A stretch of 47,775 nucleotides of DNA from Babesia bigemina (lineage: Eukaryota), in the NCBI RefSeq assembly GCF_000981445.1, contig NW_012237294.1, forward strand, positions 1 through 47,775, given 5' to 3'. How positions within the stretch are numbered: the first letter of the stretch is position 1; each line of letters opens with the position of its first letter. The notes beneath the pieces are model-generated. The model saw only the letters and a program-made list of their open reading frames with translations. It was not told the origin of the DNA and searched no databases. The position numbers were made by a program, and so were the translations under genes. Shown one piece after another: positions 1 to 47,775 of this stretch.

Positions 1-120
1 CATCGCATCCTCTACCCACTCTACATCAGCCCCGTTTACCCACTCTACATCGCCCGCTTTATCCACCTTACATCGCCCCTTAACCACTCTACACCGCTCC
101 CTAACCCACTCTACATCGCC
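1..120. repeat. End of C-rich ~21-bp minisatellite (CCACTCTACATCGC(C/T)CCT..)
   Basis: Degenerate tandem copies of ccactctacatcgc; same family as 4265-4973 and later arrays. Confidence 0.85.
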
Positions 121-123
121 TTT

Positions 124-777
124 TTAATTACACTTACCATCCCCTTCATCACCTCCATTAACCTTTCTGACTGCCCCGTCACCTAATTTTGCAAAATTTC
201 ATCGTCCCCTAAAAATTGCCTAAATCGTCTCCAAAAAATTACCTTAACCAAACTTGACCAAATTTTTGTCATCTTAATTTCCATCACTTCCCTCTCCTCC
301 CTCTTCACCTTCCTTAACCTCCCCGGTGGCCCTGTCACTTAATTTTGCAAAATTTCATCGACCCCTAAAAAGTGCCTAAATCGCCTCAATAAATTTAACT
401 TAACCGAAGTTGACCAAATTTTGGTTATCTTAATCTCCATCACTTTTCTCACTTCCCTCTCCACCTCCCTTTACCTCCCTGACTGCCCTTTCACCTAATT
501 TTGCAATATTTCTTCGACCCCTAAAAATTGCCTAAATCGCCTCCAAAAAATTACCTTAACCAAACTTGACCAAATTTTTGTCATCTTAATTTCCATCACT
601 TCCCTCTCCTCCCTCTTCACCTTCCTTAACCTCCCCGGTGGCCCTGTCACCTAATTTTGCAATGTTTCTTCGACCCCTGAAAATTGCCTAAATCGCCTCC
701 AAATAATTACCTTAACCGAACTTGACCAAATTTTTGCTACCTTAATCTCCTTCACTTTCCTCCCTTCCCTCTCCACC
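124..777. repeat. 156-bp tandem repeat, ~4 copies, alternating A/B variants
   Basis: TAATTTTGCAA anchors at 184, 340, 496, 652 (period 156); the gactgccc and ggtggccc variants alternate; a further single copy lies at 26033-26178. Confidence 0.9.
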
Positions 778-1116
778 CTCACCACCGCCGCCCGCCGCAA
801 CTACGTCTCCTCCGTCAAGGCGCTCCTCACCGCGTTCGCGGACAAGGTCGGCCAGGAGTTGCGGGAGTTGCCGGCGGAGATTGACAGGGATTTGACGATC
901 GGGTTCAAGGGGTTGATGAAGACGTTGGAGGATGGTAGTACGTCAGCTAAAATTACTGGGAAAGAAAATATTAAGAAACTTAGCGAACTTGCAAATTTGC
1001 CATCTGGCACCGGTGAGCAGAAGAAAAAGGCGTTCAAAAAGTTGTCTGAAAATTTCAACTCATTTTGGAAGCCAATCAACGAATACATTGTCCCAGAAAT
1101 CCCAAGAGAACCTTAA
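778..1116 (+). pseudogene. 5'-truncated ves-like remnant, same frame as ORF 1123-3588 but closed by in-frame TAA (1114-1116)
   Basis: Translates LTTAARRNYVSSVKALLTAFADKVGQELRELPAEIDRDLTIGFKGLM, matching the mid-gene segment of the other copies (e.g. ELHALPDAIDRDLTVGFKGFM in gene 2). Confidence 0.8.
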
Positions 1117-1122
1117 GAAATC

Positions 1123-3588
1123 ATGCTACAAAGAAATCCACCAGTTCTAGTCGGCGACAGGGATCCACATCATTATGCCGACAATCTTGCCAAAGTTCAA
1201 CAAAAATTGGATGACCTTCTTAACCATCTTAAAAATGTCCCTGATGATAGAAAATACCTCTATGATAATAAATTCACCTCCCTCCTCACCACCCTCTCCT
1301 CCTCCCTCCACCTCCTCACCCCCTCCCACTTCGCCAACCCCCGGCACCCGGAGCTGCTCGATGCGGTCAGAGCGGGGCTGGAGGGGTTTGTCGAGCAGAT
1401 GGAGCGGGTGTATGTGAACGGGTATGATGGGCATGAGGAGAGCATTAATATTGATAAATTAGTTATAGATGGAAGTAATAACGACAAGAAATTGACGGAT
1501 GACGGCCGAAATTTGTCGAAGGTATTTTTGACCATCATGAACACTATTTACGACGATCTTCACAAATTGCATTTCGAGTGCGAGCATTACTGGAAAGATA
1601 ACAAACTTTGCGAAACACAAAAGGAGAAAGACAATCCGCTCGGTTTATACCTTAAACGATGTGGTTACACAGTCGCCAAGAAAGAGACATCCAAGGACGG
1701 CGAATCGCAATGTAAGACAGGTGTCACTGGTGGAGTAATATTCAGTAAGCTTGTAGCAACCACTGCAAGCACATCCGGTACGTACAAACTTATTGATATC
1801 ACCGAAAGTATTGCAACTCACCTCAACAACTACAACGACGTATGCCACCTATCCACATTAACATCTAAAAGGCACCCATGTTCAGTCTACGAAATGCTCT
1901 GTTGGCTGACCGGACTCCCGCATAATCCGGCATATTTGTCGTTGCGCGCTGACGCTCTACCGTCATTGATGCAGTCAGATAAGCCAACGACGGATAAGGA
2001 TGACGACATCGACATAGACTTCTATGACCACACGTCGCTATACATTGATACCTACCCCAAAAGGACAACATACAGCGATATCGATACGCTGATAGAATAC
2101 CTGTGCTCTCGATCATATGATGTAATAACGTGTATCGCTGGCACTGGAGACGCTGAAACGGTCTATGGCAGTGACTTTTGCAACAACGCCATAAGATTGC
2201 ATTATCCGCAAAACGGTAGCGATTGTCTTGACATGTTGCTCGACATTCTGCGTCGATTGTTCTTACCGCTTAAATTCTTGCAGCGGCAGTGCGGCGTAAG
2301 CGTATTGTACAATGGTTGGCGCCAATGTTACTACGGTAGAGACGTCTCCACAGCCAACTGGCCGTGCAAAGAGCATTCTAGGTCAGAACCTAAGTGCGAG
2401 TCAAATTGTCAAGCAAAGTGCGAACCAAATTGCCAAGCAAAATCACCACTAATGAGCTACCTAAACGACTGTCTCCCGGGTCATTTACCGCATCAGCTGA
2501 CCAAAATAGGTTGCAAAGTTGAGTGCTCCACGTGCAGTGCTAGCAAACCAGGAATGCCTTGCTTGACTCCCCTAGGTTTCAAAGGTTTTTCAGGAAGCAA
2601 CCGTGCAGGTACAGACATATGGGACGTCCTTGATAAATGGGTCAATATACACCATTTCAAAGACATATTCTGCCTCAATACAAAGACGCCTTCATCGTTA
2701 CCAGAACACTTCGGTTTTGCTTTGTCTCTTGCTAAGAACCTTAATGATAGCTACACGACGCAAAGCAATAGCATGGAAACCGTTAATGATAAGTTCAAAG
2801 GCGCCATGAAAAGTGTGTCTATGAAGCTGTATTCCGATCCATCCAAACTTACGCAAGCTGTGACAAACGCATATGGCGCGACGTCAATTAGACATTCCGA
2901 TTGCAGTCAACATCTCATGAACCTTACACGTGATGGAATATGCGCGGATGCAGGAGTGTACTGCGCTCCGTTCCTCTACTCACTATGCAGCGATTACTGT
3001 ACCTACCGCCGTAGAAAGCATGCTGGCACATACCTTTCCTGGGCAGTGTACCTACCATGGAACCTATGGAACTATCTAAGAAGTCTTTACGACGAATTCT
3101 GTGATATTGTATGCAAGAACTGGGGATGCCGGTCGTGTTTGAACAGCGATACCTGCAAGCCTGGAGAGCATGGCATTTTGGACAAGTCGTGCAAATGTTC
3201 CACTGTTGTAGACTGCGGAGGTGTGTCCCCTACCCTTTACAAATACGGCTTCGTATTCGGCAACGCTGGAAACCTGAAGGTACACAAAAACACATGTTTC
3301 CAATTGCGTACTCAATTAATGAATGTTTTAAAATCATCATATTTCACTGACCTGTTCAACGAGTGCGACGAATTCATATTCACCATCCGCGCTCCCTTCT
3401 TCTGGACCACCGTAGCCCTCTGGCTCCTGTCTCTGTTGTACCTCATCCACATCATGGTCATCCGCCTCGACCTGCTCCACATCAAATCGCATTTGCATAG
3501 TCCCTCGAGTCATCGTATAGCTGCTCAATCACTACTCGCCGCTGCACGTGTTAACAAGCTTAACAGGGTGTTTTATCTGCAGCCTTAA
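1123..3588 (+). CDS. ves: ves/VESA-like variant surface antigen, C-terminal half only (gene 1; likely truncated/pseudogenic), tail ARVNKLNRVFYLQP
   Basis: 821-codon ORF with PCSVYEMLCWLTGLP, KSPLMSYLNDCLPGHLPH, TPLGFKGF, TM FFWTTVALWLLSLLYLIHIMVI and the conserved tail. Confidence 0.85.
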   Translation: MLQRNPPVLVGDRDPHHYADNLAKVQQKLDDLLNHLKNVPDDRKYLYDNKFTSLLTTLSSSLHLLTPSHFANPRHPELLDAVRAGLEGFVEQMERVYVNGYDGHEESINIDKLVIDGSNNDKKLTDDGRNLSKVFLTIMNTIYDDLHKLHFECEHYWKDNKLCETQKEKDNPLGLYLKRCGYTVAKKETSKDGESQCKTGVTGGVIFSKLVATTASTSGTYKLIDITESIATHLNNYNDVCHLSTLTSKRHPCSVYEMLCWLTGLPHNPAYLSLRADALPSLMQSDKPTTDKDDDIDIDFYDHTSLYIDTYPKRTTYSDIDTLIEYLCSRSYDVITCIAGTGDAETVYGSDFCNNAIRLHYPQNGSDCLDMLLDILRRLFLPLKFLQRQCGVSVLYNGWRQCYYGRDVSTANWPCKEHSRSEPKCESNCQAKCEPNCQAKSPLMSYLNDCLPGHLPHQLTKIGCKVECSTCSASKPGMPCLTPLGFKGFSGSNRAGTDIWDVLDKWVNIHHFKDIFCLNTKTPSSLPEHFGFALSLAKNLNDSYTTQSNSMETVNDKFKGAMKSVSMKLYSDPSKLTQAVTNAYGATSIRHSDCSQHLMNLTRDGICADAGVYCAPFLYSLCSDYCTYRRRKHAGTYLSWAVYLPWNLWNYLRSLYDEFCDIVCKNWGCRSCLNSDTCKPGEHGILDKSCKCSTVVDCGGVSPTLYKYGFVFGNAGNLKVHKNTCFQLRTQLMNVLKSSYFTDLFNECDEFIFTIRAPFFWTTVALWLLSLLYLIHIMVIRLDLLHIKSHLHSPSSHRIAAQSLLAAARVNKLNRVFYLQP

Positions 3589-3710
3589 TCGTACTCACGT
3601 GTTCACTATCTACACTCACCTAGCATATCACCTACTCACCTATACAACTAATTGTTGTCTAATGTTCTGTATCACTCATTAATCGTTGTATGTGATTGTG
3701 TAGTAGTTAA
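3589..3710 (+). promoter_or_regulatory. Conserved ves 3' flank (putative 3' UTR), rich in ACTCAC/TCAC motifs
   Basis: Closely similar ~120-bp block also follows the stop codons at 10779, 18270, 24676 and 37478; related versions follow 28440, 34704, 44717. Confidence 0.65.
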
Positions 3711-4265
3711 CTAAAGTGCTGACCAACGTGTTGACCGACGTGCTGACCAACGCCATGACCAGAGTGGTGACCAATGTGCTGACCAATGCATTGACCAACG
3801 AGGTGACCATAGCAACTGACCAGAGTGGTGACCAAAGTGTTGACCAAGGTGCTGACCAATGTGCTGACCAGAGTGGTGACCAATGTGCTGACCAATGTGC
3901 TGACCAATGCCATGACCAGAGTGCTGACCAAAGTGGCGACCAACGTGCTGACCAATGTGCTGACCAACGTGCTGACCAATGCTGTAGCTAAAGTGTTGAC
4001 CAATGTGGTGACCAACGTGTTGACCAACGTGCTGACCAACGTGTTGACCAACGTGCTGACCAAGATGCTGACCAAGGGCTGACCATGTGCTGACCAAAGT
4101 GGTGACCAATGTGCTGACCAATGCCATGAACAGATGCTGACCAAAGTGGCGACCAACGTGCTGACCATGTGCTGACAAAAGTGGTGACCAAAGTGCTGAC
4201 CAATGCATGACCCAGCCCTGACCCAAAGCTGACCAAGGGCTGACCAATGCTGACCAAGGGGTGAC
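3711..4265. repeat. 12-bp minisatellite (GTGCTGACCAAN family)
   Basis: Tandem variants gtgctgaccaat/gtggtgaccaaa/gtgttgaccaac/gccatgaccaga. Confidence 0.95.
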
Positions 4266-4973
4266 TACATCGCTCCTCTATCCACTCTACATCGCCCCTT
4301 TATCCACTCTACATCGCTCCTCTATCCACTCTACATCGCCCCTTTACCCACTCTACATCGCCCCTTTACCCACTCCACATCGCTCCTTTACCCACTCTTC
4401 ATCGCCCCTTAGTCCACTCTACATCGCTCCCTAACCCACTCTACATCGCTCCCTAACCCACTCTACATCGCTCCCTAATCCACTCCACATCGCTCCCTAA
4501 TCCACTCTACATCGCTCCCTAACCCACTCTACATCGCTCCCTTAACCTACTCTACATCGCTCCTTAACCCACTCTACATCGCCCCTTAACCCACTCCACA
4601 TCGCTCCTTAACCCACCTTACATCGCCCCTTTATCCACTCCACATCGCTCCTTAACCCACTCTACATCGCTCCTTAACCCACTCTACATCGCCCCTTAAC
4701 CCACTCCACATCGCTCCTTATCCACTCCACATCGCTCCTTTACCCACTCTACATCGCCCCTTAACCCACTCCACATCGCTCCTCTATCCACTCTACATCG
4801 CTCCCTAATCCACCTTACATCGCCCCTTTATCCACTCTACATCGCCCCTTAACCCACTCTACATCGCTCCCTAACCCACTCCACATCGCCCCTTTATCCA
4901 CTCTACATCGCTCCCTAACCCACTCCACATCGCCCCTTATCCACTCCACATCGCCCCTTATCCACTCTACATC
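4265..4973. repeat. C-rich 21-22-bp minisatellite
   Basis: Tandem ccactc(t/c)acatcgc(t/c)cc(c)t(t/a)a(c/t) with +/-1 length variants. Confidence 0.95.
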
Positions 4974-5168
4974 CCTCGAATCACCTCGCCATATTACCGC
5001 TATGACCTCTATTAACCATCCTAATAACTTGTGCCTTGTCACCCTTCACTTCCCTTCTTCCACCTCTTGCCACTGCCATGTCCCATCATGTTCACCTTAA
5101 CTCCAAATCTCTCGAATTACTTCGCCTTATTAATGCTATGACCTCTGTAAACCTTAATAATAACTTGT
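4971..5168 (+). promoter_or_regulatory. Conserved ves leader motif, two tandem copies (ATGs at 5002 and 5138)
   Basis: ctcgaattacctcgccatattaccgctATGacctct..aaccatcctaataacttgt consensus recurs in front of genes 2, 3, 4, 6 and 7. Confidence 0.7.
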
Positions 5169-5211
5169 TGATGCCGACCATTCTCTTACTGACGATGCTA
5201 CTAGAAGAGCC

Positions 5212-8200
5212 TTGAATGACATTGAGTCCAAGCTCATTAGCCTTGGTCACCTGGCTGGGCAACTTGGGAGTTTCATTGGTGAGAGTGAGAGTGTTAAGAA
5301 AGCCGTTAAGAATGCTATTATCGCTTGTTTCGACACTAATCCAGACCTTAAAAATGACCTAAAAGATGATTACTCTTCTCTTGTTACTAACCTTTCTGAG
5401 TCTGTCAAGTCTGCTGGCAAGCCTGTTGACACCGAGAAAATTAGGGAGCTTAGTGAGCAAATTAAGAAAGATATTCAGCTTACTGAAGAGACAATTAAGA
5501 AGCTTGAATCACCTAAAATTAACTCTCCTCCTTCCCCCTCTCCCTCTGCTGAGCTAGACAAATTGCAGTCCAAGTTGGAGGCTTTGCAGAAAGTGAAGAA
5601 GCTTTGTGAATTTTTGACTAATCCTAAGAATCAACAAAATGAGCCTAAAAATATCCTTGTTAACCTCTGTACTGGCCTCGAAAGCTTCCTCGGCTTCAAC
5701 TCTGCTTCCAAAGGCTACGATGGCAGTGGCATTGTGTACTCCGACCTGGACAGGCTGTGTGACGCGGTGATGGGATTTTTGTATCATATGCTTAAGGATG
5801 TCAGCGAGAAACAGCCTTACAGTGTGGGTAAAACAATACTAAATGACATTGTTACTGAGCTTGGAAAAAGATTATCCACCGGGCGTGAGGGTTTTATGGT
5901 CATTGCGCAGGTGGCGGAGAGGGTGCGGGAGTATAATGAGAGGGTTAGGAAGGGGAATGATATTGTCAAGAACAAAATTGTTAAATTCGACGGACAAATG
6001 AAAGAGCTAAAATCAACGGTAAGTAAAATTTTAAATGATCATTCTGCTGCAGATCATGTCGAGGAGGTCGAGGCGGCCGAGACGTCAATTTGGACAATGG
6101 TGCATGAGTTCGTTGGCAACAGCGAGACGTTTGAGGAAAACATGAACAATGCGCATAAATACATTTTAGACTTGAACTCTAATTTACGTGATAAAGTTTT
6201 TATTGCTCAAAACAATATTGTCAATGAACGTGATAGGCTGAGTAAGTTGTCCGCTAAAGAGTGGGAAGACTTCAAGGCTATGAAAATAATTATTGATAAA
6301 GCTCTGAATAATCTCAGAGACGATGTTAAGGCGGAGATTGCCGAAAAAGTGGACAAGCTTGTGGAGCAGTTGAAAGCTGCGGTGAGGAATATATCGAATC
6401 AGCTTAGAAAGCTTAATGTATTATTAAAGGAGTATGTTATAGAGCTGCATAAGTGGATCAAGCATGCTCAGGAAATTGTAAAAACGGCGTCGCAACTGTT
6501 AAGGGTAATTAAAGATGAAGTAATTGATCCAGATGGCACAGCAACTAACGGCAAGAAAAATCTCGATAATGCTATTCGTAAGATGAACAGTTCGTTGGAA
6601 AAAAAAGCTTCCGAGTTGGAAACGTGGAAGCTGGCTGCTGGTAGCCTTGTTAAGCAAGCTGGGCTGAGGTGTACGGAGATTGCGCATAAAGTGAAGACTA
6701 AAGAAGCAGATTCCGATAAAATATATAAACAAGTTGACATATTGAAGCAAAAAACAATAAGGCTATTACGGGCGTACCAATCCGTCCATGGAACTGTTGA
6801 CAGTTTGGAGGTCAATATTAAGGGAGCGTTGTCCGATTTGGAAGGCAAGATTCAAGAAGATTTGCATACAATCAAAACCAAAATAAAAGTGGCATTGAAA
6901 ACAGTTGTAAACGCTTTTAAAGGCGGAATTGAAAAGGCTGCGCAAATTGATGGTTCTGACAATGCTGCATCCCTTATTCAAGATTTCTATTATTATATGG
7001 ATGACAGGAAATCAAACTTGTATAAGTGGGCGGAAAATTCTCAGAATGCCGGTGGGCTGAGTAGTGCCCTTGAAGAGTTAGCTAGGGCTTTTCCGGTTAA
7101 ACACTTAGGCCCATTGAAAACATTTTTGGGGAAATTTCCCAGCTTTGAGGCAAGCGTATACGGTGAACAGAAAACCTTCTTTACAGCCATCATCGATGAT
7201 CTCGACGGTAAGGTGGATGAGCAATTGCAGCAACAGGGCAGAGGAAATAGGGTCCAACTCAAGGTACTAAATAATTATATTCAAGAGAAGGAGCGAAAAT
7301 CATCTGGGAAAAGCCGTTATCAGCAGTTGCTTGAAAACGCTCCCAAGGCGCTAGACGGGTTCAAGAACATGACTGAATTTGGTGAACAACAGGGGCCACT
7401 TGGTGAAGGCACCATCAACGGAGCTGAAAGAGCTGTAATTAAGCACTTCACGGATGTCACCGCCCAACTTAACGACATTGCCGGAATGATTGACAGCAAC
7501 ACAAAGACACAAGTTGGAAGTTATGACACCAAGGACGGCATCAAGCAGCGATTGGATGATCTGCAAAAGATTATCACCATGTCAGAATCCGTATCACTTG
7601 ATTCCAATTTAGATGATAGCATCTTAAGCTCTGTGCAGGGTTTGGCGCTGATCAAAACACAACTACAAGGGCTGAGAGACACAGATGTGCTCGACATCAG
7701 CAACAAACTTATTGCCTTATGCAACGTTATCACCAACGCCGCAGATGGCGTCGAAACCAATTTGAAGAACTTAAGCGATGTGCAAATTGCTAAGCAACTA
7801 GAGAGCATCAAAGATAAAATTCATGATCTGCAAAACATTAATTTGGAAAAGGTCATTAGAGCAGCCGACAGCTTCGTCAGTCAAGAGGCTGGCTTACTGG
7901 GCGAGAAATATGTAAGACAAATCAAGGACTTCGTTGACGAAAGAGTGTCGTTAGCCATAGCTGATTTGACACATCACGCACGGAAAGATTACGTCACCAC
8001 CATGAAATTGGTACTAGACCAATTCGCCTTCAAAGTCACCACCGAACTCCATGCCCTCCCTGATGCCATCGATCGCGACTTAACCGTAGGCTTCAAGGGC
8101 TTCATGAAAGAATTCTACGGCGATGAAAGTGGAAGCAATATTAACAAACTTCAAAAGGTCACTGATGAAAAGGACATCAGCGTACTGTCCTTCGCCTTCA

Positions 8201-10779
8201 ACAATTTTTTCACCGCAATAAACCATTACCTCCAGCAGGAGATCACTAGGCGTAACGATGAAGAGAACAGAAAGAAGAATCCTTCCCTCCCGAAGACACC
8301 GGATCCCTACGCATCGAAGCTCACAGCTGTGTACACCGCGCTTGGCAACGTACTCAAACACATCACCGACAAGAATTATTATGACTATAAGATACCCGGT
8401 CTACTCGATGAGCTGATGAACGCTGTCAATGGTCTCACGCCGCAAGATTTTGCCGATCCGAACACTGCCATCCTTGATGGCATACGTGTTGGTCTGCGCG
8501 GTTTCGTTAACGAGATGAGGAAGGCATACATATCCTCTTATGACTGTGCGAAAGGAATTACGTGGGATGGTACTTTTACGGACAAAGCACCTGAGGAAAG
8601 CAGAAATGGTGTGAAAGTCTTCTTGACAATTCAAAAGATGCTTTCCGATGACCTGACTGAGTTGTATACGCAGTTGACTGAAAAGACTGTGTTGCGGGGG
8701 CTCAAAATATACGCATCTTCTGATGACAAGGAAAACACGCTAGGTGATCTACTGCAAAAATGCGGGTATAAATTAGGCAGTGAGAATGGTAGGCAGGATG
8801 GCGAGGTTCAGTGCTCTGCTAAAATGATGGGCAGAAACATACTTGGTCACCTTACGCAAAATATTCAAAACGCGCACTATAATGAACATCTTAAGCAGTG
8901 CAGACCAAATAGGAAACGGTACAACTTCGGACTAATCGATATAATAGCGTGCATCTTCCAACATGTAAATCAATACTACACTGTCTGTCACCTACCAACT
9001 GTACAGTCATCTAAGCTGCCATGCAACATTTACCAGATGCTCTCATGGCTCTGTGGCTTAACATATAATCAAGTGTACCCGCAACTATCGCTTAACGCAT
9101 TTAGCGATTTGTTCGATAAGGGTGAACAATCTGCGCCAGCAGACAGTGAGGACGTATCCTTCGTTGACGAAACTGCCGACGCATTGCCAGCTTATCCACA
9201 TGAAGTCAGCGTTGCAAATCTCTCGACCACACTTATGGAGGTATGCCATCATTCGTATGAGGTATTGTGTGCAATACTAGGCCACGGACACGCAGGTGGT
9301 CGTTACGCCTGTGATTTCAATACGAACCCGGACAAGTTGTCATATCCAAGTAACCCGTCAAAGTGTCTAGACCTATGCATAGAAATACTGATTAGACTAT
9401 ATAATCAACTCTACTTCATATACGTTCAGTGTCATCGTTTATCAAACGCTGTGTCGTGGCGTGATTGTTATTATGGTCGGCACGTGGGCGGTTCGTCATG
9501 GGAGTGCAATGAGATACAATGCGCTGACCTAATTGCCAACCAAAGAGGTGCCCAAAAGTGTAACCAAAACGCTGCCCAAACGTGTGAGCAACACCCGAAG
9601 TGTGGCATAAAGTCGCCTCTGCAGTCATTCTTGGAGGATGGTCTGCCTGGGTTTCTCCCTCACCCCTTCAAAACACCCAATTGCAAACTAACTTGTGAAG
9701 CGCCAAACCATCGTGGCATACCATGCAAAACTCCAATGGGCTTTGCAGATATCAGTGTAACGGCGTCACATACAAAAAAAGGATCGCACCTCGCAGAGGC
9801 TTTAGCAGCTTTATGCGGTACACCGAATACACCCTTGGCTGCAATCTGCGCCTCACTTACGTGCTTGTTACAGCGAGCTCCGCAGACCTTGGACGACATG
9901 TTCTCATTCTACTATCATCTACTTAAAGGTTGGAATGGTAGTAACAGCAAACGCAATACGCATAAATGCTATGCTTTCAATGATGCCGTCACAAAGGCCC
10001 ATTTCGGTGAAGCATATCCAGATTTGGATATAACCACGATATTTAAGGGCAGCGATCACAGGACTGGTAATCACGTTAACGGTGAGCTGCATAGTTTATT
10101 TACGTGCGATTACGGTAACAAAACTGAAATGGAATGCGGCCGGTATATGCAGCCATTTGGCCACAATATATGGACAGTTTTCTCCGAAGTCAATGCCGAC
10201 AAATATCTCACTTGGATTGTCTATCTCACGGAAGCATTTTACGATTTACTCAAGAAGCTGTACGAAGAGTGTTGCAAAAACTGCAAAACCCCAGGATCAC
10301 GGTGTCATGGTAAGACGTGTCACCAGAACTGTTTAGTTTCCCATACCTCCACTCATTCTAAAAACTGTAGGTCAATTGCTCAGTGCCCATTCACACGTCC
10401 GACATTATGCAAATACGGATTTGTATTTCAGAGCGAATCAAACCTCAGCGGAACATATGGCCCGGAAACAAAACGAACGTGCCAAGACTTCTGCAACGCA
10501 TTAAATAAGGTTTTGAAAAAGGGTAATGTTCTTGGCGATTTGACATATATCACCATTCCGAACTTCCTTTGGAAAATTAGAGAAAAATTCTTCTGGACCA
10601 CCGTCGCCCTCTGGCTCCTCTCTTTCCTCTACCTCCTCCACATCATGGTCATCCGCCTCGACCTCCTCCACATCAAATCGCATCTACGTAGTCCCTCGAG
10701 TCATAGGATTGCTGCTCAATCACTACTTGCTGCTGCAAGAGTTGGAAGACTCAGCAAGATATCGTACCTTCAACCATAA
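5212..10779 (+). CDS. ves: ves/VESA-like variant surface antigen (gene 2), tail ARVGRLSKISYLQP; true start uncertain
   Basis: 1855-codon ORF with LCTGLESFLGFN..KGYDGSGIVYSDLDRLCDAVMGFL, KSPLQSFLEDGLPGFLPH and TM+tail; track start is TTG, frame opens after TAA at 5161, first in-frame ATG 5770. Confidence 0.88.
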   Translation: MNDIESKLISLGHLAGQLGSFIGESESVKKAVKNAIIACFDTNPDLKNDLKDDYSSLVTNLSESVKSAGKPVDTEKIRELSEQIKKDIQLTEETIKKLESPKINSPPSPSPSAELDKLQSKLEALQKVKKLCEFLTNPKNQQNEPKNILVNLCTGLESFLGFNSASKGYDGSGIVYSDLDRLCDAVMGFLYHMLKDVSEKQPYSVGKTILNDIVTELGKRLSTGREGFMVIAQVAERVREYNERVRKGNDIVKNKIVKFDGQMKELKSTVSKILNDHSAADHVEEVEAAETSIWTMVHEFVGNSETFEENMNNAHKYILDLNSNLRDKVFIAQNNIVNERDRLSKLSAKEWEDFKAMKIIIDKALNNLRDDVKAEIAEKVDKLVEQLKAAVRNISNQLRKLNVLLKEYVIELHKWIKHAQEIVKTASQLLRVIKDEVIDPDGTATNGKKNLDNAIRKMNSSLEKKASELETWKLAAGSLVKQAGLRCTEIAHKVKTKEADSDKIYKQVDILKQKTIRLLRAYQSVHGTVDSLEVNIKGALSDLEGKIQEDLHTIKTKIKVALKTVVNAFKGGIEKAAQIDGSDNAASLIQDFYYYMDDRKSNLYKWAENSQNAGGLSSALEELARAFPVKHLGPLKTFLGKFPSFEASVYGEQKTFFTAIIDDLDGKVDEQLQQQGRGNRVQLKVLNNYIQEKERKSSGKSRYQQLLENAPKALDGFKNMTEFGEQQGPLGEGTINGAERAVIKHFTDVTAQLNDIAGMIDSNTKTQVGSYDTKDGIKQRLDDLQKIITMSESVSLDSNLDDSILSSVQGLALIKTQLQGLRDTDVLDISNKLIALCNVITNAADGVETNLKNLSDVQIAKQLESIKDKIHDLQNINLEKVIRAADSFVSQEAGLLGEKYVRQIKDFVDERVSLAIADLTHHARKDYVTTMKLVLDQFAFKVTTELHALPDAIDRDLTVGFKGFMKEFYGDESGSNINKLQKVTDEKDISVLSFAFNNFFTAINHYLQQEITRRNDEENRKKNPSLPKTPDPYASKLTAVYTALGNVLKHITDKNYYDYKIPGLLDELMNAVNGLTPQDFADPNTAILDGIRVGLRGFVNEMRKAYISSYDCAKGITWDGTFTDKAPEESRNGVKVFLTIQKMLSDDLTELYTQLTEKTVLRGLKIYASSDDKENTLGDLLQKCGYKLGSENGRQDGEVQCSAKMMGRNILGHLTQNIQNAHYNEHLKQCRPNRKRYNFGLIDIIACIFQHVNQYYTVCHLPTVQSSKLPCNIYQMLSWLCGLTYNQVYPQLSLNAFSDLFDKGEQSAPADSEDVSFVDETADALPAYPHEVSVANLSTTLMEVCHHSYEVLCAILGHGHAGGRYACDFNTNPDKLSYPSNPSKCLDLCIEILIRLYNQLYFIYVQCHRLSNAVSWRDCYYGRHVGGSSWECNEIQCADLIANQRGAQKCNQNAAQTCEQHPKCGIKSPLQSFLEDGLPGFLPHPFKTPNCKLTCEAPNHRGIPCKTPMGFADISVTASHTKKGSHLAEALAALCGTPNTPLAAICASLTCLLQRAPQTLDDMFSFYYHLLKGWNGSNSKRNTHKCYAFNDAVTKAHFGEAYPDLDITTIFKGSDHRTGNHVNGELHSLFTCDYGNKTEMECGRYMQPFGHNIWTVFSEVNADKYLTWIVYLTEAFYDLLKKLYEECCKNCKTPGSRCHGKTCHQNCLVSHTSTHSKNCRSIAQCPFTRPTLCKYGFVFQSESNLSGTYGPETKRTCQDFCNALNKVLKKGNVLGDLTYITIPNFLWKIREKFFWTTVALWLLSFLYLLHIMVIRLDLLHIKSHLRSPSSHRIAAQSLLAAARVGRLSKISYLQP

Positions 10780-10900
10780 TCGTACTCACGTGTCTACTAT
10801 CTACACTCACCTAGCATCTCACCTACTCACCTATACAACTAATTGTTGTCTAATGTTTTGAATCACTCACTCATCGTTGTACGTGATTGCTTGGTAGATT

Positions 10901-11232
10901 AACTGATGTGGTGACCAATGTGCTGATCAAAGTGCTGACCAAAATGGTGACCAACGTGTTGACCAACGTGTTGACCAACGTGCTGACCAAAGTGTTGACC
11001 AACGTGGTGACCAAAGCCATGACCAACGTGGTGACCTATGTGCTGACCAACGTGGTGACCAATGTGATGACCAATATGCTGACCAAGCACCTGACCTAAG
11101 TGCTGACCAAGGTGCTGACCAAAGGCATGCCCAAAGTGGTGACCAAAGGCATGACCAAAGTACTGACCAAAGGCATGACCAAAGTGGTGACCAAAGGCAT
11201 GACCAAGGTGCTGACCAATGCCATGACCAAGT
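10901..11232. repeat. 12-bp minisatellite
   Basis: GTG(C/G/T)TGACCAAN tandem units. Confidence 0.95.
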
Positions 11233-11234
11233 TG

Positions 11235-11510
11235 ATGGTCACGGCAGCGATGACATGGTTACGGCAGCGATGACATGGTCACGGCAGCGATGACATGGTC
11301 ACGGCAGCGATGACATGGTTACGGCAGCGATGACATGGTTATGGTCACGGCAGCGATGACATGGTCATGGCAGCGATGACATGGTTAAGGCAGCGATGAC
11401 ATGGTTACGGCAGCGATGACATGGTTATGGTCACGGCAGCGATGACATGGTCATGGCAGCGATGACATGGTTAAGGCAGCGATGACATGGTCACGGCAGC
11501 GATGACATGG
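11235..11510. repeat. 20-bp minisatellite (ACGGCAGCGATGACATGGT(C/T))
   Basis: Tandem units, some with a 6-bp atggtt insertion. Confidence 0.95.
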
Positions 11511-11530
11511 TGACTTAAGTGGTATTTATC

Positions 11531-12073
11531 ATCCACTCCACATCGCCCCTTTACCCACTCTACATCGCTCCCTAACCCACTCTACATCGCCCCTTATCCA
11601 CTCTACATCGCCCCTTAACCCACTCTACATCGCTCCCTTATCCACTCCACATCGCTCCCTAACCCACTCCACATCGCTCCCTAACCCACTCTACATCGCT
11701 CCCTAACCCACTCTACATCGCCCCTTTATCCACTCCACATCGCTCCCTAACCCACTCTACATCGCCCCTTTATCCACCTTACATCGCCCCTTTATCCACC
11801 TTACATCGCTCCCTATTCCACTCCACATCGCCCCTTTATCCACTCTACATCGCTCCCTAACCCACTCCACATCGCTCCTTTATCCACCCTACATCGCTCC
11901 CTTCTCCACTCTACATCGCCCCTTTATCCACCTTACATCGCCCCTTTATCCACTATACATCGCCCCTTTACCCACTCTACATCGCCCCTTTATCCACTAT
12001 ACATCGCCCCTTAACCCACTCTACATCGCTCCTTTATCCACTCTACATCGCTCCCTTATCCACTCTACATCGC
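11531..12073. repeat. C-rich 21-22-bp minisatellite
   Basis: Tandem ccactctacatcgc units after linker aagtggtatttatcat. Confidence 0.95.
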
Positions 12074-12265
12074 TTGAATTACCTCGCCATAATACCGCTA
12101 TGACCTCTTTAGACCACAATAATAACTTGTGCCTTGTCACCCTTCACTTCCCCTCTTCCACCTCTTCCCACTGCCAAGTCCCATCGTGTACACCCTATCT
12201 CCAAATCTCTCGAATTACCTTGTCTTATTAACGCTATGACCTCTATAAACCATTATAATAACTTG
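12069..12265 (+). promoter_or_regulatory. Conserved ves leader motif, two tandem copies (ATGs at 12100 and 12236)
   Basis: Colinear with 4971-5168. Confidence 0.7.
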
Positions 12266-12309
12266 TTGACACTGACCATTCTCTTACTGACTCTGCTACT
12301 AAGAAAGCC

Positions 12310-15300
12310 TTGGATGGCATTGACTCCAAGCTCATTAGCCTTGGCCACCTTGCTGGACAGCTTGGCGGATTTGTTGGTCAAAGTGAGAGTGTTAAGAAAG
12401 CCGTTGAGAATGCTATTATCGCTGTAATTAACAGTAATGAAGAGCTTAAAAATGATTACTCTTCTCATGTTACTAACCTTTCTGAGTCTGTCAACTCTGC
12501 TGACCAGGCTGTTGACACCCGTAAAATTAGTGAGCTTAGTGAGCGAGTTAGTAAAGAAATTCAGCGTCTTGAAGATCAACTTAAACAGCCTAATAACCAT
12601 CTTAATAATCTTCCTTCTTCCCCCACTCCCTCTGCTGACCCAGACAAATTGCAGTCCAAGTTGGACGCTTTGAAGGAAGTGGAGAAGCTTTGTGAATTTT
12701 TGACTAATCGTAATAATGCGTCAAATGATCCTAAAAATCTCCTAGATAATTTATGTTCCGGCCTCGAAACCTTCCTCGGCTTCAACAAAGACTCCAAAGG
12801 CTACGACGGCTCTGGCATTGTGTACTCTGACCTGGATAGGCTTTGCGACGGGGTGATGGGATTTTTGTATGGTGTTCTTGATGCAGTGAAGGATGATGAT
12901 GCAGTTAAAACGTACGATAATATGATGGCTAAAAAGCTAAATGAAGTACTAGACTTGTTAACTAAAAATATTGGCACCGGCCGTGATGGGCTTGCGGTGT
13001 CTGTCACGCAGGTGAAGGGGTGGTTGGAGGGGTATGAAGGTGAAGTAAATGAGAAAACAGAAAACGTAAAAAACGAATTAGCCTGGTTAATTAACAATAT
13101 AAACGGTAATTACAAAAATAAAATTAACGAAAACTCTTCCCTCACTGATCAGTTGTCTGCTTGGTCGGAGGTAATCGGTAACATTGACTTCGACGTCACT
13201 AAAATTGAAGAAGAAAAAATAAGTAAGCTTGATAAAGCGTTAAAAGAAAAAGTTATGCATAAAGTGGATACCGTTAAAAGGTCTGTAAAAATGTTGAAGG
13301 AGTCGGCAAAAAGTGGCGATGTAATGGATTACGCTCGTAGAGTTGATGAGAGTTTGGAGGCTGAGGAAAAAGAGATTGTAAAGAAAATTGATACACAATG
13401 TGAGTGCGTGAAAGATAGACTACACTCGGAGTTTTACAACATTGATCAACGTGTTACAGCTCTAAAGAAGACCAAAGACGGCCACATCGAACATATACAA
13501 AATCTCATTTCAGGAGCCCAGCAGGAAATACAGACACTCGAGAATCGCATCAATGAGCATTATAAAGCTGAGCTTGAGCGCAAGTTTGAGATTTTAGATC
13601 TCGAAATGGCAAAGATAAAAGCGGCGCCTGGTATTCAAACGGCAGCAGAAAGATCCCGGCTCCATAAGGAGATAGATGATATAAAAAAGGCTGCCCAGGG
13701 GATGAGGAAAGAATTTGAAATGGAGTTGATAAACGTAAAAAAAACAGTGGCAGGCGCTGTGAATGGAAGTGGAAGCGATGGACTAATTCAACGAATTAAG
13801 AGCGCAGTGATTGGGTTGAAGAAAAACATAGAAGACGATTTGAAATCGTTGAAAAATAAAATCGATGGTGCGATGAAGGAGTATGTGAAGGGATATATCA
13901 ATGCGGTAAGCGAAAAAGTTAAGGAAATAAAGGGACATGTCGGGGATATTGGCAAGCCATTCAACGATGAAGCCAGGAAAAGTATAGATTTTAATTGGAA
14001 TATACTCAGAGCTCAGACGAATCGGCGCCTGTCGGAAATGTATGAAAAAAAAGCAGGCAAAAACAGCGGCCACCTTGGCGGACTTCTCGACAAAGTCAGG
14101 GAGTATGCTAAAGGCTTGGGATTAAAGTTGAAGCAAGATAAAGGGACAATCGACACGTGGCTTAATAGGGTTCTGACAGATAATGCGGCCGTGAATAATT
14201 ATATCAGTTCGTATCTCCGGTTTAACGAAACGACTCATGGTAGAAGTTTCAATCCTCAGTATAACGGCCGCCAGAGCGGTGCAGAAAGTGTGAAAGAAGC
14301 CATCAGAACTAAGCTTATGTACGAGTTGAAAAACATATCGGTTGCTGGGCCATCAGGCGATGGCAGTAAAATGGAAGATATTTTACAGGAAATTAGTGAA
14401 ATGTTTCAGAACGTTGCTAAGCAAATTGACACTACTGAGTCTAATAAAGCCGAATTAATAATTACGAAGATTGAGGGGGACCTGGGTGTTTCTTCGTTCA
14501 CTAGTAATAGTGATTACCAAACGTATAAAGGCTATCTCACATGGGCAATACGAACCACTTTGCTACAGGTGTCTCTTATAGCCAAACAAATCGGCGAGGA
14601 AATTAAGGCCGTTTTACAGGATTCTAATATACAGGAAAGCGTGGATGAGGCAATAAAAAAGATCAATTCAATAAAAGAACAATTAGACCTCGATGGATCA
14701 GAGCAAAAACATGGCAAGCAGATGCAAAAGGCTTTGGACACGGTAAAAACAAGTATTGACCAGCTTCAGAATGATTTTCATAAATCCCGTCAAGACACAA
14801 CCTCCTCCACCTACGTCGCCGGATCAAACACGGTTAATGTTGGTGACGGTGTTAAAAGTACCATTGAAAATATACTGAATGGCAAGATTGGCCCGGATTC
14901 TAAGATCATGTTCGATGATATCATGACGAATTACAATGCCAACACTACGGAAAAGAGTAACCTTCAGACTTCAATAACAGCCATTGAAACAACTGTTAAG
15001 CGCGCCATGCAACAGGACAAAGATGAAATTAATACTCATCAACTTAATAGTTATGACGAAGAACACAGAAAGTATGCCTCAGGTGTTAGCGCTCTCGAAC
15101 ATACTGTCGAGCATCTAGAAACTCTCCCCCAAAAAGTTGCCATTGCTAGGCAAGCCGCGATGAAAAACATCGATGCGTTGAACAATGAAGTAAGTGCCAT
15201 AAGAACCATAATGGCTAAGTATGTAGAGCCGAGCGTGACCACCGCATCATTAGAGTTAGACAAAACCATTGAAACTTTTCAAACATTGTTACATGAGGTC

Positions 15301-18270
15301 CATGAAAATGCTCGTGGCGGTGTATCTCAGATGAAAAAAACTCTCCATCATAAAGTCCAATCTACCTTCACCATGATCACCAACCAAGTCCGCACTCTAT
15401 TTTCAGACGCCCACAAAGCCGACCTGGCTGCGCTCAAGACGCTCGTCGAGGGGCAGAAAGAGGAGATTGAGAAGATCATCAGATCTGCAAAAATTACAGG
15501 TGTGATGGGATTGATAAGGAAAATGCATACTAATAAAAGCGACTTTGAACAAATTAGCGAATTTGTGACTCCCGTGAAATTGAAGGCCGTACCAACTAAA
15601 GAGGATTTCACTGGCATGTCTTCACACTTCAGGAAAATTGTCGACTCGGTTCTCGAATACACCGAATATCAAGTGTCCACTTCGTCTGGCGATCCTCATA
15701 AACGCCTGCCCACCGACCAGTCCGAGAAGGTGAGACATCTCAAGGACGCATTTGATGCCCTTCTTCACTACCTTAAACAAAATGGCGATTCAACTCGGCA
15801 GTACCTTTTTGACCATCATTTTGATGATTTACTCGCCTCCCTCAACTCTCTTGTCACCTCCCTCTCTCCCACCTTCACCTCCCCCTCCCCCCTCCTCGCC
15901 CCCCTCAAGTCCGGCCTCTCCAACTTCGCCCAGCAACTCGGCCACGCGTACGTGAACAGGTACTCGGGTAAACATTTCAACGGGGGTCTAATTGTTACTA
16001 AAACCATTACTGACGACACCAAACAACCTCCTAACTCCCCCAAAACTATTGAGGAATTAACCCCTGAGGGCCGCAACTGCGCCAAGGTCTGCCTGACGAT
16101 AGTGGAGATACTGGTTAACGATTTTGAAAAATTGTTCACAGCAACTGGTGGCAACAAAAAAATGCAAATTAATCTAGATGAAGGTAACAGACTTGGCGTT
16201 TTTTTCAGGGCGAAAGGTTACGATGTCGCCGAAGGTGCATCCACCCAGGACGGTGAGCTGCAGAACAGTAGCGACATGACCGGAGAGAAGATTAGAGAAT
16301 TATGTGACTATACAATTACGGTGCGTAATAGTGGTGAATATGACCCTAAGACGCAGCAACTTCAAGCAATTGATCGCGGTGTGACAACTTTCGACAGATG
16401 GATAAGGTACCTCTACGTCTACCTCTCCAATTACCGTACTGTCTGCCATCTCAAGCACATCGCTAAGCCACGGACACCCACGACGATTAACCAAATGTTA
16501 CACTGGGTCAACGGGCTGCCGTATACAACCGTCTATAACGAACTTACAGTTCAAGGTTTCGGTGAGCTGTTCGAGAAGCAGGAGGAAGAGGAGCCTGTCG
16601 AAGGTGAGATCGTCATTAAAACCGATGACGATGACACGTTGGAGGCTTATCCAGAAGACATCACTGCCGAAAAAATGAGAGACACGCTCACAGATGTATG
16701 CCGCTTTACGGATAGAGTGCTGGTCTGCATCCTCGGTCATGGACACGCCGAAGGCAGATATGCGTGCGATTTCAGCACCAACCCAGATGGTTTATTGTAT
16801 CCTAGCAACGCAAGTGCCTGCTTGGACATGCTGGTGGATATACTGAAACGACTCTATGAGCAGTTTTATTTCCTATTTATTCAGTGCTCACGTGAGAAAG
16901 ATAACGTGAGTTGGAGAGACTGCTGGTACGGTCGGCACGTCGGTGGCTCAGACTGGAGGTGCAATGAGAAGCAATGCATCAACCAAATGGTCAACCAAAG
17001 TGCTGACCAAAAGGCCAACCAAAGCTGTGGCCAAACGTGTGATCGGCACCCTAGTTGCGGTTTGAAGTCACCCCTCCAATCCTTCCTCGAAGATGGGCTT
17101 CCGGGTTTCCTTCCTCATTCAATTAAGAAGCCCGGGTGTAAATTAGACTGCACTGTTTCCAACCATAGGGGATTGCCTTGTAAGACGCCAATGGGCTTCG
17201 GGGATATTAGTCTAACAGCTTCACGTGCATCCAGAGGCGAACGTATGATGAAACTACTCGATATGTTCTGTGGGCAGCAGACTAGTCCACTGACGAAGCT
17301 ATGTGGTTACTTCAACTGTCTGCTGCAAATGCCTCCGCAAACGCTGGGAGATATGTTTGCGTTCTACCATAATCTACTTGTCGATTGGAATGGTGCGGCC
17401 AAGGGCTTAATAGATGGTCCGAAACATAAGAAAAGTGCGTTCTTTAGCGCCGTTACCAGTGCTAACTTCGGCATTGAGTATCCAGAATTGGACGTATCTA
17501 CGCTGTTCTTTACATCGAATCATACGGGTAATGGAGGTAATGGTGACCTACTATGCCTCCTCAGTTGTGGCAGTGCATCGTTGACAACAACCTGTGGCCG
17601 GTATCTGCAGCCTTTCGGTATGAATACGTGGACAGTATTTTCAGAGAAACACGCAGACAAATACCTCTCCTGGATCGTCTACATCACCGAAACGTTCTAT
17701 TATTTGCTCGAACAGCTGCTAAAAGAGTGCTGCCGAAATTGCACGTCATCGCAATCCAGGTGCAATGGTAAAGTCTGCCCTAAAACATGTCAAGTCAAAT
17801 ACACGAGTGAAGAAACAAAGTCGCAATCCGTATCAACTATTCATCACACCAAGGACTGCAAATCCATCGCTTACTGCCCCTTTACACGTCCCACTTTATG
17901 TAAGTACGGCTTCGTTTTCAAAAGCCTGTCAAACATGAGCGGCACTAGTGGCGATTCCACAAAGCGCACCTGCAAAGATCTATGTCACGCATTGCAAAAT
18001 GTTCTACTTAAAGGAAAAGTACTCGGCGAATTCACCCATGTCACAATTCCAGAATTTCTGTGGAACATTCGCAGTAAATTCTTCTGGCTCAACGTCGCCC
18101 TCTGGCTCCTCTCCTTCCTGTACCTCATCCACATCATGGTCATCCGCCTCGACCTGCTCCACATCAAATCGCATTTACATAGTCCATCATCTCATCGCAT
18201 CGCTGCTCAATCACTACTTGCTGCTGCAAGAGTTGGAAGACTCAGCAAGATATCGTACCTTCAACCATAA
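12310..18270 (+). CDS. ves: ves/VESA-like variant surface antigen (gene 3), tail ARVGRLSKISYLQP; true start uncertain
   Basis: 1986-codon ORF with the same family motifs; track start is TTG, first in-frame ATG 12856. Confidence 0.88.
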   Translation: MDGIDSKLISLGHLAGQLGGFVGQSESVKKAVENAIIAVINSNEELKNDYSSHVTNLSESVNSADQAVDTRKISELSERVSKEIQRLEDQLKQPNNHLNNLPSSPTPSADPDKLQSKLDALKEVEKLCEFLTNRNNASNDPKNLLDNLCSGLETFLGFNKDSKGYDGSGIVYSDLDRLCDGVMGFLYGVLDAVKDDDAVKTYDNMMAKKLNEVLDLLTKNIGTGRDGLAVSVTQVKGWLEGYEGEVNEKTENVKNELAWLINNINGNYKNKINENSSLTDQLSAWSEVIGNIDFDVTKIEEEKISKLDKALKEKVMHKVDTVKRSVKMLKESAKSGDVMDYARRVDESLEAEEKEIVKKIDTQCECVKDRLHSEFYNIDQRVTALKKTKDGHIEHIQNLISGAQQEIQTLENRINEHYKAELERKFEILDLEMAKIKAAPGIQTAAERSRLHKEIDDIKKAAQGMRKEFEMELINVKKTVAGAVNGSGSDGLIQRIKSAVIGLKKNIEDDLKSLKNKIDGAMKEYVKGYINAVSEKVKEIKGHVGDIGKPFNDEARKSIDFNWNILRAQTNRRLSEMYEKKAGKNSGHLGGLLDKVREYAKGLGLKLKQDKGTIDTWLNRVLTDNAAVNNYISSYLRFNETTHGRSFNPQYNGRQSGAESVKEAIRTKLMYELKNISVAGPSGDGSKMEDILQEISEMFQNVAKQIDTTESNKAELIITKIEGDLGVSSFTSNSDYQTYKGYLTWAIRTTLLQVSLIAKQIGEEIKAVLQDSNIQESVDEAIKKINSIKEQLDLDGSEQKHGKQMQKALDTVKTSIDQLQNDFHKSRQDTTSSTYVAGSNTVNVGDGVKSTIENILNGKIGPDSKIMFDDIMTNYNANTTEKSNLQTSITAIETTVKRAMQQDKDEINTHQLNSYDEEHRKYASGVSALEHTVEHLETLPQKVAIARQAAMKNIDALNNEVSAIRTIMAKYVEPSVTTASLELDKTIETFQTLLHEVHENARGGVSQMKKTLHHKVQSTFTMITNQVRTLFSDAHKADLAALKTLVEGQKEEIEKIIRSAKITGVMGLIRKMHTNKSDFEQISEFVTPVKLKAVPTKEDFTGMSSHFRKIVDSVLEYTEYQVSTSSGDPHKRLPTDQSEKVRHLKDAFDALLHYLKQNGDSTRQYLFDHHFDDLLASLNSLVTSLSPTFTSPSPLLAPLKSGLSNFAQQLGHAYVNRYSGKHFNGGLIVTKTITDDTKQPPNSPKTIEELTPEGRNCAKVCLTIVEILVNDFEKLFTATGGNKKMQINLDEGNRLGVFFRAKGYDVAEGASTQDGELQNSSDMTGEKIRELCDYTITVRNSGEYDPKTQQLQAIDRGVTTFDRWIRYLYVYLSNYRTVCHLKHIAKPRTPTTINQMLHWVNGLPYTTVYNELTVQGFGELFEKQEEEEPVEGEIVIKTDDDDTLEAYPEDITAEKMRDTLTDVCRFTDRVLVCILGHGHAEGRYACDFSTNPDGLLYPSNASACLDMLVDILKRLYEQFYFLFIQCSREKDNVSWRDCWYGRHVGGSDWRCNEKQCINQMVNQSADQKANQSCGQTCDRHPSCGLKSPLQSFLEDGLPGFLPHSIKKPGCKLDCTVSNHRGLPCKTPMGFGDISLTASRASRGERMMKLLDMFCGQQTSPLTKLCGYFNCLLQMPPQTLGDMFAFYHNLLVDWNGAAKGLIDGPKHKKSAFFSAVTSANFGIEYPELDVSTLFFTSNHTGNGGNGDLLCLLSCGSASLTTTCGRYLQPFGMNTWTVFSEKHADKYLSWIVYITETFYYLLEQLLKECCRNCTSSQSRCNGKVCPKTCQVKYTSEETKSQSVSTIHHTKDCKSIAYCPFTRPTLCKYGFVFKSLSNMSGTSGDSTKRTCKDLCHALQNVLLKGKVLGEFTHVTIPEFLWNIRSKFFWLNVALWLLSFLYLIHIMVIRLDLLHIKSHLHSPSSHRIAAQSLLAAARVGRLSKISYLQP

Positions 18271-18391
18271 TCGTACTCACGTGTCTACTATCTACACTCA
18301 CCTAGCATCTCACCTACTCACCTATACAACTAATTGTTGTCTAATGTTTTGAATCACTCACTCATCGTTGTACGTGATTGCTTGGTAGATT

Positions 18392-18747
18392 AACTGATGT
18401 GGTGACCAATGTGCTGATCAAAGTGCTGACCAAAATGGTGACCAACGTGGTGACCAACGTGTTGACCAACGTGCTGACCAAAGTGTTGACCAACGTGGTG
18501 ACCAAAGCCATGACCAACGTGGTGACCAAAGCCATGACCAACGTGGTGACCTATGTGCTGACCAACGTGGTGACCAATGTGATGACCAATATGCTGACCA
18601 AGCACCTGACCTAAGTGCTGACCAAGGTGCTGACCAAAGGCATGCCCAAAGTGGTGACCAAAGGCATGACCAAAGTACTGACCAAAGGCATGACCAAAGT
18701 GGTGACCAAAGGCATGAACAAGGTGCTGACCAATGCCATGACCAAGT
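18392..18747. repeat. 12-bp minisatellite
   Basis: Nearly the same variant order as 10901-11232 plus one extra 24-bp block. Confidence 0.95.
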
Positions 18748-18749
18748 TG

Positions 18750-18817
18750 ATGGTCACGGCAGCGATCACATGGTCACGGCAGCGATGACATGGTCACGGC
18801 AGCGATCACATGGTCAC
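18750..18817. repeat. 20-bp minisatellite (~3 copies)
   Basis: atggtcacggcagcgat(c/g)ac units. Confidence 0.9.
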
Positions 18818-18832
18818 AAGTGGTGATTATTA

Positions 18833-19042
18833 TCCACCCTACATCGCTCCTTATCCACTCTACATCGCTCCCTAGTCCACTCTACATCGCCCCTTTACCC
18901 GCTCTACATCGCCCCTTTACCCACTCTACATCGCCCCTTTACCCACTCTACATCGTTGCCTAACCCACTCCACATCGCCCCTTTACCCACTCTACATCGC
19001 CCCTTTATCCACTCTACATCGCTCCCTAACCCACTCTACATC
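18833..19042. repeat. C-rich 21-22-bp minisatellite
   Basis: Follows linker aagtggtgattattat. Confidence 0.95.
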
Positions 19043-19144
19043 CCTCGAATTACTTCGTCTTATTAACGCTATGACCTTTATAAATGATTATAATAACTTG
19101 TTGATGCCGACCATTCTCTTGCTGACGATGCTACTAAAAGAGCT

Positions 19145-22100
19145 TTGAAGGACATTGACTCCAAGCTCATTAGCCTTGGTCACCTTGCTGGCCAGCTTGG
19201 CGGATTTGTTGGTGAGAGTGAGAGTGTTAAGAAAGCCGTTAAGAATGCTATTAAAGCTTGTTTCGACACTAATAAAGACCTTAAAAATGACCTAAAAGAT
19301 GTTTACTCTTCTCTTGTTACTAACCTTTCTGTGTCTGTCAACTCTGCTGGCCAGGCTGTTGGCACCGAGAAAATTAGTGAGCTTAGTGAGCGAGTTAGTA
19401 AAGAAATTCAGCGTCTTGAAGATCAACTTAAACAGCCTAATAACCATCTTAATAATCTTCCTTCTTCCCCCACTCCCTCTGCTGACCCAGACAAATTGCA
19501 GTCCAAGTTGGACGCTTTGAAGGAAGTGGAGAAGCTTTGTGAATTTTTGACTAATCGTAATAATGCGTCAAATGATCCTAAAAATCTCCTAGATAATTTA
19601 TGTTCCGGCCTCGAAACCTTCCTCGGCTTCAACTCTGATAGTAAAGGCTACACTGGCCAGGGGATTGTGTACTCTGACCTGGATAGGCTGTGTGACGGGG
19701 TGATGGGATTTTTGAGTGGTGTTCTCAGTAACATCCAAGACCATTTAGGGCAGCATAAAGAGCAAATTACAGAAGCTATTAAGTCACTTAACACCAATAA
19801 ACACGCCGGTAAAAAAGGTTTTAATGTTGCGATTGGACAGGTGGTCGCAGGGGTGCGGGGGTATAATGGTAATGTCAGAAATTCCAACAACCATGTCAAG
19901 AGTAAGATAGAAGACTTGTATGACTACGTCGCAGAATCAGGTAAGTTAACTAAGGGGTTTAACGCTTTGCAGGTGACGGATGATCCAAGGCAAGCAGAGA
20001 AGGCTGTGCAGTCGGCAGGGACGTTGGTGACTGGGTGTCTCACTAAAGCGAAAGAGTTCCTGGGAGACCTGGACATGTCCAAAAAAGACATTGATGAGCT
20101 TAATAATAAATTAATGCTTAATGTTTATAATGCTAGAGATATTGTTGAACACGAATATAATAGGCTTAGTCAGCTGTCCGGAAAAGAGAAGAAGGACATG
20201 ATCAGTATGATAGAGAAAATGAGCGAGCGGTTTGCGATGCTAAAGAAAAATATCAACAATCAGATTAATGCAGAGGTGAGTGATGTTGTAGAAAAATTAA
20301 AAGACCGTGTGATCGCAATTAGAAATAAGCTGGAAGGAATTAATACAAGGCTTAAGGAATACGTTCAAAAATTGGAGATTTGGATTAGCGATGCTAAAAA
20401 GTTTATTAAGGAAGCAAACGAGAGATACGTTTCTAAAATAATTAATACTGGTATCGGCTACGTTAATCGGGAGGCGATTAAAGAGAAAGCAGAAGAGTTG
20501 AAAGATAAGGGTGAAGAGGTGTACGGACATTTGCAGTGGGCAAACGAACGTGTAGAAACTCTGTGCGGAGTGGCAAAGCAGAAGGTTGAGGAGTTAGCGA
20601 CCGCAGTTAAAGCGGATCTCTTTCAACTTAAACAGGAGATTCAGACAGGGATGGACAAATATGTTCGGGATTATATCAACTTGGTTAAAAAGAAGGTTGT
20701 GAATATTAACGACAATGAGGGTGACGGTCTAAAAAAGATGGAGACCGAAGTGAAGGCTTGGGCCCAGACGTTTAGTAGTCAGGATGCATTTGGGATAACA
20801 GTTGAGGGTTGGATTGAAGATATTTTAGAGAAAGATGAATTTGTGCGCAACCTCTTTCCCGCGTACGTTAACGTCAATCTAAAATTTAAAAGGATGCTTG
20901 TAGCATCTGTTTTCAAAAAACATCTCATGAAGGGCTACATTGACCAAGCAGGCCAAGCGGTATCAAGGTTGTATGATAAGGTAGAAGCTACGCATGCCAA
21001 CTCGAAATTGCAAATCTATGTTACGGCCGTCAAGGATGGTATAGATGAATTCGTGCGTTTGCTTGGAAGTAAGATAAATGGTTCAGGGGCATCTGACTTC
21101 GTGAAACAAATTGCCACGGGGATTCATGATAATGAAAGCATCGTATCATTACCAAAGAAACACGGTAATGCTCCACCTAACCTTATCCATGGTGTTAAAT
21201 ATGCTCTCAATCAGCTAGTTTGTGTCGGTAGACAAAAAGCCGCAGACCTTGAATGGTTCATTGGCAAAGGTGAAAAAAAAGGCAACACACCAAACGTGGA
21301 CGTTGCCCTCAAAATCGTTGATGAGCTTAATGCAAATTTTACGGATGCAATTAAGCTGGGCATAGAAATTTCTGAAGATGCCAAAACGTATAATCCATAC
21401 GCAACCGACTCCGGAACACCTATTAGTCTCGACGTTAATATAGCAAAGACAATCGGTGACGCACTGGATAGGCAGATTGGCAAGAATTCTAATATTCGTG
21501 GTAGGGATAATCAAATAGAGAACCTCGACAAACTGGCGCATTCCTTTGGAACGAGTGCAAAGGGCATTGGATCCAGGCGGAAACTCAATGACGCTATCGA
21601 CGAAATTAAAAATGACCTAGCCGAAGCATTTAAATTCAATGTGGAGAATAAGTATGTGAAAAGCAAAGAAGCTTTGCGAAAAGGACAGAAAGCCGAAGAT
21701 GGCGAGTTACACAAGTTGTATAACGAAATTAAAGGTCATCTCGACAAGCTCACCCAGGAGTTCTCTGAGACCGGTGAAAAAGTCAATTGGTATTTCAGCG
21801 TTCTTACGGGCGACATGATTAACCGAGATCTCACCGATATTATGACTAACCTCTACGAAGTACAGAACGGTTTGGCTGGTGCTATTCAGGACTGCCTGAA
21901 TCTTGAAAAATTCGCCACGGACCAATGCACTGCAACCATCAGAACTCTCACATCCATTGTCGACGATCAAGTTCAGCGATCTAAAACAGCAATAACAATT
22001 GAGGTGCAAGATCGATACGTCTCCTCCATCCGCGGGTTGTTGAAGGCTTTCGCCGATAAAGTTTACAAGGAACTTCATGAGTTGCCTGATGCAATTGAAA

Positions 22101-24676
22101 GAGACAAGCGTATTGGCTTCAAGGGTTTCATGGAAAAAGTGGAAATTAACATAAACGTATTTTCTAATAAAGACGACTTGAATTCCCTCGCGACCGATGT
22201 TAATAACGCATCACGTAAGCTGATAGGTTACATTATGCCAGAAATACATGTAATGTCCCCGGTACGTTCTCAACTCACAAATATCAAAGACGCATGTGAT
22301 GCACTTTTCACACCGCTATCTCATTGCAAACATACGCCTTATGATCATCATTTCACAAGTAGGCTTGCGAAGCTCAAAGGCCACCTCAATGCCTGTTCAC
22401 CTGAGCAATTCGAGGGACCTGCTAACTCAAAGCTTATTGACGTCATGAGAAGCGGTTGGGAAGCACTTGTTAACGAATTGAGCAAAGCATACGTAAACAC
22501 GTACTCAGGTGAGACAACTAAGTGGGATGACGAGAATAATCCGGAAACAAAGTACTGCGCCAAGATTTTCCTCACCATCTCAAGCACAATTTACGATGAT
22601 TTTAAAAGGTTGCATTACAAGTGCAAACGCGATTGGAATGACCGACGCCTCTGCGAAACGAATGAAGGCAGAGATAATCAACTCGGTCTGTTCCTGAAAC
22701 GTGGTGGTTATGAGGTGGCGAGGGATGAGGGTTCCAAGGACGGCGAGTTGAACTTTTTCTCGACTACATACAGTGGTCGAAACATTTTTGGAATACTTGA
22801 TAAAGTCATATACGTAGCACAGCATGAACACGTACCGCAGTGTAGATCACCGAAGAAGACGCATAACTTCAACATCATCGATTTCATCGAATGCCTTGTC
22901 GACCACATCAACGATTACAACGACGTATGCCACTACTCCACGTTCACCTCCAAAAAGCAGCCGTGTTCAGTGTATGAGATGTTATGTTGGCTGACGGGCC
23001 TCCCTCACAACCCTGCGTATACGTCATTGCTGAACGAAGCCCTCCCTCCGTTATTTGAGTCACCCAAACCAGCCAAAACAATCGAAGATGATGTCGAATT
23101 TGAGGTTGTAGACCACGGGGTCTTCTACATGGACACCTATCCACAGAAGACCACATACAATGACATCGAAAAGGTGATCACCGACATATGTTCCATATCC
23201 TACGATGTGGCAACCTGCATTGCTGGCACTGGCGATGCGGAAACCGTCTATGGCAGTGACTTGTGTACTAATTCTATGAAATTCCGTTATCCAACGTCAG
23301 GTGAAGAATGTCTCGACATGTTCCTCGACATCCTACGCCGATTGTTCCCGCCGCTTAAATTCCTACAAATGCAGTGTAGTGTGAGCGAATTACACAACGG
23401 TTGGCGCAAGTGTTACTACGGTAGAGACGTCTCATCTGCCAACTTGCCGTGTAAAGAGCACTCAAGCGACAAATCAAAGTGCCAACCAAATTGCAAAGCA
23501 AAGTATGAACCAAAATGCCAACCAAAATCGCCACTTCAATCGTACCTAAGCGACTGTCTATCCGGTCACCTTCCTCATGTTGTAACATCCATTGGCTGCA
23601 AATCAGAATGCGCCACTTGCCCTAGAAGCAAGCCAGGAATGCCGTGTATCACTCCACTTGGGTTCAGAGGCTTCTCTGGGTCTACCCGTAGAGGTAGGGA
23701 TATATGTGACGTGCTTGATAGATGGTTCAAGATAAGCAATTTCAACAATCTTTTCTGCCTCGTGCTAAATACGCCGAAAAGCCTTCCGGATCACTTCGGT
23801 TTCGCTCTGTCGCTTGCCAGTGGTCTAACTGCGAGGAAACCGTCGTATGATGATACCATAAAAACGGTCGGCGATACGTTCAAAGCCGCCATGCAAAATG
23901 TATCTATGAAATTATATGAAGACACATCCAAACTCGTGGGAGGTATAACGGACGCATACGGTTCGGAGTTAAGTACTCACTCCAAATGCGAAGACCACCA
24001 CCTTGTCAGTCTCACACGTTACGGCACGTGTGACGAGGAGGGATTGTATTCTGCTCCTTTCCTGTATTCACTGTCCACCGATTACTGTGACTACCGCCGT
24101 AAGAAACATGCTGGTACTTATCTCTCCTGGGCTGTATACCTCCCTTGGGATTTCTGGAAATATCTTAAAAGTCTCTACGAAGAATTCTGTAACATTAAAT
24201 GCCAGAACTGGGGATGTCGTCCGTGTTTGCACGGCACTACCTGCAAGGCCGGAGAGCATGGTATTATAGACACGTCGTGCAAATGCTCGTCTGTTGTGAA
24301 CTGCAGAGGCGTGTTGCCCACCCTGTATAAATATGGGTTTACATTCGCAAATGCTGCAAACTTGTCGGCAGATAAGAAAACTTGTTTCTATCTCCACACT
24401 CAATTGAATAACGTTATCAAATCAAAATACTTCACAAACCTCTTCGAAGAATGTGACAATTTCCTATATTATATCCGTTTCCCCTTCATGACACTAACAC
24501 TTGCCCTCTGGCTCCTCACTCTGTTGTACCTCCTCCACATAATGGTCATCCGCCTCGACCTGCTCCACATCAAATCGCATTTGCATAGTCCCTCGTCACA
24601 TCGCATCGCCGCTCAATCGCTACTCGCCGCCGCACGCGTTAACAAGCTTAACAGGGTGTTTTATCTGCAACCATAA
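19145..24676 (+). CDS. ves: ves/VESA-like variant surface antigen (gene 4), tail ARVNKLNRVFYLQP; true start uncertain
   Basis: 1843-codon ORF with family motifs; track start is TTG, leader ATG 19071 is out of frame, first in-frame ATG 19703. Confidence 0.88.
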   Translation: MKDIDSKLISLGHLAGQLGGFVGESESVKKAVKNAIKACFDTNKDLKNDLKDVYSSLVTNLSVSVNSAGQAVGTEKISELSERVSKEIQRLEDQLKQPNNHLNNLPSSPTPSADPDKLQSKLDALKEVEKLCEFLTNRNNASNDPKNLLDNLCSGLETFLGFNSDSKGYTGQGIVYSDLDRLCDGVMGFLSGVLSNIQDHLGQHKEQITEAIKSLNTNKHAGKKGFNVAIGQVVAGVRGYNGNVRNSNNHVKSKIEDLYDYVAESGKLTKGFNALQVTDDPRQAEKAVQSAGTLVTGCLTKAKEFLGDLDMSKKDIDELNNKLMLNVYNARDIVEHEYNRLSQLSGKEKKDMISMIEKMSERFAMLKKNINNQINAEVSDVVEKLKDRVIAIRNKLEGINTRLKEYVQKLEIWISDAKKFIKEANERYVSKIINTGIGYVNREAIKEKAEELKDKGEEVYGHLQWANERVETLCGVAKQKVEELATAVKADLFQLKQEIQTGMDKYVRDYINLVKKKVVNINDNEGDGLKKMETEVKAWAQTFSSQDAFGITVEGWIEDILEKDEFVRNLFPAYVNVNLKFKRMLVASVFKKHLMKGYIDQAGQAVSRLYDKVEATHANSKLQIYVTAVKDGIDEFVRLLGSKINGSGASDFVKQIATGIHDNESIVSLPKKHGNAPPNLIHGVKYALNQLVCVGRQKAADLEWFIGKGEKKGNTPNVDVALKIVDELNANFTDAIKLGIEISEDAKTYNPYATDSGTPISLDVNIAKTIGDALDRQIGKNSNIRGRDNQIENLDKLAHSFGTSAKGIGSRRKLNDAIDEIKNDLAEAFKFNVENKYVKSKEALRKGQKAEDGELHKLYNEIKGHLDKLTQEFSETGEKVNWYFSVLTGDMINRDLTDIMTNLYEVQNGLAGAIQDCLNLEKFATDQCTATIRTLTSIVDDQVQRSKTAITIEVQDRYVSSIRGLLKAFADKVYKELHELPDAIERDKRIGFKGFMEKVEININVFSNKDDLNSLATDVNNASRKLIGYIMPEIHVMSPVRSQLTNIKDACDALFTPLSHCKHTPYDHHFTSRLAKLKGHLNACSPEQFEGPANSKLIDVMRSGWEALVNELSKAYVNTYSGETTKWDDENNPETKYCAKIFLTISSTIYDDFKRLHYKCKRDWNDRRLCETNEGRDNQLGLFLKRGGYEVARDEGSKDGELNFFSTTYSGRNIFGILDKVIYVAQHEHVPQCRSPKKTHNFNIIDFIECLVDHINDYNDVCHYSTFTSKKQPCSVYEMLCWLTGLPHNPAYTSLLNEALPPLFESPKPAKTIEDDVEFEVVDHGVFYMDTYPQKTTYNDIEKVITDICSISYDVATCIAGTGDAETVYGSDLCTNSMKFRYPTSGEECLDMFLDILRRLFPPLKFLQMQCSVSELHNGWRKCYYGRDVSSANLPCKEHSSDKSKCQPNCKAKYEPKCQPKSPLQSYLSDCLSGHLPHVVTSIGCKSECATCPRSKPGMPCITPLGFRGFSGSTRRGRDICDVLDRWFKISNFNNLFCLVLNTPKSLPDHFGFALSLASGLTARKPSYDDTIKTVGDTFKAAMQNVSMKLYEDTSKLVGGITDAYGSELSTHSKCEDHHLVSLTRYGTCDEEGLYSAPFLYSLSTDYCDYRRKKHAGTYLSWAVYLPWDFWKYLKSLYEEFCNIKCQNWGCRPCLHGTTCKAGEHGIIDTSCKCSSVVNCRGVLPTLYKYGFTFANAANLSADKKTCFYLHTQLNNVIKSKYFTNLFEECDNFLYYIRFPFMTLTLALWLLTLLYLLHIMVIRLDLLHIKSHLHSPSSHRIAAQSLLAAARVNKLNRVFYLQP

Positions 24677-24795
24677 TCGTACTCACGTGTTTACTATCTA
24701 CACTCACCTAGCATATCACCTACTCACCTAACTTATGAATTGTGCTTTAATCTGTTGTATCACTCATTGATCGTTGTATGTGATTGTGTATTAGT

Positions 24796-25452
24796 TAACT
24801 AAAGTGCTGACCAATGCCATGACCAAAGTGGTGACCAAACTGCTGACCAAAGTGCTGACCAATGTGCTGACCAAGGTGCTGAACAAGGTGCTGACCAACG
24901 CGTTGACCAATGCCATGACCAAAGTGCTGACCAATGTGCTAACCAAGGTGCCGACCAATGTGGTGACCAATGTGTTGACCAAAGTGGTGACCAATGCCAT
25001 GACCAGAGTGGTGACCAAAGTGGTGACCAATGTGGTGACCAATGTGGTGACCAATGTGTTGACCAAAGTGTTGACCAAGGTGCTGACCAACGCCATGACC
25101 AACGTGTTGACCAATGTGCTGCCCAAAGTGTTGACCAACTTGGTGACCAACGTGCTGACCTAAGTGCTGACCAATGTGCTGACCAATGTGCTGACCTAAG
25201 TGCTGACCAATGTGCTGACCAAAGTGTTGACCAATGCCATGACCAAAGTGGTGACCAATGCCATGACCAAAGTGTTGACCAATGTGCTGACCAATGTGTT
25301 GACCAACGTGCTGACCAATGCCATGACCAAAGTGTTAACCAAAGTGGTGACCAAGCACCTGACCAAAGTGCTGACCAATGTGCTGCCCAATGCCATGACC
25401 AAAGTGTTGACCAATGTGCTGACCAAAGTGGTGACCAAGGTGCTGACCAAGT
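24796..25452. repeat. 12-bp minisatellite
   Basis: Long tandem GTGCTGACCAAN array. Confidence 0.95.
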
Positions 25453-25454
25453 TG

Positions 25455-25700
25455 ATGGTCACGGCAGCGGTGACATGGTTACGGCAGCGATGACATGGTA
25501 AAGGCAGCGGTGACATGGTAAAGGCAGCGGTGACATGGTAAAGGCAGCGATGACATGGTCACGGCAGCGATGACAGTGGTGACGGCAGCGATGACATGGT
25601 AACGGCAGCGATGACATGGTAACGGCAGCGATGACATGGTTACGGCAGCGATGACATGGTTACGGCAGCGATGACATGGTTACGGCAGGGATGACAGTGG
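25455..25700. repeat. 20-bp minisatellite
   Basis: Tandem a(c/a)ggcagcg(a/g)tgacatggt(a/c/t). Confidence 0.95.
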
Positions 25701-25733
25701 TGAGCAAGCACCTGACCTAAGTGGTGATTATTA

Positions 25734-26036
25734 CCCACTCTACATCGCTCCTTTATCCACTCCACATCGCTCCCTATCCCACTCTACATCGCTCCCTAAC
25801 CCACTCTACATCGCCCCTTTACCCACTCCACATCGCTCCTTAATCCACTCTACATCGCCCTTTATCCACTCTACATCGCTCCTTACTCCACTCTACATCG
25901 CCCCTTTATCCACTCTACATCGCCCCTTAACCCACTCTACATCGCTCCTTAACCCACTCCACATCGCTCCTTTACCCACTCTACATCGCCCCTTAATCCA
26001 CTCTACATCGCCCCTTTATACACTCTACATCGCCCC
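25734..26036. repeat. C-rich 21-22-bp minisatellite
   Basis: Follows linker aagtggtgattatta. Confidence 0.95.
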
Positions 26037-26178
26037 GACTGGCCCTTTCACTTAATTTTGCAAATTTTCTTCGTCCCCTAAAATTTGCCTAAATCGCCTC
26101 CAAAAATTTACCTTGACCGAACTTGACCAAATTTTGGTCATCTTAATCTCCCTCACTTCTCTCACCTCCCTCTCCACC
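26033..26178. repeat. Single copy of the 156-bp element, fused to the truncated ves gene 5
   Basis: gactggccctttcacttaattttgcaaa...ctccctctccacc is colinear with the units at 124-777. Confidence 0.85.
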
Positions 26179-28440
26179 TACAACCGCCCCTTCCTCACCC
26201 ACCTCTCCGCCCTTTCTGCCCTCCTCGACACCATCCGCCCCGCATCCTACTCCGACGACAGCAACCCCCTGCTCGAGTGTCTTAAAAAAGGCGTGCAGGC
26301 GTTGCACGATGAGCTTGACAAGGCGTACGTGTCAGTTTACGACAGTGAGACGTTCGGTGCTGAGCTCGTGGAAAAAGAAAAATTAACGCCGTATGGCACT
26401 AAGTTAGCCAAGGTGTTCATGTCCATCTTTGAAATGATGCATGAAGACCTGAGCTATTTAAAGAACCAATGCATCTCCAAATGGCACAACCGTAGAATAT
26501 ATTCAGGCAGCAGTATGGGCACGTTCTTAAGCAATTGCGGTTACACTGTATCTAATCACGATTCCCACCAGAACGGGGAGCTGCGTAACAAGGCAGAATG
26601 CGACGGTAAGCACATATATAGTACACTTGTCGGAGGATTCAGTCACGTTTACAATTCTCGTGAAGATACGAAAAACGCGTTTCAAAACTTATACGATCAC
26701 ATTCCCACCTATTACCGTGTGTGTCAACTACCCACTTTCTCCTCAACTCGCCGCCCATGTTCCATATATGAAATGCTCCGTTGGCTTAGCGGCTTGCCAT
26801 ACAACGCTGTATATCTCGACCTCATGTCGGATGATTTCGCCGACCTATTCGACAAGCCAAAAGAGGCAAAAACGGAGAGCATTAGTTTAGACGGCATCTC
26901 TCTAGAAGATCAAACTCCAAATACCTTGAATGCCTATCCACAGAAAATTAAGCGCAGTGATTTACATGATGCAATAACGCATATTACGTCCCTTGCTCCC
27001 ACAGTGCTCACAACTGTTGTTGGCTACGGAGATGCGTACTCAATGTACGCAGTTGACTACTACTGCAACGCACCTTCTTTCGTTTACCCATCATCAGCTG
27101 CGGATTGTCTGACCATGTTGATCGAATTACTTCGTCGATTATTACCTGTATTCAGATTCTTGCATAACCGTTGTAGAAACATGGCGTCCGAGTACGGTTG
27201 GTATCAGTGCCGCTACGGCACAACTATCGACTCTTCCAACTGGCACTGCAGTGATCACTCCAAAACCAAAGTTGATTGTCAACCTACGTCTCCGTTGATG
27301 TCGTACCTAAAAGACAGTCTTCCTGGTCATTTACCGCATCATGTTACCAATGTTGACTGCAAATCATCCTGTTCAACGTGCCCTAAAAACCTGCCTGGGC
27401 AGCCGTGTTTAACACCGCTTGGATTCAGAGGTTTCTCGGGATCCACGAAAACAGGGAAAGACATATGTAACGTGCTGACCAAATTCTTTGCCAACGCCCA
27501 TCTTACAACGCTACTCTGCGTCATACCCAAACCGCCATCCACATTGCCGGAACACTTTGAATTCACGTTATCCCTCACGAAGGGTTGGCATAGCAAAATA
27601 GTTCCTTTGCCTCTGACGTGGGTGAAAGAGTGCATTAAAGAACAATCGATTGCCCTGTATAACGACACCGCACAACTCACCAACGCGCTGAGTAACGCCT
27701 ACAATAGCAATCATGGTGGTAACGGCGAAAGGCACCCTGCGGCTGAACGTGCTGACCTATCAAGCCTCTCGATGACGAAGTCATGTTTATATTCTAATGC
27801 GGATAACATTCAATGTTCCCCCTACTTATATGCCTTATGCAGCGATACTTATCATCTACTTGCCAAGAAACATTGCAACCTATATCTCTCATGGGCGGTA
27901 TACCTACCATGGACATTCTATGGCTACCTTCAAGCCCTATGCCAATCCTTCGGCAACATTTCTTGCCAAGACTGGGGCTGCAGCAGATGCGGTAACGGCA
28001 CCAAATGTAAGAAGGGAAAGCACGGCATCGATAACTGCAAGTGTAAAGGTATCCTAGAATGCCGCGGCGTACTAAGCACATTCTACAGCTACGGTTTCAC
28101 ATATGGAAATCCTGAAGTACTGTTAAACAAAGAAGGTAAACGTTACTGCCACAACTTCTATCAACAACTAAAAAATCTTTTAAATTCCAAGTGCTTCACA
28201 GACCTATTCAGAGAGTGCGACAAATTCATATTCACTATCCGCGCACCGTTCCTGTGGATGACCGTCGCACTCTGGTCACTATCACTCTTCTACCTCATCT
28301 GCGTAATGGTTGGCAGACTGGATGTGCTCCACATACGCTCACACCTGAGATCACCATCATCGCACAAGATTACAGCGCAATCGCTGTTGGCTGCAGCGCA
28401 GGTCGGAAGGCTTGCCAAGATATCGTATCTACAACCGTGA
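26113..28440 (+). CDS. ves: ves/VESA-like, C-terminal portion only (gene 5; 5'-truncated), tail AQVGRLAKISYLQP
   Basis: 775-codon ORF; the first ~22 codons derive from the 156-bp element, ves homology starts ~26179; track start is TTG, first ATG 26419. Confidence 0.83.
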   Translation: MTELDQILVILISLTSLTSLSTYNRPFLTHLSALSALLDTIRPASYSDDSNPLLECLKKGVQALHDELDKAYVSVYDSETFGAELVEKEKLTPYGTKLAKVFMSIFEMMHEDLSYLKNQCISKWHNRRIYSGSSMGTFLSNCGYTVSNHDSHQNGELRNKAECDGKHIYSTLVGGFSHVYNSREDTKNAFQNLYDHIPTYYRVCQLPTFSSTRRPCSIYEMLRWLSGLPYNAVYLDLMSDDFADLFDKPKEAKTESISLDGISLEDQTPNTLNAYPQKIKRSDLHDAITHITSLAPTVLTTVVGYGDAYSMYAVDYYCNAPSFVYPSSAADCLTMLIELLRRLLPVFRFLHNRCRNMASEYGWYQCRYGTTIDSSNWHCSDHSKTKVDCQPTSPLMSYLKDSLPGHLPHHVTNVDCKSSCSTCPKNLPGQPCLTPLGFRGFSGSTKTGKDICNVLTKFFANAHLTTLLCVIPKPPSTLPEHFEFTLSLTKGWHSKIVPLPLTWVKECIKEQSIALYNDTAQLTNALSNAYNSNHGGNGERHPAAERADLSSLSMTKSCLYSNADNIQCSPYLYALCSDTYHLLAKKHCNLYLSWAVYLPWTFYGYLQALCQSFGNISCQDWGCSRCGNGTKCKKGKHGIDNCKCKGILECRGVLSTFYSYGFTYGNPEVLLNKEGKRYCHNFYQQLKNLLNSKCFTDLFRECDKFIFTIRAPFLWMTVALWSLSLFYLICVMVGRLDVLHIRSHLRSPSSHKITAQSLLAAAQVGRLAKISYLQP

Positions 28441-28555
28441 TCATCGTCACATTTGTAACTCACACAACTCACCTAGCATCACCTACTCACCTAAATACCA
28501 AACGTAGTCTAATGTCTCGAATTACTCATTAATTGTTGTATGTGATTGTGGAATA

Positions 28556-28687
28556 GTTAACTAAAGTGGTGACTTATGTGCTGACCAATGCCATGACCAA
28601 AGTGCTGACCAAGCACCTGACCAATGTGCTGACCAATGTCATGACCAATGCCATGACCAGAGTGCTGAACAAGCACCTGACTAAGTT
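28556..28687. repeat. 12-bp minisatellite (short)
   Basis: gtgctgaccaat/gccatgaccaaa/gcacctgacc units. Confidence 0.9.
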
Positions 28688-28688
28688 G

Positions 28689-28753
28689 ATGGTTACGGCA
28701 GCGATGACATGGTCACGGCAGCGATGACATGGGCACGGCAGCGATGACATGGT
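28689..28753. repeat. 20-bp minisatellite (~3 copies)
   Basis: acggcagcgatgacatgg units. Confidence 0.9.
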
Positions 28754-28774
28754 GACCAAAGTGGTGATTATTAT

Positions 28775-29074
28775 CCACCTTACATCGCCCCTTTATCCAC
28801 TCTACATCGCTCCTTTATCCACTCTACATCGCCCCTTAACCCACTCTACATCGCTCCCTAATCCACACTACATCGCTCCCTAATCCACACTACATCGCTC
28901 CCTTATCCACTCTACATCGCCCCTTTATCCACTCTACATCGCCCCTTTATCCACTCTACATCGCTCCCTAACCCACTCCACATCGCTCCTTAACCCACTC
29001 TACATCGCCCCTTAATCCACTCTACATCGCCCCTTTATCCACTCTACATCGCTCCCTAACCCACTCTACATCGC
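28775..29074. repeat. C-rich 21-22-bp minisatellite
   Basis: Follows linker aagtggtgattattat. Confidence 0.95.
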
Positions 29075-29100
29075 TCGATTTACCTCGCCATATTACCGCT

Positions 29101-32100
29101 ATGATTTCTTTAAACCATCCTAATAACTTGTGCCTTGTCACCCTTCACTTCCCTTCTACCACCGCTTGCCACTGCCCTGACCATGTGCCGCCTAGGGAGC
29201 TTGGCAAGAAATTTGACAAATTTGATAACCTCAAAAATACCTCAAATAACAACCCTACTAACATCCTTAATAACCTTTGTACTGGTCTTGAGACTTTCCT
29301 CGGCTTCAATCCATCTTCCAAAGGCTACGACGGCACTGGGATTGTCTACTCTGACCTGGATAGGCTATGTGACGGGGTGATGGGATTTTTGTATCAGGTG
29401 CTTAAGGATGTCAGCGAGAAACAGCCTTACAATGTGGGTAAAAATACATTAAATTCGGTAAGCAGCGTAATTAACAAACATCTTTGCTCAGGGCACGATG
29501 GTTTCACTAAGCTTCTTCCCAGCCTGACTAAACACATCGAGAAGTACAACAAAGAGGTGAGAGAGTCTAATAAAGCAGTGTCAAATCCCATTAATGAGTT
29601 AATAAAATACGTCAAAGATCGAGGTGAGTTGCTTGGTAGTATTAATAAGTATCAGGTGACGGACAACATTGAGCAAGACGTACTTGACGCGGCGGAGAAG
29701 ACCATGGCAGAGAAATTGAAGGAGTGTCAGAAAAAAGCAGAAACGTTAAACTCAGTGTTTAATCTTAGTACACAAACAGATATGAAAAATGCTATTAGTT
29801 ATCTTAATTCCACATTAAGTGAACGTGTACGTGTAGCGTTGAGGGCGGTGAGCCATGAGACGGAGAGGCTTAAGACCATGTCAGGTAAGGAACGTAAGGA
29901 CCTTGATGGTTTGCAGGAAAAGATAAAAAGTGTACTGAGTGCACTTGGAAATTGCGTCAACGAGAAGATACAGAAAGATATTGAGAACCTGGTGAAGCAG
30001 CTCAAGGAAGGAGTCAACACTATTTTGAAGCACCTGAAAGATATCGATGGCCAATTAAGGGAGCACGTGCAGAAACTTGAAGAGTGGATGGAGAGCGCCA
30101 AAAAAGAGATCGATAGAATAAGGAACGAGGATGTTAAGAAGATACTTGACGAGACGACTGACGGAATCACGGGCACGACGTATCTGATCAAAGATGATGC
30201 GAAGAAAGTTAAGGATTGGGAAAAGAAGTTGAGTGAAGAGATTGCACGTGTGAAAGGAGAGCTTGCAAAGTTGGTGCAGGAAGCGCTAAGAAAGGTAAAA
30301 TCCATGGACGAGGCGCTTAAAGGGGATTTGTGGAAGGTGAAGGATGCTGTTAATAAGCAGGTGACGGGGATTAAGGAGGCGATTGGGAAGTTGTACGATG
30401 TGGTTGAGAGCGGAGATGCGCACGCTACGAGTACTAAAGCAGATGGGATGCTGTCGAATGTGATCGGATCAATTCGAAGTAAGGTCGCACAAATGAAAAC
30501 AGATGTTGGCGAGAATGGCAAAAATTCCGACCAAAAAACAGGTATATTCAAGCCATGGGATGAGTTGAAAAACAAACTAAATGAGCTTGTGAGCAATATT
30601 TATTTTAAGAAAGGAACAAAAGGAAATCTGTACGAAGTTGAACGAAACATTACAGAGTACGCTAAGGACTTTGTCAGTGAGGCATTGAAAAACAAAGTTC
30701 TTAAAACGTGGATGGACGTAGTTTTAGGAGACCATGGTACTGCGCATCAGTACATTAATCTATACGTGGAAGATAACACGGGTAAGGGTTATTTTAAGGA
30801 TGAAGGGAATCTCAAGCAGAACGTTGAAAAGACCATTAGGAAGGTTTTTGACTCAAAGCTCAAGGCAGTTCTTTCCAAGGTACCCGCAGTGGAGAATCCT
30901 GAATCCTCCAATCTCGTTACTAATCTGGGCAATATTAAGAGGTGTCTCAGAACGTTATGGGAACATTTAAAGGGTGGTATGAAAACTAGTGATTTAACAA
31001 GCTCAAAAATTGTTACCGAAATTATTGGGCAATATGCAGCTGATGGGTTAGTAGAATCGACAAATAATCATACAAAAACGCATCTATATTCCGCAGTTAA
31101 ATATATCGTCAGCGGTATAGCCGATATGGCCGAGCAAGCTGAGACTGAAATTCTGTGGCTCGTCAAAGACAGCACTGTAGTTAAACAACCAAGAAACAAT
31201 TCAAGCATAGCAGCTAATATAGATGCGTCTATCAAACGAATCGATGATTTCGTCACACAATTTAACGGCAATCCGGGCCATGGAGGCTTGGGAAACAAAA
31301 TGGAAGAGGCGTTGTACACCGTGAAACACCGCATACAAAAGTTGCATCAACATCTATCAACTGCGGTAGAGACATCCGGAGAGGGCACCGCCGCCGCCGT
31401 CGACTCCGCGATCACGGGGGTGACTAGCAAGCTGGAGGAGCAGTTGCCGAAAGAACAAAATAATAAATTAGGTACTCATGTCAAACTTGGTGAAGGTCCC
31501 AACATGTTTGATGGTTATAAAGAGTACGTGAAACAAGACACATCTATCTTACAAAAACAGAAGCTTGACGGCACCTCCGCTGAAGGCTCCCTCCCCGCTG
31601 CGATCGGTGATATTGGATCAGCAGCTTCAGACATTTATATCACTCACATCACATCGGGACTCACTGCTCTGTCTGAAAAAATCAAGCAAGATCTTGATAC
31701 CATCACCAAAGCAATAACTACGACTACCAAAAACGTTCAATCTAAATTGGACGATTTCAAAAACAAGAAGCTCGGCAACGCCGCCCATAGCAAACCAGCA
31801 CAGAAAGATACTCTCCAAGAACTGCATTGTAAATTTCTCGACCTTCACAAATATTTCGAAAGTAAGGCCCTCAAAACCGCTGAAGCATTCGCTGCGTACG
31901 CCGACAGATCCGGCAAAAACATCATCGATCCCCTTAAGCAACACGTAAACAATGAGGTCAAAAAGGCTCAAGATAGCATCATTTCCGAAGCCAAAAAAAA
32001 CTACATCTCCTCCATTCAGTCGCTGCTCCAGCGATTTGCGTCCAAGGTTCACAGCGAGCTGGAAGCGTTGCCCAAATCCATTGAAGACGATTTGACGCTT

Positions 32101-34704
32101 GGCTTCAAGGGCTTCATGGTGAAGTTCGAGATGAGTTTCATTACCAACGAAAAGTCAATTAAAGGTATTAAAGACATTGAAACTACAAGTCCACAGAAAG
32201 AATCTCCACTGCGACAGGCGGCAACAAAATTCTTCGGAAGCGTCAACAGATTCCTACATGGTTTAGAGACACAGCCGGACTTCAAAACGGACTATGAAAA
32301 AATTAAGCCAACACGTGAGGCGCTGGCTAAGTTGTTCGGAGGCCTTGTCACTTCCGAGTACTTCGATCACGAGTTTTCTAGGAATTTATCGGCGCTGAAG
32401 GTGACGCTCAGTGAATTAAAGCCCGCTATCTATGGCGAAGCTAAGTGTCCGTTGCTACTGAATGCTTTGAAGAACGGTCTATCCTTCCTTGTTGACACGT
32501 TGGACAAGACTTACATCTCCGCCTACGACAGTGAGACGTTTTCCGATGATTTAGTTAAAGGCGACAACACATTGACTAAATATGGCAAGTATTACGCCAA
32601 GGTATTCCTTACTGCATTGCGGACTCTCGACGTATCGTTGTATGGGTTGAAGCATGAGTGCAAGAGTCTGACGGGACAAAAAATCAATTCATCCACCGAT
32701 CTCGGAAGATTGTTCGTGCGCCACGGCTTTAAGGTTGCGGAAGAAAATAAAGAACACTGGGAGCTGCAAAACAGAACAGTCATCAGCGGGGCGTACGTTT
32801 CCAACAGAATTAACTATAGGGTCAGCGGCGCGAAAGGGAATGAGCATCTTAAACAGTGCGAATCAAAGAAACGCAATGATGATCACTTCAATGTGTTTGA
32901 TATGATTAGATGCCTAGTAACTCACGTCAAGCAGTACTTCGAAGTTTGCCACTATTCCACTTCCACAGCGAAGAGACAACCATGCTCCGTATATGAGATG
33001 CTCATATGGCTCTCGGGTCTTCCACATAACAAAGTGTATGATGCGTTGTTAACTGACGGTCTCAGTGCACCGTTTGAAGATCCAGACAAGCAGACGAAGG
33101 AGGTGGACGGTGATGCTGACTTCACTGTATCTGACCTGCAAGAGTCGCATCTAGATGCGTACCCTAAACAAATCACGTATAAGAGCGTCGCTAAAGTCTT
33201 GGACCATGTATGCTCAGCGTCGTATGACGTCTTGACAACTATTGCTGGGACCGGTAACGTACTAACAACCTACGCAGTAGATTACTGCACCAACTCACAT
33301 GGCCTCTATTACCCGTCCACAGGAGAAGACTGCCTTCATACTGTGCTTGACATCCTCCGCCGGCTGTTACCGCAACTCAGATACTTGTTCAACCGTTGTA
33401 ATGTGAAAGCTGAAAACTACGGCTGGCGTGACTGCCGTTACGGTAGTGCCGTTGACTTCTCAACTTGGCAATGTAACGACCACTCAAGCGACGAATCAAA
33501 CACCAAACCAAATGACCAACCAAACAGCGAACCAAATAGCGAACCAAATTGCCGACCAACGTCTCCATTAATGTCGTATCTAAACGACTGCCTTCCTGGC
33601 CACCTACCTCATAGGCTCACATCGATAGGATGTAAGTCTGAGTGCAAGACATGCCCTGGTAGTAAACCCGGAATGCCATGTCTGACTCCATTAGGTTTCA
33701 GAGCATTTTCCGGATCAACTAAGACGGGTATAAGTATATATGAAACACTTTGGCTTTTCTTTGGTAACGGTCTAATTTCATCGCTGTTTTGCCTTGTACC
33801 TACTCCGCCTAGGACACTGCCAGAGCATTTCCAGTTTGCGTTGTGCTTAGGTAGGAGTTTGAATGGAGATGTTAATCATTCAATCAAAAATGTATTCGAA
33901 TCGTCCATAGACGACTTGTCTATTAAACTCTATGATCCGGCGACCAAATTCACTGATGCACTTCGTGATGTTTATGGTAACAACCATAACCACAAAAGTG
34001 CAAGGCCTGCCGATTTGTCGAGTCTGTCAACAACAACATCATGCGTACACCCTAAGAGGGAAAGCATTTATTGTTCTCCATACCTCGCGGCGCAATGCCA
34101 GGATTACTATTCGTATCTTGCGAGTAAATATGCCAATGTATACCTTTCATGGGCTCTTTACCTCCCGTGGGCATTGTTCAAATATCTCCAGAGCCTACTT
34201 CAAGATTTCCGCAATATATCGTGCCGTGATTCCGGATGCCATGGATGCACGCAAACCGAAATTTGTAAAGGTGGGCAGCATGGTGTCGACTACAACTGCA
34301 GATGCTACAGCGTTGTAAAATGTCGAGGCGTAGCAAGCATATTCTACAGTTATGGATTCGCATTTGGCGATTCAAAACAATTACTGGAAGCAGACGAACA
34401 AAGACGATATTGCTACCATTTCTACAATCAGCTGCAGAACGTCCTTAAATCCAAATATTTTGAAACGCTATTCACGGAATGCGACAACTTCCTGTTCACC
34501 ATCAGACAGCCGTTTATATGGCTCAACGTCGCGCTCTGGTCACTCTCCCTATTCTACCTCATTTGCGTCATGGTTGGCAGACTGGATGTGCTCCATATCA
34601 AATCACATCTGAGGATACCGTCGTCGCACAAGATAACGGCGCAATCGCTGTTGGCTGCAGCGCAAGTCGGAAGGCTTGCCAAGATATCGTATCTACAACC
34701 GTAG
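29101..34704 (+). CDS. ves: ves/VESA-like variant surface antigen (gene 6), tail AQVGRLAKISYLQP; only copy with leader ATG in frame
   Basis: 1867-codon ORF from a true ATG (MISLNHPNNLCLVTLHFP...) with all family motifs. Confidence 0.9.
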   Translation: MISLNHPNNLCLVTLHFPSTTACHCPDHVPPRELGKKFDKFDNLKNTSNNNPTNILNNLCTGLETFLGFNPSSKGYDGTGIVYSDLDRLCDGVMGFLYQVLKDVSEKQPYNVGKNTLNSVSSVINKHLCSGHDGFTKLLPSLTKHIEKYNKEVRESNKAVSNPINELIKYVKDRGELLGSINKYQVTDNIEQDVLDAAEKTMAEKLKECQKKAETLNSVFNLSTQTDMKNAISYLNSTLSERVRVALRAVSHETERLKTMSGKERKDLDGLQEKIKSVLSALGNCVNEKIQKDIENLVKQLKEGVNTILKHLKDIDGQLREHVQKLEEWMESAKKEIDRIRNEDVKKILDETTDGITGTTYLIKDDAKKVKDWEKKLSEEIARVKGELAKLVQEALRKVKSMDEALKGDLWKVKDAVNKQVTGIKEAIGKLYDVVESGDAHATSTKADGMLSNVIGSIRSKVAQMKTDVGENGKNSDQKTGIFKPWDELKNKLNELVSNIYFKKGTKGNLYEVERNITEYAKDFVSEALKNKVLKTWMDVVLGDHGTAHQYINLYVEDNTGKGYFKDEGNLKQNVEKTIRKVFDSKLKAVLSKVPAVENPESSNLVTNLGNIKRCLRTLWEHLKGGMKTSDLTSSKIVTEIIGQYAADGLVESTNNHTKTHLYSAVKYIVSGIADMAEQAETEILWLVKDSTVVKQPRNNSSIAANIDASIKRIDDFVTQFNGNPGHGGLGNKMEEALYTVKHRIQKLHQHLSTAVETSGEGTAAAVDSAITGVTSKLEEQLPKEQNNKLGTHVKLGEGPNMFDGYKEYVKQDTSILQKQKLDGTSAEGSLPAAIGDIGSAASDIYITHITSGLTALSEKIKQDLDTITKAITTTTKNVQSKLDDFKNKKLGNAAHSKPAQKDTLQELHCKFLDLHKYFESKALKTAEAFAAYADRSGKNIIDPLKQHVNNEVKKAQDSIISEAKKNYISSIQSLLQRFASKVHSELEALPKSIEDDLTLGFKGFMVKFEMSFITNEKSIKGIKDIETTSPQKESPLRQAATKFFGSVNRFLHGLETQPDFKTDYEKIKPTREALAKLFGGLVTSEYFDHEFSRNLSALKVTLSELKPAIYGEAKCPLLLNALKNGLSFLVDTLDKTYISAYDSETFSDDLVKGDNTLTKYGKYYAKVFLTALRTLDVSLYGLKHECKSLTGQKINSSTDLGRLFVRHGFKVAEENKEHWELQNRTVISGAYVSNRINYRVSGAKGNEHLKQCESKKRNDDHFNVFDMIRCLVTHVKQYFEVCHYSTSTAKRQPCSVYEMLIWLSGLPHNKVYDALLTDGLSAPFEDPDKQTKEVDGDADFTVSDLQESHLDAYPKQITYKSVAKVLDHVCSASYDVLTTIAGTGNVLTTYAVDYCTNSHGLYYPSTGEDCLHTVLDILRRLLPQLRYLFNRCNVKAENYGWRDCRYGSAVDFSTWQCNDHSSDESNTKPNDQPNSEPNSEPNCRPTSPLMSYLNDCLPGHLPHRLTSIGCKSECKTCPGSKPGMPCLTPLGFRAFSGSTKTGISIYETLWLFFGNGLISSLFCLVPTPPRTLPEHFQFALCLGRSLNGDVNHSIKNVFESSIDDLSIKLYDPATKFTDALRDVYGNNHNHKSARPADLSSLSTTTSCVHPKRESIYCSPYLAAQCQDYYSYLASKYANVYLSWALYLPWALFKYLQSLLQDFRNISCRDSGCHGCTQTEICKGGQHGVDYNCRCYSVVKCRGVASIFYSYGFAFGDSKQLLEADEQRRYCYHFYNQLQNVLKSKYFETLFTECDNFLFTIRQPFIWLNVALWSLSLFYLICVMVGRLDVLHIKSHLRIPSSHKITAQSLLAAAQVGRLAKISYLQP

Positions 34705-34856
34705 TTGTATTCACATTTGTAATTCACAACAACTCACGTAACTACTCACTTAGCGAATCACCTACTCACCTAACCGACAAACGTAGTCTAATGTCTCGAA
34801 TTACTCTAGCGGCAACCTGTGAACTGGATAACGTTGAGATTAAGTGATGAGTGAAC

Positions 34857-35265
34857 GACCAGGCAACGTGTTAACCTAGCACACAGGCAACGTGCTGAGC
34901 TAGCACCCAGGCAGAGTGGTAACCTAGCACACAGGCAAAGTGTTGACCTAGCAACCAGGCAACGTGCTAAGCTGGCAACCAGGCAACGTGTTATGCCAGC
35001 AGCCAAGCAAAGTGATAAGCTGGCACACAGGCAAAGTGCTAACCTAGCACACAGGCAAAGTGATAAGCTGGCACCCAGGCAACGTGATAAGCTAGCACCC
35101 AGGCTAAGTGCTAAGCTAGCACCCAGGCAAAGTAGTAAGCTAGCACCCAGGCTAAGTGCTAAGCTAGCAACCAGGCAAAGTGTTAACCTAGCAACCAGGC
35201 AAAGTGCTAAGCTAGCACCCAGGCAAAGTGGTAAGCTAGCACCCAGGCAAAGTGCTAAGCTGGCG
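34857..35265. repeat. 24-bp minisatellite (AGGCAAAGTGCTAAGCTAGCAACC family)
   Basis: Strict 24-bp period; second array at 44868-45730. Confidence 0.95.
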
Positions 35266-35775
35266 GATGAACCGTAATTTGGTGGGTGTTGTAGCACGTT
35301 GATTGCCTGTTGCGTTGATTCACGCGTTGACTGTGAGAGGTGTCCGCGTTACCCATTGAGTCAGTGTCACGTGAGGCTGGGTGATTTGTTGCTGACGTAG
35401 GCGGTCGTGAGGGCCGCGGCGGGTGAGCTAAGTCCTGTGTTGCGAGTCACTGGCAGGGTGGCGTAATCGGCGTTGGCCTGGTTAAGTAGCGTTTATAGGC
35501 GGCAATGTAGCGATTGTTAATATCACATTTAGGCACGTAGCCGACACGCTCCGCCAGCATGGCGACGATACCGCGGCTTGTAGCACGGCGCTGCTGCACT
35601 ATGGGAGTTGAGCGCACGGGGTTCGCTGCAATTTTAATGGCGTTGCGAATAGTGAATAATTTAGAGTGACAGTTGGTGCTAGTCACATGCGTCGTGTCAT
35701 GGCAGCTGTGGTATCCTGGGCAGCGTGGGTGTCGGTGTCCCGGGCTGGGGGGATACAGGGGTGAGGGTAGGTGTT
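35266..35775 (+). promoter_or_regulatory. Conserved non-repetitive spacer, candidate promoter/5' region of small Cys-rich gene
   Basis: Colinear and highly similar to 45726-46216; same position between 24-bp and 76-bp arrays; no shared ORF. Confidence 0.5.
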
Positions 35776-35778
35776 GAT

Positions 35779-36400
35779 GAGGGGACTGGGAGCGGCAGTG
35801 GCACGTGTTGCAGTTGGTGAGTGCGTTGCTTAAGTGATTGATATGCTTGCAGGTTGAGGGGACTGGGAGCGGCAGTGGTAGTGTTGCAGTTGGTGAGTGC
35901 TGCTTAGGTGATTGATATGTTCGCAGGTTGAGGGTACTGGGAGCGGCAGTGGTAGTGTTGCAGTTGGTGAGTGCGTTGCTTAAGTGATTGATATGTTTGC
36001 AGGTTGAGGGGACTGGGAGCGGCAGTCTTACGTGTTGAAGTTGGTGAGTGCTGCTTGAGTGATTGATATGTCTGCAGGTTGAGGGGACTGGGAGCGGCAG
36101 TGGTAGTGTTGCAGTTGGTGAGTGCGTTGCTAGGTGATTGATATGTTCGCAGGTTGAGGGGACTGGGCGCGGCAGTGGTAGTGTTGCAGTTGGTGAGTGC
36201 GTTGTTTAGGTGATTGACATGCTTGCAGGCTGAGGGGAGTGGGAGCGGCAGTGGTAGTGTTGCAGTAGGTGAGTGCGTTGCTTGAGTGATTGATATGTTT
36301 GCAGGTTGAGGGGACTGGGAGCGGCAGTGGTACGTGTCGTAGTTGGTGAGTGCGTTGCTTGAGTGATTGATATGTTTGCAGGTTGAGGGGACTGGGAGCG
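35779..36400 (+). repeat. ~76-bp tandem repeat (8 full units + partial), each with a GTGAGT...YAG intron-like segment
   Basis: gaggggactggg anchors at 35779, 35856, 35930, 36006, 36081, 36156, 36232, 36308, 36385. Confidence 0.9.
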
Positions 36401-36410
36401 GAGCGGCAAG

Positions 36411-36977
36411 ATGGGTTATGGTGACCGATGTATATGTCTTACGAATTGTGTGTATCCTGATTGTGTCTGTTGTGCTTGGTGTTGTGACGAATGTAGAAAA
36501 TACATGTCTAGCGATTGCAAGGTATGTGCGTCATATTACTATTTCCGTACTAGAGGGTCGAGTTCTTACGATTGCAGCAAATTTAAATGTAAGAAACAAT
36601 GTAAAGGCAACGAGGGTAAATGTCAATGTGATTGTAAATGTTGTGAAAAAAAACGTGAAGCGGAACGTGAAAAGCTTGCCGCCTCCCAGTCTCTCCCCGG
36701 TCCACACTCTCCCCCTGATTCCTCCAGTCTTGAGTCTGAGTCCGTCAGTCGAGCTCAATCGTCCGATCTTCCCACTGTGCAGCCGTATACTGGCGTCCAT
36801 GATACAGAAAACTCCACCACATTCACCCCGGACCCCCAAGCCATCGCCGCCGTCATCGTTGCTATCATCGTCGCCATCATCCTGCTCGACCTGTGCATCT
36901 TCCGCTTTCCGGTGGGCCGCAACATCCGCGATTTCCTCGTCCGCAAGATACCCTTCTGCATCGCGTTCTACAGCTGA
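36411..36977 (+). CDS. Small Cys-rich, single C-terminal TM protein A (188 aa), unknown function
   Basis: ATG start; 19 Cys in the first 78 aa; S/P/T linker; TM AIAAVIVAIIVAIILLDLCIF; paralog with the same Cys spacing at 46451. Confidence 0.8.
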   Translation: MGYGDRCICLTNCVYPDCVCCAWCCDECRKYMSSDCKVCASYYYFRTRGSSSYDCSKFKCKKQCKGNEGKCQCDCKCCEKKREAEREKLAASQSLPGPHSPPDSSSLESESVSRAQSSDLPTVQPYTGVHDTENSTTFTPDPQAIAAVIVAIIVAIILLDLCIFRFPVGRNIRDFLVRKIPFCIAFYS

Positions 36978-37115
36978 ACTTAGCGACATGTTAGCGCATA
37001 AATTGTTCATCCAAATTCCACTGGCCACCTAACTGGCAACTAAGATCTAATGTTGTAGACAAAGTAACGATTGCGTTGATGATCAATTACATGAGCAGTG
37101 AGGTGACTACTTCAC

Positions 37116-37226
37116 TCTCCCTACTCCGCCATCGCCGCCGTCGCCCTCCTCCTCATCGTCATCTGCGCCATGGTCTACTTCCGCATCCGGCCGTTCCACA
37201 GGGTGAGGTATCTACTGCGCAGCTAA
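37116..37226 (+). pseudogene. Orphan TM+tail fragment of the small Cys-rich gene B type
   Basis: SPYSAIAAVALLLIVICAMVYFRIRPFHRVRYLLRS* versus ..VALIIVVICVMVYFRIRPFHRVRYLLRS* at the end of 46451-46903. Confidence 0.85.
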
Positions 37227-37313
37227 TCACAATGAAGCAACTGGCAACTGACATCTAATGTGCTAGACAGTAATGATTGCGTTGATGACTAATTACATGA
37301 GCAGTGAGGTGAC

Positions 37314-37478
37314 TACTTCCTCTCCTCCCTACTCCTCCACATCATGGTCATCCGCCTCGACCTGCTCCACATCAAATCGCATCTACATAGTCCCTCATCA
37401 CATCGTATCGCCGCGCAATCACTACTTGCTGCTGCACGTGTTAACAAGCTTAACAGAGTGTTTTATCTGCAACCATAA
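37314..37478 (+). pseudogene. Orphan ves TM/tail fragment (ARVNKLNRVFYLQP class) with its 3' flank
   Basis: LLHIMVIRLDLLHIKSHLHSPSSHRIAAQSLLAAARVNKLNRVFYLQP* followed by the standard ves 3' flank. Confidence 0.9.
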
Positions 37479-37595
37479 TCGTACTCACGTGTTTACTATC
37501 TTCACTCACCTAGCATCACCTACTCACCTATACAACTAATTGTTGTCTAATGTTTTGAATTACTAATTAATCGTTGTGTGTGATTGTGTAATTGT

Positions 37596-38025
37596 TAACT
37601 AAAGTGTTGACCAATGTGCTGAGCAATGCGATGACCAAGGTGCTGACCAATGTGCTGACCAAAGTGGTGACCAAGGTGCTGACCAAAGTGGTGACCAATG
37701 CCACGACCAAAGTGGTGACCAATGCCACGACCAACGTGGTGACCAATGTGCTGACCTACCACCTGACCAACGTGGTGACCCAAGTGCTGACCAATGCCAT
37801 AACCAAAGTGCTGACCAACGTGCTGACCAAGGTGCTGACCAATGTGTTGACCAATGCCATGACCAACGTGTTGACCAATGTGCTGACCAATGTGTTGACC
37901 AATGTGGTGACCAATGTGCTGACCAAAGTGGTGACCAAGGTGCTGACCAAAGTGGTGACCAATGCCACGACCAAAGTGGTGACCAATGCCATAACCAAAG
38001 TGGTGACCAAACACCTGACCAAGTT
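37596..38025. repeat. 12-bp minisatellite
   Basis: GTGCTGACCAAN family. Confidence 0.95.
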
Positions 38026-38026
38026 A

Positions 38027-38070
38027 GTGGTTACGGCAGCGATGACATGGTCACGGCAGCGATGACATGG
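38027..38070. repeat. 20-bp minisatellite (2 copies)
   Basis: t(t/c)acggcagcgatgacatgg x2. Confidence 0.85.
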
Positions 38071-38090
38071 TGACCAAGTGATGATTATTA

Positions 38091-39393
38091 TCCACTCTAC
38101 ATCGCCCCTTATCCACTCTACATCGCCACTTTATCCACTTTACATCGCCACTTTATCCACTCCACATCGCCCCTTAACCCACTCTACATCGCCCCTTTAT
38201 CCACTCTACATCGCTCCCTTATCCACTCCACATCGCCCCTTATCCACTCTACATCGCCCCTTTATCCACTCCACATCGCCCCTTTATCCACTCTACATCG
38301 CCCCTTTATCCACTCTACATCGCCCCTTTACACACTCCACATCGCTCCCTAACCCACTCTACATCGCCCCTTTACCCACTCCACATCGCCCTTTTATCCA
38401 CTTTACATCGCCACTTTATCCACTCTACATCGCTCCCTAACCCACTCTACATCGCTCCTTTACCCACTCCACATCGCCCCTTAACCCACTCTACATCGCC
38501 CCTTTATCCACTCTACATCGCCCCTTTACACACTCCACATCGCTCCCTAACCCACTCTACATCGCCCCTTTACCCACTCCACATCGCCCTTTTATCCACT
38601 CTACATCGCCCCTTTACCCACTCTACATCGCCCCTTTATCCACTCTACATCGCTCCTTCATCCACTCTACATCGCCCCTTTACCCACTCTCCATCGCTCC
38701 CTAACCCACTCTACATCGCTCCCTAACCCACTCCACATCGCCCCTTTATCCACTCTACATCGCCCCTTTACACACTCCACATCGCTCCCTAACCCACTCT
38801 ACATCGCCCCTTTACCCACTCCACATCGCCCTTTTATCCACTCTACATCGCCCCTTTACCCACTCTACATCGCCCCTTTATCCACTCTACATCGCTCCTT
38901 CATCCACTCTACATCGCCCCTTTACCCACTCTCCATCGCTCCCTAACCCACTCTACATCGCTCCCTAACCCACTCTACATCGCCCCTTTACCCACTCCAC
39001 ATCGCTCCTTTATCCACTCTGCATCGCCCCTTTATCCACTCTACATCGCTCCTAATCCACTACACATCGCTCCCTAATCCACCTTACATCGCTCCCTTAC
39101 CCACTCTACATCGCCCCTTTATCCACTCTACATCGCCCCTTTACCCACTCCACATCGCTCCTTTATCCACTCTACATCGCCCCTTTACCCACTCTACATC
39201 GCTCCCTAACCCACTCTACATCGCCCCTTATGCACTCTACATCGCCCCTTATGCACTCTACATCGCTCCCTAACCCACTCTACATCGCCCCTTTACCCAC
39301 TCTCCATCGCCCCTTTACCCACTCTACATCGCTCCCTAATCCACTCTACATCGCCCCTTATTCACTCCACATCGCTCCCTAACCCACTCTACA
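38091..39393. repeat. C-rich 21-22-bp minisatellite, longest array (~1.3 kb)
   Basis: Tandem ccactctacatcgc units with internal higher-order duplication. Confidence 0.95.
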
Positions 39394-39506
39394 TCCCTCG
39401 AATTACCTCGCCATAATACCGCTATGACCTTTATAAACCATCCTAATAACTTGTCTCTTGTCACCCTTCACTTCCCTCTTCCACCTCTTGCCACTGCCCT
39501 GACCAT

Positions 39507-42500
39507 GTGCCGCCTTGGGAGCTTGACAAGAAATTTGACAAAATTTCAAACCTTAGAATCACCTTAAATAACAACCCTACTAACATCCTTAACAACCTCT
39601 GCTCCGGCCTTCAAACCTTCCTCGGCTTCAACTCTGCTTCCAAAGGCTACGACGGCTCTGGGATCGTGTACTCAGACCTTGATAGGCTGTGTGATGCAGT
39701 GATGGGATTTTTGAGTGGTGTGCTTGGTGCGGTGAAGGATGAAAATGAGGTGACAACTTATGATAAATACATCACTGATCCTGAGAAAAGACTTAATAAA
39801 GTAATAGAAAAAGTACAATCTTCAATTGGCTCCGGGCGTGAAGGGCTTGCGGTGTCTGTCGGCGCGGTGAAGGGGTGGTTGGAGGGGTATGAGAGGGAGG
39901 TGGGCAAGAAAACAAAAGCAGTGACAGACAGTTTAGCAACGTTAATCAAAGCAAAAATCGAAAAACATGCAAATGAAATTAATCAGCATAATGACCTCAG
40001 TACCCAATTGATTTTCCGGGCCCATGTGCTCGGAGATGCAAGCTTTGAAATTGAAAAAATCGAAAATGAACACGTCAATAAATTAGATAACTCTCTTAAG
40101 GAAAAAGTACAAAATAAAATTGAACCGATTAAAAAGTCTGTTGCAATGCTGGCAAATTCCGCCAAGCAAGATAAATTTGTGAAGCAGGCGGCGAAGGTGG
40201 AGAGTGAGTTGGTGCAACAAAAAATGAAAATTCAACAGGAATTACATTTGAGGTTTCTAAACATATTCAACGGAATTGATAGTCTGAAAGACGCTCGAAA
40301 GCAGGGTATGAACGGTATCAAAGACCATTTGAACGATGCTATGAAACTGGTTGATAAAGAGTTGGGGAATCATCAAGACAATTTCAAAAATAATATTTTA
40401 TATAAATTTGCGGAGATAAAAGATAAATTAAGTGATGTTGATAAGGATCAATTTAGAGGTGGTGTTGACGGTATGACAAGGCTTCGAAATGATGTTACTT
40501 CGATAAGGTCGCAGCTTTCTCAAGTTGAAACGCAACTCGGCCAACGAGTTAAAGAGTTGACCGATTGGAATGCTGCGGCAGGAAGCGCTGTGAGTAAGGC
40601 GAAGGGGAAATGTAAGCAGATTGTAGAGAAGGTTCATCACGCTGGCGGGGAGCAAAATACGGAAATTGGTAAGAACGATGAGGACTTGAAGAAAAAGGCT
40701 TCGGCGCTCCTGAAGGCATATGAGAAGGCTCATGCAGCAGTTGATACATTGGCCAAGAGCACTGTCACTGCCGCTATTGAAGATTTGGAAGAGAACATCA
40801 AAACTGATTTGTATACGATCAAAGAAGGAATAAAAAGTGGATTGAAGCAGGTTATTGATGCTCTTAAGGCAGGGATTGCTAATGCTATGGAAGATGATAG
40901 AGGAACCCTTTTCGTGCAAGAGTTCAGTCTTGGTCTAGGAGGCAAATATGGTAATGCTCCAAAGCTGTACGCGTGGGCTGATGCGATAAAGAATAGTAGT
41001 ACACTCAAAGATGCTATAGGAAATTTGCAGTGGAAAAGCAACGCATTTGAAGATTTCAAAAACATATTAAAACAACTTGAACAAAATCAGAGTAGTGCAG
41101 GCATTTTTTACGAAGTTCTAAATGAGGATCTTGACGGCAAGGTAGATGGAAAGTTGACCAGTGCAGGTAGAGGTGGAAGTAAAGTAAAACTAAGCGTACT
41201 CGGAACATACGAAAAAAATAAAAAACCGGGTTCCAGAAGCAAGTATCAAACACTAGTTACCACAGATATTCCTGATGCTCTGAAAGAGTTCAAGCAGATG
41301 GATGCCTTCAAAGGTAAAGAAGATCTTAATAAAGGCACAGTCGCGGAAAGTACAAAAACAGTTGACGACGCCTTTCAAATGATCACCACCCAACTCAACG
41401 AAATCGCCGGGCTGGTTGACAGCAGTAAAGGAACGCAGCACACGGCTGATGGCCAGAAAAACGGCGTGAACAACTACCTAGAGGATATTACAAGTTTGCT
41501 TGGTAAGGATACAGTTACTCTCACCTCCGATATAAAATCTGCCCACTCATCTGTCCAAGGCCTCGTGACGATAAAAACGCAACTTGAGATGCTAAATAAG
41601 GATCATCTTACTGAAGAGTCCGGCCAAATCGTGAAAGCAATCGACGAGATTGTTAAGTTAATACAGGGTCTTGAAGCGGTTCCTAAAAATGTTAATGAAA
41701 AGAGGAATGAAGCCGAGCTGCTCATGGAATCCCTGAAGAACAGACTCGATGGCCATCTCTCTGCCATAGAAATGAAGATCACAGATGCCGACCGTATTAT
41801 GTCTGCTGCCATTGTTGTGCTCGAAAATGCTCTTCAAGAAGCTCGCCGAAATGCCGAACAATCCGTCACCTCCGCCTTCTCCACCCTTACCTCCGAGGTC
41901 CGCTCCCTCTTCGCCGACGCCCACAAAGCCGACCTTGCTGCGCTCAAGACGCTCGTCGACGGGCAGAAGGAGGAGATTGAGGGGATCATCAGATCTGCAA
42001 AAATTACAGGTGTGATGGGATTGATAAGGAAAATGCATCCTAATAAAAGCGACTTTGAACAAATTAGCGAATTTGTGACTCCCGTGAAATTGAAGGCCGT
42101 ACCAACTAAAGAGGATTTCACTGGCATGTCTTCACACTTCAGGAAAATTGTCGACTCGTTTCTCGAATACACCGAATATCAAGTGTCCACTTCGTCTGGC
42201 GATCCTCATAAACGCCTGCCCACCGACCAGTCCGAGAAGGTGAGACATCTCAAGGACGCATTTGATGCCCTTCTTCACTACCTTAAACAAAATGGCGATT
42301 TAACTCGGCAGTACCTTTTTGACCATCATTTCGATGATTTACTTGCCTCCCTCAACGCCCTTGTCTCCTCCCTCTCTCCCTCCTTCTCCTCCCCCTCCCC
42401 CCTCCTCGCCCCCCTCAAGACCGGCCTCTCCAAATTCGCCGAGCAACTCGGCCACGCGTACGTGAACAGGTATAGTGGGAGGAAACGTTCTGATGACTGG

Positions 42501-44717
42501 GTAACAACAGAGACTAAAAATGTCGACGACACCCGTAAAACCGAGCAAATTACAAAGTTAACCCCTGAGGGCCGCAACTGCGCCAAGGTCTGCCTGACGA
42601 TAGTGGAGATGGTGAGTGAGGAGTTGGATGTGTTGAGAGAGAAATGCAAATTAGATTGGCATTCCAAACAAATAGATCGTATTAGTGTTCTTGGTTCATT
42701 TTTAGCGAAATGTGGTTACGTTGTTTCCGATAGGGATAAGCAGGACGGTGAACTGCAGCGCAGTGACAAGATGATGGGTGAGAACGTCCTTAGGAAACTG
42801 CATGAGAAAAAATTCACTGAGGACGCACAAGTTGACCACCTGCTCAAATGTGAGACAAATAAATATCCAAATGGTGATAAAATTAAAAGTCTTGAGTTTG
42901 ACATCTTCAACGTTCTCAAGTGCCTCCATCACCACCTTGAAACGTATTACAACATCGGTCACATGGCGACTCTCACTGCCAAACGTAATCCATGTTCCGT
43001 GTACGAGATGCTTGTTTGGTGCGCTGGTTTACTGTATAACCCTGTGAACTCAGTAATGCAACACGCAACGATCACTGAGCTTTTCGAAGATCCTGAGAAA
43101 GGAAACGCCGAGGACGAGATCATTATGATGCAAGTTGACAAAAACTTCATTGATGCAGCGCCTCACGCCATAAACTATCAAGGCATTGTCACGTCGCTGA
43201 CCGATCTGTGCGCGCAATCGTATGACGTCTTGACCAGAGTCCTGGGCACCGGCGACGCAGAGACCACGTACGCCAGCGACTATTGCAACAACTCGCATAA
43301 TTTCTATTATCCGCAGAAAGGCGACGATTGCCTCGACATGTTGCTCGACATATTGCGCCGAATGTTCCCGCCGCTGAAATTCCTGATGCACCAGTGCAGT
43401 TACCCGACGGGTATCCATGGCTGGTCCAGCTGCCAGTACGGCAAGGACGTCTCATCAGCTAAGTGGCCATGTAAGGGGCATCCAAAAGACAAACCAAATG
43501 ACCAACCAAATGATGAACCAACGTGCCAACCAAAATCACCACTTCAATCCTACCTAAACGACTCTCTCGCCGGGTGGTTACCGCATTCCCTAAGTGGCAT
43601 CGGCTGCAGGCCCAAATGTGCTAATTGTCCGGGAAATAAACCGGGGATGCAGTGCCTGACGCCGCTCGGATTTAGAGGCTTTTCTGGGACCACGAGGACA
43701 GGCAGAGACATATGCGACGTGCTGGAGAAATACTTCACCAACACGTATCATACATCGCTATTCAGTCTCGTGCCCAGGCCACCCTCAACGCTTGCGGAGC
43801 ATCACAGCTTCGTGTTGTCGCTAATGAGGGGTATTAATGCTGAGCAACGCAAGCAAAATCATGGTATCAAAACATTAAGTGAAGCATTTGACACATCCAT
43901 TTCCAAGCTTACTATCGAGCTGTATAAGGACGCCGGTACACTCACTGATGCGCTTGCCGACGCCTACTGCTCACGTAAAAATAGACATGAAGGAAAGAAT
44001 CATCTAGTTGCATTTGCTGATTTGGAAAGCCTGTCTATGAAAATAACGTGTCCCGGCAAAGATGCACTCTGCGCTCCTTATCTCTCATCGCTTGCCTCCG
44101 ACAGCTATTACTACATGACCAACAAAAATACTGACACATACCTCTCATGGGTTACATACTTACCGTGGACGTTTTGGAACTTGCTTAACAGTTTGTACAA
44201 CTCTTTCTGTGCTATCAATTGCCAAGATTGGGGATGTCGCGGTTGCTTGCGGGGCGATGTCTGTAAGAAGGGATCTCACGGTGTTGTTGATAAGGTCAAA
44301 CCAAATGCTGTTTGCAAATGCGATTCGATTGTCCAATGCAAAGGTGTCTCCGCAACCTTGTACCAATACGGTTTATGCTTCGGTGAACCATACACTCTGA
44401 GTGACGGTAAGACTATGAAGAAATGCTCCGACTTCTGCACTCAACTGAGCAACGTTCTCAACTCGACCTACTTCAGTAAGCTTTTCGAAAAATGCGACGA
44501 ATTCATTTTCACCATCAGGCAGCCGTTCATATGGCTCAACGTCGCACTCTGGTCACTATCCCTCTTCTACCTCATCTGCGTAATGGTTGGCAGACTGGAT
44601 GTGCTCCACATACGCTCACATCTGCGAACACCGTCGTCGCACAGGATAACGGCGCAGTCATTATTGGCTGCGGCGCAAGTCGGAAGGCTTGCAAAGATAT
44701 CGTATCTACAGCCTTAA
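39507..44717 (+). CDS. ves: ves/VESA-like variant surface antigen (gene 7), tail AQVGRLAKISYLQP; leader ATG 39424 is one base out of frame
   Basis: 1736-codon ORF (track start GTG); the 5' end is colinear with gene 6 apart from a 1-nt deletion near 39477. Confidence 0.87.
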   Translation: MPPWELDKKFDKISNLRITLNNNPTNILNNLCSGLQTFLGFNSASKGYDGSGIVYSDLDRLCDAVMGFLSGVLGAVKDENEVTTYDKYITDPEKRLNKVIEKVQSSIGSGREGLAVSVGAVKGWLEGYEREVGKKTKAVTDSLATLIKAKIEKHANEINQHNDLSTQLIFRAHVLGDASFEIEKIENEHVNKLDNSLKEKVQNKIEPIKKSVAMLANSAKQDKFVKQAAKVESELVQQKMKIQQELHLRFLNIFNGIDSLKDARKQGMNGIKDHLNDAMKLVDKELGNHQDNFKNNILYKFAEIKDKLSDVDKDQFRGGVDGMTRLRNDVTSIRSQLSQVETQLGQRVKELTDWNAAAGSAVSKAKGKCKQIVEKVHHAGGEQNTEIGKNDEDLKKKASALLKAYEKAHAAVDTLAKSTVTAAIEDLEENIKTDLYTIKEGIKSGLKQVIDALKAGIANAMEDDRGTLFVQEFSLGLGGKYGNAPKLYAWADAIKNSSTLKDAIGNLQWKSNAFEDFKNILKQLEQNQSSAGIFYEVLNEDLDGKVDGKLTSAGRGGSKVKLSVLGTYEKNKKPGSRSKYQTLVTTDIPDALKEFKQMDAFKGKEDLNKGTVAESTKTVDDAFQMITTQLNEIAGLVDSSKGTQHTADGQKNGVNNYLEDITSLLGKDTVTLTSDIKSAHSSVQGLVTIKTQLEMLNKDHLTEESGQIVKAIDEIVKLIQGLEAVPKNVNEKRNEAELLMESLKNRLDGHLSAIEMKITDADRIMSAAIVVLENALQEARRNAEQSVTSAFSTLTSEVRSLFADAHKADLAALKTLVDGQKEEIEGIIRSAKITGVMGLIRKMHPNKSDFEQISEFVTPVKLKAVPTKEDFTGMSSHFRKIVDSFLEYTEYQVSTSSGDPHKRLPTDQSEKVRHLKDAFDALLHYLKQNGDLTRQYLFDHHFDDLLASLNALVSSLSPSFSSPSPLLAPLKTGLSKFAEQLGHAYVNRYSGRKRSDDWVTTETKNVDDTRKTEQITKLTPEGRNCAKVCLTIVEMVSEELDVLREKCKLDWHSKQIDRISVLGSFLAKCGYVVSDRDKQDGELQRSDKMMGENVLRKLHEKKFTEDAQVDHLLKCETNKYPNGDKIKSLEFDIFNVLKCLHHHLETYYNIGHMATLTAKRNPCSVYEMLVWCAGLLYNPVNSVMQHATITELFEDPEKGNAEDEIIMMQVDKNFIDAAPHAINYQGIVTSLTDLCAQSYDVLTRVLGTGDAETTYASDYCNNSHNFYYPQKGDDCLDMLLDILRRMFPPLKFLMHQCSYPTGIHGWSSCQYGKDVSSAKWPCKGHPKDKPNDQPNDEPTCQPKSPLQSYLNDSLAGWLPHSLSGIGCRPKCANCPGNKPGMQCLTPLGFRGFSGTTRTGRDICDVLEKYFTNTYHTSLFSLVPRPPSTLAEHHSFVLSLMRGINAEQRKQNHGIKTLSEAFDTSISKLTIELYKDAGTLTDALADAYCSRKNRHEGKNHLVAFADLESLSMKITCPGKDALCAPYLSSLASDSYYYMTNKNTDTYLSWVTYLPWTFWNLLNSLYNSFCAINCQDWGCRGCLRGDVCKKGSHGVVDKVKPNAVCKCDSIVQCKGVSATLYQYGLCFGEPYTLSDGKTMKKCSDFCTQLSNVLNSTYFSKLFEKCDEFIFTIRQPFIWLNVALWSLSLFYLICVMVGRLDVLHIRSHLRTPSSHRITAQSLLAAAQVGRLAKISYLQP

Positions 44718-44867
44718 TCGTATTCACGTTTGTAACTCACACAACTCACGTAACATCTCACCTACCATCACCTACTCACCTAACCGACAAACGTAGTCTA
44801 ATGTCTCGAAGTACTCTAGCGGCAACCTGTGAACTAAATAGCGTTGAGATTAGGTTGACTGAACGAC

Positions 44868-45730
44868 AATGCAACGTGTTGACCTAGCACCCAGGCAAAG
44901 TGCTAAGCTAGCAACCAGGCTAAGTGGTAACCTAACACCCAGGCAAAGTGCTAGGCTAGCAGTCAGGCAACGTGCTAAGCTAGCAACCAGGCAAAGTGCT
45001 AAGCAAGCACACAGGCAAAGTGACAAGCAAGCAAGCAGGCAAAGTGCTAACCTAGCAACCAGGCAACGTGCTAAGCTAGCAGTCAGGCAACGTGCTAAGC
45101 TAGCAACCAGGCAAAGTGTTAAGCAAGCACACAGGCAAAGTGATAAGCAAGCACACAGGCAACGTGTTGACCTAGCACGCAGGCAAAGTGCTAAGCTAGC
45201 AACCAGGCAACGTGTTAAGCAAGCACACAGGCAAAGTGATAAGCAAGCAAGCAGGCAAAGTGCTAACCTAGCAACCAGGCAACGTGCTAAGCTAGCAGTC
45301 AGGCAACGTGCTAAGCTAGCAACCAGGCAAAGTGTTGACCTAGCAGCCAGGCAAAGTGCTAAGGTAGCAACCAGGCAAAGTGGTAAGCAAGCTACCGAGC
45401 TAAGTGTTAACCTAGCAACCAGGCAAAGTGGTAAGCTGGCAACCAGGCAACGTGCTATGGTAGCAACCAGGCAACGTGTTAAGCAAGCACACAGGCAAAG
45501 TGATAAGCAAGCACACAGGCAACGTGTTGACCTAGCACGCAGGCAAAGTGCTAAGCTAGCAACCAGGCAACGTGTTAAGCAAGCACACAGGCAAAGTGAT
45601 AAGCAAGCACACAGGCAACGTGGTAACCTAGCACCCAGGCAACGTGTTAAGCTAGCACCCAGGCAACGTGTTAAGCTAGCACCCAGGCAAAGTGTTGACC
45701 TAGCACGCAGGCAAAGTGCTAAGCTGGCGG
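44868..45730. repeat. 24-bp minisatellite
   Basis: Strict 24-bp period, ~36 units; ends aagctggcggatgaaccgtaa as in the first array. Confidence 0.95.
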
Positions 45731-46216
45731 ATGAACCGTAATTTGGTAGGTGTTATAGCACGTTGAGTTACGCGTTGACTGTGAGAGTCGTCTGCGTTGC
45801 CCATTAAGTCAGTGTCACGTGAGGCTGGGTGATTGGTCGCTAACGTAGGCGGTCGTGAGGGCCGCGGCGGGTGACCTAAGTCGTGTGTTGCGAGTCACTG
45901 GCAGGGTGGCGTCATCCGCGTTGGCCTGGTTAAGTAGCGTTTATAGGCGGCAATGTAGCGATCGTTAATGTCACATTTAGGCACGTAGCGGACACGCTCC
46001 GCCAGTATGGCGTCTATACGCGGCTCGTAGCACGGTGCTGCTGCACTGTGGGAGTTGAGCGCACGGGGTTCGCAGCAATTTCAATGGCGTTGCGAATGTT
46101 AAATAATTCAAAGTGACGGTTGGTGCTGATCACATGCGTCGCGTCAGGCGTGGCTGTGGTATCCCGGGCAGCGTGGGTGTCGGTGGCCCGGGCTGGGGGG
46201 ATACAGGGGTGAGGGT
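45726..46216 (+). promoter_or_regulatory. Conserved non-repetitive spacer (second copy)
   Basis: Colinear with 35266-35775. Confidence 0.5.
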
Positions 46217-46227
46217 TAAGTAAGTCA

Positions 46228-46437
46228 TGTTGCAGTTGGTGAGTGCTTGCGTAGTGATTGATATGTTTGCAGATTGAGGGGACTGGGAGCGGCAGTGGTA
46301 CGTGTTGCAGTTGGTGGGTGTTTGCGTAAGTGATTGATATGTCTACAGGTTGAGGGGACTGGGAGCGGCAGTGGTACGTGTTGCAGTTGGTGAGTGCTGC
46401 TTGAGTGATTGATGTCTGCAGGTTGAGGGGACTGGGA
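46228..46437 (+). repeat. ~76-bp repeat, 3 units with intron-like segments
   Basis: GT..AG segments at 46239-46272, 46314-46348, 46390-46421. Confidence 0.85.
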
Positions 46438-46450
46438 GGGGAGAAGGAAG

Positions 46451-46903
46451 ATGGCTTGGGACGATTGTACGTGTGCTAATAACTGTAAGAAACCTAATTG
46501 TAAGTGCTGTCCCTGGTGTTGTAATGGATGTATAAAAAGGTGTTTACAATGTTTCAATTTGTCTGTTGTGCGCAAAAGCGGAGCACCGTGCTACTTTCCG
46601 GAATGTGTTGGTTGTAAGACTAACACGTGTCCATGTCCATGTTGTGAAAGAAAACGTCCTACCCACTATTATAATACTCATACTGGCCGACACTTCACTG
46701 TCGCTGCCTCCGACCGTCTCCATCAGATTCCCACTCAACAGCTCTCTAACAGAGTTTCTACTCAAGAATCTGCCACAGATACCAATTCCTCCCCCGCCCC
46801 TTACATCATCGTCCCCGTCGCCCTCATCATCGTCGTCATCTGCGTCATGGTCTACTTCCGCATCCGGCCGTTCCACAGGGTGCGGTATCTACTGCGCAGC
46901 TGA
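46451..46903 (+). CDS. Small Cys-rich, single C-terminal TM protein B (150 aa), unknown function
   Basis: ATG in the same aagATGg context as gene A; 18 Cys in the first 65 aa; TM YIIVPVALIIVVICVMVYF; basic tail. Confidence 0.8.
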   Translation: MAWDDCTCANNCKKPNCKCCPWCCNGCIKRCLQCFNLSVVRKSGAPCYFPECVGCKTNTCPCPCCERKRPTHYYNTHTGRHFTVAASDRLHQIPTQQLSNRVSTQESATDTNSSPAPYIIVPVALIIVVICVMVYFRIRPFHRVRYLLRS

Positions 46904-46981
46904 TCACAATAACCTAACTGGCGACTATATATAATGTTGTAGACAGTAATGGTTGCTTGATGGCAAATTACATGAGCAGCG

Positions 46982-47135
46982 AGGTGACCAATGTGCTGAC
47001 CAAGCACCTGACCAAGGTGTTGACCTATGTGCTGACCAAAGTGGCGACCTATGTGCTGACCAAAGTGCTGACCAATGCCACGACCAATGCCACGACCAAT
47101 GTGCTGACCAATGCCATGACCAAAGTGGTGACCAC
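46982..47135. repeat. 12-bp minisatellite
   Basis: Starts directly after the ..ttacatgagcagcgaggtgac motif. Confidence 0.9.
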
Positions 47136-47139
47136 GTTA

Positions 47140-47775
47140 ATGGTTACGGCAGCGATGACATGGCTACGGCCAGCGATGACATGGTTACGGCAGCGATGGC
47201 ATGGACACGGCAGCGATGACATGGTTACGGCAGCGATGACATGGTTACGGCAGCGATGACATGGTCACGGCAGCGATGACATGGTCTCGGCAGCGATGAC
47301 ATGGTTATGGACACGGCAGCAAGGACATGGTCACGGCAGCGATGACATGGTCACGGCAGCGATGACATGGCTACGGCAGCGATGACATGGTTACGGCAGC
47401 GATGGCATGGACACGGCAGCGATGACATGGTTACGGCAGCGATGACATGGTCACGGCAGCGATGACATGGTTACGGCAGCGATGACATGGTCACGGCAGC
47501 GATGACATGGTCACGGCAGCGATGAGATGGACACGGCAGCGATGACATGGTACGGCAGCGATGACATGGTTATGGACACGGCAGCAAGGACATGGTCACG
47601 GCAGCGATGACATGGTCACGGCAGCGATGACATGGCTACGGCAGCGATGACATGGCTACGGCAGCGATGACATGGTTACGGCAGCGATGGCATGGACACG
47701 GCAGCGATGACATGGTTACGGCAGCGATGACATGGTCACGGCAGCGATGACATGGTTACGGCAGCGATGACATGG
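47140..47775. repeat. 20-bp minisatellite, runs off the window end
   Basis: Tandem acggcagcgatgacatggt(c/t). Confidence 0.95.

What the first reader, a model, noticed from the sequence alone, without database searches (positions are those of the whole stretch)
35779..36410. Tandem repeat built of intron+exon units, each hiding a 4-codon uORF, in front of a small gene
Seen: each ~76-bp unit has a donor GTGAGT, a branch-like TTGA(T/C), a pyrimidine-only variable triplet (ttt/ctt/ttc/tct) and GCAG. This gives 34-36-nt candidate introns at 35817-35852, 35893-35926, 35967-36002, 36044-36077, 36118-36152, 36193-36228, 36269-36304 and 36346-36381, separated by 40-41-nt ATG-free exons. Each intron holds an ATG opening M(F/L/S)AG*, which ends in the next exon. 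The second module has 3 such units (32-35 nt; MFAD*, MSTG*, MSAG*). Known: piroplasm introns are characteristically very short. Inference: a copy-number-variable 5' UTR where complete splicing removes the repeat-borne uAUGs and retention represses translation, i.e. a splicing-tuned rheostat, and also intron gain by tandem duplication.
Basis: partly seen in the sequence, partly recalled or inferred. Interest (0 to 1): 0.85.

Follow-up and report, generated by a model that had tools for sequence, protein, structure and literature searches.

The report
Tandem intron-exon repeat in gene leader
In what is likely a Babesia bigemina surface-antigen gene cluster, a 76-base unit with splice-site-like signals is repeated 8 and 3 times just upstream of two small cysteine-rich genes predicted to encode membrane proteins; it is likely a non-coding leader whose short introns would be spliced out, and its proposed role as a dial on translation is untested.

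Summary
In detail: eight 34-36-nt GT..AG candidate introns with 40-41-nt spacers precede an ATG at 36411, and three more precede 46451. Both genes belong to a Cys-rich, single-TM family found only in Babesia bigemina, among ves1-type genes. The repeat is family-wide: 18 of 35 annotated relatives carry peptides read from it, but those models are ab initio. The array is not coding here: exon lengths are not triplets, and a TGA lies in frame 27 nt before both ATGs. Splicing is plausible but unshown; eight RNA runs gave no test. One shuffled unit gives such splice signals 13% of the time (2.6% stricter), and the copies are one event. The uORF is not above chance: 57% of shuffled introns hold an ATG. 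Four to five ATGs further upstream survive splicing if transcription starts at the one initiator-like site. Best reading (0.5): a spliced non-coding leader whose length drifts by tandem duplication. A regulated rheostat is possible (0.15) but has no specific support. Interest 0.45.

The parts
35778..36401 (+). 76-bp tandem array, 8.2 units (module 1)
35817..35852 (+). candidate intron 1 (36 nt), uATG 35843 (MLAG*)
35893..35926 (+). candidate intron 2 (34 nt), uATG 35917
35967..36002 (+). candidate intron 3 (36 nt), uATG 35993
36044..36077 (+). candidate intron 4 (34 nt), uATG 36068
36118..36152 (+). candidate intron 5 (35 nt), uATG 36143
36193..36228 (+). candidate intron 6 (36 nt), uATG 36219
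36269..36304 (+). candidate intron 7 (36 nt), uATG 36295
36346..36381 (+). candidate intron 8 (36 nt), uATG 36372; acceptor 29 nt before the main ATG, in-frame TGA at 36384-36386
36411..36977 (+). single-ORF gene, 188 aa: variable Cys-rich N-terminal region (19 Cys in first 85 aa), Pro/Ser linker, one predicted TM segment, near-invariant tail; B. bigemina-only family
35262..35768 (+). upstream block 89% identical to 45726-46216; likely promoter and start of leader; one TYAYWWW initiator-like site (35523), candidate 30-nt intron 35371-35400, extra donor-like GTGAGG at 35761
34859..35261 (.). 24-bp tandem repeat, 16.8 copies (35.1 copies at 44884-45725 in module 2)
46228..46438 (+). module 2 array, 2.8 units; candidate introns 46239-46272, 46314-46348, 46390-46421; last acceptor 29 nt before the ATG
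46451..46903 (+). second family member, 150 aa, Cys-rich, different TM/tail type
29101..34704 (+). upstream large ORF, ves1-like (context)

Best explanation
The 76-bp unit is likely one short spliceosomal intron plus one non-coding exon, copied in tandem in the presumed 5' leader of a family of small Cys-rich predicted membrane proteins, so that splicing would remove the repeat-borne ATGs and translation would start at 36411 / 46451. Shown: the repeat, its signals, its position, that it cannot extend the protein, and that relatives carry it. Inferred: transcription starts upstream of or inside the array; the introns are removed mostly by default; unit number drifts by unequal exchange between paralogs, like the 12-, 20-, 22- and 24-bp repeats around it; the 4-codon uORFs are a tolerated by-product of the branch-point/acceptor sequence. 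More units would give more chances of incomplete splicing and so may lower output passively, but nothing here shows regulation.
For: GT and AG ends kept in 11 of 11 units; variation is richer inside the introns (17 of 36 columns vary, 4 with gaps; exons 11 of 41, 1 with a gap) and after the ATG changes only between C and T; intron GC 46% vs exon 60%. Signals are on the gene's strand only. Last acceptor 29 nt before the ATG in both modules, with a TGA in frame. Exons of 40/41 nt, stops in all three frames somewhere in module 1. In 20 B. bigemina models the last repeat exon meets the ATG region in three different frames (2 / 4 / 14; read by hand from peptides), which argues against conserved coding. 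Median B. bovis 5' UTR is 152 nt (PMC4148916), so at least the last one or two units should lie in the leader. An extra donor-like site at 35761 / 46209 would also put ATG 35777 / 46227 in an intron.
Against: No RNA evidence either way. Splice-like signals arise in 13% (2.6% strict) of shuffled units. The intron-vs-exon difference in variable columns is not significant (Fisher p = 0.096, and the copies are related). The same GTGAGT occurs 3-4 times on the opposite strand in 8 of 8 ves-type 3' flanks, so it may be a DNA motif of these clusters. The gene models disagree among themselves: 19 junction peptides fit another donor 15-16 nt upstream and 6 read through the donor. From the only initiator-like site the spliced leader would be about 550 / 350 nt with 5 / 4 ATGs left, long against the 152-nt median.
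Confidence: 0.5

Rival explanations
1. The array is an unspliced intergenic or promoter-proximal minisatellite, like the four other repeat types between these genes; GGTGAGT is a DNA-level motif or coincidence, and transcription starts at or after its end.
For: Every intergenic space in the window is filled with tandem repeats. 25 of 36 minus-strand GTGAGT in the window lie in the eight ves-type 3' flanks, antisense to those genes (25 is my sum of the per-flank counts minus one upstream copy each in two flanks). Chance rate of the signals 13%. A downstream start would avoid all upstream ATGs.
Against: Only 29 nt separate the last unit's acceptor from the ATG; the known piroplasm promoter motif (G/A)TGGGG (PMC4148916, PMC13720069 passages) is absent from both modules (2 matches in the whole window, neither here); no TYAYWWW inside the array; pyrimidine-only variation before the AG.
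Confidence: 0.25
2. One reading: retention of the repeated introns is regulated, and the retained 4-codon uORFs (and NMD) tune translation by unit number and life stage.
For: ATG present in 11 of 11 introns; all removed by splicing in 35853-36410; last uORF stops 24 nt before the main ATG. 5' UTR intron retention acting through uORFs is established in other eukaryotes (PMC5602073 passages), and leader junction number anti-correlates with translation (PMC5961209 abstract).
Against: ATG in the intron and a short ORF are chance-level (57%, 24%); the ATG lies in a block that is invariant anyway; splice sites look strong, not retention-prone; other upstream ATGs remain; no expression data.
Confidence: 0.15
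3. The exons are coding micro-exons that, by alternative donors and skipping, give the protein a variable N-terminus or signal peptide, as the public B. bigemina models imply.
For: 18 of 35 models carry such peptides; a 40+41 pair keeps frame, and one frame reads hydrophobic (LRGLGAAVVVLQL).
Against: Models are ab initio; many lose the conserved N-terminal Cys motif; in both window modules the last exon has TGA in frame with the ATG; frame to the ATG differs among loci; no protein of 502-2000 aa carries the peptides (weak evidence).
Confidence: 0.05
4. The array is removed as one long intron (first donor to last acceptor) or by variable skipping, so unit number changes intron length, not intron number.
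For: Identical donors and acceptors allow any pairing; an extra donor-like site precedes the array in both modules.
Against: Short-intron organisms are expected to pair nearest sites (own knowledge); each unit keeps both signals.
Confidence: 0.05

Closest known systems
[quoted passage not shown]
   Same: Variable numbers of introns in genes of ves clusters; product with one C-terminal TM segment, short tail and no obvious signal peptide.
   Different: Here the introns are near-identical tandem copies and lie before the start codon; the protein is 150-190 aa and has no VESA1 domain or tail.
B. bigemina ves2 and B. bovis smORF (PMC4066756 section 22)
   Same: Small multicopy genes interspersed with ves1.
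   Different: [quoted passage not shown]
5' UTR intron retention acting through uORFs (PMC5602073 passages); leader junctions and translation (PMC5961209 abstract); uORFs in Theileria parva (PMC4761415 passage)
   Same: An ATG inside a leader intron would act as a uORF on retention.
   Different: Known cases read here concern single introns with RNA evidence; this is a variable-number array without RNA evidence.
Intron increase by internal exon-intron duplication / tandem genomic duplication (recalled; only a cited title seen in PMC3488318)
   Same: Tandem copying raises intron number.
   Different: In a non-coding leader, repeated up to 8 times and copy-number variable across paralogs.
Giardia VSP and schistosome micro-exon genes (both recalled, not tested)
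   Same: VSP: variable Cys-rich region with near-invariant TM and tail. MEG: runs of short exons.
   Different: No sequence relation found; MEG exons are coding and frame-symmetric, these are 40/41 nt and non-coding.

Membership tests
Spliceosomal (U2-type) intron | GT..AG ends with donor consensus | tested here: met
   GT and AG in 11 of 11; GTGAGT in 10 of 11
Spliceosomal (U2-type) intron | Branch-like site and pyrimidines before the AG | tested here: inconclusive
   TTGAT/TTGAC 11-15 nt from the end in all units; no B. bigemina branch consensus available to score against
Spliceosomal (U2-type) intron | Removed from the RNA | tested here: inconclusive
   No RNA holder listed; 8 of 24 listed runs laid, no joints, organism not shown to be in them
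5' UTR intron | Lies between transcription start and main ATG | not testable with these tools
   Upstream of the ATG and non-coding; start site unknown
Regulatory uORF / retention switch | uORF translated and affecting the main ORF; retention varies | not testable with these tools
   Sequence-level enrichment tested and not above chance
Micro-exon coding gene | Exons keep an open frame into the main ORF | tested here: not met
   40/41-nt exons, in-frame TGA 27 nt before both ATGs
ves2 / smORF (small gene) | Signal peptide, no TM segment | tested here: not met
   Crude hydropathy only: peak 3.25 / 2.96 near the C-terminus, 1.42 / 0.47 in the first 35 aa; no signal-peptide predictor was run
ves1 (small gene) | VESA1 domain or conserved VESA C-terminus | tested here: not met
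   No VESA family among Pfam matches of 13 of 13 members; no ves1 protein among the hits
ves1 (large flanking ORF) | Similarity to VESA1 clusters | tested here: inconclusive
   Atlas feature scores 0.96-0.97 to clusters with PF12785 in 14-79% of members; no direct Pfam VESA1_N hit

The most novel reading that the evidence does not exclude
B. bigemina has an undescribed family of some 40 variable Cys-rich surface proteins whose expression level is set gene by gene by the number of tandem intron-exon units in the leader: each unit must be spliced to remove a uORF, so recombination that adds or deletes units, or stage-specific retention, turns output up or down. That would be a copy-number-encoded splicing rheostat on a variant antigen family.
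Probability: 0.15. Interest if true: 0.8.

Novelty: new variant of a known kind. Interest (0 to 1): 0.45.

Why it matters
If the units are spliced, this is a natural series of paralogs with different numbers of near-identical leader introns, a direct test bed for how leader intron number and retention affect expression and for intron gain by duplication. It also points to a species-specific, variable Cys-rich membrane protein family in ves clusters that I did not find described, and suggests that about half of its public gene models have a wrong N-terminus read from this repeat. If the units are not spliced it is one more minisatellite of a repeat-rich cluster.

Tried and rejected
No whole genome is held for the window, so copies elsewhere could be judged only from protein models. 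RNA: no RNA holder listed; 8 of 24 listed runs laid: 0 reads in six, 1 partial read in X16, 2 reads at 90-95% in X18 totalling about 60 letters in one bin of the array with none on the adjoining ves-type 3' end; no joints; this is no test. A 23-base unit pattern found nothing in metagenome contigs. Rfam: only a sub-threshold mir-239 match on the 24-bp repeat. Structure model low confidence (pLDDT 59.5, pTM 0.33), no Foldseek PDB match, no Atlas hit for the Cys-rich part, Pfam only sub-cutoff TM-region matches. The beetle zinc-finger hit P0042 (31 residues, E 2.8e-5) was rejected as spurious. Minus-strand ORFs over the array shift frame with the 75-77-nt units and were rejected. G4Hunter peak is 1.4 with or without splicing, so no splicing-dependent G-quadruplex. 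Six BBBOND ids were absent from the supplements searched (one file of PMC4066756 not searched). Earlier scan notes: nothing relevant. In one search the extra donor was cut one base late; this changes leader lengths by one base and not the ATG lists.

Full report
Observation. The finding is accurate. A 76-bp repeat of 8.2 copies spans 35778-36401 and 2.8 copies span 46228-46438. All eight candidate introns lie at the stated coordinates (34-36 nt) with ATG-free spacers of 40-41 nt, and module 2 has three of 34, 35 and 32 nt. Each holds an ATG that opens four codons and stops at a TGA just inside the next exon. Small corrections: the main ATG is 36411; one module-2 unit has GTGGGT and ACAG; ATGs at 35777 and 46227 lie in the first exons and survive removal of the listed introns.

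Context. The window is a same-strand array of large ORFs separated by 12-, 20-, 22- and 24-bp repeats. The C-terminal third of the ORF ending at 34704 scores 0.96-0.97 to Apicomplexan clusters that partly carry Pfam VESA1_N, so these are likely ves1-type genes. The small gene after the array (188 aa) has 36 relatives among 102 candidates: its own record and 35 proteins named Babesia bigemina. A full HMMER scan of 1.84 billion representatives gave 22 hits, 21 from B. bigemina and one spurious beetle protein. The organism is therefore B. bigemina or very close. Thirteen aligned members show a Cys scaffold with variable sequence between, a Pro/Ser linker, one hydrophobic segment and a near-invariant tail in two types. 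No Pfam family passes its cutoff, the model is poor and no fold matches. It is not ves2 or smORF as described in PMC4066756 section 22 (signal peptide, no TM). Surface location is my inference from topology and neighbourhood.

The repeat is family-wide. 18 of the 35 relatives found with the mature protein carry N-terminal peptides that are translations of the repeat's exons. A search with such a peptide found four more short models among 5 hits, giving 22 of 40 (P0001, two 3' fragments and the beetle protein were left out, and the four extra were selected for the peptide). The number of motifs per model runs from 1 to 7, suggesting variable unit number. No protein of 502-2000 aa scored (0 of 2749 candidates, weak evidence). 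These models come from ab initio finders trained on B. bovis and manual editing (PMC4066756 methods): they show that the units look like Babesia introns, not that they are spliced. I saw only the peptides, not the DNA of those loci.

Not coding. Exons are 40 or 41 nt in no regular order; each frame meets a stop somewhere in module 1. In both modules the last acceptor is 29 nt before the ATG and a TGA lies in frame, so no N-terminal extension can pass it. In 20 public models the last exon meets the ATG region in three frames (2, 4 and 14; assigned by hand, tallied).

Are they introns? For: GT and AG in 11 of 11 units; a branch-like TTGAY 11-15 nt from the end; C/T-only variation before the AG; lower GC (46% vs 60%); more variable columns inside (17 of 36 vs 11 of 41); signals only on the gene's strand. 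B. bovis introns average 60 bp (PMC3467087 Table 1); that most are 30-40 nt is recalled, not from a call. Its median 5' UTR is 152 nt (PMC4148916), so the last units should be transcribed if the gene is. Against: the copies are one event, and 13.4% of 20,000 shuffled units show the signals (2.6% strict); the column difference has p = 0.096; 19 junction peptides fit another donor and 6 read through; and GTGAGT recurs 3-4 times on the opposite strand behind 8 of 8 ves-type tails, so it may be a DNA motif. RNA gave no test: no holder was listed and 8 of 24 added runs showed no joints and were not shown to contain the organism. I put real splicing at about 70%.

The uORF claim. Splicing leaves 0 of 7 ATGs in 35853-36410, so the geometry works. 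But 57% of shuffled introns contain an ATG and 24% of those ATGs open 4 codons or fewer; 43% of shuffled exons lack one. The ATG sits in a block that is invariant anyway. The 508-nt upstream block, 89% identical between modules, has one initiator-like TCACATT (35523 / 45971); from there 5 and 4 ATGs remain even with an extra donor at 35761 / 46209. So either the start is further down or the leader is not ATG-free. The piroplasm promoter motif (G/A)TGGGG (PMC4148916, PMC13720069) is absent from both modules.

Mechanism. Most likely (0.5) a spliced non-coding leader whose exon-intron unit is amplified by unequal exchange, with incidental uORFs; rivals are an unspliced minisatellite (0.25), the regulated rheostat (0.15), coding micro-exons (0.05) and one long or skipped intron (0.05).

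Literature. Ten full-text searches listed no description of this repeat or family; most subscription papers, including the primary B. bovis ves1-beta splicing and promoter papers, are outside the library and were not seen. Read: PMC4066756 (abstract, passages, section 20, part 1 of sections 4 and 22, three supplements searched, one not); PMC4148916 (passages, part 2 of 6); passages of PMC2034396, PMC12064010, PMC10463595, PMC3467087, PMC3488318, PMC13720069, PMC4761415, PMC5602073; PMC5961209 (abstract, outline); PMC6630957 (term search, no hit); PMC9531838 (listing, supplement list and id search). Unseen supplements may list these genes or their expression. B. bovis ves1-beta genes with 2-11 variable introns and 5' UTR retention acting through uORFs are known; a variable-number tandem exon-intron unit in a leader of this family is what I did not find.

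Verdict. Real feature, well described; intron reading plausible and untested; rheostat speculative. New variant of a known kind, interest 0.45; 0.8 if the rheostat proves true (probability 0.15).

Noticed in passing
window, within 150 nt after stops 3588, 10779, 18270, 24676, 28440, 34704, about 37478, 44717: All eight ves-type 3' flanks carry 3-4 GTGAGT on the minus strand, mostly as AG|GTGAGT (ACTCACCT on the sense strand); antisense splice donors, a 3' UTR element complementary to 5' splice sites, or a DNA motif.
   Followed up: partly
window 36978-37478: After the small gene's stop: a spacer, a fragment with the other TM/tail type, the same spacer again, then a ves1-type tail. Three B. bigemina models (P0019, P0034, P0036) join one TM type to the other through this spacer; recombination remnants or alternative 3' cassettes.
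   Followed up: partly
window 35371-35400 and 45819-45848: Conserved 30-nt GT..AG candidate intron with CTGAC / CTAAC just before the AG, upstream of the initiator-like site; the leader may start earlier and hold more introns.
   Followed up: no
window 4940-5420, 12040-12520, 19010-19360, 26000-26330, 39370-39640, 740-1250: Most large ves1-like ORFs have stops or frameshifts at their 5' ends or are fragments, as expected of silent donor copies.
   Followed up: no
window 3716-4977, 10908-12073, 18399-19042, 24804-26033, 28582-29076, 37604-39395, 46985-47775: Intergenic spaces follow a fixed order of 12-, 20- and 22-bp repeats with very variable copy numbers; the 24-bp repeat occurs only before the two small genes.
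   Followed up: no
window whole: RTGGGG is strongly depleted: 2 matches against about 39 expected from shuffles.
   Followed up: no
proteins P0002-P0040: About half of the public B. bigemina models of this family probably have wrong N-termini read from the repeat, several losing the first Cys motif.
   Followed up: yes
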